This document shows positions 1 through 64,000 of a stretch of 64,000 bases of DNA, one piece after another. The notes beneath the pieces were generated by a model that saw only the letters and a program-made list of their open reading frames with translations, was not told the origin of the DNA and searched no databases. The position numbers and the translations under genes were made by a program. The stretch covers positions 8,804,001-8,868,000 of the forward strand of contig CM114271.1 in assembly GCA_050084515.1 (NCBI GenBank). The letters are read 5' to 3'. The first letter of the stretch is position 1, and each line of letters begins with the position of its first letter. This DNA is from Blasia pusilla. Its lineage: Eukaryota.

Positions 1-916
1 GAAGTACTTTGCTCTTTAACGAAGCGCGAAGCACAGGAAATAAGAACGAAGCATGGAGTACTTCATCCTCCTGAAGTCCAACGAAGCGAAGCTAAGAAGA
101 ATTGTGATTTCAAGAGACACATGTTAAAACAGTTAGACTAGGAAAGGGCGTGACCCTTTGTATCAAATTGGTAGTTAGGATAGTTTTGTAGTGCGGATTC
201 ACAGGGATCGTAGGAAAAGCTAAGAGAACCATAAATCTAGGTAGTTAGAAATAGTGAAGAGACACTAGCTTCATCAAGAAGGTTTCGAATCTTTGGATCA
301 CTTCCACTCCAACGAATATTTAAGAAGCAAGGCAGAAGCCATAATCATCATTCTCTTACGAAGTCCTTATGTTGTAGGAGTGGTCCGAGCAAGACAGTAG
401 TACCCTCTCGAGCTTGTATACACTTTGAAGCTTTCTCGTTCTTGATTGAGTAGTAAAGCAATCATTCATTCATTCTGATGTGCGATGCTTATGTCTGAGT
501 ATTCTTTTTGGGTCTGCAGAGTGAAGAATGAATCAGGCGAACCTTTCTAATCAGTGAAATAATGAACCTGAGTTGTAAGAAATCTGTTTGACAGAGAGTA
601 ACTTGCCGAGACGGATTGAGTTGCGAAAGTAGGAGAAGCCTGCTTTTGTGTTGAGATCTCTGTGAGGTTTCTTGATGTCGAGAGGAAAATCTACCTGAAC
701 ATGCTGTCAATTCCACTAGAGAGCATCGAGAAAAGGTCATTTGGTACTAAGAAAGATCATAAGATATTGATAAGACATTGAATATAACTCACACACCTTT
801 AAATACAACTATTACAACAGAATTGTAATTCCGAACTCTCTTTCCATCAAACCATGATCCTCTTGGGGATCGAACTTATTAAAACGACTATAAACTAGAA
901 ACACTTGTACATTACA
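1..916. mobile_element. Right part of an LTR (family ending ...TTGTACATTACA), inserted near the left terminus of the MULE
   Basis: Ends TTGTACATTACA at 916, like the LTRs ending at 10918 and 14473, and shares internal blocks with them (e.g. TTCTGATGTGCGA, TAAC(T/C)TGCC..GAC.GATT.AGTT). Confidence 0.65.
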
Positions 917-1399
917 AGAGGAAGAGAGGAAGAGAGGAGAGTCTCTCTTAAAAAAAAAAAAGGCAGAATCCGCCTCCTCTCTTCAAAACTTTTTGACATT
1001 TTTGAAATTTTTGTTTGCTTTCAAATTCATGAAATCTTAAGAAGAGAGTAGCAAGTGGACCACATTGGGCCTAAAGTAACCTTCTTTTTCCAGGCTTGGA
1101 AAAACAAGTAGACATCATAAGACCACTACAAACATTCTTCCATCACTCTCCATGAGAGCTCAATTGTCTTCACATTACATGTCTAAGTCTACAGTAAGCC
1201 GGGCTTAGGGGTATTATTGTTGGAGGACCATCGGCAGATAATTTGACGAGAAGTAGCAATTTCATCTCAAGAAAAGGTTCAAATAAAGACTCTAACTATG
1301 GTCTCATTAGACTCCTGTGCCCTTCAAGGTTTAACTTCTCTGAAGGTGTGGTTGATATTATGGATTGTTGACTCTTCTTGCAAAAGGCATTAAATATCC

Positions 1400-1697
1400 C
1401 ATCCGATCAATACTCATCCATGAGGGGGTTTTCCACAACAGAACAAATCACTCATCACTGATGGTAGCCGAAGACTTTCATGACAACATTGGATGATGTT
1501 AGCTCATGAATGGTTGCATAAAGTATATCATGGAATGCTGTTCGTTTGACAACTTGGTTTCACCATTCTCTCAACCACTGAGAAATGTATGCATCAAGAA
1601 GAAAATGTGATCAGACTGAGAGGAAAATTGAACGAAAAGGTTGATAGCCTTCAAGAGTAAAGAGGAACTGATGCACCCATGTCCCTTCATTCAGACC
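1400..1697 (-). pseudogene. Fragment related to the N-terminal region of the MULE accessory protein
   Basis: Manual translation FLFTLEGYQPFRSIFL...LDAYISQWLREW* resembles FVWFALSGISKFRPI...FDPVISQWLREWSF at ~27840-27990. It has in-frame stops. Confidence 0.45.
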
Positions 1698-2231
1698 CTA
1701 AATGTCGGAATCCAACAGGTTGCAACTCTTGCAACCCGTCGGAATCCGATGGGTTGCATCCCTTGCAAGCAAGCACACCACAACAAAAGAAGAATCTTGA
1801 CAAGTAATTCCATTCCACCGTGCAACCCATGAGAATCCGACAGGTTGGGAATCCGACAGGTAGTAGGAATCCAACACGTCTTTGAAATACTGTGTTAGAG
1901 AAGAATGGTGTGACGATAATGGGGGAACGAGGAAAAAGTGAAGAAGCATGCCAGAATGCCTGAAAAGTTGGACTAACAGGAAAAGAGTGGGATCACTCAA
2001 GCAGCCAACTTGTCGGAATCTGAAAAGTTGCCTAAAAGGGGTGTAAAATATTGTGACAAGTTGCAACTCGTCAAAATCCGACGGGTTGCAAAATAAACAG
2101 CCTCGAGTAGATAGACCAAAAAAATCGACAAGAACGAAAAAAAATTCACCAAAATTTTACAAAAACTATCATGGTTCAAAAAAATTTGTCATTTATTACA
2201 TCCGAGGGAAGCTCAGAAATGTACATTTGAT

Positions 2232-3070
2232 ATAGTCTATGATTTCTTCAGCCTAGTCATCTATAAATTTACTCCAAACTCTCATAGGTTCTTGTACAAA
2301 TGGAATGTCTTGGGATACAAGTGGCTCCTCTGGCCGATTGTAGACGGGGATCGTAAATGTTGGGGAATTCGAGAGCCTTGCCCCCCCCCACTAGGTACAC
2401 CATAATGGTCCCATGTAACATGATTTAAGCCCCAACGCCTTCCTCGACAATAAATCTTGTATGCTCTGCAAGGTGACAGCCATCCAGTATCAATATGTGC
2501 TCCGTCCTTGGAAAGCAATAATTCCCTACTCCAAAATGCTTCAATCAAGCAGGGCCCAATAAATCTTTGAACTTACTCGTCATCGTCCGATAGCTCTTCT
2601 AGAATTACTGTCAGCTTTGCCCTCCCGATTTTTGGAATAGTAGGAAGTGACGATGGTGTCACTATCAATGGTGGTTCTGGAACTGAAGCTGTTGGCTTTG
2701 GAGGAGAGTTGTATACTCCCACTAGCCTCTTATTATCCGCCTTTGCCTCTTTGCAAAGATCAAAAAGTTCTGGCCTTCTCAAGGTAGAGAATGCTCCTAC
2801 CACTCTACCATGCGCCTCTGATACTCGCCAAGTCACCCGGCCTCGAGCAGAGCTCCATGAGTGTTTGCATCAAGGCAGGTGACTTCTCCCTTCCTCCAAG
2901 TAAGGGGGTCCCTTCCTGCATGTAAATTCCCGCGGGGGGGGGGGGGGGAGAATTGTAGAGACTATCTAAGCTATACGCATCAGAGCATGGATCCACTGGA
3001 TTGGGGATCTGGAACACCTGGAAGTTGTGCTCGGGCCTTACAAAGTAGTAGACAAATGAGTGGTCCATCC
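2232..3070 (-). pseudogene. 3' exons of the N4C/N6A methyltransferase-like accessory gene (copy 1)
   Basis: DHSFVYYFVRPEH...GGREKSPALMQTLMELCSRPGDL...EAKADNKRL...ILEELSDDDE, then a GT intron, then a last exon ending FIDD*AEEIID. It is collinear with 25148-25978. Confidence 0.65.
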
Positions 3071-5518
3071 GTGAACAAGCAAGTGGAAAATAATGTCAGC
3101 AAAAAAAAAAAGCTAGTAGACTGCTGGTCTACTCTCAATATACTGACACAATGTGCAACCCGTTGGGATCTGACGGGTTGCTCATTTGGCTAGGCAGAGG
3201 AGCAACTTGTCGCAGTCCAACGGGTTGCTTTTCAACCCGTCCTACTAGTCCATAGTCCGAACTTAGCCTATAGGCCTGATAGAACAGCAACATGTTGGAG
3301 TCCGACGGGTTATTTTACAACTCTAAGTGGATTCTTTGACGGGTTACAAGGTCTACCTTGGATTGGACACTTTCCACCATACGGAAAAACTGCCCTCACG
3401 GTTTGCACGGTTCATTGGACAAGAGAAATTGATGCAAGATCCCCCCGCAACTCGGTTACCTCCAAAAGGGAAAGCGAGGTGAGGTGCCTTTCCAACCCGT
3501 CACCGTCCCCAACGGGTTGCCATAGGAAATCCATATGAGGTCTCGTGGATCCCGACTCCAATCTAATAGGTCGCAACCCGCAAGGGATACCTATTGAAAA
3601 CCTATTGTTTGGTAGGTGAGATTGTCTAATGGAATGGATTCAATCCTGTTGCAACCTGTCAGAGTCCGATGGGTTGCAAATTTTGGGACTCAGACACATG
3701 GGTTGCAAAGCCACAGAGTATCGTCTTCCGAGAGCAACTTGCAACCCGTCAGAGTCCGTTGGGTTGAACGAAGTTATCAATAGGTATCCCTTGCGGGTTG
3801 CAACCTGTGAGGTTGGAGTCGGGATCCACGAGAATAACCAATCTCACCTACCAAACAATATCTTGTCACTCATATTCTGCCAGGAGAATAACGGTCACTG
3901 TTCTCATTCTCATTCCCATTCTTATTCTTATTCTTATTCTCATTCTCCACCCGGTGGAATAATCTGGGAATGGATAATTATGTGAAACTCACTTGTGGTA
4001 GTCATCTTGCGGCCCTTCCTCAATCAGAAATAATTCGACCGCAAGCTCGTGAGTCTTACATACCAATGGATGAAATTTTCCTCTCAGTGCGATTTCTTCT
4101 CCAAATTGGAACAATCTTTGTTTCCAAGGATGTTAGGATGGACGATACGGAGGAGGTTGTACGTGAGACAATCTAGCTAGTGATAGCAGACTGTAAAGTA
4201 TGGAATCTTCTACCTCTGGAAAATGGTCAATAGAGAGTTTATGGCTCGCCTCTGAATTCCTCTGTTTCCCAAGTAGACAGTCCGGAATTTCCTAGTGCAC
4301 CGAGCTCTATGTTTGCTACTCCCAGCTCAGTAGATCCGGCATCGACTCCAACTTCACACGTTCATAACAATGTTGTACTTCCTGAAGATATTTCGGATGT
4401 TGTCAACCTCAGTGGATGTGTCGGACACCAACTGGGCCCTGTGTGTGCCTACTCATTCCTCTTGCGAGTATCAGGCAATAGTTTGTTGTCGCCTCTGCCC
4501 TTTAAAATGTTCAAGCATATTCTTGTCGACGAGCTACTGCCCACGTACGATGGTACTTGCATTTTTTAGTTGCCTCCACTTGTTGGTCCTACTCACAAGA
4601 AAGATGGAGGACGCTTGAAGGGTATGGACAAAAAGTCTGATTGTCATCGATGGTGCAAGCTTCTACGGACTAGTGCTTCAATTCCAGATGGTCCTTGGAT
4701 TATTTCTCGCCTCCAATGCGTTGGAGCCCTGGAGTGTGGAAGTCCAGGCTTCCCGTATCTAGAGCGAAATGGGCCAGTCAATATTCGCAATTCCCCCCAA
4801 AGAATGCAGAAAATCCATGAGGTCAATGCGACCATACCACTTGGAGGCCATCGATGTCCTCATTGTCAGGCATCCCCTTTCTGCGTTGGAGCGTGTCCTG
4901 CATACATATTTTTCATTGTGCACGACTTCAGTTCTACGTCCGAGTACACCAAGCTGGCAGTTCATGTTGGCTCCCACATTCATCCTGTTACCGGTGCAAT
5001 TCAGAGACACATCAAGGAGGATATGGCAAAGAAAGTGGCCGAGGTATCTAGAAACTCTCCGAGATCAAAGTCCAGAGTGATCAAGTTAACAACAGCATCA
5101 CAAATTTGTGCACAACTGCTTGGAATCTTTGGGCAAGGCGATATCACGGCTGCTGAGGAGAAACAACTATGGGAAAATCTAGCATATCTCGCTGATCCTG
5201 AATGCTTCCAGAATTTGGTGCGTCAAATACGAATACTTAATGGAAAGACAGCCGAAATGGATGTCATTGCTAGAATCAAGGCCAACTCCAGATTTCCATT
5301 TATATAGAGATGGCACTTCATGGGCCAGGGAGGCGAAGGATCCAGGGCTTATGTCTTCAAAATGTCAACTACAAGGCCGTCAAGTGGCCTCAATCTTATA
5401 GATCGAATGCCGGAAGGGGAAAATCTTTACGGCAGCTGGGTAAGCTTTGATATTTGCTACAGAGTGTTGAATGGATGGTTGACCATGGGTGCTCACGTTT
5501 ACGACCATGTGGAGAAGG

Positions 5519-6185
5519 GGAGGAGCGGTAAGAGGAGAGGAAGAGAGGAGAGAGGAGAGAGGAAGATATTGGCAACCCCTAGGGCTCTTTTGGTTTAAAG
5601 AGAGTTTTCGACAAGTTGGAGAGAGGAAAGTTTTGACAATTTGAAAAGGCAAATTTTTTCCAAAAAAAATTGGTGGTGAGAAAAAATTTTGAAAATTTTT
5701 TCCTAATTTTTTTTACCTTTTCAACCCGTCAAAATCCAACGGGTTGCAATTTTTTTTGGTTTTTTTAATGGTTGAGGAAAAAAATTCATTTTTTGGGGTT
5801 TTTTTAACGTTTGGAACTCGTCGGACTCTAACCGGTTGCTTTTGAGGCCAAAAAGCAACCTATTAGAGTGCGACGGGTCGCCATGATGCCTAGAAAGCAA
5901 TCCATCGAAGTCCGACGGGTTTCTAATGTTAAAAAAACCCAAAAAAATGAAATTTTTTCCTTGACCAAAAAGAAAAGAAAAGAAACCAAAAAATTGCAAC
6001 CCATCGGATTCTGACGGGTTGCACTAAGTTTCCTCTCTTCAAAAAAATCTCCAAAAAAATTACTCACTTATTATCCATAATCTTCATATTTTTTGAAGAG
6101 AGTTTCAGTTTTTTTTTCCTTTTGTGCCTTTTTTTTTAAGAGAGACTCTCCTCTCTTCCTCTCTCTTGCTAGAATACTAGCCCCC
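5519..6185 (-). mobile_element. Non-autonomous MULE derivative inserted in the transposase gene
   Basis: 9-bp TSD with one mismatch: TGGAGAAGG (5510-5518) / TAGAGAAGG (6186-6194). Removing it restores the frame HVEKG-LKTLFVCEVKAED. It carries the 27-bp palindromes. Confidence 0.85.
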
Positions 6186-6764
6186 TAGAGAAGGGACTCA
6201 AAACTTTATTTGTCTGTGAGGTAAAAGCAGAAGACGTTGGCAGTTTGAAGATGTGTTGGTTACTCTTATTGGAGGTGGTGAAAGAAAACAAAAGGCCACC
6301 TCCGGAAATTTATGGACTCATGGCGGACAATGCACAACCTGGGTGGATTGCTATGAGGGAAGTGTTCTGGGGGGGAGAGGTTCAACCAGAGAGGGGAAAG
6401 GTCGGATGCTTTCTATTGGCAATTGTCTGTGACCCGATACACCAAATCTTGCATCAAGGAGAATAAGAGGACAGAGCATGTCACTCTACTCCAACGCTGC
6501 AAGGACATCAAAACCTTGAAACAGGCCATGGAGTGCCAAGAAGAACTTCATGGATGGTGGAGGAAGCATGCAATTGAGGGGAAGTACAAAAAGTTGTGCT
6601 CTTGGCTCAATTGGGGGACTGTAAGAATGAGACAATGGGGAAACTTCATGCGGCAGGTGAGTTCAGTATTTTATCCTTTTTAGCTCATGTTGAGAATTGT
6701 TTGAAAAGTTGCAACTCAAGTTGAGAAGCGTGGGCACTATAGGGATTTCAAACCGCAGAAACCA

Positions 6765-7640
6765 AGCAACCCGTTGGATGCAATGGGTTTCCTGAGTGTG
6801 CAACCCGTCGGAAACTGATAGGTTGCATTAAGAATATTTATGCAACCCGTCGAAACTCGACTGGTTGCATGAGTGTCACACCCGTCGGAGCACGACATGA
6901 TGCATGAGGAATGTTTGTGCAACCCGTCCGAACCCGATTGGTTGCATGAGTGTGAAACTTGTCGAGTCCCGACGGGTTGCAAGTTGCATATATACAAGGC
7001 CTGCAAATAGTTCGACTCGAATGGATTGCAAGCCGCAAGGCTACGAGTTAACTTGGTCTGCAACCCTTTGGATTCCGACAAGTTGCGTATGTCTGAAACG
7101 TGTCGGATTCCCACTAGTTGCGTCTGTATGCGACTCCTCGTATTCTGACAAGTTGCAGCTGTCTCCAAGTCCTCGCATCCAGACACGTTGCATCAGTGCA
7201 AGTTAACTGGAACCCGTCAAATTCCAATAGTTTCAAAGCTTCATGTGTGCAAGCCAACGGAATCCGACACGTTGCACAAGGATTTTCGAGACCGGACCGG
7301 TCTGCTTCTCACAACCCGTCTAATTCCGACGGGTTGCAGTAGCTGGTTCTTAGGTGCTAGGGTGTAGTAAAAGGTTACTGGGACATTCCAGGGATGTCTT
7401 TGACTTGCAATCTATTTCAAGTCAGAGGCTGGAAAATGTATGTGAGACCCGTCGGATTTTGATGACTTGCATTGGGATCTTCCAGCCCGGAGTGGCCAAA
7501 GATACTTGCAACCCGTCTGAATCCGACCGGTTGCACTAGGTGGTTCATGGGTGTTGCAACACGTCGGAAACCGACAGGTTGAAGAGTCATTCATGGGATG
7601 CCTCCGACTTGTTACCCGTCTGGTTCTGACACGTTGCTTT
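6765..7640. repeat. Dense intronic array of the 27-bp palindrome GCAACCCGTCGGA-N-TCCGACGGGTTGC
   Basis: Many degenerate copies separated by unrelated spacers. The same motif occurs at 1702-2090, 3155-3765, 5722-6022 and 9350-9378. Confidence 0.9.
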
Positions 7641-9579
7641 TTTCTTTGCTCATAGAGCTATTTTCGTTCCCTTCTCACATTGTCATCGTTGCACGGATTG
7701 AACATTCATGAAAATGCCCTCTAGCCCAACCAAGTGGAGCAGAAAGTGTTCATTCCTCCTCGAGGTCGTCACAAGCATGCCAAATAATTTCACTTGTGGA
7801 GGTATGCTAACAAGACCAGCAAGAGCAATGCTACAGTGTGCAGCATCCCATATCTTCCTCACAAAAGGCATAACAAAGGAAAGGGGCCTTCGATTTACGA
7901 GCTCTATGTCAGGGCGGCTGTGACATCTGGTGATGAGAAACTCTATGTGGAAGCCTTCAATCGGTGCGTAGCAGGAACTCCCCTCAAGCAAGATTTCCAC
8001 ATTGGTGGGGATATTCGTGGGCCTGTTTCAAGACGTCCCATACAGATGGTGGTAGAGCAGTTCGAGTGAGACTCGTGGAGACCAGATAAGTATCTCGACT
8101 TCAGGCAAGTGAAGAGGAAGCATTGAGGAACAAACCTAGTGATTGATTTGGATGAAGAAATTATGCTGCCTAGGTATTCAGAGACCCTAGATTGCTCCCA
8201 AATCCGAGATGCAGTAACTTCTCCAAAATCAAATCATGTTTTATTTCAAAAGCCCTCCGTTGCTGGAAGTTCGCAACATCCGGTCTTATGATAGTTCAAC
8301 AGTATGGGATTCTGGTCATTGAGGTGGATTGCAACCTCAAAAGGTGACATATATATCGGAGCAACCCTGGAAGTGGACTCACTTGCAGGGGAGGATCTGT
8401 TGGCATTAAGAGAGCATGCGGCACTTTCCTAAATAAGAACTGTACAAGGATTGGACAACCACTGCTTGGATTTTGGGGACTCAAAACCTTTGATCGTTTC
8501 AGGAGGACTGAGGATCAATTGAAGCACTTCTTCTGCCCAAATGAATCCTGGGCTTTCCGAAAGTCTTATTCGGCTGCCATTGGAGCTCCAGGGAATACCC
8601 CCACGATTTGCCCCATTTCCGCAGTTACGAATTGCACTCATGAGGAAGTGGACAATCTTACAAGTGCCGGTTTTAGACTTGTAGACGGAGGAACTTCAGA
8701 GCATGTTTGGATTACATTGACCTTCGCATTTCTTATTCAACCCAAGATTGATGTTAACATGTACCCGAAGAAGGTGGATGATCTCAATCCAATATTTATG
8801 TTTGAGTCTAGAAATGGGGTGAAGAGAAACAGAATGTGCAGGCCAACGGTGGAGAGAGCAAAGCAAATCGCATTAGCTTGGGAGGCAAACATGGAAATCA
8901 TTGCCACAAAAGATGTCTAGATTGGCAATGGAATAGGAAGGATATATTTGGTCAGGAACAACACTGTAAATTCAAGTGTCACATCTGTTGCTTTCCCACA
9001 TGTTCCTATGATGACTTTGTCCAAAGAGAGACAAGTAGAAAAAGGTATTTCCCTTGTAAGCACATGTACTATGTGTTGCTTGTACTTTTAAGAGAGTCGG
9101 AGGTAGGAGTAGGAATCCACCAACCAATTCTGTCCCTCAAAGAAGTGCGAAGTATTTTAAACAAACCACTTTGAGGATGCAAAATGAGGTCTTAGATTGT
9201 ACTTTCATTTTCCAGAACCTTCACTTTGAGCTTGAACTCTATTCAGCCGAGGGCAAATGAGAGATTTTTTCCTGACCTTGGATGGAAAAAGTGATTTGTT
9301 CCACATTTATGTTCCAATGATTTTTCAGTTTTTTTAATTTTGTGCAAATTGCAACCCGTCGGATTCAGATGGGTTGCCAAAATATGGAAGAGAAAAAAAA
9401 AATTTGGGAGTGCCTAAGCACTGAGAACAAAAGTGCAAAGGAATTCAAAAAAAAATTTCCTCTCTTCAACCCAACGGAAACTCTCTTCAAATCACAGAAA
9501 AATCTCTTCAAAAAAAAGTATCTCTTTGGGTTGAAGGTAGTTTCCTCTCTTCTCTCTCCTCTCTTCTTACCGCTCCTCT

Positions 9580-10918
9580 TATTGATAAAGGACTGTCTTG
9601 GACTAGTGAGAATGGTGTAAAAGAGGGAAAAGATTGGAAAATAAGTTAGAAGAAGAAGCGCGGGTGCTTCGTAAGAAAGACCGCAGTAAGAATAGTAGTG
9701 AAGACTGTCAATGAAGACAGGGGAAGGCTTCTTTGTAAAGAAGACTGAAAATAGTCTTTGCACGAAGATTGGGTACAAAGAACGAAGAGCGAAGACCCAA
9801 GAGCAAAGACTAAGAACTCTAAGAAGGAAGAGGATGAAGCAAAAGAAGTCAAAGAGTCTTTCGGAAGCGGAAAAGTGTATTAAGAATAGGGAGAGAAAGA
9901 TAGGAAATGTTTTAAAGGCAACGGAGTGAAAGAAAGTAGAAAGGAGGACTCTTTGCCGCAGCAGAAGGATAAGAATCTTCACGCAAAGATAAGAGCGCGA
10001 AGATAGGACTGGGAAGCGGAGACTGCGAAGAGCGCGAAGACTGTGAAGACTGAACCGTTGCGGTAGTTTCATAAGCCGAAATTGGAGCGGCGTAACAGTT
10101 AAGAAGGAGCGGAAATGAATCGCCAACACAACCAACCGACTTAGGAAGATGGAGGGTTGGACAATCTGAATGGAGAGAGTAGGAGTAGCAATTAGAATTC
10201 TAGATTAGAATAGGAAGATCAATCAGAGTTATAAAAGGCTATTCAAAGAGTAAATCAGAAGAAGAAGGGATCATTCCCTTATGTCTTGAATTCCCCAATA
10301 CTGTTCCGAGTATCTTGAGTTTTTCTCAGCAATCTTGATAAGTGTGTAAGAAGTTTTTTTGAGGGATGATCCAAGCTGAAGAGTCTTTTACTTTCTAAAG
10401 CTTGTAATACTTTTCTAGTTCTTTCCACTCTTTGATGCAAAAGAAGACTCTTCTCTCATTCTTTCTGATGTGCGAAATTGAATGTGGATCCTATGGGGCT
10501 ACAGTAGAGATGAGAGTTGAGTCTTGTAGTTTCAGAATTCCAGAAGATAATCAGGAACAAGCGTAGGAAAGTTGTTAGACAGTGAGTAACCTGCCATGAC
10601 AGATTTAGTTCTGAAAGTGCGGTGAGCCGCCATTCTTGAGGTCTCTTTGAGGTCTTCGTGGAGCTTTGTTATTCAAGATTCACAAGAGTTTTCATGTGCA
10701 CTTGTGAAGAGTCTTTTCCAAGAGGGAAGAAAAACCTTTTATTCTTTGGTACTTGTAAGACAGTGTCGTTGTAGTTAGTGAAGCATTTTAGTGAAGAAAG
10801 AGTTTATTCTTGATATTCTTTATAAAACCTCTCTTTACTCAGGAAATACTGATCTCTTGGGAATGAACTTTATACTTTGTGATAGAAAGAGTATCTTTTT
10901 CCTAAAGTTGTACATTAC
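9580..10918. mobile_element. LTR (same family as 13182-14473), left part missing at the MULE junction
   Basis: Collinear with 13350-14473 and ends TTGTACATTACA. It abuts the integrase fragment at 10919. Confidence 0.8.
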
Positions 10919-12356
10919 AGGTCATTTTCACCGTACTTTTTGCTCTTTGGGAGAGAGCCACATTTACCTGTAGCTTCAGCACGTGACGTAGAGGTGTTAG
11001 ATCTTGATGATGCAAATATGTGGGTACAAGCGTGTTCTCAGAGGGCGGAGATTTTTCGTAGAGTTATGCCCATGGCCTTTGAGAACTTAGCTATTTCTCA
11101 GCATAAGGATACATTGAGGTACGCGACCGTTTGTGGAGGAGGTTATCGTCTAGGGATTAGGAGGTCTCATCCTGAAGATTACGTATATTTATAGTAGGCG
11201 GCATCCACGATGCTAGATGTCACTACAGGGCGCACGATCCTACGTGTGCCCGAGGTATTACCGACCGGAGTCCTCATGTTGGAAGGGCGGGATGGTATGG
11301 TTTGGAAGGATCATGTGCCCAAGTGTGCGCCATGTCACCTTCCGAACGTGGACGGGATAGTTGATCCAAGCTTGGCAGTGGTATCTGTAGAGGTGAGGTG
11401 TATGTTGTGCGGATCTGCGAGGGATGCATCCACCATGTTGGTATGTGATGGTTGTTCTCGAGTGTGGCATATGTCATGTCTGACGCCCCCCTCTTGATGT
11501 AGTTCCCACAGGACGATGGATATGTCCGAGATGTGTATAGGGTAGTAGGTCATGTTAGGGAGATGTGATATTTTCTATCTGGAGTTAGGGGGATCCAACT
11601 GCCAACTAGGGGGGCGGTTGTGTGATCTCCATCTATATGTTTGAGTTGATTTCTGTACATGTGTGGATCTCCCCGTGTGTGGGGAAGATCGGTGTTGTGT
11701 GGTGTGGATGTGACCAACGATGTGTATGCGCACGACAGTTGTCACATCCGAGTAGTCGATAGGCCGAGATCTATCGTGGATAGGGAATAGAAGCCAGTGG
11801 ACAATCTTGAGTCTAACTTTGTCCCGAGGTGTCGGATAAGGTTGAGGATAGGTCTGTTGTGTCAGGAACATCATTTCTGACAAATTTCATGTTGAGGTCT
11901 TTCACAACCGAGTGTCTTGTTGAGAAGGTCATCCATCCTTGATAACCTGTGTGCATAGGTCATCAGGAGGATAGCTATTTTTAGGGGAAGAGCCTTTTGG
12001 CTCTTCCCAACCCTATATAAGGGAGGAAGATGGCTTTCCCAAGCCATCTTTCTCATGTTGGGCCGTTAGAGTACCTCTCTTGTCGTGTGTAAGATAGAAC
12101 CAGGGTGTTAGCGTATCGATTTCGTGAGAGCACAAGATGGACGAGGCTCGATATGCCGATGTAGATTAAGGAGTGGAGTTTTAGGCAGGGACAGCCATTT
12201 TTACTACTCTTTATTTTTGTTGTGTGATCTCCATGTATATGTATGAGTTGATTTCTGTACATGTGTGGATCTACCCGTGTGTGGGGAAGATCGGTTTTGT
12301 ATGGTGTGGATGTGACCAACGATGTATGTTGTGTAGCAATGTGTATGCGCATGACA
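10919..12356 (+). mobile_element. 3' part of a PHD-integrase Gypsy-type element (relative of 42029-51796) with a B-A-B terminal structure
   Basis: FSPYFLLFGREPHLP...TLRYATVCGGGYR integrase C-terminus. PHD finger CMLCGS..MLVCDGCSRVWHMSCLTPP..WICPRC (11398-11536). PPT AGGGGGGCGG ~11608-11617. Repeat B at 11619-11737 and 12221-12356. Confidence 0.85.
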
Positions 12357-12385
12357 AGGAAATCAACCTCTAAAGAGGGGTGAGT

Positions 12386-14635
12386 TTTGCAACCCTCATA
12401 ACCAAACAAATGCCAAGCAAAACATTAAAACTTTAGTGGGCTCACGCGAGGATGGTTGCGCTTTGGAGAGGTTTCTTGGAAGAGTCCAAGAGATAAAACG
12501 CGCTATAGAGTTTTTGCGTTTCATGCATTTATGGCCACAAACAAGAAATCTGGACCAAACATGAACCAAGACTTGAGATGAGTTGAGTCTAGGAAGGTTG
12601 GTTGCCAACGAGGCAAGAACCAGATTTGGAACGCGACTAGCGTTTGGGGTTTTGACTGTGTTTTGGACCATAAAATTTAGTCCTAAGATGCATTTGGGAC
12701 AAGTAAGGTGATGTTTGAAAGCTTATGCAAAGATGATTAAAACGCATGAAAGATCTTAAAAAAAAGCTGAAGCAAAGGCTAAGATATTGGCCAAAAAAAA
12801 ATACATTGGGACTTCGGTTTAGGGCCAAAATGAATGGTCCGACTGTCTTTCCCCAAAGTTAGGGGAAGGATGGTGATCCCCAAAAGTACTAGTAAGAGGG
12901 AGTGTCTCCAAGCATTCTTGGAACCCAACCCCCACTTTGGACGCCAAAGGGAGGCTCAAGGGCACGGGATGGACGGGAGTTTGGCGTTGGGACTCGAAAC
13001 CCAAACCTGATCCAAGGGAGTGGATTTTGAAAGCCATACTTAGATTCCAACCCATGACTCATTTTAGTGAGTCTCGATTAAGGACTCATTGGAGGTCCAT
13101 TGGAAAATTGGGAGCGCTAGTCTTGAGAAACTTGCATGTGTTGTAAAGCAAGAAACTAGGAAGGTTGAGCTCGATGAAAGGTGTAGTGCCCACATTTTTG
13201 AAATTTTGATGGAAAGAGCATTTTTTTTACAAAAGTCTTCCTTGGCAAAGACTAAAGGCTCAATACCGGAAGTAAAGAGTCTTACTTTACTGAAATTGTG
13301 TGAAAACCTTGACGGATAGAACTCTGATGAGAGGACATCAGATGTTAGAAGATTAAGGACTCTCTTGGAAGAGTGAGAATTGTGTAAAAATAGGAAAATA
13401 AGATAGAAGGAAGCGCAGGTGCTTTGCACGGAAGAGCGCAGTAAGAACAGTGGTAAAGATTGTCAAGGAAGAGTGTAAAGACTTCTTCTTTGCAACCAAA
13501 GTTCCAAAGGAGTCTTCGTGCAAAGATTGTAAACGAAGACCTAAGAGCGAAGACCAAAGAACAAAGAACGAAGATCAAAGAGTCTTCGCAAAGATAGGAT
13601 CATGAAAATAAGACTCCGAAGACTATAAAGATTGAATCGTTGTGGCGATTTTGAAAGCCAAAAATGGAGTGGCGCAGTAGTTTAAAAAGAAGCAGAAATG
13701 ACTCGCCAGTGCAACCGACCGTCTTAGGAAGATGGAAGGTTGGAGAATTTGAACCAAGGAGGTTAGGATTATCAGTTAGAATTCTAGATTAGAATAGGAA
13801 GATCAATCATGGATTGTAAAAGACTATTTAAAGAGTAAATCAGAAGAAGAAGGGATCATTCCCTTGTGTCTTCAATTCCCGAGTACTATTGGTTAGCATC
13901 AGTTCCTTGTACCTTGAGTTTACCAATAGTCTTGATGGGTTGTGTAAGGAGTTTTGTGGGGATGATCCAAGCTGAAGAGTCTTTTCCTTTATGAACCTTG
14001 TAATACTTTCTAGTTCTTTCCACTCTTTGATGCAATAGAAGAGTCTTCTCTCATTCCTTCTGATATGCGGAGTTCAATGTAAAACCTTATTGGGCTGTAG
14101 TATGGATGAGAGTTGAGTCTTGTGATTTCGAAATTCCAGAAGATAATTAGGAAGAGCGTAGGAAAGTTGTTTGACTGTGAGCCGCCATTCTTGAGGTCTC
14201 TTTGAGGTCTTCGTTGGAGCTTTGTTATTCCAGATTCAAAAGAGTCTTCGTGTGCACTTGAGAAGAGTCTTTTCCAAGAGGGAAGAAACTTTTTATTCTT
14301 TTGTACTTGTAAAGATGGTGTAGTTGTAGTTAGCCAGTAAAGCTAGTGGAGAAGGAGTAATTCTTGTTATTTCTCATAAAACCTCTTTTTACTCAGGAAA
14401 CAGTGATCTCTTGGGAACGAACGTAGTACTTTGCGATAGAAAGAGTACCTTTTTCCTTGAGTTGTACATTACAAGAGGCCGAGTTGAGAAATCATAGAAT
14501 TAGAGCGTTGATTGATCCAAACCCAACTAATTTGAGTGTGTGTTTGGGTGCATATCAGCATTGAGAGTGTGTCCTACTGAATGCACGCTTCCGCAACACT
14601 AAAGATTTACGTTCAAGGAGAGTAGGCACACAACA
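12386..14635 (+). mobile_element. 3' LTR of a chromovirus (family of 40389-57372), preceded by its PPT and split by a solo LTR
   Basis: Reverse complement of the 40389-41392 LTR. PPT AAAGAGGGGTGAG at ~12372-12384. Ends ...GAGAGTAGGCACACAACA. An opposite-orientation LTR tail follows at 14636-14704. Confidence 0.8.
13182..14473. mobile_element. Solo LTR (TGTAGT...ATTACA)
   Basis: TG...CA ends with near-TSD AAAGG (13177-13181) / AGAGG (14474-14478). The host LTR rejoins across it. Confidence 0.85.
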
Positions 14636-15667
14636 ATTCTAGCATGAGCCTGCTAGAGTTCGGATGTTCAGCTTGGCACTCGTTTGGTTATGAGGGTTGC
14701 AACAATGGTAGATATAGAATAGATATTAGGTAGTCGTAGGTCTAGACTTGCGTTAGTGACATAGATAACAAGAAGGTAATGCGCAAGAAAATCATCCCAC
14801 AAATAGGAAACTTGTAAGAGACCCATCAATTTTTTTCAATGGTGTCGTATTGCCAAAACAACCCAAAAGAAGATATGAAAATCCCAATACAAGACCCTCA
14901 AAGTCCTTTTTTTTTTGGCCGGATTTTTAGAAATCCAATCATCTACATTGTTGTTTTGGTTAGCATCTATAAGATGTTAAACTTTTGTCTAATGTGAATT
15001 GTATTAGGCTCCAAAAGTAATTCATTAATAAGCTTTTAATTTCTCTTAAAAGAGGAGAGAGACAAATGGGAGAAAGGAGAGACTAATTATTTTAACAAAA
15101 GGAGGACTTCACAATAAATTTTTTCTTTGGGATTTTATTTCCAGTAGAGGAGAGGCAGACTTTGAAAAAAAATCCAAAAGTCCTTTTTTTTAATATGTGA
15201 GAGGAAGATATAAGGTGGAATTCGGAGTGGGAAAGGGAATTTTTTTGAAGTGTTTTCTTTTTTATTCCATTAGTGAATGTGAGAAAAGATTTAATCTTCA
15301 ATATAGAAGGGGAAGAGAGAAATAAAGGGTTTCGTGAGGAGTTTTGAAGGAGGTCTTCATATGAGGATTTTTCTTTGAAGTATTGAATGTCAACATGAGA
15401 GGGGATTTAAGATATGAAATTAATTCTCAATAAGATAGGGAGATTGGAGGAGAAACACATAGACCTTCCTCAAAAATCTTCGTTCCTCCAAAAAAGGGAT
15501 GGCTAGAATAGGTGTGGACAACGAAGACAAGACATACAAAAGAGGATGAAAACAAATGGATTCTCTTTGGAGGGCTAGGGAGGTCCTTGTGACATATTAC
15601 TCCAACCTAAATCAGACTAGTAAGGGCTAATATTGGGATGTGAACTTTTTTGAGACAAACAACTTCT

Positions 15668-16536
15668 TGTAAGCCCACGTACTCTTCTTGAACGTCAATC
15701 TCTAATGTTGTGGAAGTGTACGTTCAATATGTCATACTCTCGTTATTGATCTACACCCAAACACACTCATGTTAGTCACTGTTTGAGTCAACCAATCACA
15801 AATCTCGCCGAGTTCACAACTCTGGCTATCCAACAAGCCCAACAGCACCCAACCCCTCACTTCCAACACAAGAAAGTCTTCCTAGACTTGGGACAGATTT
15901 CCGAGATAGTCCACGCAACTAAAACGCCGCTCGCGGGCTTGGCGGTTCAAACTGTCCAATGAATCTCAAATGAGTCTCTAATCGAGACCCAAGGATTGAG
16001 TAACGTGTCGAGTTCTAAGGTTGACATCTAAACTTTTCCCCCTCGGACTTGGCTTGGTGTCCACATCTCAAAGCCAACCTCCCGATCCATTCCGTGCCAT
16101 TGGTTCGTCCCATGGCGCCACAAAGTGTTCAAGTCTCAAGCACCCCTTGGAGACCCTCCCCCTTGTATACAATTCTAGAGATCTCTATCCCTTCCCCACC
16201 TTTGGGAAAGTCCTCTTTGACCGCTCATTTTGGCCCTCAATCCAACTACCTATCTCATAGTTAAAGGGTAGTTTCTCGACCTCTCTTCATGTGTTTGTCT
16301 ACATCTTTAGTGCGTTGGAATTATCTTTGCATAAGCTTTCCAATTCCACCTTATTTATCCCGTGGTCATGGTTGAGTGGGTTATGACCCTTATCACTTGA
16401 AATGCGTAACCTTGCTCGCATCTCACATCTCATGTCTCATTCAAGAGACTTCTCTGATGCGCAACCATCCTAGTATGAGCCTACTAGAGTTCTAATGCTC
16501 CGCATTGGCGCTCGTTTGGTAATGAGGGTTGAGACA
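15668..16536. mobile_element. Degenerate solo LTR of the chromovirus family
   Basis: Begins TGTAAGCCCACGTACTCTTCTTGAACGTCAATC and ends TGAGGGTTGAGACA, matching the 40389-41392 LTR. No clean TSD. Confidence 0.7.
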
Positions 16537-18352
16537 CAACTTGACACATTCCTCCTAATTGAATCATGCTAGCAAGCGCTAATGCGGGGATGTCAAATTT
16601 TTTGAGGTACATAATGTGACAAATTTCTCCAAACTAGATCAGACTCATAAGGGATTATCTCGAGACGCCAACTTTTGTTAGGTACATCCAATAAGTAATG
16701 TGAGTAAACATTTTGAACTCACACCCTTTTGCATGTAAAGCATACATGATGAACTCCCTCACAATAAACCGAAACTCAGACCATTGATTGCCATGAACTC
16801 TAGAACCATGGAACACATGTGGGCCTAGAAGTGTGAGGTAATGGACTCTACCATCCCTAAGTGCACCGTCTCTAAAGTGCAGTACGTGCTTTTCTGCAAG
16901 GCCCTCATGTCATCTCTTTAAAATTTACAGTAGTTTGCAGATTTCTTGCACTTTTACAAGTGTTTTCAGTTGTCCACTACATGAGAAAATTGTACGTGCA
17001 AATCATCCTATAAGTGTAGCATGCACTAATCTAATCGTGCATATGTTCAGAATGTGCACTTACTCAATAATTCATATACAAAAAACATGCTAATATTGAT
17101 AATTTAGCACTAAATTTCTTATTTAAATGCTTGTAGTTAAACAGTTTGGCACAAATGGAACGGGAGAGCATATGAATACTGAGTTTTCTTGGCATAAGGG
17201 TTGTAGTTATGAGTTTGGCCCAAATTACAAAGTGGTTAAAGAACGCTCTTTAGGAAGACTTGTAAAGAATTTAGTCGACTACATTGAGTTGAATTGATGA
17301 GGGGAGGAAGCTCATCACACTTCGTCAAAAGCACATGTCGCCTCTTATGCAGGTTTTAATGCTTTCCTTTTGACTCATTAGCTATTCTAGTTGATTGCAA
17401 ATTCAGACAATGGACACGAACCCTTGCAATTGCCACAACTGAAATCTTATTGGCCCTACATTAATCAACAAGTGTATACTGTATACATCAGCTGGGCAAC
17501 CAGGTTAGTCTGCACTTATAGCCTAACGCAAGCCGTGGTCAGCTGTCTTGTGATGAGCATAGTGCGAACTATCGTTAAGTGCTCCATGATTGTATCGTAG
17601 AAATGATAGACTATGTACTTAATTCTTCACTAAAACAAGAAAAGAGGCATTACAAAATCCAACATAAGAAAGGCATAAAATCAATCTAGGAACGGGTGCT
17701 AGAGCTCCTATGAGGATAATGACTATGACATGCCATCTGTACGTAGGAAATAAGAAACAATTTTGAGTGTACTTTCAGAACTGAATCCACAACCGGAAAG
17801 ATGGGAGGATAGGGTTACGTAGAGGTCTTAAATCTGAAGATGACCACTAAACTATGAAATGCGTGTATAGAAAGTAAACAAAGCTATAGTTGTGCCCCAT
17901 AAATGGTGATCATTTGACCATTTTGAATGAAAAATCCAAATGCTTTTGAAGCTTTATATAATTGAGGGAAGGGGAACACACAAAGCTCAAATCTGAAGAA
18001 AGGGTACATTGATTTCAATAGAGATGCAGTGCATTTTCAGCTCTATTAGCTCAAAAGAAGTGTATGTGACATCCCTCTCTCACCTCCATGAAAGCCAGAC
18101 TTCATTCTTTTCGTCACCCTCCTGCCCACGGCACTTTACACCCACCTAATGGACATGAGTTCAAAAGCCAGAATATGTATCGGCTGCTTTCTACATAATG
18201 ATGTTACACTAAGTACCCCAGTGCTTCCTTCCACCTTTGCTGCTGCGTCTGCTCTCTGGTTTTTATACTCTTTTCCCATGTAACTCCGACATCCAAAACT
18301 ATACTCAGCTCAGATACAATGGTAAAGAAATTACACTAAAATGCGTGTCCTC

Positions 18353-21277
18353 TCATGCCCCCACTCGAAAAGAGTCTTGGATCTCCCTTAGGGTCGCTGC
18401 GAACTTCTTCCACTGGCGACCTGCAGGCATGGAAATAAGTGCACATTGTCACTTCCAATTGTCCTCAAAAGTGATAGACCACGCAAATCTCTCTCAACAT
18501 TGTCCTGAAAAGTGTGGACAGGATTGGTTGGCAATAAAAGACAAGATTAATTTCAACGGATAGCAGAGTTACGATTCCTAGTTGTTCTGTTAACAGCGAT
18601 TATTAATTGTTCTGCTTACTGCCTTTCGGGTTCATCCAAAAAATGTCCAAATTTTGTCAATCCAGGATGCAGGGGAAGTGAAGGGGGAGCTTGAAGATAA
18701 CTATGGGCGTACCGTTTGCAGAGACACTCATTAAGTAAAGTCTATTTCCAGCAGCACATGCAGTGATGAGCATGTGAGGTACATCCAGTTCATACAGGTA
18801 GTAAGTGCGATCTGCATATTTCTTGACATCCATACTCTTCACCTTCCCCTCAATGTTTTGTCCTGTCATCTCTGGTCCGAAAGCATCAATCACCTTCTCG
18901 GGACTCCCGACATCTTCTATCCTCACATTGTTCCCGAGCTCTGCACTTTCCATCACAATTCAGGGAGGAGTTAAATGTTGTGAATAATAGACCAAGGAAA
19001 TAAATATTATAGCATTTGGGATCAGGTTTCAAGCTAATTGAATTCCTTCATTGACTCCTACTACTTCTACTAATTCTGTGAGTGTACTTGGCGTTGGAGA
19101 TGTCCATCACACGGGAATTTAGGTGCTCAACTACGGGCAACGTGTAGTCTCGGTTTTCACAACCTACCGCTCGAAAACCGCAGTACTGGTGCAACCACAA
19201 TGCTAATGTTGCCCTCTGTTGCACTCTGGAACCTCAGATCAATTTCAGTTCCTCCAAGATCAGCTATTGAGACAGGAATCTGCACTGCCATCACACCAAA
19301 TGATCTTCTAAGCACAAGTTGCACACAGGCTAAACAATTTTTTTCACTCATCACGAAACTTTGAACCTCCTAGATACTCCCTAACTTTCCAATTGCTCAA
19401 TGCCTGAGATGTGGTGAACAGTTCTAAAACTGACGAGTGTTTCATGAGTTACAAATACTTTGAATTGTGATTTCTTTACGTACCGCATCTGGAAACTCTC
19501 ACAGGCATGCTGAATCAAGCTGCTTCATACAAGAGCCCTAGTACCTACCATAACAGTGGCGCTCTATTCGAAACTTGGAAAAGAATCTTACTTCTCGAGT
19601 CCAAACATCTGTAAGCCTTAGGAGCATTCAATACAATAATGCTAATGTTCAATACCAGTTCTGAAACACTGTCACTGCTATAATGGTTTACAAATACTTT
19701 GAATCGTGATTTCTTTACGTACCGCATCTGGAAACTCTCACAGGCATGCTGAATCAAGCAGCTTCATACAAGGGCCCTAGTACCTACCATAACAGTGGCG
19801 CTCTATTCGAAACTTGGAAAAGAATCTTACTTCTCGAGTCCAAACATCTGTAAGCGTTAAGAGCATTCAATACAATAATGCTAATGTTCAATACCAGTTC
19901 TGAAACACTGTCACTGCTATAATGGTTTACCCTTGGACGACACAAGACTTCTAAATATTCCACTCGAATTTTATTTCTCGATGGAATGGGGACATTAGCC
20001 CCAAATTTTATTTTATTTTAAGTAATTAGAGTGTAGTGTGATGGCAAATCTGGTGAAGTCTTGAAGTAAACCACTCACCTCCTCCCAGTCACTAGCAATC
20101 TTAAAGCTGTAGGGAATGATGGGGCTCCATCCGACGCCGTGCCCTCCCGATTTTCCATCTGGTCTTCGATAAGTCCTGATTCCTGTAGCAAGTGTACACG
20201 TCCCCTTGATGAGTTTCTGTTCCACAAGGCACCAAGAGCGCAAAAGAATGCTGCAGTGATCCTCCTCTGTACTTTCCCCTCGCATATGCATTCTGACAGA
20301 CCTAAGTTTCAGAAATTTGTTTTACGTAATGCTCCTCTGTTTCCTCAGGGTGACACAACTTCCAGCATGAGTAGCACCGCCTGATGTCTGTGATAAGCTT
20401 ATGTGACTTTCTACATGTATACGATCACTAGAGTTAAGAAACGGAGAATGGCATCCATGATAATTCAGGGTGGATTCGACGAAATTTGGATTCATTTGAC
20501 GAGTTGACGAGGAATGAGAACACTCAAGGTCCAGATTCTCTTCGTCCAAAGCTGGGCAAAAAAATCACGACGCTTCCCACAATTTGAAGAATAAGTCAGT
20601 AAATAAGCTGACCCGCACACCAACTTCCGTCGATTGCTTTGTCTGTTCATCAGTTTCGAAGGAGAATCAGTATTCAGGCAGAGCAGACGATTATATTCTC
20701 CATCCAGAGAAACCCATGAGGCATATCCCACCCTCACAGTGTTCGGAAGTTCTGATCGCCTCCCGGACTGGGTTTAAGCTGTGGCACCTGACTGGTATAA
20801 TTCGTTCGAAGGTTGATAGATAGAGATAAATCAGGGAGTATGATCAAGAGACTGCACAAAGGTCAGGTCAACCTCGAAGGGCTTTCCATACTAATCAGGG
20901 ATTAATATAAACTCGGGGCAGAGTAAGGCCTCGCAACGGTAGAGGAAGCCATCACAGAGTCTGGAAGCCTAACCATTAGCATCGGGTTCCGAAAGCCCAG
21001 GAATTCGTCCTGCCAGTTGATTCTGCTGCACCGCTATAGCATTTCCTCCCAAACGCTCCAGCACTAAAAATCCCAATATTCCCGACCCCAACTGCACGAG
21101 AGCCTCTCTCCTGGCTGTCACGTTATCTACTTCCCGCAAGCAATTCTTCTCCAAACCACTCGTAGTCCAGCTTCGAACTCCTACCGCCACATTTTGTCTG
21201 TAAACTGGAGTAGCGCCCTCTCTGACCTTCAAAGAGAAGGTTGAGCTCACGCCAGAATAAAGAAGAAAAGTGGTCAT
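18353..21277 (-). CDS. PPD4: PsbP domain-containing protein 4 (thylakoid lumen), 5 exons: 21277-20974, 20182-20079, 19279-19168, 18940-18713, 18420-18353
   Basis: All introns are GT-AG and the spliced length is 816 nt (271 aa plus stop). Recognisable PPD4 motifs: GRIPGLSEPD, RTYRRPDGKSGGHGVGWSPIIPY, VSIADLGGTEIDLRF, AFGPE, AAGNRLY, QWKK. The transit peptide has a twin-arginine ARREAL motif. Confidence 0.93.
19449..19930. repeat. Tandem duplication, 239-bp unit x2, in PPD4 intron 2
   Basis: The TTACAAATACTTTGAAT...CTATAATGGT unit starts at 19449 and again at 19688, near-identical. Confidence 0.9.
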
Positions 21278-21733
21278 GGCTGCTTCCCGCGATCTAAATA
21301 ATCTCCGCCCCAGTGCGAACAGAGCACGCACACAGCACCACCGCTACCTCCTCCTTTCCAATTTCAAAAGGTTTATGAGAGTCGAGCTCAATTTCAGAGT
21401 GATAAGACAATCCAGACGCAGATTCAGGTTAATGTACGCGGGCGTCTTCGCCCCTCAAATCGGATTCGGAGAAAGCCCCAAGAGGATTCTCAAGAATCAA
21501 TTGATGACGCAGTCCGGGTCACCTCCATCCCCGAGCTCGAGCAATGGAGCCTCTGTTGTCCGTGTGCTTCTCAGTGTGCTCGCATGTTATGTGGCTGGGA
21601 AGTGTTTCGTACCTTCATTCCGTGGATGGTCTTCCTTACCCTTAGACGCTTACAAAAGTCACTTGTGGTGGTTGTGGTGGAATGAGGGAGATTGTTACAT
21701 GGCGAAGAAGGATTCATCTCTTGTCGATTCCAC

Positions 21734-22531
21734 AGGCACGCGCGGAGGTCGCGACGACCCTTATATCCGACGGTTCATAACGAAAGAACCCATTGGTTTC
21801 AAGTAGTTACTTACAAATTTATGTTAGATGGGTCGCTAGGACGCTGGGCCAATAATGCGCCTAAAAGTTTTGGGCACATAAATTGACCCCTTGGGCCCAT
21901 GGAATCTACCCCTTAGGACAGGTCCCCATGGAGCCCGTTTTAGGTCGCGGGGTCCCTGATCTTCGAAATCGACGAATGAAAATTCACGGACGAAACATTA
22001 GTCCTTGGTCCGTCCTCGTCGTGAAAATCACGGCGCCGGAACTCCAAGGACAATCTTCGTATCTTTCACGTGCTACAGGCACTTTCACTTTCTCACAAAA
22101 TAGGCTACACTCGGTTACTTTCGATTTCAGTTACGGAACGCAGCAATTGGTAAGAAACTCAAGACATCGTAAACCGGAAAAACTTCCCTGACCACGGATG
22201 AAGTAGCAAGAAAAATCCATAACAACTGCAGGACTTTCCGCCTTGGACCCAAGCGACCTTCGGCGTCGGGCTCCATGGGGATCCATCCTTAAGGGGTCGA
22301 TTCCATGGGCACGCGCGGAGGTCGCGGCAACCCATTTTCTGCGTCCTTCTCAATTCTCCGACGGTTCATAACAAAAAAACCCATTGGTGTCAACTAGTTA
22401 CTTACAAAGTTCTATTATATGGGTCGCAAGGACGCTGAGCCAATTCTGCACCCAAAAGTTTTGGGCACAGAAAATTTGGCGACGCTCTAGCGTCGCTGCG
22501 ACCCTACGCCCATGGAATCGACCCCTAAGAC
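21734..22531. repeat. Direct and inverted repeats upstream of PPD4, probably a small non-autonomous TE
   Basis: 21734-21884 is repeated at 22308-22475. GCCCATGGAATC.ACCCCT.A.GACA occurs at 21895 and 22508, and inverted at ~22285-22310. Confidence 0.6.
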
Positions 22532-24129
22532 AATGTTATGATTAACATCTTTTATGTCATTCGTAGTCATTACGGCCCCTACATTTATGCTTTGTTTTGC
22601 TTCTCGGCTGGGCATGCTATTTCGGTTTGTGTGATTGTTGTACATCGTGGATGAAATTTTTCTGTGTCTACTTACAGTGGATCCTATAACCTGATTTGGG
22701 TGACTTAAATTTTTTTGACTTTAATGATATTCTTGACGTTAACAACCTCCTAGTGGTTCCTCTCCCCTCTCGATGGTTCCTCTCTCGTGTATCCTCTCCC
22801 CTGTGATAGTTATATACCTCGTATACAAACTTGTTTGTATATGCAAGTTGTATCTAGACACTTTTTCTCTCATCCCCCAACTTCCCCTCCCTCGCTAGTA
22901 TTCTCTCCTCTCCGTGCGGGTAATCTATTCCGTGTGTGTATATACTAGTTTGTATTTCCGTCCCATCCATCCTATTTTTTCCCGGTCCGGGTGTTCCTGT
23001 GATGGTATGTATATCTCCTATACAAACTTGTTTGTATATGAGCATATTTTCTCTCCTCCCAAAAATTCCCCTCCCTCGTATATAAAAAAATCAATTTACC
23101 TGGTATACAAACTACTCTACTGGTGGTTTGTACGACCTATAATTTTTTTTCTAAAAGGGATGCATATTTTTTTATTATTGGAGAGTGCCTTCTTGATTTG
23201 CAAACATATCCACTTGACATGTGGCAATCGGGCAGCAAGAAAATGTTTCCTACTCTACGTGCAGCAAGAAAAGAAATTGTGTGCACCATGATTAGTCCTA
23301 CACTTCCATGCATGGCACATGATGCACACTAGTAGATATGTATGAGAGGCTTTACTTGTTTCTAACTGATTGCACTCATTCGATAAAGGGGTTGTCCTTT
23401 ACTACTAGTGAGAGTTAAGGACACCCCTTTATCGAATTTAGATTGAGCGTGATAATTTTTTTCACCTTTGCCATTTCGAATGTAGATTCCACTTAGCACG
23501 AGCTTCGGGCTAGGCTAGGCACAATCCCAATCAAGCTCAATCCGACGGTCTACAATAACAAAAATAAATTGCAAAATTCTGCGATTATAGTGAAACATCG
23601 TCTCTCACTCACATGACCGGACCATGAGTAGGTGCATCAAAACCATGTCTCTTAAATCCGGACGGTCAGCCGCCCTTTTAAAATCCCTAGCATACTTCTC
23701 TTACACTCACTCTCTCCCGAGTGTGAGTAAGAGAAATTTGTCGTGGTATTGTCACTATAGCATTGGGTAGGGAAAACCAGAGCTCAAAATTATTATGGAG
23801 ATGTGAATTTGCAACGTCTCTCTAGAGCAATGGCACTTTGATGGAGTGGAGATGGCGCTGGCATAGAGGAGAGACACGGACAACCAAAAATCCATGGTAA
23901 GGAAGTAAAATAAGATGAAGGCTTGTGATGCTACACCATTCTCTAGTCTCCATGGTTCTGTCACGAGCGAGCTAGCACCCCATTGCGACTTGTATGGATC
24001 CCACAAATCCCTATGCCCCGACCCCTGGCCAAAACTTTCTCACAAAGCTTAGAGTCGCACACAACTATTTGCATCCAAGGGAAAAAATAATTTCCCAAGT
24101 AGAGCAAGCCATCTGCCCCAGCTAGCACG

Positions 24130-24360
24130 CATTTTTCAAGAGAAAGCCAAGCAAGGGATGGGTATGTTATGTTGGGAGATGAAATTATAAGCAAAGGTCA
24201 ATCCATGGTTTCTAAGGAGATATGTGTGAGAAGAGATGGAAAAAACTACTATTTCTTGCAAACAAACCGCATCCGGATGCGGTTCGTTTGCAATAAGATC
24301 TTCCACAAGTTTATTCCATGTGCAAGAATTGACTGAGGCCCTCATCTTCATTATGTGCAA
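24130..24360 (-). pseudogene. Possible LINE endonuclease (APE) N-terminal fragment
   Basis: ...PDAVCLQE resembles the APE 'pDiicLQE' motif. Little else is recognisable. Confidence 0.3.
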
Positions 24361-25147
24361 TTGTGACCACCGTCTATCGTAGCTGCTCCATGCGACATCA
24401 GAGCATTTTGAACTTGGATTTGTAATACAATCGAGAGTGTTTTTTGTAACTTGGCTGCTAGGAAGCAGCCAAGTCCATTCATTCAGACATGCAATCCATC
24501 GGAATCGGATAGGTTGCAAGACATGCTAATAGAAAATTGCGTATGTGCTAGGAAGCAACCAGGTCCATTCTTTCAGACATGCAACCGGTCGGAATCCAAC
24601 AAGTTGCAAGGATTTTCTGGTTTAGGATATCTTGCAGTCCGTCGGACTCCGACAGGTTGCAAGACTGTACTGTTTGTCTGGTTTAGGTTATCTTGCAACC
24701 CGTCGGATTCCAACAGGTTGCAAGACTGGACTGCCTGCCAAAAGTTACTCTCGTAGGCAGTTGGAGTGGTTTGCAACCCTTCAGAATCCGACGGGTTGCG
24801 AACCACTCCAACCAAAGATTAGAGTCCAAGAGAGCACGCACACCACATCAAAAGAATAGCAAAAAAACAAATGGGAAAAGGTTGCAGTGAAAAGACATTG
24901 CAGTAAAGACATTTTCAGGAAAAAGGTTGCAGTGAAAAGACATTAGAGTTAAAAGACATTTTTAGGAAAACCATCGGTTCTTGATGGTTTGCAACAGCAG
25001 AATAACCTCACCCCAATTTTGGAATCTGATATCTAAAATAACATCAAACCATGAGCGTGAAGAGAATTGGGTGCAAAACATCGATTTCTTTATTTAAAAC
25101 CATTTGCAAATCGGTTATTTACACTTGATTTCCTGAACAAGAAAATC

Positions 25148-28100
25148 TAGTCTATGATCTCTTCAACCTCGTCATCTACAAAAATGTTCCTAACTCTTTC
25201 CGGTTCCTCTATAAGTGACTTCTCTGGGCTAGTCAGTGGCTCCTCTACACAATCGTAGATTGGAATTGAGAAGGAAAGAGGATCTGAGAGCCTTGTCCCC
25301 TTAGGAACCCCGTATTGGTCCCATGTGACCCGAGAAAAGTCCCAACGCCTGCCCGGACTGGTGATTTTGAAGGTTCTGCAAAGGGAAACCCATCGATATC
25401 AATATTTGCTCCTCCGCTTCAACTATCACATGTCAACTCCAAAGGGCTTGAAATCCAAGGCACCTACACTCACTCGTCATCATCCAAAAATTCCTCCAAA
25501 ATCACCTGTGGCCTTGCCCTTCTCATTTTTGGGATCACTAGTAGTGATGATGGCATCACAACCAATGGCTTTAATGTAGGTTCATTAATCCATGGAGGCA
25601 ACTTGTAAACGCCCATCAACCTTTCGTTGTCAGCCTTTGCCTCCCGGAAAAGTGAAAACAAGTTGTTCCGGGACTCAAGACAGAGAATTTTTTCGCCACT
25701 CTACCAAGCAACTCTAACACTAGCCCCGTAAAGACCCACCAAATCGAGCACCAAATCACCAAGCCTCGAACATAGCTCCATCAGGGTCTGCATGAGGGTG
25801 GGTGTTTTTCCCTCCCTCCAAGCACTGGCACTCCTTCCTCAAGGACAATTCCCGAGGATGAATTGTAGAGGATGTTGAGTGTGAATCCATCGGAGCCAGG
25901 ATCAACAAGATCTTGTATCTCAAAAACTTGGAACCTATGCTCGAGTCTGACAAAAAAATAGACGTAGGAGTATTCGATCTACGCAGAACATAACCGCAAA
26001 AATCAGGTAAGAATCGAGGAACAAGTCTTCCAGGAGCAACTCGACAGATTCTGACGGGTTGCAAATGTCAGATGTCACAAATGGAAAGTGCGGTTGCGAA
26101 ATTGGGGCCCATGCAACCCATCAAAATCCGACGGGTTACTCTCTAGCTCAGAATATGAGTGGATGTGCAACCCGTTGGGTTCCAACGGGTTGCACAAGTC
26201 GTGTCAGGGTCTATATGCAACCCCGCGGAATCCGACGAGTTGCTCTCCATCTCTCTGAATAGGAATGGATGTGCAACCCGTCGGAATTGGACGGGTTGCT
26301 TGACATCCCAGAACCCAATGGGAGGTTCTTGCAAGTTGTCGGACTCTAACAGGTTGCACAACCACTCCCGTTCTCAGGTGTGTCAAGCAACCCGTCGGAT
26401 CCGGACGGGTTGCACATAGATCCTAACATGGACTGTGCAACCCTTCAAAGTCCGATGGGTTGTAGAATTTTTTTTTTTAAAGCAGAAATATTAGATGACA
26501 TGTTTTTCAAACTTATCCGGAGTTGATTTGTAGGCGACCTCAGGGGGTAGTCATTCTTCACTACCCAAGACTGCACTCTTTGCCACTTCAACAATCGCTT
26601 GACGTACTGCAAGTTGAAGAGCTCATCTTCACTAGCATCAATCAAAACCAGGAAACATCCCTTGTCATTCAGATATGCGTTGGCAAAGGAGAACATCAAC
26701 GCGATCTGGTTATATGTGAAGGGAATGTTCCAATCCAAGACTGTGTTGCGTGGGTTATTGTCCCACAATCTAAATCCCGGCGGTAGATTTGCAATTAGGA
26801 GGTCAAGTGCAACTTCCTCAGATACCCCATTGACGGTCCATGGGGCATTGACGGTCCATGGGGCATGGCGGTTTGGGGGAAGCTTTCGTCCTAAGACAGT
26901 CAGCTTCTCCAAGGCAGGGGCGGACTCTTGTGTAGAGAACTTGACCAGTTCTTCCAGCATTGATGTCTGATGTAGCGGGATGGTGATTTTGGAGGCTTAG
27001 TCCCTGTGCTTCCCCAAGGATGTAGAAGTATAGATTACATTCTTGCCCCCCCCCCCTTTCGGAGGAACCGGGTGTCTCCCTCTTTCGCTTCTTGCAAGGA
27101 TTCTATTTCGGGGCCTCCCGTTGCTACTTGTTGCGCCTTGATGATCCTCCCTCAGATGGTCTCGGGCCCTTCACCTTGGATTTCAACCCCGTAGTGGACT
27201 TGTCTTTTGCTGTAACAGTTTTAGACAAAATCTCTGCTACCTCAATCGCTTGTACCTGGGCATCTCCTTCAAAGTACTCCTCGGTCTTGAAAATTTTTGG
27301 GATGTCCTCCTCGCCAGCAGCTAGCGCATTATACAAGTCTCGCATTGGTGGATCAGTAAGTTCTTTGGGGTCATTGAAGTCCAACCAGATCGGACAATTC
27401 ATGACTTCCCAAGGGCCCATGTCGAGTGCCATCTTCACCTCGTACATGGAGAATCCTTTGCCATCCGGAGTATCAGCCCATATCTTGAACGCAGCTAGGA
27501 ACTTCCTCCATGTTCTTGCATTAACACAAAAAGTCAAGAACGTGAACACCATCCTCTATGCAGCTTGATGGCGGGATGAATCAACAGCCTGTTCGAGAAG
27601 CTCCTTCTTCTTTTTGGCGAAGTTCCATTTCTTCGAGTCGCCAATCTCCTTGTCGACATCCCCCTATGGCAGATCTGGTTCTTGAATATCTTCTAGAACC
27701 AGGGGTTCTTTTCCGGCTTATCCCGGATGTCATTCAACCACAATTTGTATTTCTCCCCCGATTTGAGGCTAGTCGCTTTCAGAATTAGTTGAAGGCACTC
27801 AATCATGGACTTTCCTAACAAGCGCAAGGCATCCCAGAAGGACCATTCTCGTAGCCACTGGGATATAACTGGGTCAAAAATCCCCAGGGGATGGTGTGCC
27901 AATTTTTTCTCTGCCTCGATTCCCTCCAGACTCGTCTTCATGAGTCAGATCGGCCTGAATTTTGAAATCCCCGAGAGGGCAAACCATACGAACTCGATCC
28001 AAAGACACCTTCTCTACAATGCATCCATGGGGATCCTCGTCCCTCTTTCGCTACCGCTTGATTATGGCCTTCAACTCTTTGTAAAAGTCAGACCCAAGCT

Positions 28101-29576
28101 CGGGGTTCAGCACGGCGATGTACAACTGCATCTTGTTGGCAAGGTACTTGTTCGTTGCCAACACTGCAACCTGTTTGAACTTCACTCTCTTAGAAGCTGA
28201 AACATTCCCTCTCCGCTCTAGCTCCATTTTCGTGCTTCTTTTCACTGCCTGGATTTTTTACGAGCATAGAATTATTACATCTGCATCTTGGGAAATGAAC
28301 TTGTTGGCCCCAGTCTTCTTCGTGATTTGTGCTCCTTTTGCGAGCATCTCATCCACCAACTCCTCTCGAAGGAATCCTTTGTATTGCAACGGGTGCGTTG
28401 TCATCAACTTCCTCACTTGGTCGCATTCCTAGATCCAGTGATGGGTCACATTCCCTTATGACATGATGCTGCAAGGAACAATGAGAAGTAAGAATGTTTA
28501 CAACCTGCAACCCGTCGGTTTCCGACGGGTTGGAAATAGACAGCAACAAAAAAATAACACAAGAGTTGCTTGCAACCCATTGGAGTCCGACGGGTTGCTC
28601 CACCAGCTTCCTCAGTGCAATTCTTCGGAAACCGACGAGTTGCATCTGGGTTGCGTCCAATCGAAGGAGATGTTTTGCAACCTGTCAGAGTCTGACGGGT
28701 TGCACCACCAATTGATTACGATCCTAAATGCAATCCATCAGAAACCGATAGGTTGCATCCGGGTTGCGTTAAGCTATTTCCCAATTATAATATTACATAT
28801 TTTGCTACTCGTCAGAGTCCAACGGGTTGAAAAAGAAGCACCCTATAGCAACTTGTGGTGCAAAATCGTAAGAACTTATCTCGAGAAATTTAATCCGCAT
28901 CCCGTTGGAGTCTGACAGGTTGCACATACTCTAGTGGAGACGTCCCAATATGACTGGCCCTGCAACCCGTCGGACTCCGCCGAGTTTCCAGGCAACTCAA
29001 ACCAGGTCGTCTTTGCCTCTAGGAAATAAAGCGACAATCCATCGAAGTCTGATGGATTGCATATTAGGAAGGGAAGTCTTTCTCTTGCAACCCGTCCGAT
29101 TTTGACAGGTTTCCAATCTCATTAACATGTTGTTATTTTAATACAAAAGAACCAACCCGTCGGAGTCCGACGGGTTGAAGACTTAACCTATTTGCAAATA
29201 AAGTTTCAGGATACTTACGTGTTCATTGAGTTTGACAGGTTGCACATACTCCAGTGGAGACGTCCCAGTATGACTGGCCCTGCAACCCGTCGGACTCCAA
29301 CGGGTTGCCAGGCAACTCAAACCACGTCGTCTTTGCATCTAGGAAATGAACCCACAATCCGTCGAAGTCCGATGGATTCCATATTAGGCAAGGAAGTCTT
29401 TCTCTTGCAAGCTGTCGGATTCTGACACGTATCTGATCTCGTTAACGAGTTGTTATTTTAATACAAAAGAACCAACCCGTCAGATTCCGACAAGTTGAAG
29501 ACGTAACCTATTCGCAAATAAAGTTTGAGGATACTTACGTGTTCATTGAGTGAATGGCCATCTCCACTGTGGCCAT
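25148..29576 (-). pseudogene. Multi-exon accessory gene with a beta-class N4C/N6A DNA methyltransferase-like domain (N6_N4_Mtase fold)
   Basis: Putative exons ~29576-29539, 28468-26520, 25978-25474 and ~25400-25148. Motifs in beta order: LDLLIANLPPG (IV), ANAYLNDKGCFLVL, QSWVVKN, IEYSYVYFFVR, REK..LMQTLMELCSRLGDLVLDLVGLYGASVRVAW*SGEKILCLE (X-I-II). Contains stops and frameshifts. Confidence 0.65.
28913..29551. repeat. Tandem duplication, ~320-bp unit x2
   Basis: TGACAGGTTGCACATACTC starts at 28913 and 29233. Both units end ...GATACTTACGTGTTCATTGAGT. Confidence 0.85.
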
Positions 29577-29650
29577 GTGATTTGGGTAGGGATGGAGGAC
29601 CACCGCCCTCACGCAGAAATGAGCCTCTAGGGAGTTTGGGCGCTCCGCTG

Positions 29651-32600
29651 CACTAGAACAAATCTTGGTTTTTATGATTGGCTCATACGACTTATGTTAG
29701 TCATACATGTCCATAAATGACTGACAATGATTGATGACTCGTAGAGTCATAAAAGCCTAGTCATGTACCATGTCATGACTAGAGTCATTTTGGGATAACT
29801 CTAGTCATTATTTCAACTAGTCATTATTAACAATGAATGACAAATCATCAAGCCACGTATGACAAAATGTAGTCATATATTCCGATTGCCATGTCAGCAT
29901 GTGACATGGCAATTAATTGAAGAAAACAAATAATATGTTGACACGTGGCAATGAGAAATTATAACTTAGTCATATTAATCACTTGGATTGGTCAAAATGA
30001 CTTAGTTATGATCTATGACTGAGTCATATCAATCACTCATATCTTCAAAATGACTAAGTCATATCGATCACTCAGATGGTCTACATGACTTAGTCATATT
30101 AATCAGTTGGATGGTTTTAAATGATTGAGTCATGATACTTGACTGAGTCATATAGATTACCAAAATTTGTTTGAATGATTGAGTTGTGATACATGAGTCA
30201 TATAGGTCACCTAAAAGTTAGTCATGGTGATCATTTGAGTCATATTGATCCTACTGATTTGTATGAATGATTGTGTTCTTGAGTTATAAAATGTGAATGA
30301 ATCATATAGAGGACTCCATTTTTTCTGAAATGACTAATGATGATTATGTCATAAAATATGACTGAGTCATATTGATCAGTTTGATTTGAAAAAATGACGT
30401 AAGCTGGACATATATGACTCTGGTAAATGACTCAGTTTCTTTGATATAACTTAGTATTATATATGACAATTTTGCATTACTTGATATTCATTATCATCAA
30501 ATTAGGGGAAGATACTTGAAGTATGGCATTCAAGTAGGATATGATAACCCCTATAGAAAACCCTTCCTTGTCTCAAACTTACAACATTGAATGAAGAAAG
30601 AAAAAAAGGAAAATCCAGCGGAGAATATCTTCTATTTAGTAGCTAGTTTTACTCCTATTAACAAGCTTCAAATTGAAAGAGAGTGAGCAGGGACATGATA
30701 TAATCTCAAACACTGGGAAGAAGTAAGAAACATTGTTAGATATGAACACAAGGGCATGCATATATTCAAAGAAATGATTTACAAAATGGCCCATTGTATA
30801 TCGCAAATATAACTTCATGTAGACTTATTCACAATGTTGGTACGTTGTCAAAATTTCATGTGAAAAAAAACATCTACAAGTATTACTTACTGAACTGCAT
30901 CTACAACTAGAAGGTGTCTCTAATGTACAACTTTCTTCAAGTTCATTTCAAGCTAGAGAATTGAATCCCCAACCAAGAGCATCACCCAAGGTCTATTGAG
31001 GTGGCAAGTCATGCTCATTTGGCTGCCACAACTTATGATCCAAAAAAAGCAAGATGGACAGTCTTGAGTTCCACTCACACTATTCCCGGAGGAATATCAC
31101 TTCCATGAAACTTGTCCCGTCCACTCAAACTCCTCACCACACCATTTCCCAATATTGTCCTACAAATCTTTGGTTTTGTGATGTGAACTTCATCTCCCAC
31201 TTGAAGATGCAAACACTTGATGAAACAAGAAGTCACAAATCTCTATAAGTTAGAAAAATGACTTACAACACAGAATGCAATAACCACATGCTTTTACCTT
31301 GGTGAAGGTCCAACCTTGGAGAGGTATAAATCTTGAAAACTTCATTGATCCCACCTTATATAAATAATCCTCCATCATTTATAATACCCAAGTATAAATG
31401 TTTAAGATATCTACAAATATTATCATGAATCTAATGCACCCTCAAAGTTTAATAGAAAAGTAATTTTACCTTCCCCGTGAGTTTCTTATTGCTCCCAGAT
31501 TTCACATCGTTGTCCTGTTCGCTGCTCGCAGCCTATATTGTGTCGCCATGTACTCTTCCTAAACCCCTTTTTTTTCGGTGATGAGTGCTCCACAAGGATG
31601 GAATCTGCACATTTTGAGAGTGAGTCTTGAACTAATGGTGTCAAAGACCATGATTGCAATGTTTAGTCTACATAAAAATCATAACAACCAGGATGTAATT
31701 AAAAAAGGAAAGACACAAACCAGTTGGCGTTGAACCTCCAATTTTTTCTGATGGGGAAGATACCTTCACTTTTGAAGTTTTCCTCACTATCACACAAGCA
31801 AGAACATACATTTAGTACAACCATATTCAGATATATATATATACTTCTGTATAATCAGCAAAGAGCTTATCATCAACCTTCAACACTTACGACTCTGCAT
31901 CGGTCGATCATGCCCATCCGACTCTCTCAACATCTCTTTGTGAGAACCACCACCAATTTCTGCAACTTTCATCTTCTCTACCTCAACACCAACACGGCGT
32001 GCTATATACACAATAGGGAAATCTGATAAGCTATTCAAGAATACCTTGAATGATCCAAAATGAAACCATGCAAGTGATCCCTCAACTCTCAAGTTTATTC
32101 AAATCTCAAGGTTAGTTAATTGTTTTGGACAAATCATAAAGGTATGCTCAAACTTATTGATCACAGCATCGAGACATCGGATGAAATACATGAAACCGGT
32201 TAAATAACTTACTAAACTACCCTCACAGACAGTAGCCCCCATGCCACTCTGAGTGACACCTGCATTTTTTGGTGCAACGGATACACCTCGGCCCTAACAT
32301 CAACTCCACAAAACAATTGAAAGTTAGTAATCATGCCATAAAGACCAATACTACAAACTTCTTAGGCAGAAAGAAGAAAGGGATTTAGAAGACATGAGGT
32401 TGCTAAAGAGAACTTACAGAGAACCTGTCTAAACCTCCCGGGTCGTTGTGATTTAAAGTGACAACCTTGGATCTTGCGTTCACCATCTTTTGAGCCTTCA
32501 ACATACCCTCTTCTGAAAGCCAATAATCTACCAAACGTGCCCACACTTCTTCCTTCGCATCAGAGTGGCACAGGACTTTTGCATTTTTCCCATTGGCCAC

Positions 32601-35341
32601 CCAGTATGCTGTCATGCTGGACCGTTAAATTTTCAATAGTTGCGCATATTTCTTCTTCAAGAAGTCCAGGCACAAAGATGGCGCACCAACATAGGTGTAG
32701 GCACTCTCAACATGATTACGAACTGTTGCCACACTAATAGCGTCTTGCCTACTCATCTCGACACATGATAAGTCGAGATGACGCATGGTCCATACCTCTA
32801 GGTCATTCAACCAGGGTTCATAACCGGGCACTTTTGTCTTTGGAACCCCCGTGGGCAACAATTCGCATCTGGGAAATAAGTTTTGCTCCTTGCGTTGGGC
32901 CACATCGGGGGTCCACAAGTCTCTCTTGGTTCTACTTCTCCTCGCACTTGCCCTATCACCTTCACATATATTAGAAGAAAACCCAACATTTACACTTGAG
33001 ATGTTCCAACATATACATGCATTTGACCAAAATCTTTGATGATGGATTTTTGAATATTCAAAGTGGGCAGTCATGCCAACCCTTTGAGATCACTACATGT
33101 GGACCTACCCCCACTATGATTTGTGGGATTTGAAGGATTAGGGGCCATGAAAGACTGACTGTCACTTTGCTGTGAATGTACACTCGTCCCAACAAATCCT
33201 GATGGCCCATCAAAAAATGTGGAGTCAGAACTTTCTCCAGCAGTTGGATATGAGGGGGAAGGAGGGCATGGAACTCCATCATGTTACAACATGGGAACAA
33301 GCAACAAGTGTCATGGATTGCCAAGTGAATCAGCAAGGCCATAAAATTCACCAAACAACTCTCAACAAGTACTTTGCATAACATAGTGTCTATTATCCTC
33401 ACATTCTTTACAAGAACTCATATCATCTACTTAAACATTTCATATGATTGGGGATTAATGAGAGCATACACTTGGCCATGCCCATGGTGGGCCAGGTTGC
33501 TTGGTAGGCCAATATTGTTGATCTCCCATCGATTGGGAAGGCTGAGAATTAGGAGCCCATTGGTGCTCTCCCATTGGGGGTTGTGACCAATTCATACCAC
33601 CAACCCATTGTTGTTGAACACTCAAGCTCATTGGAGGAGTTAGTTGACCCCATTGCGGTGGAGGTGGGGCTGAGGAAGGAGGTTGTGGCATACCGTACGA
33701 TCCAACTTATAAATGATTCATCATCGATGGCTGACAATCACACAGATACCATCCAACTCCCATCTCGCTATTCCAATGACTCCCACTTTCTGACCATGTG
33801 GGATTAGGGCACAAAGGATACTGCCAACCCATTTGCGGCCTCACACTTGAACACGGCTCTAGGGGTTTAGAATTTGCTTGAGAATCAAAGGATTCTCGTC
33901 CTCCATAACCTGAAGCCTGTCAAAACATAATAAGTGTGAGTGCTTTGTACAACTCATTGACATTCTACTCATCACCATGTGTAGAGGGATCCTATATTCA
34001 ATCATGAAAAAGGAAGTGGAAAATTTAAAATAGTTACCCTCTCAACCTGTTTGGGATGGGTTGTCGGTCCAAAGTCTTGTTTCTTAATAGAACGATAAAG
34101 CATGCCCTCATCATCATCAGATTGGAAATCCATATGTTCAGGTGGCATATAATCAGGATCTCTCACACTATTATCCTTTGTGCTTTCAATCATATTAGGT
34201 AAGCTCTCCTTTGATCTCAACCTTGAACTTCGTCCCACTTCAACACCCTCTGCCACTACAACTCTAGAAGGCAAGGCTTTCCTGGTTGCCTTTGCTGGTT
34301 TGAGCCTAGCTTTTCAAACAATCATTTCACCATTATAATCTATAAGTAATCAAATCTTTCTACTGTTTTCTATATACACGTGAAGTACACGGAAGAAAAA
34401 ATCATCATGATAGAAATGAAATTTAGAGAATGTACACACTAGCTGCAAATGAGAGAACTCCTTAGTCTGCAAGAATATCACCAAGTAAGAATGCTTCTCT
34501 TTTTTTGTTTTCCCTTATCTTCCGTGCACGTTCTTGGTCAATTGGGAAATCATCATCAAGGTCCTTATCCACGAGGACGAGGCTCTCAACTCTAGGAGAA
34601 GATGGAGTGTCTTCAAACTCATCGTCGCTGGTCACACCAAGTAAACTGATTTTTTTTTCTACCTCTCAAGAAAGAATTTCTACCGAAAAAAATTGAAATT
34701 TCACTCACACCTTGGAACGGTTGCTATGGCAGCCCAACGAAAATGATCATAACTCCGTGCTCCAATCTCCAAATCGTGCACCGTTTCTTCAACAGCATAC
34801 ACCATGGTTTATCCATTTGATTTTCCACCAAAAACTAATAGAGACTGTCGTGCAGCCCAACGTCTCTTTCTCCTACGCAAAATTCGACAACGCTTCCGCG
34901 CTGATTTCTCCCAACGAAAATGTAAAACCTGTGAAAATAAAAATCAGTATGCTACATGGTGCTCCCGAGAGCACCGGCATGGGGAAACTCACCCCCATAC
35001 TCAATCCCTATAAAAAAATTGGACAACGCTTCCCAATTTACCCAAAATAATAAGTTTTTGTATATGTCTCCAAATGAGCCGAAAGGAAAGGAAAGCATGC
35101 TCTCTCAGGTTTCCTGAGACTTTAGCTGGTCATCCTCAACCACATAAGCATGTCCTCCTCTACTCGCGAAAACCCTCTACCAAATCTCTCCGATCGATCC
35201 TAAAAAGTCGTGACACTCCTAACGACATTTGTTTTTATTATGCCCTACTATCTATTTTCACTAGACTATAACTTGGGCAAACAAGTTGTTCAACAACCAA
35301 TAGAGTACTAAAAAATTCATGCATTGATTTAGACTCTAGTG
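29651..35341 (-). mobile_element. CACTA/En-Spm transposon fragment
   Basis: CACTAGAACAAATC terminus at 29651 followed by subterminal TGACT(G/T)AGTCATA repeats (29700-30460). Ptta/En-Spm-like peptide WVANGKN..EEVWARLVDYWLSEEGMLKAQKMVNARSKV (32403-32615). The right boundary is uncertain (imperfect ...TCTAGTG at 35341, TSD does not match). Confidence 0.65.
32403..33020 (-). pseudogene. En/Spm TnpA/Ptta-type (Transposase_24-like) coding fragment
   Basis: W..LV.YW.S....KA..M..ARS motif. Upstream YEPWLNDLEVWTMRHLDLS frame with a stop. Confidence 0.6.
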
Positions 35342-36324
35342 GTTTGCACAATCACTATCCCTCCCTTTTCCACCTCGTATGTAGTAGAGACATGCCTATA
35401 GATCAATGGAGTGGAGACATGCCTATAGATCAGATGGACCCTCCAAGAAATGAAACTTCATCTGTTTGGGTTCTACTTTCCCAACTATGTCAGCTTTGGC
35501 TACCTTTAGATCAAGCATGCACTCCGATACCAACTTTTTCCCGATAAACAAGGGAAAATTTTGAGGAACTAAAAATAAATTGCCAAGAACAATGCTTGAA
35601 AGCCAATTTTTTTACCACTTTGGGCCTTAAGGGTTTAATACTCGATGAAGACCTTTTCTGCATTCCAATGAGAAGGGTGTGAGCTTTAAGAGCTGATTTT
35701 ACACATTAAATCCATCAGGTGTATTTGACCCTAAAACGAACCCCTTCATACATGTCCAACCAAAGCTAATCAAGCCAATGAGAACAGGAAATCGAAGTAA
35801 TGAGATTGATGTTGCTACATGTTCCATTCGGGAACATCCACTAACCAGGGAACTAAATGTGGGTAGGCAACGGCAGGGAAGATCAGAGCATGTAAACTGT
35901 CCACGAGATGGAGGAAATACTCCTTTTAACTACATCCAAACTGTCTTCCTATTTCCAAGTGAACCCCACGAAAGGAAAAACCTCCTTTGAAGCTATCAAC
36001 CAGTGCATGCGAGAATTTCCAGTGAGGAACATGGCACAATGTCTTCATGTGCACAATCAAGCCAACATATGAAGTTGATTTAAGAACATTCTACTTGAAT
36101 GCAGAATGAGCGTACATTATCTTGATCCACCACAATGTAGACACATAATTTGGAAGTTGTTTCTTTCCAACTCAGACATAAAAAAAACAAGAGATTATAA
36201 CCACAACACATTATCAAACTCGGCGAGTTTAACTACAGATTTTTCACTCAAAAGAACTTCGGTACATAGCTATGAATACTCAGTAACAATACATGTCCGT
36301 GAAGTGACCAACAATGTCATTCAA

Positions 36325-36550
36325 GTGCAATTACCAAGATTAACTACAGTATACATTGACAGGATTCCAAAGCCTATGTACACAAGGAGTATTCAAGATG
36401 CTAGTGAACAAAAGTAACATTTTGATGATGCATCGTAGTGCAATTACCAAGATTAACTACAATATACATTAACAGGATTCCAAAGCCTATGTACACAAGG
36501 AGTATTCAAGATGCTCATAAACAAAAGTAACACTTTGATGATGCATCGAA
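36325..36550. repeat. Tandem duplication, 113-bp unit x2
   Basis: GTGCAATTACCAAGATTAACTACA starts at 36325 and 36438. Confidence 0.85.
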
Positions 36551-39147
36551 GTGCATCAATGCTGGTTTGTTGGGTGCAGAAAACCGTGCCAGGGAGCTTG
36601 CCAAGTGAACGTTTCATGGTTTCTTTGGATGAATTGTGGATTTTTTACACAATGATCTAGATTGAACCTGTTGTGGAGTTCTTGGGGATTCACATTGACA
36701 AGTTGAAGTTATCAAGGAAAGAATCTTTGGTATGGTCATTTCCAATAATCTGACTTTCTGAAAATCTTCAGTGATCGGCACTTAAGGAGGAGATTCGCAG
36801 CAGGAACATCCCCCACCACTGTCACTGTCACCTTTTCATTCATGTGGTCACATTCAACATCTACCACACCTGACAAATAATTATTCACAAAATGTCAGAA
36901 AAAAATTATTCTGAATGGTCTCTGTATTTTGAATGGTCTTTTGAAACACAGAACATCTAGTAATTGACATAGCCACAATAAAGGCTTCATTTTGATGTTT
37001 TCCGACACTTAATCTAAATTTGTTCATGTTGATGTAGAAACAACCCAGCAGGTGCATTCCACACTGTTTGGTGATCCACATCATGTCTTGAACTGACCTC
37101 TCTTCCAGACCCCGCTTCTGATCCTCTCAATTTTAAAACTCTCTGCTTAATGACCCCAATGCCGAGTAAAGTACAGCAAGATGTAATTTAATTTAAAAAT
37201 TCTCAAGCAAAAACGTCATGTCATAAACAAGATGTAATTTTACTTAAAAACTCTCAAGCAGAAAAACATGTCATAAATAATCGTAGAATATCAGTCGCAG
37301 AGAAGATAGGCCAAATCACAAGAAATTGTATCTCTTGATGAGATCCCATTACTAACATCAGTGGAGGAGCATAGTCCCAATGGACGGTAAGACAACAACG
37401 ACAATGTAAGTCAATAAAACACTTAAGTAGGATTACCACGAAGGAAAATTAAGCTTTTTGATAACTGCCATTCTACATTGTCTCTTCTTATCCACTAATA
37501 GGCATAAAGGGGTGACAAATGCGAGGGAAGATACATGTTCCGGAGATCATCACTTGCATAACTGAGCAAACAGAATTATTAGGAAGAAAGCCAACTATAA
37601 AGTCTTTAGAAAAGCACACTTGGAAATAAAGGCCCAGGCAAACCAAGATCTCCTGAAAAAGAAATTACAAACACTACAAATATGCACTCTTTGGAGTGGA
37701 TTCCACATCTGATGCCTGCGAGAGGACACAAGTTCCGGTGGACTTCAGCTACACGAAGGCCACCAGCCAACAAGAATGTGATCATCATCCGGGATAGCCA
37801 CTTAGCAATAGACACTGCTCTGAATTTATGTTCACATCTCAGAAATGGGCATAGTATTTTGCGCCTAAGCAACTTCTTGAAGTTAAACCAAACAGCCTAA
37901 TAGATTCATGTGATGGTCTTGCCAAAAGTCACAAGCTGATTCAGCAATTAGACCTAGAGTGTGGCAAAGCTTCTCAGTATCTTTCAGAGAACAGTACTTT
38001 CCTCGTGACTTGCCACTCATCTTCTCTATGAAGCCGTTTTCATCATGTAAAAGGAACTTCCTGGGATTCGACGCGTACAGACAAAGGAGTAGTGTAAGGG
38101 ACTGGAAATTCTGATTTTTTAATACGAGCTCTCCGTTCTAGAGCTATTTGTAATCGTGCACCTGATTGATGAAATGTTCATCAGTCATCAGTCCACCCAT
38201 AAAGATAAGTGCAAACGGGACCAGAGCATACTACACTGAAGTTAGATCTCACCTCGATGCTACCATTTCTTCATGGTCTCACCAGTCGGTATGCAGATCC
38301 TCTGCACGTGACAACCTTTGCAGAAGATTGTGGCACAAACTTCGAATTCGTCTGTGTCTCTCATTTTGGGATTCAACAAGTCGACAGTGAAATTACTTAA
38401 ATGATTCTATAGCGCTTGTGGATGAGCAGAGACTCGGGATTCATTTCTGACTTCACATCAGCAATTCACCGGTGGATTTCAGAACGAGGGAAGCCACAAC
38501 TTCACGTATCTCTTACCGAGGAAGCGAGTCCTTACGCATTCATCAGGCAGGACGGGAGACCAGTAAATCAGAAAGAGTTGAAAGTTTGCCTTCCGGCCTT
38601 GGAAGTCGGATCGCAACAGAGCTTGCTGGAGTTGGAAAGTTCAACAGGACGTCATTCACAAGGTCTTAGGCAGTTTTCCAGAAAGATTAGCAAGGAAGGA
38701 CCGAGTATCATACCAGGAACCGTCATGAGGGCCTCCGACGCGAACAATTCGCAGTCCGCGCAACATATCGGTACCTTCAGAGCAACTTGCTTATACGCGA
38801 GACGGGACCGCGATTCTCCCTTTATCTTTAGTCCATCTTTGGTCCTCTGAGATGAAAAGCATACAACATCAGCTCTCTATCTTAACTTGTGATGGTCATG
38901 TATGAACATGGGCCTTGACATCTCATATTTAAGCTTTCAAGATCCTCGCAGGCAGTGCCATTAAGTGTAAGGCACTGCAAAAACGCGACCTTCTTCTCCT
39001 TTTCGTCAGAATCTTCCTTCCAAGGATGAGTTAAGACAGCTGTGACTATCATCTGCATGCGACTTCCAAATGGATGCTCTCGAGTAAGCTCAAGGCAGAC
39101 GATTTACTGATCGTTTCATTACTCCTGAAACTTCATTTGTGTTTTCT

Positions 39148-39611
39148 TAGGTCTTTCCCTATGAGCCAGACATTAGTTATAATTAGACCCGAATCCAAGT
39201 TTTGGCGACTTAAGTAAATCTTGCACTTTCAACGTTAATAATTGATGGAATTGAACCGGAAACAAGAAGCGTCTAATATTAACGCGTCCAGAGAATAATT
39301 GAATTCGAAAGTTTCGTCATTCGCACCTGTATAAACTTACCCAGGACGGCAAGAACTACGAGTGCGAGGACAATATAGAAGAGAGTACTTTTATTCCACT
39401 TCGCGTTGGGCGCGTGTAGGGAAAAATCGAACGCGGCGCCCGGCTGAGCCGAATAGTCGTGAACACTCGGAGGTATGTAATGAGAAGGAAGGACGCCTCG
39501 TACAATAATCCGGCCGTAACCATCGCGACATGGAAACCCCCGGTAATCCCACAGGGAACGAGGAGTTGCTGAAGATCTGCGGGTAACTGTGGAGCGTACG
39601 AATCCCACCAT
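39148..39611 (-). CDS. Possible small single-pass membrane protein (~98 aa, 2 exons)
   Basis: ORF MVGFVRS... with a C-terminal hydrophobic STLFYIVLALVVLAVLGKF, a GT donor after ATACAG (~39326) and an AG acceptor ~39160 giving GKT*. Lies in a CpG-retaining island. No recognised homology. Confidence 0.3.
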
Positions 39612-42600
39612 ACCAATATCGAGTTGTGCCTAGTCCCGCGCTTCTCGTCTAACAATGAACATGCGCGAGCATCGTCTCCCTTAGCCGCGCCTGGCTGTCC
39701 AAACTCCGCGGCCTCCTCCCGCTTCCCCTGCCGTCCCACCTCCACCTCGCTTCTCCGCTCAGGTTCTCCCGCTTTGCGTTCTCTGCTTACTCCCGAGCTT
39801 TGCATGAACTCTACTTCCGCGTTCACGGAATTTACTCCGTGTAACCTATGCTCTTACCACTGTTTACGGCCTCCACAAGTAGGTTAAAATCAAATGCTAC
39901 TAACCGGTGCTCGTGCGATGCACGGTGAAACCGGCCCCGTCACCCTTAACTTAATTGCTACCTCCGGTTGAACTTGTCACGTTTCAGCGCCCTGACTCTA
40001 GTATAGGTTAGAAATGAGACACATCCTTGTTTAGCAATACTAGTGGGCACTTGGGAGAGAGGGACAAATCTATAGTATTAAAAGAGGAGAGGGTCTTGGC
40101 CAGGAGCTCCGCGGCATGACACGTGTCCCTCAAGAGACGCCCACCGCATGACACATGTCTCTCACCACGAAATCACGGCAAGACACATCTCATCTGTAGA
40201 TTCATTTTTCATCGATCCGATCTTGTAGTGCGCCTACTCTCCTTGAACGTTAATCTTGTTGTTGCGGAAACGTGAGTTCAGTAGGTCACGCTCTCAACGT
40301 TGATCTGCATCCAAACACGCACTCTGGTTAGTCGGGTCTTGTATCAATCAGCGGGCTAACTTTCCGAGTTCTCGTCTCGGTCTCTCATTGTCGCGCCCCT
40401 ACTCTCCTTGAACGTCAATCTTTATTGTTGCGGAAGCGTACGTTCAGTAGGATACGATCTCATCGCCGATCTGCACTCAAACACACACTCTCGTTAGTCG
40501 GGTCTGGGCCAACCAGCGTTCCAACCCACCAAGTTCTCAACTCGGCGTCTCATCAAGCTCAACCTTCCTTACTTCCTAGTTTCCAAAACATGGCAAGTCC
40601 TTCAAGACTTGGAACAGACTTCCTGATTAGTCCAGGAACCTAAAACGGCACTTGCGTGCCTAGCGATCCCAACTCTTCAACGGACCTCGTGTGAGTTCCA
40701 AACCGAGACCCAAGTAATTGAGTCGCGGGGTGAAATCCAAGAGGGATGTCTAAAATCGCCTCCATAGACTTGGTTTAGGTTTTCCAACCCAACCCCAAAC
40801 TCTCGATCCGTTCCATGCCCTTGCGCCGCCCCGTGGCGCGCAAAGTGGGGTTCGAGTTCCAAGCACTCTTGGAGACCTTCCCCCTTACTAGTACTTCTGG
40901 GATTCTCGAATAACCCCCCATCTTTGGAAAAGGAGGGTCGGGCCCTTCATTGTGGCCCTCAACCCGACTCTACTTACAGTTGTTTCCAGATTGTTTCCCA
41001 GCTGTTGCTTATGCGTTTGCAAAGATCTTTAGTGCGTTTGAAGTGTCTTTCCATAAGCCTTCTAACGCACCCTTTTTCAATCCAAACGCATCTTGGCGCT
41101 AAAAGTTATGGCCATAAATACAATCGGAAAGTCTCAAACGCTAGTGGCGTCCCAAATCCGGATTCCTTCCTTTGGCAACCCACTTTCTAGACTCAACTCC
41201 TTTCAAGTCTTGTTCCGCGTTTGGTACAGATTTCTCAGTCGCGACCACAACATCTGAAATGCGAAGCCTCAATTGCGTCCCGTCTCTTGTCTCTTCTTTG
41301 AGACCACTCCAACGCGCAAACCATCTTAGCGTGAGCCCGCTAATGTTCCGATGTTCCGCTTTGGCACTCGTTTGGTCATGAGGGTTGCGAAACTCACCCC
41401 TCTTTAGAGGTTGATGCCCTCATCAACGCAAACCTTTGTTATGTCAAGTTTCTTGGGCAGCCTACTCCTTGACATTGAATTGCGTTCTGGTGGCTAACCC
41501 GCAATTTCTCTTAGTCTACAGTTGTCGCTTTGCATCACTTAGAATTATTAGCCTCTCCTCTTTGATAAGCCTGGACTCGTTCCAAAGAACTAACCTATCA
41601 AATAAGCTAACTAAGTGTGCAACCTTAGACTCTTCTGGCTCATTCTTGTAAACATCACACATGTTTACCTAGTCTACAAATCGTACTATTATTGGGTCGC
41701 TCCCATATTCGACTTAGGCGCGTCACTAAGTTTACTTATGTAGCCACAAGTAAGATCACCCCAAGCCCCAAGACAGATTCATCTGCCCCACAAACGCTAG
41801 GGCGAGCCCAAGTGTAATCCAACACAAGATCCTGTTCCGAGTGCTTATCCACATACGAGCTCTCACCTCAAATATTCCTTGTCTATCCTCTTGACTTACA
41901 TCCTAAGCCTATGATGAACGACTCATAGCCATGCACTACCACATACAAATTGCAATCAACTCTGGCATCGAATCTCCAAATCCATGCATTCCTTTATTGC
42001 AACACTAGCATGTTCTAGTTACAACGGTTGTCGTGCGAATCCACATCGTCATACAACATACATCGGTGACATACCATACTCACATACATACATAACATAG
42101 ACGAGAGCATCCACAAACATAAGTGTACCACAATTGAAATCCGTGAAAGACCTACTGTCATAAAACACGTATAGAATCACATACAATCGAGCCAAACCCA
42201 CTCCACGATGGGAGAATCTAGGTCGAAGCTTGCGGGAAACACCATAGCCAAGAGCTCTACTCACTACCAAGGCTAACTCCCAACGCAACAGGCTCAACTC
42301 AAAGAATCGACGTTTTCTTTGGGTGCACTCCATACTATATCCTCCAACCTAAGAGCGGGCCCCTTGGGAAAGTCACCCCCAACTGAGTAACCCCCAACCC
42401 TATGTATGAAACCGCATCTCTACCTAGCCACTACGGTCCTACATAAGGTATGGCCTCTACTAGCACACTATACTCTACGACATAATCCGTATGGTCATGA
42501 CAGCTGTCATGCGAATCCACATCGTCATACAACATACATCGCTGACATACCATACTCACATACATACATAACATAGACGAGAGCATCCACAAGCATAAGT

Positions 42601-42784
42601 GTACCACAACTCGCCCCCCTAACTGGCGGTTAGGTCCCTCTAACTCCCAGGTAGCCCTATACATCTACTACATGCTATACACCTTTGTGGGTGCACGAAT
42701 CAGAAGGTCGGGTGCTAGGTTGCCCCATCGTTAGTCGCACATCTGTAATCCATATCATGCAAAGATCAAGTCATGTACCTCTCC

Positions 42785-45700
42785 TAAATACATCGAGGAC
42801 AAACCCACCTTCCAGTAGGAACAACATCCATACGTGGAGTCAAACACATCATGTGTCAACCCCTAGAACATCGATCACACACCAACATACGGGCTGCTTT
42901 ACCAGCAGACCCATACAACATGCACCTCAAGCTAGCACATATCATGGCTAAGTTTGGGTCAACAGTACCATCCACATTTGGAAGATGACATGATGCACAA
43001 TTACGCACATGGTCCTTCCAAAAAACTCCATCACGACCCTCCAACATGAGAACTCCAGAAGCTAACACCTCGCTCACTCGTAAAATAGTGCGGTCTGCCG
43101 TCACATCCAACGTTGTCGGTGCAATCTGCTGCAATTAGACATAGTCCCCCACATGGAACCTACGAATCGATGGTCGATAACCTCCACCCCGAATGGTTGC
43201 ATACCGCAAGGTATCTCTATGTTGAGCAATGGCAAGATTCTCAAAGGTTGTTGGCATAACTCTCCGAAAGAGCTCTGCCCGCTGAGAACACACCCTCATC
43301 CACATCTCTGGGTCATCAAGGTTCACCACCTCACTAGACTCCCAAAGAATTGATGTTGGCAAGTCTGGATCTCGGCCGTATAACAGAAAATAAGGTGAGA
43401 AGGAAGCCAAGGATGCTTGGCGACTGAACCTATACCCCATGGCTAACCATGGCAATTGAATATCCCTATCTCCAAGATGCCCCTTTTGTAGGCCATACTT
43501 GCGCAATGCCCTCTTCACCGTCTGAACCACACACTCAGCCAAACCATCTGCCTATGGATGATCTCGAGACGTGGTCTGATGATCAATCAATGCCTTGTCA
43601 TACAAGACCTGAAACTCACCCTGAAACTCTCTCCTCTGGTCGGTCAACACTTCATCTGGTGCACCAAAATGACTAAGCACTCTATCAAGAAACGCGTACG
43701 TCGTTCCCTCACTTGCCTTCTCAGGTAATGCCACCAACTCAATCCACTTGGAGAAGTGCTCCACCATCACCTACACATATCGATGATGTCGTACAGTCAA
43801 CGGTAACGGTCCCGCAAAGTCCACACTCCAACAGTAACCCAACCCCATAATAGGCAAGGGGTGTAACTGTGGTGTAGGGGTATTGAATGATGCCCTCACC
43901 CGGTCACAAACCATACAACCTGACACCAACTGCTGCACTTGAGTATGCATGCCACGCCACCAATAATGACCAAGGAGTAAGCTATACGTACACTTTACCC
44001 CAAAATGTCCCAACTCCTCATAGGCATGTTGCACAATGCGCTCTCTCTGAGCCAAATGCGGCACTACTCGTACTCTACCATCCTCCCACACACGGAGAAT
44101 ATGTGTTCCCTCCAATCGATACCTCTTAGCACGTTGAAGAACACGGTCTCGCTCCTTGGCACTCACTATGCCGGCACCCTACTCGTCCAGTAGGGAACTC
44201 CAACACCAACGCATCATCATGAATATCACGCTGATCCGCACGCCATCTCCAACCTTAGGATCTCAAGGTGGCCATCTACCCCTCGACTAGAGTAAGATGT
44301 CATGTGGTCCTCCATACTAGAGTCCATCCCTAACCAACATAAAAAGGGGGATGCATGCCAACCTGGAACCATCTCCTCATCAACCTCGCCATGCCATCTA
44401 GCCCTTGTTGCATCCTCTTGGCTAGTACATGGGTTCCTTCTCAATCCATCAGCATCAAGGTTGGCAACTCCAAGTCTATGTACCACCTGAAAGCCATACT
44501 CCTGTAAGATAAGAGCCCACTGTGCAAGCTTCCCTGTAAGCTTGTCAGACTCTATCAACCATTTGAGCGGCTGATGATCGGTAACAAGGGTAAACTGTGT
44601 GCCAAACAAGTAACACCTAAAGTGTGCCACAGCCCACACTACTGCCAAACACTCCCCCTCGTATGAACTATAGCGCGACTCCGCTGCATTATTCGAACGA
44701 CTTGCATAGGCCACCACAAACTCCATATGCTCATCATCATGTTATGTCAACACCGCTCCAAGTCCCAACCTACTCCAATCAGTGTGTAACTGAAATGGGC
44801 ACCCTTTGATAGGTCTCCAGTGCCACTCTTGATCAGATTTCAGAAATTGGTTCAAAGGCTTTGCCATAGCACTAAATCCCTTCACACACATCCAATAGTA
44901 GTTTGCCAATCCCATGAATGCCCGAACTCTACTCACATCTACCGGACGCGGAATAAGTGCAATATCCTCCACCTTTGCTTGCTGAACTCCCAAACCACCT
45001 GGATAGATCACATGACCCAAATACTCAACATCCTCATTGAAGAACTTACACTTTCTTGGATGCAAACGTAGATCATGAGCTTTCAACGGCTCAAACACCA
45101 TCTGCAAATGTATCTGATGCTCCTCCACCGTGTTACTGAACACCAAGATATCATCAATGTAACACCGAACAAAATCCAACCCCGCTAGGATCCTGTCCAT
45201 CACTCACTGAAACTCGGCAGGTGCATTCTTCAACCCAAAGGGTAAGAATTTCCACCGGTACAAACAATCCTTGCTATGAGAGTTGACATCCCAAAATGCT
45301 GTCTTGGCCTTGTCACTCTCCCGAATCGGCAATTGATGGTATCATGCCCGAAGATCCAAAGTACTGAAAATCTTTGCGTATCCCACCACATCAAAGATCT
45401 CCTCAGGTGTAGGCATGGCATACCTATCGGCCTTGGTTTGCCGATTGATAGGACGGTAATCTCCACATATCCGCCTATCCGTATAGTTGCCATGCATATC
45501 CTTTTTAGCAGGCATGACAATGGCTGATGCATACTCTCCATGGGAGAACTCCACTAATCCAGCCTTCAAAAGGTCCAACGTCCTACTCTGAATCATGTCC
45601 CTCTCCATATCACTATATCGGTAGGGACGACGGAAGATTGGAGTATCACTAGCCAAATCAATCCGTATACCGGGTCCAACCAGAGCACCCAACTCCTTCA

Positions 45701-45840
45701 TGCTAAAGGCAAAACAACTCCTATAAGCACGTAGGAACTGTGTCAAGCATCGTTTCTCACCTCCCGTAAGCTTGGGCCCAAGTAATGGCTCCCAAGTCTC
45801 CTCCATTGGCACACTAGAGGGAGAGGACGATGCCATTGGC
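42785..45840 (-). pseudogene. RT, RNase H, integrase and C-terminal PHD finger of the nested element
   Basis: RICGDYRPIN, CYIDDILV, YEGECLAVVWAV..TDHQPL, HFGVK..CMVC, SVDFAGP..TDQ, then CML.GS..MLVCDRCSRG*HMMCLTP..WVCPRC. Confidence 0.9.
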
Positions 45841-46089
45841 TGCTACGCAACCCCCTCACAAGATGGTACACCCTTAGCTACACCATCATCTGAGCAAATA
45901 ACTCCTCCACCAGCATGAGCAACCAACTCCACATGCCCAGCCATTACATCCCATTTACTCCAAGGATGCAAAATACTACTCTCCTCGCCCCCAGCCGATG
46001 CCTCTACCGTCCCGGTAGCCATCGAGCTCATTACAAGGGGTGGAAGAACCATCGACATAGTCCGAAGTCGACGCTGCTCAGCCATACCA

Positions 46090-47040
46090 AGACTCAAAAT
46101 CCAAGTCAAACAATTCAGGTCCATGGCCTGACCCAACACATGACCTCGTGAAGCCTCATAAATGGAAGAAACCGATGTCACACCAATAGAAAATCCCATC
46201 GCACGCTCTCTCTCATCAGCGTTAGGCTCCACCAACTGTCGCACATGAGAATCCCATACAAGCCCGGGACCACCTTCCCTGTAGGCATGTGACGAGGGAA
46301 AACTCACAAGTGTGGGGAGTGCCATCCTAGGATGGCCCACACGGTTCACCACTGCCATGGGTGACCGATCAATAACCCTCACCACCAGAGAAAGTCGCCC
46401 AGTATCCAAGATACTATCCATTGTAAGGCAAGGTTCCCGTTGCACTGCATCATATGCTCAACGTAGAACCTCCCTAGGCAACAAGTTTGTCCACCACAAG
46501 CATGGGCGATGTGCACACGAGCCAACTCGCGCTGCATCCAACAACACCGCTGGTCCAATCCAAGACCACACCTCATGAACACTCGCCATCATCCGGGACC
46601 GAGTGTCACCCAACAATGGAACATTCTCCAGAATGTAAGCTGGAGCACGTGCCTGATGAACCTGAAGATGTCATAACACCGTAACATCTCCCAAAACAAT
46701 CGAGACCTAGGGTCGTGTAATCCCTCACCACGACCAGCATGTGTATGACCCTGACATGGCCATCTAGCAATCACCAAATCCACAGGACCAACCCTCTCAA
46801 GGTCTTGTGCCCCCAACAATGCAATGTGTGACGGCAAAGCACGCTGGTACCCACGAATAGCCGATGGCGGCAAAAACTCAGGATATCTCCGCATCAACTA
46901 ACCAATATGTCGGGATGAGACTCTCTGGGCCGTCTCATCTTGCTCCACATACACGTATCTCCGCACAGGAATACCAGCCTGCAACACTATAGCCAAAACA
47001 GTGCTAATCCCACCAAAGAGATCTAACACACAAATGGCCT
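46090..47040 (-). pseudogene. DNMT3-like C5-cytosine DNA methyltransferase domain within pol
   Basis: Motif I VLDLFGGI; II RYVYVEQD; IV GPVDLVIARWPCQG; VI YILENVP; VIII DAARVGSCAHRPCLWWTNL; IX-X ERERAMGF...RGHVLGQAM. Has a stop at ~46898 and frameshifts. Confidence 0.92.
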
Positions 47041-47459
47041 CCGGCGGATACTGCCATACAATGGGTGTAGTATCCAAAGGGGATAACCCAACTGGACCAC
47101 AAGTAGGAGTCCGCCGTGGGGCCTCCTCTTCCTCGTGAGGTATAACATCCTCACACCAAGCCTCATGCACTAGGCGATCAGCCTCCTGCCGTAGTGCACC
47201 GCCTGAACTCCAAAGTGGCACATCCAACGATGAGGATGCCATTGCTGCAAAACTAGGGAATTCCTCTACCTCCTCATGCACAGGAGAATCCATAGCAGAA
47301 ACATTACCCTCCAAAAAGTCTCCTATCCAAGTGACTACTCCACTAAAACCAGCCACATATGCTAACACTGTTGGCATATGGAAGACCCTCCTGGTCGAGC
47401 CCCATAAATAAATCTCACAGGAACTTGGCTCATACGTCCATCCTTGGACTACCAACCAG

Positions 47460-49930
47460 GTCTATAAGACGCTGTCTCAATCCAGTAATCCATCTGAAAA
47501 CCCATTGGGTACAATACTGCTCCTCCAACTAGTACATCATACGACTCGGCTGATGTGACCACTGCAGGTACTCCCAATCGGGAGCTATCAATCGCATGAT
47601 CTGGTCTCAACTATACAGAAAACTTCTCCCGTGTCATGAATTGAGACCTATCATTGGCTCCTCCAAGTGATGTTTGAATCTGGAATGGGCAAGGCTCAAG
47701 CTCTGACCTCCGAATACCCAAACCAATACATGCCGCCTTTCCCAACATCAAAGGTTGGGCACCAGAGTCTAACAAGACTATATTTGGTCTATACAATTGT
47801 CATGTAGGACTCACCAATCGGAATATCCCACTCCGGTTGTCCAACATACATACACCATGTGCAAGCCTCTCACAATCAATGGCTGGCCGGGCTGGTGATG
47901 CATCCATCTTCACGGCTGCTGCCTGCCAAGTAGCACTGGTACTCAATGCTACACCTGACATAGAGGGCCGCTCCACCGCAACACCCTCATCCACCTCAGC
48001 ACGTGTAGCAGTAATACCTCCACTTTCACACAGCGTGGCTGCTAGCTGAAATACAGGAGCTAAGTCAACTCCTAAAGCCATTAGTTCCGTGGCTGAAAAA
48101 ATGGGGATCCTAACATTGAAGTTGCCATCCGCAATACTGCACTGGATGCTGCATTCGTGTCTACTACACGCGATGTAGATGCCTCAGTCTCCACTATCGG
48201 CTCAATAGGCTACGTAGGAACCATGGATGGAGTTCTAAGCACCTCCGACAACAAGAATGATTGGGGAAGCCTAGCCTGCCTCCCAGCCTCACCCCTCTAT
48301 GGGTCCAACTCCAAAGTAACACCACGTGGCTCTGACGCTCGAGTGGCTCCTCTCGTAACTGCAGCTGATGCCTCAACCTGTGCTGCACTCACCATATAAG
48401 AGAGATCATCCCCTCCATAAGAGGTGGAAGCCCCTGCTCCCGAACCTGATCTATGCTGGATACCAGCCATAGTAGCCAACTTTTGCTCCAACTGCTCAAT
48501 CCTGGCAGCCATAGCCGACTCTGTCGTAGTGGTAGGGGTAGCCACCGTAGGCTCTCCAACCACTGGTCCACCTCTACCACCCCTACCACCTCTACCACCT
48601 CGGCCTCTCGGAGCTACTCCACCACGTCCGCGGCCTGATCTCAACTCTGGATGAAGATCAAAGCAATGCTCTCAAGGATGGCCTGGTCACCCACAATGAT
48701 CACACTGAGTTGGGGCCGACTGAGGCCCATCCTCCAAAGTCCGTCTCCCATCCTCTTGGGGATAAAACTTCCTAACATGATCACCTCCACATGTCCAACA
48801 TGATTGTCCTTGCTGCGGGGCAACAAATGAAGGAAATGGTCTCTACGCAAGTGTCCCTCTAGGACCTGATTGAGGTCGTGTGTACCCCCCACGACTCCCA
48901 CTACTACTACCACCACCACTACTACGAGACTGTGAGGTGGGTTGCTGAACACGAGAAGTAGTAGTTGTATCCCTATAGAATGCGGATGTCAACACTCTCT
49001 CCTTCACCATGTTAAGCTCAATCTTCTCAGATAGAGCAAACACATGGGTCAATGTGGGTGAATCATCACTCATAAGAGTAGCATCACTTACCCTGCGGCG
49101 CAACTCTCTGTCCAAGATCCCATACCAAAACTGGACTGCCTAAGCCTCAGTCACACCTTGGGTAACTGAAATCAAGTGTCACATACGAATGTATGCCTCA
49201 CGAAGCCTCTCACCAGTCTTTCGCTCAAATTCTTGAAGACTCCTCAACTTCTCTATCTTCACTCCCTAATAGTTCTTCTTTAACCTCTTGAAGAACTGTG
49301 CAACTGGGTTGAACGATGGTAGGGCACTAGTACCTCCACTAGTACCCCCACTGGTACCTCCATGGGTACCTCCACTGGTACCCCCACTCCGGCTTGTACT
49401 CGTACCACTCAACGTCGGGTTGGCTGGCATAGTAGGAGCACTACTACCAATACCACCATGGGTGATAGACACATAGCCTGGAGACCAATATTATCTCCAC
49501 GCCTCAATCTCAGCAACATGGTCCTTCCTAAACTCATGGTAATCATCCATGGGTGGTCCTCCAAGTCTTTGAAACAACCCTTCAAGCCAAGAAGGGTGTA
49601 AACAACGTGGCGTTCCGCAACATCTGCATATCACACCACGTATCAAACTCCTGCATGAAGTCCTCCAACTCAATGGTGCCCACTGCACCCTAGTATCGTC
49701 GTGGGCCCTTCATGGCCCCATATATTCCGTCCATGTCCCAAATCAATGGAGATGCAACACTCGATAACAACGTAGAAGACTCGTTGTTTGGAACACTCTC
49801 GTCCTCCTCTTCATCAACCGTCGGAAGTGGAAAAGGTAGCCGATACCTCAATCCACTCTCTGTAAAACCACCACGGTCCCCAACCATACCACCAGACAGC
49901 TCCGTGATGACCAACGCCGATGCCGCACCA
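47460..49930 (-). pseudogene. gag and aspartic protease of the nested element
   Basis: Zinc knuckle CDHCG*PGHP*EHCFDLHPELR followed by an RGG-rich tract. Protease VLLDSGAQPL. 12-bp repeats encoding GGTS at ~49325-49390. Confidence 0.75.
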
Positions 49931-51853
49931 CCACCAAATTACCACCACTAAGTAACCAAGTGACGTCGATGTCGCTGTACTATTCTAGCTCTACTAGCTA
50001 TGGGTGTAGGCAACCTAACCTGTCATCACCACAAGAAGCCTCCCACGGTCTACTGGTCATCACTCCAGCCTCACTACCGGTAGCACACAGGAATAACACT
50101 ACTCTGGAAATTAGCGTCAACCCTAACAATGGGCGCGCAAGCAAGAAGCAACGATGGAGGGGATCCAAACACAAGAAGTCCAACGACAATCCTCCAATCG
50201 CAAATGGAAATCAAGGTAACACAATTCACCAAACGTGGCGCCCCCTGAATCCACAAAACCCACCACACAAATCTAACGCAATAGCTACTCCGCCGCGGGT
50301 CGATGACGTACTAGTCGAACTCGCAGCACATGAAAAATATCACCTGCATGGAGAGGCTACACCGTACTACGCGCTAGAGGTCCATCAACCAAAAACCTGA
50401 GATGCATAAAGCGCCTAACACCTCTCCGAACAACACCAAATGAGCTACACCAGTGTGTACACTAGCATAGTTAAGAACTCAGCAGTTAAGTGTCTTCCAA
50501 GCAGAATAGTCCAAAGATGGGTGACCAGTTATGCAACACTCAAATCACAAATCTTGAAAAAACTGCCTCATGCCTAAGCTTGCTCCTTGCTCCTTGCTCC
50601 TTACTCCTTACTCCTTACTCCGCCTCTCACGCCCACTCGCCCTGAGCTACCACGAGTTGCCTCAAAGCCTCAAAATGCTCGAGACATTCCCCGTTCGCCC
50701 CGTTCGCCACGCTACGCCATGCTTTGCTATGGAGAGAGGCCCAACCAGGGTGCCCCCAATGGGATAGGCGTCTCCAACAATGAACGAGTCACCAACCAAC
50801 CAGCCCCTCCGATCCGATGTCCTTGAGCTAGTCCGCAAAATTTAGATCAAAAATTACTCCACAAATACTCAACCAAAATTGAATCTGTTTCAACCAGAAT
50901 TCAATTGACCACCATAGCTATCTCTCCACAAAAAATTAGCTACAACCGAGCTGTGTACTCCAAGCTAAAAATAAGACAAACTTGCTGTCCATACACATCC
51001 AGAATCGCAAATACGACATCGCTTCCGCCCAGTTTCATGCACACAGAAATCCGCAACGCTCCACACACTCGAGCATAAAGCTTCACATGAGATCACAATA
51101 CAAGTAGCAACATGAACCTCTCACCCGATCTGGATGAACTTCAACAGAGCTTCCGCACTCCAAGCTCTCCACATCAGAAAACCGTCGAACACGAACCAAA
51201 ATCTTCAATCCTTGATAACTTCCAACTCCCTTGACGAAATCCGGCGATCTTAAGCACGTTGGAAAGCTCTCAGCAAGGTCCTTCTTTTACAACCAACCAC
51301 GCACCAGATTCACACCTCCAACATAGGCCACAAGCCACGAACATCCACGGCTGAGTATACAATCAACTCTAACCAGATCCTATTGATCCACAATCGAAGC
51401 TACCATCGATCTACTTCAGTTCTTTGAGAGAAATCCGTGAAAGAAATATTGTCATAAAACACATATAGAATCACATACAATCGAGCCAAACCCACTCCAC
51501 GATGGGAGAATCTAGGTCGAAGCTTGCGGGAAACACCATAGCCAAAAGCTCTACTCACTACCAAGGCTAACTCCCAACGCAACAGGCTCAACTCAAAGAA
51601 CTGACTGTTCTTTGGGTACACTCCACACTATATCCTCCAACCTAAGAGCGGGCCCTACTGGAAAAGTCACCCCCAACTGAGTAACCCCCAACCCTATGTA
51701 TGAAACTGCATCTCTACCTAGCCACTACGGTCCTACATAAGGTATGGCCTCTACTAGCACACTATACTCTACGACATAATCCGTATGGTCATGACACAGC
51801 CTTTGGCCCAAGATTCCAATGGGTACAAGTCATGTTTCTAGCTTCTCCCCGTA

Positions 51854-54800
51854 CTAACGTATGTGCTTCTCTTGCGTTCGCTTGAAGTCTCGCAACAACT
51901 CTTGCGTGTGTTCCAAATCCGCCTGCGCAATCCAAGTCGCCTCCTTCACATGGTAGCCCTTCCATTTAACCAAGTATTCATACTTGTTGGCCCGACGCCT
52001 CGAACGTAAGATGGTCTCCACCTCAAACTCCGGCTCTTCATTTATGATCACGGAGTGCGGTCTCACCACCTGTCTCCGCTCGAAACTTCCATTATCTTGA
52101 AGATATTTCTTCAACAATGACACATGAAAGATCGGGTGAATTTTGAACTTGTCCAGCAGCCCCAATATATACACATCCTCGAACGGGTTTGCCACAATCA
52201 CATACGGTCCAACATACTTGGCAGACAGCTTCGCAGACAACTCTTTTGGAAGAGTGAGATTCTTCACACTCAACCACACTTGCTCTCCAACTTGGAATCG
52301 TACTTGGCGCCGACTCTTGTTAACATGCTTAACGTACCTCATTTGTTGCAAGACTTCGCCTTGCTCGCTCTTCCCATTCTCGCATTTCTACCAAAAAACC
52401 TTTTGTCATTGCTTGTCGTGTTCGTGCCAATGTAGTACCCTTCGAAAGGGCTAGGTCAAGAGGCCCTTGTGGCTCTCATCCATTCGCCAAGAGAAACGGA
52501 GATTCTCCAATTGCAGAATGCTTGGTCGAGTTGTTGCAGTACTCCGCCATGCTAAGCCACTTAACCCAATCTCGTTGATCAGCACTGACATAATTCCTTA
52601 AGTACTGATTCACGATTGAGTGTACCTTTTCAGTCTGTCCATCCATCTGTGGGTGGAAAGCCGTACTGAAACTCAGCTTGGTCTTAAACCTCCTGAACAA
52701 GTGCTTCCAGAAAGCACTGGTACACTTTGGATCCTGATCTGAAACAATGCTCCTCAGAAAACCGTGAGCACGCCACCAGCTATCCAAAAACAGTTGCGAC
52801 GTCGTATAAGCCGTTGCGGAAGCCACCTTCGGCACGAATCTCGCCAACTTGCTAAACCGATCAACAATCACAAGTATAGCGTTGTATCCCTCAGATAAGA
52901 GAAGACTCGTGATGAAATCCATACTCACACTTTGCAAGGGTCCTTATGGGATCGGCAAGGGATGCAACAAGCCTTGTTTCTTATCATAAGAAACTCTATT
53001 TGCTTGGCAGGTCACACAAGTCTTCATATATTGAGCAACATCCTCTTTCATGTTGGGCCAAAAAAACCGGTTCGACAGAACAGCCATCGTAGATTTCTCT
53101 CCTTTATGTCCTGCTCAGGGTCCTTCGTGACACTCCGCTAACACTTTGGTTCGCATCCTGCCTTGCCCCACATAGATCCTACTCTGCTTGAACCTTAGTA
53201 AACCGTGCCTTAAACTTATGTTGGCCACCTTCTCACCCTGCTTCAACTTCCTCAGGTACTCCCCTGCGTGAGCGTCCTTCATATATCCTTCACGAATGCT
53301 TCTTTCCAGGCCTGTTTCTTTGGGGAACATTGCTCTCAAGACTTGTGTCGTCGATGTCATGTGTTCCTCCTTGCAACTCAATGCATCTGGAATCACATTA
53401 TCTCTACCTGGCTTGTGAATCAACTCAACATCCATCAACGCCAAGGTATCATGCCATCGCATTTGTTTCGGTGTCACTCGATCCTGGGTCTCAAAATACT
53501 TGAGTGATATATTATCGGTGAACACTCGAGTCCTGTGGAGCCCTAAATAATTCCGCCACTTCCTCAAGCAATCGACCACCGCGAACAACTCTTTCTCGTG
53601 AGTGGGCCATCTCCTTTCAGTATTGCTAAGCTTACTGAAAGTCCAAGTTGTGTTGGAAAACTTTGCTGTCCAATCCGTGAAAGGTCTCACAATTCCCAAA
53701 AAGTTTTTCACATAAGTGCGATAGAACTACACCGCACCTATGAACCTCCTCATCCCCTTTACGGTGGATGGGGGTTCCCACTCGAAAATCGCTTTCACCT
53801 TCTCCATGTCTAGACTAACGCCATCTGCACTAACCACGTGACCCAAGAATTTGATCTTGCTCAAACCAAATTCGCTCTTCTCTACATTCGCATACAGCTG
53901 ATTCTCCCTTAGCTTAGACAATACCGCTCTCACATGTCGAACGTGCTCCTCTAAGGACTTTGAATAGATAAGTATGTCATCAATGTAGATGATAACATAC
54001 TCATCCATTTCCTTGTGAAAAATGGATTTCATCAATGTGGTGAACGTCGTAGGCGCGTTACATAGACCGAAAGGCATCACTACAAACTCAAAGGAATCGT
54101 ATCTTGTCCTACACGCATTCTTCTCCACATCTGCCTCGGCAATCCGGATCTGGTAATATCCTGACTTCAAGTCAATCCTACTGAAATATCTCGCACCTGC
54201 CAGCCTACCAAAGAGATCATCTATCCTCGGAAGAGGATAATTGTTCCGAACTGTCACTTTATTCAGCGCACGATAATCGACACACAACCTCATCTTTCCA
54301 TCTTTATTCTTCACAAAAAGAACAGGTGCTCCATAAGGTGACTTGCTAGTCCTAATGTAACCCTTTTCCAAGAGCTCACTTAACTGCCTTTTCAACTCAA
54401 GAAGTTCCTCCTGATTCAACCTATATGGTGCTTTTGAAGGTGGTTGGGAACCGGGTATGATCTCTATCTTATGATCGACGGCTCTATGTGCTGGCAACTG
54501 AGTCGGAAGCTCATTTGTCTAGACATCCTCAAACTCCTTGACCACTTTCTGGTGTGGTTCTGGGATTCCCCCTTGAAGCAGTGTCCTGATCTCTACATAT
54601 TCTGCTTGTAGCCTCCTCCACTTGTCTCATCAAGCAGAGAAACCCATCCTCCAACTCGGTCATGCTTCTCCTTGTAATCGAGTTCACCAACTCCTTTTTC
54701 GCCGGAACCTCACGGACCAACCGCACTAGCCGTTTGCCTTTTAGCAAGACGCTCAACCTCAAGGGTCTATGTCTTAACTCCACCACATATGCATCCAGGA

Positions 54801-56218
54801 ATGTATTCCCCAAGACTCCATCAATGCCATCCATTTTGCACACAGTGAAATTCTTCTTCAACTCGAATACCCCGCATCCTACGGTCAAACCCAAGACCAA
54901 CTCAGAAGTCCGATGAGACTTGCCTCCTGCAAATCCTACTCGAATGGGCTCATCCGCCTTAGAGGTAGACAACCACAGTTCCTTCACGATTCTCGAGCTT
55001 AGGAAGGAGTCCGAAGCAGCTGTATACACGAGCAACAACACATCGCGATCAGCAATCTTGGATCTTAGGTACACCAAATTGTGCGTCCTCTTGGTGACCT
55101 AAAGGGACGTCTCGAGATCACCCGCCAACAGATGCTTAGTAGCAAACGCAATCATACTCCCATTACTAACCTTCAGTTTCAAACACACTTTCGCTAGGTG
55201 CCCCGGTTCGCCATAGTTGTAGCATATGACCTTGCCGTTCCCTCACTTAGAGTGTTGTCCTCCTCTCGACTTCGCATGAAGTTCCACTTGTTTTGCTGCC
55301 GGGGCATACGACTCTCCTGGATCGTGCAGGTCCCCACTCCAAACTCTTTTGAACGTCTCCTTATTTTTCGACTTCTTCGAAAAACCTTTTGGGCTCAAAG
55401 GGTTTCTGGGTTTGGACTTCATCGCCCCCAATCCGCTCCGCTAGCTTCAGAAGATCTGCATAGGTATCTGGCAACGTGAGCATTCGGTAAAGGGCCTTTT
55501 TAGCACTCGGCTTGAGTCCACTAATGAAGATAGTCTTCTTCGCGTGCTCATCCATCTTTGTAAGAGACGTGAATTTTGCACTAAACTCCCTCACATACGC
55601 GCTTAAGGAACCACTCTGCCGCATCCGCATGCATTCCACCGTGTCGCGCAACCCTTGGTACTCCGGAGTGAATCGATCACCAATCAACACCTTAAACTCC
55701 TCCCAACTCAAAGGTGACTCGTCGGCCAGATATTCCTCTCGTTGAGCTGTCCACCGTTGTAGCGCATGATCCTTCGGGAAAGTAACGGCTACCGTCACCT
55801 TGTCCTGCTCAACTGCCCTCTGCGCCTCGAAGTACAATTCCAATTCCGTAGGGAAATCCTTCACTTTTCGCGAGCGCCCCACTCCAGTGAATGGCGTGGG
55901 AAGGTTTGTCTTACAGAGCTTTTTGCCCACACTCGGAGTTCGGACGGCCTCTAACTCTGCAATCCGCTTGCTTTGCTGGGACATCTACTCTATCAACAAC
56001 TTCAACAAGTCCAACGTCTGCCTTGACTCAGTCGGTTCCCCTGGGTTTGGGCTCGATGGCCCCACGGAAGGATTCGCCTCTAGAGCGTCCTCACATCTGG
56101 CGTTCAGCTCTTCGAGAGTCTTCGTCTCCTCCATAACATCACGGTCCGGCATTGGTTCCTCTCTCGATTCAGGTTGCTTGATTCAGCGCTTCTTGGGTTC
56201 TTCTCCCTCGATCGCCAT
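51854..56218 (-). pseudogene. gag-pol of the chromovirus (gag, protease, RT, RNase H, integrase, chromodomain)
   Basis: RT RLCVDYRALN...YIDDILIYS; RNase H HEKELFAVV..TDN; integrase SMDFI..VDRFSK..SDQD; chromodomain EFEVETIL...YLVKWKGY..ATW. Broken by stops and frameshifts. Confidence 0.92.
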
Positions 56219-59200
56219 TTTCAAGCAAACTCACTTAGATCTCCTCCTCGTTTCTTGCGTCCCTCCTCGAGCGTCAGAGTCTAGCCGCTACCTTGAGTTT
56301 TCCCCAAGCGTACGGTTGATCCCACGACCCCAAGTTCTCGCTCACCAAGGATTAGCTCTGATACAACTTGTCGCACCCCTACTCTCCTTGAACATCAATC
56401 TTTATTGTTGAGGAAGTGTACGTTAAGTAGGATACGATCTCATCGCCGATCTGCACCCAAACACACACTCTCGTTAGTCGGGTCTGGGCCAACCAGCGTT
56501 CCAACCCACCGAGTTCTCAACTCGGCGTCTCATCAAGCTCAACCTTCCTTACTTCCTAGTTTCCAAAACATGGCAAGTCCTTCAAGACTTGGAACAGACT
56601 TCCTGATTAGTCCAGGAACCTAAAACGGCACTTGCGTGCCTAGCGATCCCAACTCTTCAACGGACCTCGTGTGAGTTCCAAACCGAGACCCAAGTAATTG
56701 TGTCGCGGGGTGAAATCCAAGAGGGATGTCTAAAATCGCCTCCATAGACTTGGTTTAGGTTTTCCAACCCAACCCCAAACTCTCGATCCGTTCCATGCCC
56801 TTGCGCCGCCCCGTGGCGCGCAAAGTGGGGTTCGAGTTCCAAGCACTCTTGGAGACCTTCCCCCTTACTAGTACTTCTGGGATTCTCGAATAACCCCCCA
56901 TCTTTGGAAAAGGAGGGTCGGGCCCTTCATTGTGGCCCTCAACCCGACTCTACTTACAGTTGTTTCCAGGTTGTTTCTCAGCCGCTGCTTATGCGTTTGC
57001 AAAGATCTTTAGTGCGTTTGAAGTGTCTTTCCATAAGCCTTCTAACGCACCCTTTTTCAATCCAAACGCATCTTGGCGCTAAAAGTTATGGCCATAAATA
57101 CAATCGAAAACTCTCAAACGCTAGTGGCGTCCCAAATCCGGATTCCTTCCTGTGGCAACCCACTTTCTAGACTCAACTCCTTTCAAGTCTTGTTCCGCGT
57201 TTGGTCCAGGTTTCTTAGTCGCGACCACAACATCTGAAATGCGAAGCCTCGATTGTGTCCCGTCTCTTGTCTCTTCTTTGAGACCACTCCAATGCGCAAA
57301 CCATCTTAGCGTGAGCCCGCTAATGTTCCGATGTTCCGCTTTGGCACTCGTTTGGTCATGAGGGTCGCGACACTCATCAAGCTCAACCTTCCTTGTTTTG
57401 CGATCTACAACACGGGTAAGTCTCGCAAGACTTGGGATAGACTTTCTGGTCGGTTCAGGAACCTTAAACGGCGTTTCGCGCCTGGCGGTTCCAATTGTCG
57501 GATGGACATCGAATGAGTCCCTAACCGAGACTCACACGAAGTGAATCTCGGGTTGGAATCCAACTTTGGTGTACAAAGTCAACTCCCTTGGATCAGGTTT
57601 GGGTTTCGAGTTCCAACGCCAAACTCCCATTCCATCCCGTGCCTCTGAGACGCCGTTTGGCGCTCAAAGTGGGGATTCGTGTTCCAAGACATCTTGGAGA
57701 GACTCCTCCCTTACTAGTACTTGTGGGGATCTCCGGGGTCCCCCTACCTTTAGAGGAAGACACCTGGGCCTCTTCAATTGGCCCTCAACCCGATTGCTCT
57801 CACATTCATTTTTGGCCAATATCTCATGCATTTGCTAAGCTCTTTGACGCGTTGGAAGCGTCTTAAGATAAGCTTTCCAACGCGCCCTTATTTGTCTCAA
57901 ACGCATCTTGGGGCTAAACGTTATGGTCTAAAACACAGTCAAATTCCCCAAAGGCTAGTTGTGTTCCAAAACTGGTTCTCACCTCCTTGGCAACCAACCT
58001 TTTAAGACTCAACTCATCTCAAGTCTTGGTTCGCGTTTGGTCTAGGTTTCCTGGTTGCGACCACTTACGCACGAAACGCACAACTCTGTTCCGCGTTTCG
58101 TCTCTTGGAATTTTCCAAGAGACCTTTCTAAACGCCTCTCCAAAGCGCAAACATTGTAGCGTGAGTCGAGTCCACGCTACGATGTTTGCACTTCTGATGT
58201 TCCGTTTGGCGCCTATTTGGTGTTGTTTGGTTATGAGGTTCGCGATAGATATGGGTTGTTTTTGGTATTATACGCATATACGATTTCGTATCAACCTTCC
58301 CCCACTAATCTTAATGAAGACTTAGGATTTGCCATTAAAGATGAGATCTTGGAGTCGATTATGGATAGTTAGGATTTCGTCGCCGCCAAATTTTATTTGA
58401 ATGCAAGGTTCACTTCAGGGTCTCTGCAGGTTTAGTATTTATAGTGTTGGCTGAGTCGCATCCGGAAAGTATTCAATTTGCAAAACTTAGTCGTGTGGAT
58501 TTGCGTGTTAGTATTAGAGTATCAAATTTACACAAGTGTGTAGTGGTGCGCTTCATGCTACTTAGGGGGCACTTCATACTACTTAGTGGTAGAAAACTAT
58601 GAACTTTTGTTTTAGAGGACTATTGTTTGCTATTCTATCTTTTTTCCAACTCGACATTTTCTTGCTATATACGTCCAAAGTGTGAGCATGGTTACACACC
58701 CAATCTGCTCAGTTCTCACCAAGTTTTACATGTATTTGCAGGGACGAACGGATTGGATTTCCACCCAACAGAGTAAGATCTGATGTCTCTGGCCTTTCTT
58801 TGTATTCAACTCGTCCCGCTTTGCTTTAGCTTTCTTGAATATAGAAACCTGCAAAAGAGAAACATAGTTAGTAAATGAAGACTAACAGCTCTCTTTATTA
58901 TACAGAGCCGTGCAGAAGACAGGTGAGACATGATTGTAAGCGAACAACTATGAAATCAGCCCAAGCCAAGGGAAAGAAAGGAACTCTCCCATGTAGCTCA
59001 AAAAACTTCTATGGTGTAAAGCCTGCATATACAACATCTTCAGAAAGACCAACGTGGTCACCGATTTCACAGAACGATTCGATCAGGTTGAAGTCGAGTC
59101 CAAAAGTTGCAAGCAAGGTCGACCAAGAACGGGGATAAGATTAGGTTCCAATAGTGAGCCAGAATTTGGGGAGGCCAAGAGGGATTCTCTTCCCTTCCCA

Positions 59201-59797
59201 CAACCTCATGGCCATCCCTTGACTCTACGAGATAGCGAACAAAAGATGTCTGTCCAGTCTGTTGAGTATGAAGTGAGGGCCAAGATCCAAACATTTTTTG
59301 AATGAGGACCCTAAGCCGAGCAAAAGACTTCACATTATGAGCTCGGAAGAGTAAATTCCAAAGCTTGTCAAAAGCCTTGAAGATATCAAGATTCGAGATG
59401 ACGAACAGGTTTGGGAGGCACCATCTAGAAGTTCAAGTCAGAGTCCGAAAGTTCAAGTAGGAGTCCAAAATTTCCCTCCCAGGCTAGCTATAAAAGAGAA
59501 AGAGATTGATGGAAGTGATTGTTGCCTTCAAAATTACCCTGTAAGAGTGTATAATGTAAGGGTAGAACTATGCTCAATGTATTTTTTTGTGTGATAATTT
59601 CCTTTCTAAACTTGAATACCGTCTCAATCTAACAACCATCCTCATGATCACAAGGATTCCCCCACCAACCGTCTCACATGAGAGCACATTGCTAATATCA
59701 CTCATGTGCCAAGAGCACTCCCAACCCAAAACGAACATTGACGGTTGTGTTCCCACCCTTAGGCTGTGTACTCTCTTGAGCCCTTCCGCCAAACTTG

Positions 59798-59942
<145 letters not shown>

Positions 59943-60479
59943 TGAAGAGCTACAACGACGAAGCCTAATACCAAGCCCCCTAGCATAGCGTCGAGGAGCC
60001 CCCACACACACAACAAAGGCGGGGAGAGCACTTGAGAGGGCCATCACAGTGGCCCCATAGAGGGCCGCAATAGCTGTGAGAACAACCTGAGAGGGCCATC
60101 ACAACGGCGCCAGAGAGGGCCGCAAGAACGGCTAGAGAGTGGCACCTGAGAGGGCTGAAGTGGACCTAAGCACAGTCTAGACAGCCAAGAACAGTGCCAA
60201 AGGATCTGAAAGAGCAGAGCAGATTAGGTCTGCAAAGAGACGAGGCCCAATCTTGCCTACGGGCCATTGAAGGACATTGAGCGCAACATGGCGGAAGAGA
60301 GCGTAGCCACCATTGGTTTTGGGGGAGAGTAGTCACGATTGTCTGCACCACCAGTGCAGCAATGTGGACTCCAAGATAGGTTGACTGTGGCACCACGAGC
60401 TTAGGGAGGATATCGGAAGGCCATGCCACAAAGACCCGCGCCTTCATATGCGGCTCAGCAACAGCTGCCTACGATTACT

Positions 60480-61370
60480 TGTTGGTCATGTGATGGAGCC
60501 CATCATCAGCGTGATTGTGCTCATCAGGGTCATGGACATGTGCCTTAGCATGGAGGAGGATGGTGTTGCACCAGGAGGTTATCAGTGTGACTATTGCCAG
60601 AGGTATGGTCACACACGCGCCAAGTGTTTCAATTTCACCCTGAGTTACGTCTTGACCGAGGGCCAGAGAAGGCACCAGAGCGAGTAGCCAATCCGGGTGG
60701 GCCTAGAGGTCGTGCATCAGGTGATCCCATTGGGGGACGAGGAGTTCGAGTTTCCCGACAGGGTGGTGGAGTTGTCGTGGAGGAGGTAGAGTCCCACCAC
60801 CTAGACGCGTCGAGGGAGATGTCAGGTGTGAGGTTGGGATGGTTTCTCAAATACAACAGCTATAAGAGAAGATTGCCGCTATAGCATTGAGGTAACCCGA
60901 TGCCGGATCCATGGCATCGACATTATATGGAGCAGCCAGATATATTGAGGATCTTGGTTGGATGTACGGGATTGCCCCACATGGAGGCCGCCGCAGTTAT
61001 GATGCATGGAGCAGCCGCAAAGTTCAATCCACATTGGAAGGAACCCAGAAAACATACCAGGCTTCCTTAGTTTTTCACGTTGTCTGAGGCGATGAGGACC
61101 CCATCGATGGGTCCTTATCAGAGTTCTTGGAGAGTTGGTGATGTTATTGGTGTGCAAGCATGAAGGGCGATGGGACAAACGAGTGCGACAACTCCTATTT
61201 TTGATGCTCAGGAAGAGCATATGTCGAGTACGATGTTGGGGGCGGCCACGATGGTGTATCGTGCTCTGCTATTTTTTGCTTCCGATGTTATGACATTGGG
61301 AAGTACGTCCGCTAAGGTGTTCCAGTTGGCCGCTACGCTATGTGCACTAGAGGGAAAACCCCAAGCAAGA
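60480..61370 (+). pseudogene. gag fragment of a third relative of the DNMT/PHD Gypsy family
   Basis: CDYCQRYGHTRAKCFNFHPELRLDRG and VFQLAATLC match 48640-48710 and 48030-48060 (minus). Confidence 0.7.
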
Positions 61371-61448
61371 GCAGCTAAGAGAGCCGCCAAGGCAACGCCT
61401 AAAAAGAAGCAAGGGCAACGCGGAAGGAAAGCAAGAGCGGAGCCTAAG

Positions 61449-62450
61449 TGTCGCGCCCCTACTCTCCTTGAACGTCAATCTTTAGTGTTGCGGAAGCGTG
61501 CGTTCAGTAGGTCATGAACTCATCGCCGATCTGCACCCAAACACGCACTCTCGTTAGTAGGGTTTGGCCAACCGGCGTTCCAACCCACCGAGTCCTCAAC
61601 TCGTCGTCTCATCAAGCTCAACCTTCCTTAATTCCTAGCTCCCAACACATGGCAAGTCCTTCAAGACTTGGAACAGACTTCCTGGTTAGTCCAAGGATCT
61701 GAAACGGCACTTACACGCCTAGCGATCCCAACTGTTCAACGGTCCTCGTGTGAGTTCCGAACCGAGATCCAAGTAATTGAGTCGCGGCGTGAAATCCAAG
61801 AGGGATGTCTAAAATCGTCTCAATGGACTTGGTGCAGGTTTTCCAACCCAACGCCCAAACTCGCGTTCCGTTCCATGCCCTTGAGCCGCCCCGCGGCGCC
61901 CAAAGTGGGGTTTGGGTTCCAAGCACTCTCGGAGACCTTCCCCCTTACTAGTATTTCTGGAGTTCTCCAATAACCCCTCCCCTTTGGGAAAAGAGGTTCG
62001 GGCCCTTCATTGTGGCCCTCGACCCGACTCCACTTACAGTCGTTTTCGGGTCGTATCTCGGCCGCTGCTTATGCGTTTGCAGCGATCTTTAATGCGTTTG
62101 AACCGGCTCTCCATAAGCTTTCCAACGCCATCTTATTTGCTCCAAACGCATCTTGGCGCTAAAAGTTATGGCCATAAATACAGTCGGAAACTCTCAAACG
62201 CAAGTGGCGTTCCAAGTCCGGATCTTTCCTTTGGCAACCCACTTCCTAGACTCGACTTCTTTCAAGTCTCATTCCGAGTTTGGTCCAGGTTTCCAAGTCG
62301 CGACCATCACATCTGAAACGCGGCTTCTCGCTCGCGTCTCATCTCTTGTCTCCTCTTTGAGACAACTCCAACGCGCAAACCATCTTAGCGTGAGCCCGCT
62401 AATGTTCCGATGTTCCGCTTGGCACTTGCTTGGTCATGAGGGTCGCGACA
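61449..62450. mobile_element. Solo LTR of the chromovirus family
   Basis: TGTCGCG...CGCGACA, 1002 bp, perfect TSD CTAAG. Confidence 0.95.
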
Positions 62451-62764
62451 CTAAGGGCCGCGACAGAGCAAATGCCTGGACCGTAGCGAGCGGAGGGCTT
62501 GAGAGTAGACAGTGTCTCCTAGCGAGTGAAGGTCGGGAGAGTGGAGAAAAGCCTGGCCGCGAGAGAGCCGCAGTTGCGCCGTGAGAGCATGGACAGGAGA
62601 GCAAAGTCTAAGGGCCGAGATACAGCGAACAAAGTCTGGAACGGAGCAAAGCGTGGTTGCAAGTGACGAAAGCCCTGAGAGTCGAGAGCAAAAATCAGAG
62701 GGATCTGGGTGCCCCGACCATCTCATTCTCCGCTCTAAGCGGTGACAAAAAGGTCGTTAGGGCC

Positions 62765-63290
62765 GGGGCGAGATCGGACCATCCGATCTTGCTGCCCTAG
62801 ATCCAACGATGGCAGGCAACAATTCATTGGGCGAGATCGGACCGTCTGATCTCGCCGCCGAAAATCAAACGGTTTAGATCTCACTCCCGTCAATCCAACG
62901 GTGGCAGCGGGCGTCACTTTTGACGAGATCGGACCGCTAGATCTTGTAGATCTAACGGCTGTGTCTGCGGGATGGTTTAGGCAAGATCAGACGGTCCAAT
63001 CTTGCTGCGGAAGATTGAACGATCGGAGGGCGGGTAGGTTAGGGCGAGATCGAACCGTCCGATGTCGCGATCTTAGATCTAACGGCTGGAGGGCGGGTTT
63101 TCTAGGGCGAGATCGGACCGTTCGATCTCTCTGCTTGAAATCTAACGGTGGGATGTCCTGGCCGCGATCGGACCGTTCGATCTGACTGCCCTAGATGTAA
63201 CGGTCCAATCAACAGGATAAGCTCAGCGATAATAGACCGTCAGATCATAATAATTTTGATCGGCCTGTTTGGATCTTCATCATCCGACAG
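62765..63290. repeat. Array of imperfect palindromes GAGATCGGACCGTTCGATCTC / AGATCTAACGG
   Basis: More than ten copies in both orientations, followed by a pyrimidine/AT-rich tract. Confidence 0.8.
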
Positions 63291-64000
63291 CTATCAGCTC
63301 CTTCCCTCAATTTTTTTTTTTAAATTAAAATATTTTCTTCATTTTTCACTCCCTTCTTCTCCTTTTTTTTTCTGATATCCTAATCTAAATTAAAAGATTT
63401 TATTCCCAAATTTTTCCCTTCTTTCTCCATCAAGGTACTCTTCCTTCAAAAGTATTTCCCCTCCACTTTCTTTTTCCCTTATTTTCTATATAAAATTTAC
63501 ATAATCAATTAAATTATTTTCCTAATATAATTTTATTAAAAAATTTCTTACTCTATCACATAGATTTTTATTTTAGTAAAAGAAAATTTACCTCTTTTCT
63601 CCTTTTTATAATTTCTTTATTTACTTTTCTCCTTTTTTTTCCCCTTTTTTCTCCTCTTTTTTTCCCTTCTTGTCACACCAATGTTTTTTTTCTATCAGCA
63701 AGCCCAAGTAGGATGGTGCATGCATAGAGGAAAGAAAACATAAATTTACCTCTTTTTCTCTTTTTTCTGTTTTTATTTACTTTTCTCTATTGTTTTCCCC
63801 TTTTTTCCCTGCTTTTCCCCCTTCTTTTCCCATCAATGTATTTTTCTATCGAAAAATTTTCCCCCTTTTTTCCCTCGAGTTTATTTTCCCTGATTTTCCC
63901 TTTAAAAATGTTATAAGCTTTTCTTTTCTTTTCGTATTCCAAATTTATTTCACAAAATCAGACTTTACCACATAGAAATTTCTTTGACTATTAAATGAAA

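Follow-up and report, generated by a model that had tools for sequence, protein, structure and literature searches.

Beta-class enzymes of the N6_N4_Mtase family (PF01555), such as YhdJ of E. coli and phage enzymes, have a permuted motif order in which the motif IV half comes first, followed by a short variable region and then by motifs X-I-II-III. The Blasia pusilla gene described here appears to have the same order over 213 colinear columns, and the intervals around its motif VIII and its motifs X/I agree with theirs. It differs from these enzymes in that the Pfam model is blind to it, DPPY is replaced by [D/N]-L-P-x and the glycine loop is altered. It is also eukaryotic, contains introns, is transposon-borne, and has extensions of 370 residues at the N terminus and 130 residues at the C terminus.

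Beta-class-type domains occur in other eukaryotes, in MpDN4MT1a/b of Marchantia and in rotifer N4CMT. As described in part of the source, these are host genes with canonical TSPPY and proven activity (10.1101/2021.02.12.428880), and our comparison with them is by description. Unlike them, the Blasia gene lacks TSPPY, is multi-copy and lies within transposon repeats. The Marchantia enzymes come from a liverwort, and liverworts are the sole lineage in which relatives of the Blasia gene were found.

Gypsy-DNMT3 of Klebsormidium, SymbioLINE/DIRS-DNMT, DAM-LTR and DAM-DIRS are, like the Blasia family, mobile elements whose DNA methyltransferase-type domain is kept by purifying selection. Their domains are described, in excerpts of the sources, as C5 (DNMT) or Dam-type, located inside pol and with catalytic residues kept (PMC5890265; 10.64898/2026.05.21.726589). 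An excerpt gives Ka/Ks <0.2 for KnitGypsy-Dnmt3 (PMC5890265), versus about 0.14 for the Blasia copies. In contrast to these retrotransposon systems, the Blasia gene would stand on its own in a cut-and-paste element, would have introns, and would belong to the N6_N4 beta class with a degenerate catalytic loop. By description it also resembles MURB of MuDR and VANB/VANC of VANDAL elements, each a lineage-specific second gene beside the transposase gene and outside any Pfam family. Part of one paper proposes that MULE accessory proteins act in anti-silencing or tethering (PMC12973397); the text passages searched contained no description of MURB, VANB or VANC as methyltransferase-like.

Two decayed copies of a probable accessory gene

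The window is a stretch of 64,000 nucleotides of Blasia pusilla DNA, and it contains two copies of the gene, both on the minus strand (Table 1). The original prediction had placed the 3' exons a second time at 2232-3070, divergent from a transposase gene. Both points were confirmed. This copy (copy 1) was 64.5% identical to copy 2 over 741 nt by blastn, tblastx carried the match to 3090, and its orientation is opposite to that of the transposase-like gene.

Table 1. Features of the two gene copies and their surroundings in the window
Feature	Position	Strand	Evidence
Copy 1, 3' exons only	2230..3092	-	blastn, tblastx, DNA alignment, translations
Decayed transposase-like gene, divergent from copy 1	4234..9171	+	ORFs, atlas clusters, repeat arms
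Zinc-finger ORF of transposase-like gene	4570-5307	+	ORF, atlas
DDE-like piece of transposase-like gene	5308-5505 and 6173-6463	+	strings read by eye
SWIM-like piece of transposase-like gene	8812-9171	+	partial C-x-H string only
34 palindrome half-sites around copy 1 and transposase-like gene	1711..9377	.	palindrome search
Palindrome cluster 3' of copy 2	24491..24799	.	palindrome search
Copy 2, full length but decayed	25147..28257	-	tblastn and ORF map
Last exon	25147..25375	-	DNA alignment of both copies; stop 25147-25149
Exons B-D, putative C half of domain: motif VIII-like EYSYVYFFVR, motif X/I, motif II-like SGEKILCLE, acidic DDDE end	25474..25978	-	hhalign, copy alignment
SGEKILCLE	25674-25700	-	motif found in window
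Motif X/I stretch	25719-25805	-	found in window
EYSYVYFFVR	25946-25975	-	motif found in window
Putative intron between exons A and B, packed with palindrome repeats	25979..26516	-	sequence, palindrome matches at 26050-26463
End of exon A, putative N half of methyltransferase-like domain, motifs IV to VIII; NLPPG at motif IV position	26517..26831	-	phmmer, hhalign, atlas search
SWVVKN	26553-26570	-	motif found in window
ANAYLNDKGCFLVL	26643-26684	-	motif found in window
LDLLIANLPPG	26775-26807	-	motif found in window
Palindrome cluster 5' of copy 2	28507..29484	.	palindrome search

In tblastn searches, copy 2 was colinear with residues 30-486 of a Riccia sorocarpa protein (P0001), followed by the C-terminal exons. 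The match consisted of four colinear HSPs (28137-27991, 27944-27738, 27570-27208 and 26813-26511), two of which contained a stop. TAG stops at 28051-28053 and 27556-27558 lie within the alignments to the Riccia homologue, and an additional frame change lies between 27991 and 27944. The start of copy 2 is not established, because the ATG at 28462-28464, at the claimed 5' end of the gene, meets a TAA two codons on. Exons B-D are interrupted by a 1-bp deletion at ~25805 and by an in-frame TAG at 25701-25703; some of the DNA contigs of other genomic copies have an extra T behind 25804 and are free of the frameshift of copy 2.

The putative splice from exon A to exon B was read from genomic DNA rather than from RNA. 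Its acceptor is GTAG|ATC and its donor ATAAGT, which is non-canonical (AT, not GT). The DNA contig of one other copy joins 26078 to 26510 across this intron, and 19 residues separate W of SWVVKN from E of EYSY over the junction, as they do in YhdJ. No single intact protein with both halves was found; the Riccia gene models end at the exon A/B junction. The intron at 25376-25473 has GT..AG and the same phase in both copies, with donors GA|GTGAGT and GA|GTAAGT and acceptor CAG|A in both.

Copy 1 is disrupted by indels of 2 bp and 5 bp and by a premature TAG, shares a further TAG with copy 2, and has lost motif I through a 27-bp in-frame deletion. Both window copies are pseudogenes. The spliced reading is interrupted, and the gene at this locus is no intact effector.

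Across 218 aligned codons of the two copies, differences at codon positions 1, 2 and 3 numbered 55, 45 and 116. pN was 0.22 and pS 0.70, giving a dN/dS of about 0.14 with synonymous sites saturated. The copies diverged under purifying selection, which covers the whole C half, and decay came later. The low dN/dS and the intron phase kept despite synonymous saturation indicate that selection acted while the gene spread with the repeat family. Purifying selection acted on the gene as the family diversified, and both window copies decayed afterwards, mainly through transitions and small indels.

Among 1.84 billion representatives, the only database relatives were two Riccia hypothetical proteins, P0001 and P0002, at ~30% identity and with the same long N-terminal extension. 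Their phmmer matches to the end of exon A had E-values of 5.6e-10 (P0001) and 2.4e-8 (P0002). Four DNA runs contained 376, 261, 153 and 129 contigs on the gene at a likeness of at least 80%. The gene family is real and multi-copy; outside the Blasia pusilla window it was found in Riccia liverworts only, among the representatives searched.

Relation to beta-class methyltransferases

The original prediction had read N6_N4_Mtase motifs in beta order from the spliced exons. The motifs are present, and their order was supported by a colinear profile alignment, but the long motif I string turned out to be a chimera of the two copies: REKSPALMQTLMELCSRPGDL is copy 1 sequence (2829-2891), whereas VLDLVGLYGAS comes from copy 2 and is exactly the piece deleted in copy 1.

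Profile-profile comparison was performed with hhalign, using a conceptual family alignment (three sequences for the N half, two decayed sequences for the C half) against 11 PF01555 enzymes, with 100 column shuffles as control. The whole domain aligned over 213 colinear columns with a score of 38.9 (probability 62%, P 7e-5); shuffles scored 14.1±2.7, and none of the 100 reached 38.9. The N half scored 26.1 versus 12.6±2.1 for shuffles (probability 13%) and the C half 38.7 versus 13.7±2.4 (probability 73%), again with 0/100 shuffles as high in either case. Reversed queries scored 10-15, and a single-sequence query of the N half scored 16.0, which is noise level. Against single sequences, YhdJ scored 33.3, compared with 10-20.5 for eight further class-I methyltransferases of E. 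coli. When the 51 window ORFs of at least 120 aa were used as a further control, the single one above 17.6 was a retrotransposon DNMT-like ORF (27.7), showing that a generic motif I can score up to 27.7. Motifs IV-VIII come first (26775-26807) and X-I-II-III last (25719-25805), and one colinear alignment spans both, assuming the exon A/B splice.

An independent protein-atlas search with P0001 residues 372-488 returned class-I methyltransferases in 10 of 10 structure rows. Three of these were PF01555 clusters, which the atlas's model of these residues matched with TM by query of 0.62-0.63, marked 'under the bar'. Alignment-free feature matches for the same residues included UPF0020, MTS and N6_N4_Mtase clusters.

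Other methods were negative. No Pfam family (hmmscan, E<=10) matched eight window fragments, P0001, P0002 or the C-half read-through P0003. A HMMER profile of the same 11 PF01555 references gave 5.3, 4.2, 3.0 and -1.5 bits for the real sequences, with no separation from 200 shuffles (best two 3.8 and 3.0), and no methyltransferase came up when PDB sequences were searched with a profile. The structural check proposed with the original prediction yielded two unusable AlphaFold2 models (mean pLDDT 33.9 and 43.6; methyltransferase region <50); Foldseek with the poor model, a meaningless input, had no match at E<=0.001. The PF01555 resemblance thus exceeded chance by hhalign, where it stood above all shuffles, but not by Pfam or plain HMMER. 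The profile-profile and atlas results support a relation to beta-class N6_N4 methyltransferases that is real, though very distant, with permuted motif order.

The prediction that the catalytic motifs are degenerate was borne out. The DPPY position reads DLPTHE in P0001, DLPKGE in P0002 and NLPPGF in the window, so that (D/N/S)PP(Y/F/W) is absent in 3/3 sequences, two of them annotated Riccia proteins. Motif IV is [D/N]-L-P-[P/T/K]; the PP-aromatic core is gone, and neither an aromatic residue nor a second proline pair is present. The motif I loop, known from copy 2 only, is V-G-L-Y-G instead of F-x-G-x-G. In the SAM-binding half, motif X still has K-x-P, GD-VLD is present, the glycine loop is kept in part, and motif II has its acidic residue, a glutamate in both copies (CLE, YLE). 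An inactive or altered module appears more likely than a 4mC/6mA writer, because [D/N]-L-P-x replaces (D/N/S)PPY in all three sequences; writing of 4mC/6mA as originally stated would be unlikely on the same ground.

Transposon context

The transposase-like gene beside copy 1 is interrupted at ~5510-6175 by a run of repeats belonging to the element itself. The nearest atlas clusters of its ORF 4570-5307 were labelled 'FAR1 domain-containing protein' (0.95; 178-181 of 256 features in common), with GCM on 12% of the members of one cluster. Pfam found no MULE (PF10551), FAR1 or SWIM domain in 10 + 4 ORFs and read-throughs of 4234-9171. Neither a terminal pair of TIRs nor TSDs of 8-11 bp were found for either block, in which only interleaved GA-rich arms and internal palindromes were seen. 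The assignment to MULEs was not upheld by these searches; on the FAR1-like atlas lead and motifs read by eye, the element is probably Mutator-like. The claimed linkage to a transposase held for copy 1 but not for copy 2, since no transposase similarity was found between 23000 and 31000.

Both copies are embedded in a common repeat family, a 27-bp CG-containing palindrome (TGCAACCCGTCGGA-n-TCCGACGGGTTGCA) that occurs with the accessory gene and the FAR1/MULE-like transposase gene. The window has 71 half-sites versus 0.77 expected, and all 71 lie within 1711-9377 or 24491-29484. In each copy the palindromes fill the intron and the sequence on either side of the gene. A 320-bp tandem duplication lies 5' of copy 2 (28908-29231 and 29228-29551, 89% identical).

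Function of the domain and alternatives

We regard it as somewhat probable that the locus holds the dead remains of an accessory gene that belonged to a multi-copy, probably Mutator-like family of cut-and-paste DNA transposons, and that the domain of this gene is a diverged beta-class methyltransferase and likely an inactive DNA- or SAM-binding module. When intact, the protein would be about 800 residues long, with ~370 residues of no assigned function at the N terminus, then an amino-methyltransferase domain of the beta-class N6_N4 type, circularly permuted and very diverged, and last a C-terminal tail of ~130 residues measured from the end of the aligned domain. The domain would not transfer methyl groups to an exocyclic amino group and may serve the element by binding DNA and/or SAM, as inactive methyltransferase paralogues do. 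METTL14 is such a paralogue, which keeps the fold, has a degenerate catalytic tetrapeptide and binds nucleic acid; it belongs to the MT-A70 family and acts on RNA, and the analogy would be functional only. A plausible binding target would be the family's own CG-containing palindromes in introns and flanks. We infer the loss of activity from the motifs alone.

An active 6mA/4mC DNA amino-methyltransferase with an unusual catalytic loop, which would mark the element's DNA (for example, its CG palindromes) and affect silencing or transposition, is unlikely. The beta-class homology, the fairly well kept SAM-binding half and purifying selection across the whole C half would fit such an enzyme. Parts of the literature also describe beta-class 4mC writers of bacterial origin in Marchantia and rotifers (10.1101/2021.02.12.428880; PMC8885841) and retrotransposon-borne adenine/cytosine methyltransferases with conserved catalytic pockets (PMC5890265; 10.64898/2026.05.21.726589). 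Motif IV without an aromatic in any of the three sequences, and the V-G-L-Y-G loop in the sole copy having motif I, speak against activity. It is quite unlikely that the methyltransferase likeness is a chance or compositional match in an unrelated, lineage-specific transposon protein. The Pfam result, the HMMER scores inside the shuffle range, the hhalign probabilities for the whole domain and its halves, and the want of a confident structure model or Foldseek match agree with chance. However, each half separately exceeded 100/100 shuffles and aligned to the corresponding PF01555 half in the correct order with matching spacing, YhdJ was preferred over eight other methyltransferases, and the atlas search with the Riccia protein, free of alignment, yielded methyltransferases only.

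Passive cargo without a role for the element, such as a captured fragment of a host beta-class methyltransferase (Pack-MULE-style), is very unlikely. MULEs acquire host gene fragments, according to part of PMC6446971, and host beta-class N4C methyltransferases exist in liverworts, according to part of 10.1101/2021.02.12.428880; both window copies are also dead. Against capture stand the dN/dS over 218 codons with the kept intron phase, the element's palindromes in the intron and flanks of both copies, and the fact that the sole database relatives are two Riccia proteins sharing the N-terminal extension. The diverged, probably inactive module of a transposon family remains the reading that we favor.

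A bolder extension, which we consider decidedly doubtful, is that the cut-and-paste family encodes a beta-class-derived reader or writer of its own palindromes, depositing an unusual amino-methyl mark or shielding the sites. In the main text of openly accessible papers, our full-text searches brought up no element like the Blasia family. In the portions of the sources covered, mobile elements carrying epigenetic enzymes have so far been retrotransposons, with C5 DNMTs (PMC5890265) or Dam-type enzymes (10.64898/2026.05.21.726589), and host beta-class 4mC writers are described from one liverwort (10.1101/2021.02.12.428880) and rotifers (PMC8885841). The Blasia family would be a third situation: a plant DNA transposon whose accessory gene has introns, descends from the N6_N4 beta class and has been kept by selection although its catalytic loop is degenerate. 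If the bolder extension were true, the element would label or protect itself against silencing by host cytosine methylation, and would parallel, among DNA transposons, the retrotransposons that carry methyltransferases. Should intact copies confirm the family, it could be used to test whether non-C5 DNA marks are manipulated by DNA transposons or serve to recognize them, and it may connect transposon genes with the 4mC machinery of liverworts in evolutionary terms.

Gene model and decay of the two copies

The original prediction described a Mutator-like transposon carrying a beta-class N4C/N6A methyltransferase-like gene. The observation behind it was real, and the quoted peptides are present on the minus strand; however, they had been stitched together from two copies and read through breaks. 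In copy 2, the longer of two decayed copies, an ORF map placed LDLLIANLPPG, ANAYLNDKGCFLVL and SWVVKN in one 183-codon open frame (26445-26996, minus strand), EYSYVYFFVR in a second frame (25781-25978, minus strand), and the motif X/I stretch with SGEKILCLE in a third (25470-25838, minus strand). The long motif-I string proposed as one sequence was a composite, its first part coming from the partial copy 1 (at 2829-2891) and its second part from copy 2 (at ~25730).

P0001, a homologue from Riccia sorocarpa, matched four colinear segments of the window between 28137 and 26511. Its alignments to copy 2 contained two in-frame TAG codons, and the frame shifts somewhere from 27991 to 27944. The 3′ part of copy 2 had a 1-bp deletion at ~25805 and a TAG at 25701-25703. 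Contigs from other genomic copies had an extra T behind 25804 and a base missing at 27986-27989; the frameshifts at ~25805 and ~27986-27989 are thus private to this copy. The last intron (25376-25473) had a GT donor, a CAG acceptor and an identical phase in copies 1 and 2. Exon A, whose 3′ part covers the N half of the methyltransferase-like domain and ends in NQLR at 26517, is predicted to join exon B at 25978. The donor at this junction is ATAAGT, and both Riccia gene models end there, reading into the intron. The tryptophan of SWVVKN and the glutamate of EYSY lie 19 residues apart, exactly as do their counterparts in YhdJ, an E. coli enzyme of PF01555 (N6_N4_Mtase, the beta-class amino-methyltransferases), and this spacing favours the junction. 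Summed contig depth in bins 25100-25213 (~390-740) and 28292-28405 (~150-260) was far above that of the rest of the gene, which suggests other high-copy repeats at both gene ends.

Copy 1 retained the 3′ exons only, and its reading frame was also broken. The motif-I part kept in copy 2 is exactly what copy 1 lost, via a 27-bp deletion. The TAG at 25701-25703 recurs at the same codon in copy 1 (~2800), despite synonymous-site saturation; the two copies agree in all 11 bases surrounding it (TGGTAGAGTGG) and in the ATTCTCT..CTTGAG that follows. Parallel CAG to TAG deamination, gene conversion and a tolerated stop are possible explanations. An intron spanning the TAG of copy 2 was rejected: the sole GT..AG pair delimits 31 nt and disrupts the downstream frame. 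Two weak matches on the minus strand, neither relied on here, may be further relics. One, at 3578-3622 upstream of copy 1 (E ~3-4), resembles the end of exon A and sits in an inverted duplication (3541-3601 and 3773-3833, 92% complementary); the other, at 1563-1601 (E 0.034), resembles the N-terminal region with its WLREW motif.

Relatives and transposon context

When exon A was scanned with HMMER against 1.84 billion representatives, two proteins were found at E<=0.001 (5.6e-10 and 2.4e-8). Both are hypothetical proteins, from Riccia sorocarpa and from Riccia fluitans, and each forms a one-member cluster. Word-based homologue searches with exon A, P0001 and P0003 (the C-half read-through) gave nothing new, P0001 retrieving only itself. 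The family alignment found no relative in metagenome, prokaryote-genome and viral contigs. In four DNA runs of one organism (two samples, two studies), 376, 261, 153 and 129 contigs lay on the gene at a likeness of at least 80%; they were mostly <90% alike, and transitions predominated. These hundreds of diverged contigs indicate a repeat family. Across 218 aligned codons, copies 1 and 2 differed at codon positions 1, 2 and 3 in 55, 45 and 116 cases, respectively (pN 0.22, pS 0.70). The resulting dN/dS of ~0.14 indicates that selection acted on the protein while the lineages diverged, and that the two copies died later.

The half-site GCAACCCGTCGGA, allowing up to two mismatches, occurred 71 times in the window against 0.77 expected: 34 times in 1711-9377, 37 times in 24491-29484, and nowhere outside. 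About 20 of these matches build full 27-bp palindromes, perfect or near-perfect and containing CG sites, which as single strands fold at -10 to -14 kcal/mol. The palindromes are confined to non-coding parts: they fill the intron of copy 2, the sequence on both sides of each gene copy, and the gaps that interrupt the transposase-like gene. The exact 27-bp palindrome had no match in metagenome contigs. One contig from another copy skips 26079-26509, and the palindrome cluster in the intron may therefore be an insertion.

The transposase-like gene, divergent from copy 1, is decayed; a block with GA-rich arms on either side splits it at ~5510-6175. The Atlas clusters nearest to its first ORF were 'FAR1 domain-containing' (0.95); Pfam recognised nothing in the gene, and a search for element termini found none. 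The element is likely to be Mutator-like. Transposase similarity was absent within 23000-31000 around copy 2, which may lie in a non-autonomous derivative. The GA-rich inverted arms form two interleaved pairs (915-1010, 5500-5660, 6080-6175 and 9480-9620); within them, 923-958 and 6129-6164 form a perfect inverted repeat of 36 nt. The arms showed no target-site duplication and may represent the ends of elements that are rearranged or nested.

Other elements of the window are listed with the gene copies in the table. In the C5-like domain, motifs I, II, IV (PCQ), VI (ENV), VIII and IX/X were recognised by eye, and its read-through piece matched PF00145 at E 9.8e-5 (22.4 bits, cut-off 22). The domain is disrupted by one TAG, one TGA and one frameshift. 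The Gypsy element bearing it resembles the streptophyte Gypsy-DNMT3 described in passages of PMC5890265. The threefold 140-codon frame probably represents LTRs, or else some other repeat that flanks the retrotransposons.

Coordinates of the gene copies and other elements in the window
Feature	Position	Strand	Evidence or content
Copy 1, methyltransferase-like gene	2230-3092	-	3′ exons
Transposase-like gene	4234-9171	+	
Copy 2, methyltransferase-like gene	25147-28257	-	exon A, exons B-D, last exon
Open frame of 140 codons, three nearly identical occurrences	40768-41190, 56748-57170, 61885-62316	+	
Gypsy-type LTR retrotransposon	~43135-48671		RVT_1, RT_RNaseH, Integrase_H2C2 matches
C5 cytosine methyltransferase-like domain, inside the Gypsy-type element, upstream of its RT	46035-47056	-	motifs and PF00145
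Second Gypsy-type retrotransposon	51854-55984	-	Retrotrans_gag/Ty3_capsid, RVT_1, rve matches
Long (GA)n/(CT)n microsatellite	59700-59900		poly-RE and poly-SL in ORF list

Methyltransferase homology and catalytic state

Pfam searches at E<=10 assigned no family to any window fragment or to the Riccia proteins, and PDB sequence searches returned no methyltransferase. With an HMMER profile of 11 PF01555 enzymes, scores of the real sequences ran from 5.3 to -1.5 bits, inside the shuffle range (200 shuffles; best 3.8 and 3.0). AlphaFold2 models of the exon A ORF (3-row alignment) and P0001 (6-row alignment) were of low confidence, with mean pLDDT of 33.9 and 43.6. Foldseek gave no match at E<=0.001 for the exon A model, a result without meaning because the pLDDT was so low. 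Alignment by hhalign, however, was positive. With a reference of 11 PF01555 enzymes (YhdJ and 10 phage enzymes, the latter picked from a spread of 24 among 783 matching records), the conceptual family alignment gave one colinear path over 213 columns (probability 62%, P 7e-5, score 38.9); the N half and C half alone scored 26.1 and 38.7. None of 100 column shuffles reached the observed value (14.1±2.7 for the whole, 12.6±2.1 for the N half, 13.7±2.4 for the C half), and reversed queries scored 10-15.

Against YhdJ alone, the whole alignment scored 33.3 and the C half 33.2, while the N half was at noise level (13.6). Eight other E. coli class-I methyltransferases (five of the MTS family, PrmA, Dam and RlmL) gave hhalign scores of 10-20.5. 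The 51 window ORFs of at least 120 aa scored 13.1±2.9, with a single outlier at 27.7, the motif-I ORF of the retrotransposon DNMT-like gene. This outlier shows that the method picks up true methyltransferase signal; it also shows that a score in the high 20s can come from nothing more than a generic motif I. In an alignment-independent Atlas search with P0001 residues 372-488, 10 of 10 structure rows were class-I methyltransferases; three PF01555 clusters had a TM by query of 0.62-0.63, and feature matches included UPF0020, MTS and N6_N4_Mtase clusters, all rated as leads. The gene is very probably of methyltransferase origin, and its assignment to the beta class (PF01555-type) is probable.

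Known amino-methyltransferases require a P-P-aromatic core. The position of DPPY reads NLPP, DLPT and DLPK in the three sequences, and the glycine loop is VGLYG in the sole copy keeping motif I. Motif X retains its K-x-P and motif II its glutamate, and GD-VLD is preserved as well. Because the required core is absent, the sequences favour a non-catalytic or altered module.

Marchantia and rotifers have host beta-class 4mC writers with TSPPY. Passages of PMC5890265 and 10.64898/2026.05.21.726589 describe retrotransposons carrying DNMT3 and Dam-type enzymes, respectively, and a part of PMC12973397 discusses MULE accessory proteins. The terms methyltransferase, methylase, Marchantia and bryophyt were all absent from the text of PMC6446971. 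Full-text literature searches returned no DNA transposon that carries an N6_N4-type gene, although supplementary tables might list such domains.

The gene had been interpreted as a transposon-borne 4mC/6mA writer or an inactive DNA-binding module. This interpretation is partly right. The gene family is methyltransferase-like, derived from the beta class and associated with a transposon; its members in the window are two pseudogenes, and, judged by its motifs, the family most likely does not act as a conventional 4mC/6mA writer.

Follow-up and report, generated by a model that had tools for sequence, protein, structure and literature searches.

A Gypsy-DNMT3-type retrotransposon of Blasia pusilla with split direct repeats, and a possible origin of its ends by permutation of a provirus

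Retroelements are assigned to orders by the layout of their terminal repeats, a rule that is broken by an element combining Gypsy proteins with DIRS-type repeats. One such element lies in the window analyzed here, a 64,000-nt stretch of Blasia pusilla DNA (contig CM114271.1 of assembly GCA_050084515.1, positions 8,804,001 to 8,868,000), and it raises the question of how a retrotransposon encoding a DDE integrase could come to have ends in the order A...B-A-B. The element occupies 9.77 kb of the minus strand (42029-51796) and reads, in element sense, A1, internal region, polypurine tract (PPT), B1, GC, A2, AA, B2:

51430-51796, minus strand: A1, the 5' terminal repeat, with TGTCATG at 51796 and GGATTTC at 51430, aligned to A2
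42610-42620, minus strand: PPT AGGGGGGCGAG (aggggggcgag), directly adjoining B1 and kept in a relative at 11608-11617
42505-42609, minus strand: B1, beginning TTGTGG and finishing CATGACA
42498-42509, minus strand: palindrome TGACA-GC-TGTCA at the B1/A2 joint, the integrated ends TGTCA...GACA back to back
42136-42502, minus strand: A2, from repeat comparison and alignment to A1
42029-42133, minus strand: B2, the 3' terminal repeat, finishing CACGACA at 42029; the A2/B2 joint reads GGATTTC-AA-TTGTGG

The A copies are 95.65% identical over 368 nt (blastn, E = 2e-167) and the B copies 97.1% identical over 105 nt (E = 4e-44), which bears out the A...B-A-B layout reported in a preliminary description of this locus. 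The PPT and the TG...CA-type ends (A begins TGTCA and B finishes GACA) are those of a Ty3/Gypsy LTR retrotransposon. A pair of identical long terminal repeats is absent: A stands alone at the 5' end and B-A-B at the 3' end, as in the split direct repeats (A1...B1-A2-B2) of the DIRS order (PAT/Ngaro). At the B1/A2 joint, 12 nt form a perfect palindrome around a 2-bp spacer. The copies read directly were one complete copy and one 3' fragment. A Gypsy-protein element with DIRS-type repeats will be mis-called by LTR finders.

The coding capacity of the element is Gypsy-like, with the gene order gag, protease motif, C5 cytosine DNA methyltransferase (DNMT), reverse transcriptase (RT), RNase H, DDE integrase and PHD finger:

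47800-49938, minus strand: presumed gag region of broken ORFs with no Pfam match; a Marchantia relative is named a CCHC-type domain protein by its source
47611-47799, minus strand: ORF with an LLDSGAQ motif in translation, which we take to be aspartic-protease-like; no Pfam match
45843-47461, minus strand: C5 DNMT region in several frames (PF00145 at 46589-46897, E = 6.7e-5)
44742-45842, minus strand: RT (PF00078, E = 6.9e-14)
44226-44741, minus strand: RNase H (PF17917, E = 9.3e-28)
43135-44178, minus strand: integrase in three frame pieces, with H2C2 zinc domain and DDE core (PF17921, E = 4.5e-14; PF00665, E = 1.5e-8) and the motifs VDFAG, LTDQ and GLAE in translation
42856-43134, minus strand: stretch on the C-terminal side of the integrase that leads into a PHD finger, the finger being broken; 70% identical to the relative at 11201-11461

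Five of the first 17 ORFs match rve, Integrase_H2C2, RT_RNaseH, RVT_1 or DNA_methylase. The Pol order of RT, RNase H and DDE integrase with an H2C2 zinc domain is that of Ty3/Gypsy, and the C5 DNMT domain lies inside Pol, as in streptophyte Gypsy-DNMT3 elements (the KnitGypsy-Dnmt3 kind). The DNMT region is 57-69% identical to PF00145 proteins of Marchantia, Sphagnum and metagenomes, and a Marchantia relative (P0024) holds DNMT, RT and RNase H within one protein. The relative's stretch at 11201-11461 aligns to residues 1541-1628 of another family protein, the 2015-aa P0043 (44% identity, E = 7e-19), whose PHD finger is placed by Pfam at residues 1605-1649. The H2C2 and rve domains of the integrase are kept across family members, P0043 included. 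A tyrosine recombinase was matched by none of the 64 ORFs of at least 60 aa on both strands (Pfam, E up to 0.01-0.05), nor was one found in the seven family proteins scanned, so the preliminary description was right to assign the element a DDE integrase and no tyrosine recombinase. Very probably the element is a streptophyte Gypsy-DNMT3-type retrotransposon, in an old copy with broken frames. The DNMT had gone unmentioned in the preliminary description, as had the nesting of the element in another retrotransposon.

That second retrotransposon is a chromovirus:

40388-57376, minus strand: host chromovirus with the insert (Pfam matches to gag, protease, RT, RNase H, rve and chromo)
56368-57376, minus strand: host 5' LTR
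51857-55984, minus strand: host gag to chromodomain
51797-51856 and 41397-42028, minus strand: host 3' UTR
40388-41396, minus strand: host 3' LTR

It has TG...CA ends, a Met-like primer-binding site (PBS), a PPT and TTGA/ATGA flanks, and its LTRs are 97.7% identical over 1009 nt. Insert-free versions of it occur in contigs from public runs, with 42026 joined straight to 51799 and 9772 nt skipped. This joint is present in one contig of run X5 (depth 267, side 44), in one 444-nt contig of run X4 (41858-42026 plus 51799-52047) and in four low-depth variants of run X1. Since the flanks are contiguous in these contigs, A-internal-B-A-B was inserted as one unit and is not the result of later rearrangement; the element entered the 3' UTR of an ordinary chromovirus. 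Compared with the empty site CCAAAGGC|CGTTGTAAC, the inserted sequence consists of TG, the element and AC, without duplication. The CGGT/CAGC flanks that had been put forward as an ambiguous target-site duplication are therefore not one. Canonical DDE integration is expected to leave a target duplication of 4-6 bp; none is visible in the one testable copy, and host copies differ from one another at the site. Models of the flanks with a four-, five- or two-bp duplication, tried by eye, each need at least two extra changes. The ages of insert and host do not conflict, with 17 differences in 471 aligned sites of A+B and 23 in 1009 of the host LTRs (Fisher p = 0.17). A B'-like end remnant upstream of the host PPT was too weak to keep; only 36 nt of the host PPT region match well (97%).

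The layout is partly repeated in a relative elsewhere in the window:

10892-12356, plus strand: relative, 3' fragment only (integrase C-terminus/PHD, PPT, B', GT, A', B')
11608-11617, plus strand: PPT aggggggcgg
11618-11737, plus strand: first B', followed by GT
11740-12218, plus strand: A'
12219-12356, plus strand: second B'

The PPT-B-2bp-A-B order previously noted for this relative is thus confirmed, and its B' copies match each other at 95.3% over 107 nt. By tblastn only the integrase C-terminus and PHD region are found, from 10892 on. Because the relative is a 3' fragment, it is evidence for PPT-B-A-B only and is silent on the 5' A. It ends 30 bp short of a chromovirus-like LTR. Its repeats had been described as not obviously similar to A and B, and blastn indeed finds no similarity between them. 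At the termini, both A and A' begin TGTCA and, by eye, 17 of the final 20 positions of B and B' agree, the remainder being diverged. The B'/A' joint is GACA-GT-TGTCA, compared with GACA-GC-TGTCA in the main element.

Further copies appear in the public runs. In four X5 contigs A leads directly into CTCAAAGAACT... and not into B (loose end at 42135), and a contig of organism B (X4, loose end at 51796) shares the ...GACAGC|TGTCA joint. A single run (X1, depths 7-34) supplies low-depth contigs with the joint variant GGATTTC-T-AG-TTGTGG, in which the base preceding the PBS is joined exactly to the bases that follow the PPT.

The preliminary description held that A-BAB ends mark PAT/Ngaro elements and not Gypsy elements, a view that is out of date. 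The legend to Fig. 4c of de Mendoza et al. 2018 (PMC5890265) describes KnitGypsy-Dnmt3 of Klebsormidium nitens as having a DIRS repeat structure with Gypsy domains, and a preprint (10.64898/2026.05.21.726589) names the kind "streptophytes (Gypsy-DNMT3)". Like our element, KnitGypsy-Dnmt3 is described as having a Dnmt-type C5 methyltransferase within Gypsy Pol, a DDE integrase and DIRS-like repeats. The likeness is one of description. Among named proteins, the closest to those of our element belong to liverworts (Marchantia polymorpha, Calypogeia fissa) and Sphagnum, and none of the homologue matches is named Klebsormidium. The layout is thus already in print once for a related algal element, and the main text of that report (PMC5890265) leaves its mechanism unexplained and gives no primer site, end sequences or target-site data. 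By title and start of abstract, no follow-up of this layout was found among the matches listed for split-direct-repeat retrotransposons, nor in the bryophyte Gypsy-DNMT literature. PAT-like and Ngaro elements share with ours the split direct repeats A1...B1-A2-B2, an internal joint holding both ends and the lack of a visible target duplication. They differ in having a tyrosine recombinase and no DDE integrase, where the reverse is true here; RT, RNase H and integrase are of Gypsy type in our element, and the methyltransferase-like domain of PAT elements is of the adenine type, unlike the C5 type found here.

The sequence after A1 suggests how reverse transcription might begin. As previously noted, A1 is followed by neither B nor a TGG-type PBS: the adjoining sequence is other than B, and the nearest TGG is about 24 nt away. 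Three features lie close to this edge:

51592-51604, minus strand: TCAGTTCTTTGAG inside A1, candidate self-primer and predicted RNA 5' end, with perfect 13-bp pairing to 51428-51416
51416-51428, minus strand: CTCAAAGAACTGA, candidate PBS, starting 1 nt past the end of A1
51628-51633, minus strand: putative promoter ATATAG, TATA-like, with the candidate self-primer about 30 nt downstream

The 13-bp pairing is present in both the MFE and the centroid fold, and a 12-mer of it has no other mismatch-free occurrence in the window; the 216-nt leader fold overall is not better than shuffles (z = -1.47). In the relative, TATATAA (12014-12020) precedes the 3' arm of a hairpin in A' by about 27 nt. TGGTAGCTTCGA, 24 nt after A1, was set aside as a primer site because it has no contact with A; the window holds no tRNA genes for comparison with it. 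Self-priming is documented in the Tf1/Sushi, Tcn1 and TAR lineages (PMC6317226), which likewise have a stretch in the 5' repeat perfectly complementary to a site directly after the repeat and no tRNA-type TGG site adjoining it. Those lineages differ in having ordinary identical LTRs, and here an RNA 5' end at the complementary stretch is a prediction. The earlier suggestion of tRNA-independent priming is plausible in this light, while its strand-transfer part is still conjecture; we put self-priming of the minus strand by the 13-nt complement at an even chance.

B starts right after the PPT, where U3 should start, and A ends 1 nt before the candidate PBS, where U5 should end, so the repeat produced by reverse transcription would be B-A. 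By the same edges, A2/B2 would join a U5 end to a U3 start, as the junction of a 2-LTR circle does. The B/A joint had been likened to the junction of an end-to-end circle. It does hold the integrated ends abutted in a 12-nt palindrome, but the joint that resembles a reverse-transcript circle is A2/B2, and B/A is better read as an integrase site. The integrase ends TGTCA...GACA are best read as sitting within the B-A repeat, at the palindrome TGACA-GC-TGTCA. The A...B-A-B ends are thus probably a circular permutation of a normal provirus.

We infer a cycle of five steps. Transcription would start in A1 near 51604, and minus-strand synthesis would be primed in Tf1 style, with the first 13 nt of the RNA paired with 51428-51416. 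The resulting linear cDNA would be B-A...B-A, with ends that are not TG...CA, and joining of those ends would give a circle with two tandem B-A repeats. The element's DDE integrase would then cut the palindrome in the repeat beside the PBS, and the product for insertion would be linear A-internal-PPT-B-A-B, its CA-3'OH ends recessed behind 5' overhangs of 2 nt. The substrate for the family integrase would be a TGACAGCTGTCA-containing duplex. Random cutting of the 2-LTR circle would also be expected to give A-B-A...B copies. Cutting by the element's own integrase is a tentative part of this cycle, somewhat short of an even prospect, and the absent target duplication, in one copy, counts against canonical DDE integration. 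Overall, a Gypsy-DNMT3-type element with permuted ends and this cycle is our best explanation, and the odds on it as a whole are about level.

For retroviruses, the 2-LTR circle is a dead end, and the spacer at the palindrome is 4 bp; in our element it is 2 bp. Given a palindromic LTR-LTR junction, retroviral integrases cleave it to leave 3'-processed ends (PMC1180852, PMC1905944). As with the 2-LTR circles of PFV and HIV-1, a DDE integrase would here make 3'-processed ends from a palindrome of abutted ends, in our proposal with 2-nt 5' overhangs. The difference is that the palindrome of those viruses is the junction of the reverse-transcript ends, whereas ours lies 104 nt inside the repeat, so that a cut there would permute the genome. 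If the permuted-provirus reading is true, the element is a natural case of a retroviral-type integrase acting on a circular or joined-end substrate, an idea long debated for retroviruses, and a simple structural bridge from LTR elements to split-direct-repeat elements. A stronger version, which we rate as less likely than not, is a Gypsy lineage in which the ends made by RT are uncoupled from those used by integrase. The linear cDNA ends would then be no substrate for the integrase until joined into a 2-LTR circle, which would be opened at the internal palindrome so that every copy is permuted to A...B-A-B. The 2-LTR circle would then be an obligate intermediate and the route convergent with tyrosine-recombinase-type split direct repeats; a useful side effect would be a TG-rich B downstream of the 3' A only.

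In one raw RNA run labelled as the same species, family reads in element sense extend across 42131-51800, with almost none over B2. Fragment ends pile up at A coordinate ~161, both at 42342 (7 molecules, depth beside 9) and at 51635 (22 molecules, depth beside 105), and depth arithmetic suggests that most RNA stops there. This counts against the proposed cycle, because a stop at ~161 is upstream of the proposed start near 194 and leaves no terminal redundancy. Alternatively, the pile-up may mark a point where homology between subfamilies breaks off.

The same RNA bears on an alternative that needs no closed circle, in which linear A-internal-B-A-B cDNA would be made directly by non-canonical template switches and inserted by the DDE integrase through its TG...CA ends. 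The template might be an RNA that reads through to include B2, or the B1-A2 joint might serve as a bridge, as has been proposed for DIRS/PAT. The TGTCA...GACA ends suit an integrase, the B1/A2 joint holds both ends and could serve as a template like the internal complementary region in the model for DIRS-1 (PMC7192593), and B is rich in TG (0.19-0.20 per nt, compared with 0.07-0.10 elsewhere). We consider this route unlikely, since by our reasoning standard strand transfers from a PPT beside B and a PBS beside A yield no asymmetric product, RNA depth across B2 is near zero and the target duplication would still be missing. A route like that of DIRS, PAT and Ngaro elements would make the DDE integrase dispensable, with circular DNA recombined into the genome by a tyrosine recombinase in trans, or by host recombination at the short GC core. 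It would account for the identical A1...B1-A2-B2 layout (PMC4157794) and for the lack of a target duplication. The GC at the empty-site insertion point also equals the GC spacer of the junction, which recalls the short junction sequence common to the target in DIRS elements (PMC7192593). However, the 64 ORFs and seven family proteins hold no tyrosine recombinase, and the family retains its H2C2 and rve domains. The flanks GC-TG...AC-CG match the GC-core prediction only after two changes, and the relative's spacer GT differs from its flank AG; on this evidence the route is improbable.

Two further accounts are already disfavoured. If the true LTR were A-B, with B lost from the 5' LTR and an extra B gained before the 3' LTR, the ends would be perfect TG...CA ends with inverted termini. 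Such a history is very hard to reconcile with the four contigs of other copies in which A also leads straight into CTCAAAGAACT, with a PPT that adjoins B and not A in both copies, with a 13-nt complement that begins 1 nt after A and with the same layout in the published family description (PMC5890265). Tandem insertion, unequal recombination or misassembly could have produced the layout as an artefact, which the nested, repeat-rich surroundings would suit. We give this almost no credence, as the empty-site contigs join the flanks precisely where A1 and B2 have their outer edges, the 3' layout recurs in a diverged second copy, and the same joints occur in contigs of other runs and of another organism.

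Beyond the named homologues, a scan of viral contigs gave 26 pattern matches, none confirmed. A metagenome scan with the DNMT piece gave 72 pattern matches, one of which was confirmed: a frame-broken sequence of 3463 bp without element ends (L001), 62% identical.

The direct repeats of the element (42029-51796, minus strand; a 9.77-kb DNMT-carrying Gypsy element) are arranged A...B-A-B, as the preliminary description had claimed. The copies of A (42136-42502 and 51430-51796) share 95.65% identity over 368 nt (E 2e-167), and those of B (42029-42133 and 42505-42609) share 97.1% identity over 105 nt (E 4e-44). The order in element sense (minus strand) is as follows.

51796-51430, minus strand: A1, first in element order, then the internal region
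46589-46897, minus strand: DNA_methylase (Pfam)
42620-42610, minus strand: polypurine tract (PPT) AGGGGGGCGAG, after the internal region
42609-42505, minus strand: B1, after the PPT; a GC spacer, then A2
42502-42136, minus strand: A2; an AA spacer, then B2
42133-42029, minus strand: B2, last in element order

The first bases of A are TGTCA and the last bases of B are GACA, and B1-GC-A2 forms a perfect 12-nt palindrome, TGACAGCTGTCA, at 42509-42498. The PPT-B-2bp-A-B layout also described for the relative, a 3' fragment at 10892-12356, was found at 11608-12356.

11608-11617, plus strand: PPT, first in the order PPT-B'-GT-A'-B'
11618-11737, plus strand: upstream copy of B', then a GT spacer and A'
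11740-12218, plus strand: A', adjoined by B'
12219-12356, plus strand: downstream copy of B', last

Over 107 nt, the two B' copies share 95.3% identity. Blastn detected no similarity between A'/B' and A/B, which agrees with the first impression that they were not obviously alike. By eye, 17 of the final 20 positions agree between B and B', TGTCA begins both A and A', and the PPT region is conserved. When 17 pieces of the element were compared with the relative by tblastn, the only matches were to the C-terminal part of the integrase and the PHD region, beginning at 10892. As the relative consists of a 3' fragment only, it does not inform us about the presence of a 5' A. B and B' are both TG-rich though unrelated in sequence, with 0.18-0.20 TG dinucleotides per nt (42029-42133, 42505-42609, 11618-11737 and 12219-12356) versus 0.07-0.10 in A, the internal region and the window.

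We scanned the first 17 minus-strand ORFs of the element against Pfam, then the other 47 ORFs of at least 60 aa on both strands. Matches were obtained for 5 of the 17 (DNA_methylase, RVT_1, RT_RNaseH, Integrase_H2C2 and rve). The remaining 47 gave no match above threshold (two were chance-level, at E 0.035 and 0.044), and a tyrosine recombinase was found in none of the 64. Since the frames are broken many times, this copy is dead. In translation, the integrase pieces keep the motifs VDFAG, LTDQ and GLAE, which we take to be the DDE triad, and a protease-like LLDSGAQ motif is present at 47611-47799.

The DNMT piece matched 32 longer proteins, including Marchantia polymorpha proteins of about 1000-1300 aa (57-65% identity) and a Sphagnum protein and metagenome proteins (identity up to 69%). 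A search with the DNMT region of the Marchantia protein P0024, a single chain comprising DNMT, RT and RNase H, yielded 27 proteins, including some from Calypogeia fissa and Sphagnum fallax; two of these, of about 2015 aa, contain RT, RNase H, integrase and a PHD finger. No protein named Klebsormidium was among the matches of either search. The C-terminal region of the relative aligns to residues 1541-1628 of the 2015-aa family protein P0043 (44% identity, E 7e-19), a stretch adjoining and reaching into its PHD finger. Judging from the matches in Marchantia, Sphagnum and Calypogeia and from the PHD-region alignment, the element belongs to a Gypsy family that carries a DNMT and is spread among bryophytes.

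A chromovirus on the same, minus strand hosts the element.

40388-57376, minus strand: host chromovirus, complete
57376-56368 and 41396-40388, minus strand: host LTRs, 97.7% identity over 1009 nt
55984-51857, minus strand: chromovirus genes (gag, protease, RT, RNase H, rve, SH3 and chromodomain), from family matches

Outside the element, 58 ORFs of at least 110 aa were scanned, and the six that match families all lie at 51857-55984. The host is canonical, with TG...CA ends, primer-binding site (PBS) TTGTATCAGAGC, PPT AAAGAGGGG and flanks TTGA/ATGA. We take this PBS to be one mismatch from the initiator-Met type.

We compared contigs of three DNA runs (X1, X4 and X5, with X4 from a second organism) with 41397-52400. 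Joints from 42026 to 51799, which skip 9772 nt, were seen in one X5 contig (depth 267, shorter side 44 nt), in one 444-nt X4 contig composed of 41858-42026 and 51799-52047, and in four low-depth variants in X1. Host chromovirus copies without the insert therefore exist, and the insertion is bounded, to within 2 nt, by the start of A1 and the end of B2. The possibility, raised at the outset, that the layout is an artefact of tandem insertion or recombination was not borne out, because the empty-site contigs join at these outer A1 and B2 edges; they also rule out later deletion, duplication or misassembly as its source. In four X5 contigs from other copies, A runs straight into CTCAAAGAACT..., the sequence following A1, and in one X4 contig ...GACAGC precedes TGTCA.

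In element sense, the empty site reads CCAAAGGC directly followed by CGTTGTAAC, and the filled site reads CCAAAGGC-TG-(TGTCA...GACA)-AC-CGTTGTAAC. For this one insertion, whose site varies among host copies, there is no target duplication of at least 3 bp, and the ambiguous CGGT/CAGC duplication suggested earlier was not upheld. A TG and an AC that are absent from the empty site stand between the element and its flanks.

As described in the relevant passages of PMC4157794 and PMC7192593, A1...B1-A2-B2 split direct repeats define the PAT-like and Ngaro elements, which encode a tyrosine recombinase. Our element is alike in layout but lacks the recombinase, and it differs from Gypsy elements in lacking identical LTRs and a target duplication. 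The initial view that such ends mark tyrosine-recombinase rather than DDE-integrase Gypsy elements is contradicted by print: the account of KnitGypsy-Dnmt3 from Klebsormidium nitens in de Mendoza et al. 2018 (PMC5890265) already combines Gypsy domains with DIRS-type repeats, and a phrase in a 2026 preprint (10.64898/2026.05.21.726589) names 'streptophytes (Gypsy-DNMT3)'. In the full-text literature, 'knitgypsy' occurred in the 2018 paper only, and we found no published treatment of mechanism, primer site, end sequences or target site, judging mostly by titles and abstract openings. This kind of element is thus already known, and the Blasia copy is a further member. What is new here is the exact ends, taken from empty-site contigs, the absence of a target duplication, a candidate self-primer and the interpretation as a permuted provirus.

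In both element and relative, B begins directly after the PPT. A1 ends in GGATTTC at 51430, followed by T at 51429, and the next 13 nt, CTCAAAGAACTGA (51428-51416), are the perfect complement of TCAGTTCTTTGAG within A1 (51604-51592). This pairing is present in the MFE and centroid folds of 51610-51395, a region whose overall fold does not stand out (z -1.47). The 12-mer core occurs without mismatch only at these two sites in the window; allowing up to one mismatch, there are 3 matches versus 0.69 expected. By our own arithmetic, about 5e-6 perfect 13-mer complements to the post-A bases are expected by chance within the 367-nt A. In A1, a TATA-like ATATAG precedes the complement by about 30 nt, and in the relative TATATAA precedes the 3' arm of a perfect A' hairpin by about 27 nt; in both copies, a 5' arm resembling the post-A site precedes the complement or 3' arm. 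Self-priming is known in the Tf1/Sushi, Tcn1 and TAR lineages, according to the part of PMC6317226 that deals with it. The complement, TATA-like box and arms fit Tf1-type self-priming, with 51604-51592 as the candidate self-primer and 51428-51416 as its candidate binding site.

A local hairpin in A at 51585-51615 reads CAAAGAAC-AGTCA-GTTCTTTG; its 5' arm resembles the site after A1, and the 3' arm can therefore pair either locally or with 51428-51416. In A' of the relative, two perfect hairpins of 10 bp (~11984-12007 and ~12027-12050) surround the TATA box.

The A2-B2 joint of the element is GGATTTC-AA-TTGTGG, and other copies in X1 carry GGATTTC-T-AG-TTGTGG and near variants (five listed, depths 7-34). 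The T-AG joint abuts the base before the proposed PBS exactly to the bases after the PPT. Given this form, the B edge at the PPT and the A edge at the proposed PBS, the A-B joint looks like two reverse-transcript ends joined. The preliminary description had likened B-A to an end-to-end circle junction; B-A does abut the element ends, TGTCA and GACA, but the joint resembling reverse-transcript ends is A-B.

We propose that the layout could arise as a permuted provirus. With the PPT next to B and the PBS next to A, standard strand transfers would yield a linear cDNA bounded on each side by B-A and terminating in AGTTGTGG... and ...GGATTTCT, which are not TG...CA. Joining of these ends would give a circle, internal-PPT-B-A-B-A-PBS-internal. 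If opened at the B-A palindrome of the PBS-side repeat, the circle would become A-PBS-internal-PPT-B-A-B, which matches both the layout and the TGTCA...GACA ends seen here. Cuts placed after CA on the two strands of TGACA-GC-TGTCA would leave recessed CA-3'OH ends with 2-nt 5' overhangs, the same form as 3'-processed retroviral DNA; PFV and HIV-1 integrases cut a palindromic LTR-LTR junction in this way, in the experiments outlined in PMC1180852 and PMC1905944. Terminally redundant RNA could be made only from the A...B-A-B product, because no other product would keep an A with a promoter upstream together with another A downstream. B, with 0.19-0.20 TG per nt versus 0.07-0.10 elsewhere, would then lie downstream of the 3' A only and, speculatively, could favour 3' end formation there. 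The earlier suggestion of non-canonical priming and strand transfer gains partial support: tRNA-independent priming has a candidate in the 13-nt complement after A1. The proposed model itself uses standard strand transfers.

The lack of a visible target duplication counts against this mechanism, which is a proposal from one full copy in which the circle, transcription start and integrase cutting are predicted. RNA may also count against it. Run X22, labelled as the same species, contains family transcripts in the sense orientation; since these are mostly 90-99% alike, they stem from copies other than this one. Coverage all but vanishes over B2. Fragment ends accumulate at two places, 42342 (7 molecules, depth beside 9) and 51635 (22 molecules, depth beside 105), each at A coordinate ~161, just upstream of the TATA-like box. 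Our own depth arithmetic suggests that most X22 RNA stops there. If ~161 is a poly(A) site and transcription starts near 194, the RNA would lack terminal redundancy, contrary to the proposed mechanism. The pile-up may be a transcript 3' end or a homology break between subfamilies, the latter being conceivable because loose ends at 42611 and 42614 show a different B in expressed subfamilies.

At 42611-42647, the PPT is directly followed in X22 reads by two or more other sequences (38 and 26 reads), and 75 reads diverge from the element upstream of 42647. The expressed subfamilies have the internal region in common and differ in their B repeats. At 44817-44818, extra letters that the element lacks are present in most RNA reads (with 55 and 77 loose ends) and in X4 and X5 contigs; the X4 contig has 64 letters separating the two sides. 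Compared with other copies, the element has therefore lost sequence in the boundary region of RT and RNase H.

Both DNMT-Gypsy copies lie in a chromovirus 3' UTR in the same orientation, 30 bp and 632 bp upstream of the 3' LTR (12357-12390 and 41397-42028); a related chromovirus LTR begins 30 bp beyond the end of the relative. This shared location could reflect chance in a repeat-rich region or a target preference, which is conceivable given the PHD finger that follows the integrase in this family. Direct copies of ~1.1-1.3 kb (9584-10919 and 13351-14473, 73-79% identity) flank the relative and interrupt a chromovirus-like LTR at 12391-14636, and the element around the relative may be internally deleted or chimeric. 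Short tandem duplications were also seen as ~165-bp units where the chromovirus LTRs end (40223-40553) and at 19449-19930 (243 bp x2, 98%), 28908-29551 (324 bp x2, 89%) and 36324-36555 (119 bp x2, 94%).

Follow-up and report, generated by a model that had tools for sequence, protein, structure and literature searches.

A dead, nested Ty3/Gypsy-type element with a probable DNMT3-type cytosine methyltransferase of its own

The window, the whole 64-kb stretch of DNA that we analysed, holds at positions 42029-51796 on the minus strand an element of 9768 bases, nested within the 3' portion of a second Gypsy element whose nearest match is from Riccia sorocarpa (72% over 63% of the query). The features of the nested element, together with a second fragment of the same family, are as follows (motifs were read from the minus-strand translation):

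42029-51796, minus strand: whole element, ordered A1 - gag - protease - DNMT - (TAG) - RT - RNase H - integrase - PHD - purine run - B1 - A2 - B2
51430-51796, minus strand: repeat A1 at the 5' end, starting TGTCATG, 95.65% identical to A2 over 368 nt
48096-49734, minus strand: decayed gag region with two CCHC-like knuckles, CWTCGGDH and CDHCG..H..C, in translation
47380-48114, minus strand: aspartic protease region, LLDSGAQ (DSG stretch) at 47611-47799
46100-47053, minus strand: DNMT3-like C5 cytosine methyltransferase domain, motifs I-X in canonical order
47023-47003, minus strand: motif I, DLFGGIS
46759-46754, minus strand: PC of motif IV, WPCQG
46628-46620, minus strand: motif VI, ENV
46514-46482, minus strand: motif VIII, AHRPCLWWTNL
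46229-46191, minus strand: motif IX, EPNADERERAMGF
46139-46116, minus strand: motif X, VLGQAMDL
45837-45845, minus strand: native ORF1 stop, TAG CAG CCA, in a readthrough-type context, the TAG itself at 45845-45843
44742-45842, minus strand: reverse transcriptase (RT; PF00078, 52.5 bits on 44742-45203)
44226-44741, minus strand: RNase H (PF17917, 96.9 bits; PF17919, 50.4 bits)
43135-44178, minus strand: integrase, H2C2 zinc domain and DDE core (PF17921, 52.7 bits; PF00665, 32.7 bits)
42790-42906, minus strand: PHD finger at the integrase C-terminus with one internal stop (PF00628, 36.7 bits, E=4.4e-9, stop read as X)
42610-42622, minus strand: G-rich, polypurine-tract-like purine run, TTAGGGGGGCGAG, directly upstream of B1
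42505-42609, minus strand: repeat B1, 105 nt, 102/105 identical to B2
42136-42502, minus strand: repeat A2, from alignment with A1
42029-42133, minus strand: repeat B2 at the 3' end, from alignment with B1, ending CACGACA, the inverted counterpart of the TGTCATG start
10892-11491, plus strand: second family fragment, integrase C-terminus and PHD finger without methyltransferase (tblastn)

The pol domains follow the order of Ty3/Gypsy (Metaviridae-type) elements, protease - RT - RNase H - DDE integrase, with the methyltransferase interposed between the first two. An earlier note on this DNA had placed C5-methyltransferase motifs at 46090-47040, between protease and RT in the pol of a Gypsy-type element. 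The Gypsy setting was borne out by Pfam matches to RT, RNase H, DDE integrase and PHD finger, motifs I, IV, VI, VIII, IX and X were recovered, and the coordinates agree with the motif positions on the minus strand. The motifs follow one another along the strand in linear, unrearranged order, as they do in the family alignment. Neither the gag region nor the protease region of this copy matched Pfam. By tblastn, the gag region aligned with residues 1-530 of the Marchantia protein P0005 (58-86% identity, 10 stops, 1 frame change) and the protease region with residues 525-767 (68% identity, 3 stops); Asp_protease_2/gag-asp_proteas was matched by Pfam at the equivalent site in the intact relatives L024 and P0013. 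RT and RNase H together (45794-44367) were 71% identical to P0002 over 491 aligned columns with 3 stops, and the PHD finger was also found by Pfam in L024 ORF2, P0018 and P0021. At the nucleotide level, element positions 158-9768 showed about 79% identity to the metagenome loci L042, L006 and L029.

The repeats are split, in the order A-coding-B-A-B, and do not form two equal LTRs, despite inverted TG...CA ends (TGTCATG...CAYGACA) and 4-bp target duplications in 4/6 complete copies. The same split direct repeats were found in L029, L039, L041, L042 and L048, and a G run comparable to the one before B1 is present in all six complete copies. No target duplication was recognisable around the window copy or L041. 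Only one methyltransferase copy lies within the window, and where three related fragments had earlier been counted we found one other family fragment, the truncated stretch at 10892-11491 (in tblastn over 201 aa, 68% identical to P0115 and 56% to P0021), and a weak gag-like match at 60228-61343.

Two stops, TAG at 46900-46898 and TGA at 46460-46458, and a frame change between them near 46680-46670 break the methyltransferase domain of the window copy, and from gag to PHD the tblastn alignments contain 24 stops and 5 frame changes, 1-2 of the 24 stops falling in the overlaps at frame changes. Furthermore, at sites judged near-invariant against 212 family domains, the copy carries substitutions in motif I (G to V), in motif IV (G to R before WPC) and in motif VIII (second R to C). 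This copy is dead, a fossil able to make none of the element's proteins, as its earlier description as a pseudogene had held. One stop that this description would count as decay, the TAG at 45845-45843, is instead the native terminator of ORF1.

Taken alone, the window copy has thin statistical support as a methyltransferase: its motif-IV piece scored 22.9 bits against PF00145, marginal to the cut-off of 22, and of the two halves read through stops one scored 18 bits and the other had no match. Its identification as a methyltransferase gains strong support through its relatives. Whereas the PF00145 search proposed in the earlier note was marginal for the window itself, it placed relatives above the cut-off (P0005 35.6, P0013 33.0, P0018 30.7, P0025 32.3 and L024 ORF1 51.1 bits). 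A query made of the C-terminal methyltransferase half and the start of RT matched 55 proteins in a first protein search (best E=5.7e-172), and a profile search matched 85. Named matches came from Marchantia polymorpha, Calypogeia fissa, Sphagnum fallax, S. troendelagicum, Closterium and Haematococcus; relatives were also encoded in 285 metagenome stretches, and 480 clusters of a representative library matched at E<=1e-30. The closest named proteins, from liverwort and moss sources, share 56-69% overall identity with the window element. These relatives, and the enclosing element's nearest match in Riccia, partly support the earlier description of the element as a land-plant one, an attribution made through its relatives.

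The methyltransferase is a feature of the family, at the same position across Marchantia, Calypogeia, Sphagnum and Closterium proteins. The earlier note had allowed that other members might lack the domain, or that it might never be in frame with pol; we found it at the equivalent site in many members, continuous with RT in a single open frame in P0013-16, P0020, P0023 and P0025, and separated from RT by nothing but a TAG in L024. This intact copy has an ORF1 of 1369 aa (CCHC, protease, PF00145), the TAG and, in the same frame, a 1047-aa ORF2 (RT, RNase H, integrase, PHD). Intact-looking Gag-protease-DNMT ORFs are annotated in Marchantia polymorpha, where P0005 stands for 18 member sequences. 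Methyltransferase and RT are also joined in a single protein in the gene models P0001, P0002, P0004 and P0012, of which at least P0001 and P0004 bypass the ORF1 stop through a predicted intron. A second architecture, RT-RNase H-DNMT-integrase, occurs in the family as well. The bryophyte-type metagenome copies are mostly decayed, with stops in 53/63 full-length single-frame DNMT domains.

Searches of solved structures bore out the DNMT3-like identity given in the earlier note. With P0005 as query against PDB sequences, 25/27 matches were DNMT3A/B/C (best E=1.7e-8). A profile of four family domains placed DNMT3A/B/C in the first 29 of 51 matches (E=1.6e-19), followed by DRM (8e-10), M.HhaI (3e-8) and a tRNA methyltransferase (4e-6). 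By this ranking among solved structures, which is not a tree, the family domain is nearer to DNMT3 than to DNMT1, DRM, DNMT2 or bacterial enzymes. An AlphaFold model built from a four-row alignment had a mean pLDDT of 57.7, with the C-terminal half below 50. Foldseek with this low-confidence model again returned DNMT3A/B/C on top (TM about 0.4, identity 16-21%), a placement that weakly suggests the same affinity. In an unrooted tree, the Marchantia and Calypogeia rows shared a starred clade (97-100) with the window domain. No canonical DNMT3 or DRM and no Klebsormidium sequence was found among the 55 protein-search and 85 profile-search matches or among 10 named clusters; the best 150 representative-library clusters and both protein match lists were all element-borne. 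Altogether, as regards identity and anatomy, it is very probable that the window element is a dead, nested Ty3/Gypsy-type copy with its own DNMT3-type C5 cytosine methyltransferase, belonging to a bryophyte-type branch of Gypsy-DNMT3.

A stop codon stands at the homologous place in all 13 visible junctions between methyltransferase and RT (11 TAG, 2 TAA), followed in 13/13 by CAA or CAG and then YYN, and in L024 the two ORFs share one frame across it. Proteins of the ORF1 type, ending at this stop, are P0005, P0006, P0008, P0011, P0057 and P0060-71. The border TAG is native and conserved in a UAG-CAR-YY context, and ORF1 of this subfamily accordingly consists of Gag-protease-DNMT. ORF2 (RT-RNase H-integrase-PHD), which follows in the same frame, would then be translated by leaky readthrough of the ORF1 UAG, which we consider somewhat more probable than not. 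Gammaretroviruses express gag-pol through a comparable leaky stop. The motif UAG_CAR_YYA is the type I readthrough motif of tobamovirus (PMC3542737), and it is matched in full by the window copy, L024 and L025; the remaining 10/13 junctions read CAA CCC, with C in place of A at the sixth position. If ORF2 is made by such readthrough, the methyltransferase would in consequence be produced at Gag-like abundance, and might be packaged or released with the particle proteins. It could then act on the element's newly made DNA or on the insertion site, while the PHD finger on the integrase may read chromatin for targeting. That the enzyme methylates the cDNA of its own element or the DNA at the insertion site, much as the earlier note had suggested, is a tentative proposal, which we consider less likely than not.

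In intact relatives, the methyltransferase has kept the catalytic residues and is under purifying selection. The dN/dS of the DNMT domain was 0.12 for L024-L025, 0.12-0.14 among L056, L063 and L065, and 0.35 for L039-L054, so that 4/5 intact pairs lie at 0.12-0.14; between the window domain and that of the intact L006 it was 0.20. Among 212 domains, the motif IV Cys is kept in 211, the motif VI Glu in 212 and each Arg of RxR in 210, and overall the catalytic Cys, ENV Glu, RxR and motif IX/X residues are retained in 200-212. Motif IV reads E-C in place of the usual P-C in 104/212. In three RNA runs labelled with the likely host species, all 30 bins were covered in sense orientation (first mates + 4-245 vs - 0-17 across the three runs). 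The reads were mostly 90-99% alike to the window copy, with 39/4077 at or above 99% in run X22, and therefore come from copies other than the window's. The reads show sense-strand transcription of related copies, which may be intact or decayed.

Other accounts of the locus fare differently against these data. A single copy might have captured part of a DNMT3 gene, or of its mRNA, from the host, in a family otherwise devoid of it, in line with the lone methyltransferase copy in the window and a second fragment without one, although that fragment is truncated to the integrase end. Such a one-off capture is contradicted by the family-wide presence of the domain, at the equivalent site in dozens of proteins (of Closterium and no fewer than four named bryophytes) and also in the 285 metagenome stretches, and by the purifying selection on it. 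In addition, DNA-contig depth in run X1, a rough measure, was of the same order over the methyltransferase bins as over the RT and gag bins, and we give this account hardly any credence. Bryophytes possess host DNMT3 genes (PMC6453930), and the locus could be such a gene with retrotransposon pieces inserted around it; yet the domain lies intron-free on the pol strand within the A...B boundaries, directly behind the protease and ahead of RT in an order homologous in relatives, and Pfam found no PWWP or ADD-type accessory domain in P0005 or L024 ORF1. An architecture common to relatives contradicts an interrupted host gene, the chance of which is minute.

The A-coding-B-A-B order is that of DIRS-like elements (PMC5890265, legends to Fig. 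1e and 4c), and from its split repeats the element could be classed as a DIRS-type, tyrosine-recombinase element. We rejected this class as very improbable: the integrase is of the DDE type (PF00665, PF17921), no tyrosine recombinase emerged when L024, P0013, P0018, P0025 and the pieces of the window were scanned with Pfam, and the ends are TG...CA with the target duplications described above. It is unlikely that the methyltransferase module is kept without DNA methylation, acting on RNA or serving as a DNA- or chromatin-binding or structural part of the Gag-protease polyprotein. The domain of K. nitens gave no DNA methylation in yeast, RNA methylation was raised by the 2018 authors for a LINE-borne DNMT (PMC5890265), and the E-C form of motif IV is common in the family. 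However, human DNMT3B was also negative in the same yeast assay (PMC5890265), the closest solved relatives are DNA enzymes, and a purely structural role would not need the catalytic and motif IX/X residues that nearly all 212 domains keep.

The preferred reading, a dead Gypsy copy from a family that carries its own DNMT3-type methyltransferase, extends in its fullest form to a transcribed land-plant Gypsy-DNMT3 lineage, relatives in the genetically tractable Marchantia included, in which a DNMT3-type enzyme would be made at Gag level in ORF1 before a leaky UAG, DIRS-like split-repeat DNA would be integrated by a DDE integrase, element-encoded de novo methyltransferases would act on bryophyte genomes, and the module would have moved between Gypsy lineages (two architectures), with members from chlorophytes to bryophytes. 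That all of this holds jointly is possible but rather doubtful. Dinoflagellates and a single charophyte alga, organisms that are hard to manipulate, are the known hosts of retrotransposons that carry the very enzyme used to silence them; were the family resident and transcribed in bryophytes, the role of the enzyme could be tested in plants well served by genetics and methylome tools. Its place in ORF1 before a conserved UAG predicts enzyme amounts far above those of RT and integrase, which constrains models of its role, and the 480 clusters, two architectures and chlorophyte-to-bryophyte membership suggest a widespread green-lineage feature rather than a curiosity.

The window element is a land-plant-type member of an already known kind, Gypsy-DNMT3, first described in the freshwater charophyte Klebsormidium nitens. 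Like KnitGypsy-Dnmt3, it has an unrearranged, intron-free DNMT3-type domain inside a Gypsy-type polyprotein, DIRS-like repeats combined with Gypsy domains (Fig. 4c legend) and a methyltransferase under purifying selection (Ka/Ks <0.2 there; 0.12-0.20 in 5/6 pairs and 0.35 in one here), a likeness drawn from the text and figure legend of that paper and not from sequence alignment (PMC5890265). It differs in that the closest copies here are from land plants (liverworts and mosses), whereas the paper puts the acquisition 'in the K. nitens lineage', and the passages of it considered here mention no ORF1 stop ahead of RT, no second architecture and no chlorophyte members (PMC5890265). Its authors regarded the negative yeast result for the K. 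nitens domain, an assay in which human DNMT3B likewise failed, as inconclusive (PMC5890265). Later papers speak of 'streptophytes (Gypsy-DNMT3)', citing the 2018 work (PMC12344493; bioRxiv 10.64898/2026.05.21.726589). In the literature searched, which excluded subscription papers and to which supplements may add bryophyte copies, we found no report of a DNMT-bearing Gypsy element in a land plant.

With canonical DNMT3 (human DNMT3A/B/C; PpDNMT3b, PMC6453930) the element domain shares the motif order I-X and its best sequence and fold matches; it differs in being fused behind Gag-protease, without chromatin-reading N-terminal domains in P0005 and L024 ORF1 by Pfam, in its identity of 16-21% in fold alignments and in the E-C of motif IV in half of the family. 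DRM enzymes are distant relatives, with profile matches to tobacco DRM and DRM2 at E of about 1e-9, but query residues 4-135 align to about 225-353 of the DRM chain, as expected of a rearranged order, whereas the element domain is linear. The likeness to leaky-stop expression (tobamovirus type I, PMC3542737) lies in an in-frame UAG with CAR-YY between an upstream structural or protease ORF and a polymerase ORF; in Gypsy-DNMT3, by contrast, readthrough is a prediction from sequence, and most junctions depart from the motif at its sixth position. SymbioDIRS-Dnmt3 of Symbiodinium resembles the present family in its retrotransposon-borne DNMT3-type domain, two coexisting domain orders and split repeats, and differs in having a tyrosine recombinase and a methyltransferase that was shown to methylate CG in yeast (PMC5890265), where that of Gypsy-DNMT3 is a putative enzyme.

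A single retroelement spans 51796 to 42029 on the minus strand of the window. From its repeat A1 to its repeat B1 we found, in this order, a gag-like region, a protease-like stretch, the methyltransferase, RT, RNase H, an integrase zinc domain with the DDE core, and a PHD finger. The whole DNMT element is nested within the 3' part of a second Gypsy element.

Features of the DNMT element and of the outer Gypsy element
51796-51430, minus: repeat A1, direct repeat of 368 nt, 95.65% identical to A2 (window self-comparison)
between A1 and the protease-like stretch, minus: gag-like region with two CCHC knuckles
between the gag-like region and the methyltransferase, minus: aspartic-protease-like stretch
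3' of the methyltransferase, minus: RT (PF00078, 52.5 bits)
3' of RT, minus: RNase H (PF17917, 96.9 bits)
3' of RNase H, minus: integrase zinc domain (PF17921, 52.7 bits)
after the zinc domain, minus: integrase DDE core (PF00665, 32.7 bits)
after the integrase, minus: PHD finger (PF00628, 36.7 bits, one stop read as X)
42609-42505, minus: repeat B1, 105 nt, 102/105 identical to B2; B1 and B2 flank A2
42502-42136, minus: repeat A2, partner of A1 (window self-comparison)
42133-42029, minus: repeat B2, 105 nt, partner of B1
40388-41396 and 56368-57376: LTRs of the outer Gypsy element, 1009 nt, 97.7% identical
61449-62452: third copy of the outer LTR, 88%
51854-52387: chromodomain-type C-terminus of the outer element
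53727-54518: RT of the outer element

At 95.7% identity, the A repeats of the nested element have diverged further than the LTRs of the outer element around it (97.7%), the reverse of what simple LTR dating would predict. The outer element has its closest named relative in the liverwort Riccia sorocarpa (72%), and the DNMT element its closest named copies in liverworts and mosses; the host is therefore likely to be a bryophyte-type land plant. Nowhere in the window was a host gene recognised. Direct repeats at 10035-10919 and 13617-14473 (81-86% identity, ~3.6 kb apart) and a stretch at 12362-13120 that matches the outer element's LTR region at 73-78% are probably further nested LTR elements, and a long (GA)n/(CT)n microsatellite at 59700-59900 appears as RERE.../SLSL... 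open frames.

Reading of the minus strand placed the methyltransferase motifs where the earlier note had seen them, and in canonical order. Profile support from the window alone is thin: one fragment reached 22.9 bits for PF00145, whose cut-off is 22, and the two halves fell below it. The call is settled by relatives, since these match strongly: a query made of the C-terminal half of the domain and the RT start retrieved 55 proteins (best E=5.7e-172), and PF00145 was passed by the Marchantia protein P0005 (35.6 bits) and by the intact metagenome locus L024 (51.1 bits). The description of the enzyme as DNMT3-like likewise held in PDB rankings. Against all PDB chains, P0005 matched 27 distinct sequences, 25 of which were DNMT3A, 3B or 3C (best 1.7e-8), and for a profile built from four diverse family domains (alignment A1) the first 29 of 51 matches were DNMT3A/B/C (1.6e-19), with DRM (8e-10), M.HhaI (3e-8) and a tRNA methyltransferase (4e-6) ranking lower. 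Modelling of the same four rows gave a poor structure (mean pLDDT 57.7); Foldseek placed DNMT3A/B/C at the top with it at a TM of about 0.4, a predicted-structure match that lends weak support to DNMT3 affinity. The affinity is thus suggested by ranking among PDB sequences.

The methyltransferase occupies the same place in proteins of Marchantia polymorpha (many gene models), Calypogeia fissa, Sphagnum fallax, S. troendelagicum and Closterium, and so is a family feature and not a one-off capture; more distant named matches come from Haematococcus and Scenedesmus. Methyltransferase and RT share one protein in four Marchantia gene models (P0001, P0002, P0004 and P0012), of which at least P0001 and P0004 bypass the ORF1 stop through a predicted intron, and they share one open frame in P0013-16, P0020, P0023 and Closterium P0025. 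Because of these relatives, neither of the two objections raised in the earlier note, that the domain belongs to one copy only or is never in frame with pol, applies to the family. A scan of metagenome contigs returned 285 stretches encoding a relative, 80 of which were kept as loci, and three metagenome loci align to the window element at ~79% nucleotide identity over almost its full length, including the repeats. When 1.84 billion cluster representatives were scanned in full with HMMER, 14,760 matched at E<=1e-3, 2,358 at E<=1e-10 and 480 at E<=1e-30; each of the 150 top matches exceeded 260 bits. Four air-metagenome runs (X11-X14) contained 0.21-0.25 of the sampled methyltransferase-RT words, a measure of shared words only and not of habitat.

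Two architectures were found in this family. In type A the methyltransferase lies ahead of RT or in an ORF1-type protein, and in type B it lies between RNase H and integrase, in the order RT-RNase H-methyltransferase-integrase-PHD (proteins P0018, P0022, P0024, P0027, P0030, P0032-34 and P0036; loci L063, L065, L078 and L080); 212 near-full domains comprised 47 of type A, 125 of type B and 40 untyped. In P0018 the methyltransferase is followed by a weak match to the G-patch domain that stays under the cut-off (PF12656, 22.4 bits). The metagenome locus L078 carries tandem type-B stretches with long open frames on one contig (1-3492 and 6557-10048, 99.97% identical), which may be a very young copy or one assembled in tandem. 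On an unrooted FastTree tree of the methyltransferase domain the A/B label changes once, on one branch, and the window domain falls in a starred clade with Marchantia and Calypogeia rows; on an unrooted FastTree tree of RT-RNase H the label also changes once. Because 13 chromoviruses that lack a methyltransferase group on the type-A side of the latter, the unrooted trees hint, as a lead only, that the module moved between Gypsy lineages.

The window copy itself is a fossil, and its pseudogenisation was confirmed: comparison with P0005, P0002 and P0021 by tblastn revealed 24 stops and five frame changes from gag to PHD, a count of stops that includes one or two lying in overlaps at frame changes. 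The methyltransferase itself contains one TAG and one TGA as well as a single frame change, and in motifs I, IV and VIII it departs from the 212 family domains at three near-invariant positions. For the element the CpG observed/expected ratio is 0.60, versus 0.85 for the enclosing element, with TpG+CpA at 1.26; this depletion fits, without proving, decay through deamination of methylated cytosines. Among the 63 loci with a full-length single-frame methyltransferase, 10 have a stop-free domain. Between such stop-free copies, the dN/dS of the methyltransferase was 0.12 for L024-L025, 0.12-0.14 among L056, L063 and L065, and 0.35, at low divergence, for L039-L054. Between the window and the open L006 domain it was 0.20 at a dS of 0.75, and therefore most of the divergence toward the window copy arose under constraint. 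Of the 212 domains, 211 retain the motif IV Cys and all 212 the motif VI Glu, while each of the two RxR arginines is present in 210. The residue ahead of the motif IV Cys is Glu in 104/212 and Pro in 98/212; E-C thus replaces the near-universal P-C in 104 of these element-borne domains, including P0013 and Closterium P0025.

Among public sequencing runs, the best DNA run contained 0.53 of the sampled words, and three raw-read runs of RNA-seq that carry the same species label covered 30/30 bins of the internal region. First mates were almost exclusively on the + strand (4-245 versus 0-17 on the - strand), which in the usual stranded libraries corresponds to RNA of the element's coding strand. 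In RNA run X22 only 39/4077 reads placed on the element were >=99% alike, most being 90-99% alike, and thus the transcripts stem from other family copies.

One stop, the one before RT, is native and not a product of decay. In L024, ORF1 is open for 1369 aa (CCHC, protease and methyltransferase) and terminates at a TAG, past which ORF2 is open in the same frame for 1047 aa (RT, RNase H, integrase and PHD). ORF1-type database proteins terminate at the homologous place (e.g. P0005, P0006, P0008, P0011, Calypogeia P0057, and P0060-71), and the C-terminal residues of P0008 are those of the window frame just ahead of its TAG. We surveyed the junction in 81 sequences (the window and 80 loci) by locating the N-terminal motif of RT and taking the closest stop upstream of it. 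Of 19 rows returned, 13 had a visible junction and all 13 had a stop (TAG in 11, TAA in two), followed by CAA in 10 and CAG in three, and then by CCC in 10, CCA in the window and TTA in L024 and L025. Five other rows had the junction hidden behind a nearer decay stop, and the only type-B row had no stop. Tobamoviruses and other plant viruses use UAG_CAR_YYA as their type I readthrough signal (PMC3542737); agreement with it is complete in the window, L024 and L025 and extends to 5/6 positions at the other junctions. Because the stop is conserved and its context is of the readthrough type, the window TAG at 45845-45843 can be read as the native terminator of a Gag-protease-DNMT ORF1. RT-RNase H-integrase-PHD would then probably be made by readthrough of this stop; the type-A members P0013-16, P0020, P0023 and P0025 are stop-less at the junction.

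The order A-coding-B-A-B recurs in five further complete loci (L029, L039, L041, L042 and L048) and partially in several more. In each of the six complete copies A begins with TGTCATG, except that two degenerate A2 copies have TATCATG, and B ends with the inverted counterpart, CA(T/C)GACA, in five of the six, the B2 end of L041 being degenerate. The internal B|A junction is near-palindromic in all six (CATGACA-NN-TGTCATG); at the A|B junction, the window and L029 both have CAATTG. Target duplications of 4 bp flank four of the six copies (AAGG, CATA, GGTC and CCAA); none was seen at the window copy or L041. A G-rich purine run lies directly ahead of B1 in 6/6 copies, which under the standard scheme would predict an LTR composed of B + A, and the arrangement resembles a permuted circle junction.

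The earlier note was correct in its core: the element is real. DNMT-bearing Gypsy elements were described in 2018 in K. nitens, beside unrelated Symbiodinium DIRS and LINE elements (PMC5890265). The text of that paper dates the acquisition to a time 'in the K. nitens lineage', and Marchantia is not mentioned there; two later papers citing it use 'streptophytes (Gypsy-DNMT3)'. In the main texts of openly accessible papers we found no report of a land-plant member. When tested in yeast, the K. nitens domain gave no DNA methylation, a result its authors call inconclusive, as human DNMT3B failed too (PMC5890265). Green-algal transposons are known to carry PHD fingers as an accessory domain (PMC8557442), and the DIRS-like repeats given for the K. 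nitens element (PMC5890265, legend of Fig. 4c) agree with the split repeats found here. Altogether, the window element is a land-plant-type member of the already described Gypsy-DNMT3 kind, to which our data add, at the family level, occurrence in bryophytes including Marchantia, a methyltransferase in ORF1 ahead of a conserved leaky-type stop, split repeats with DDE-type ends, a second architecture and a large family size.
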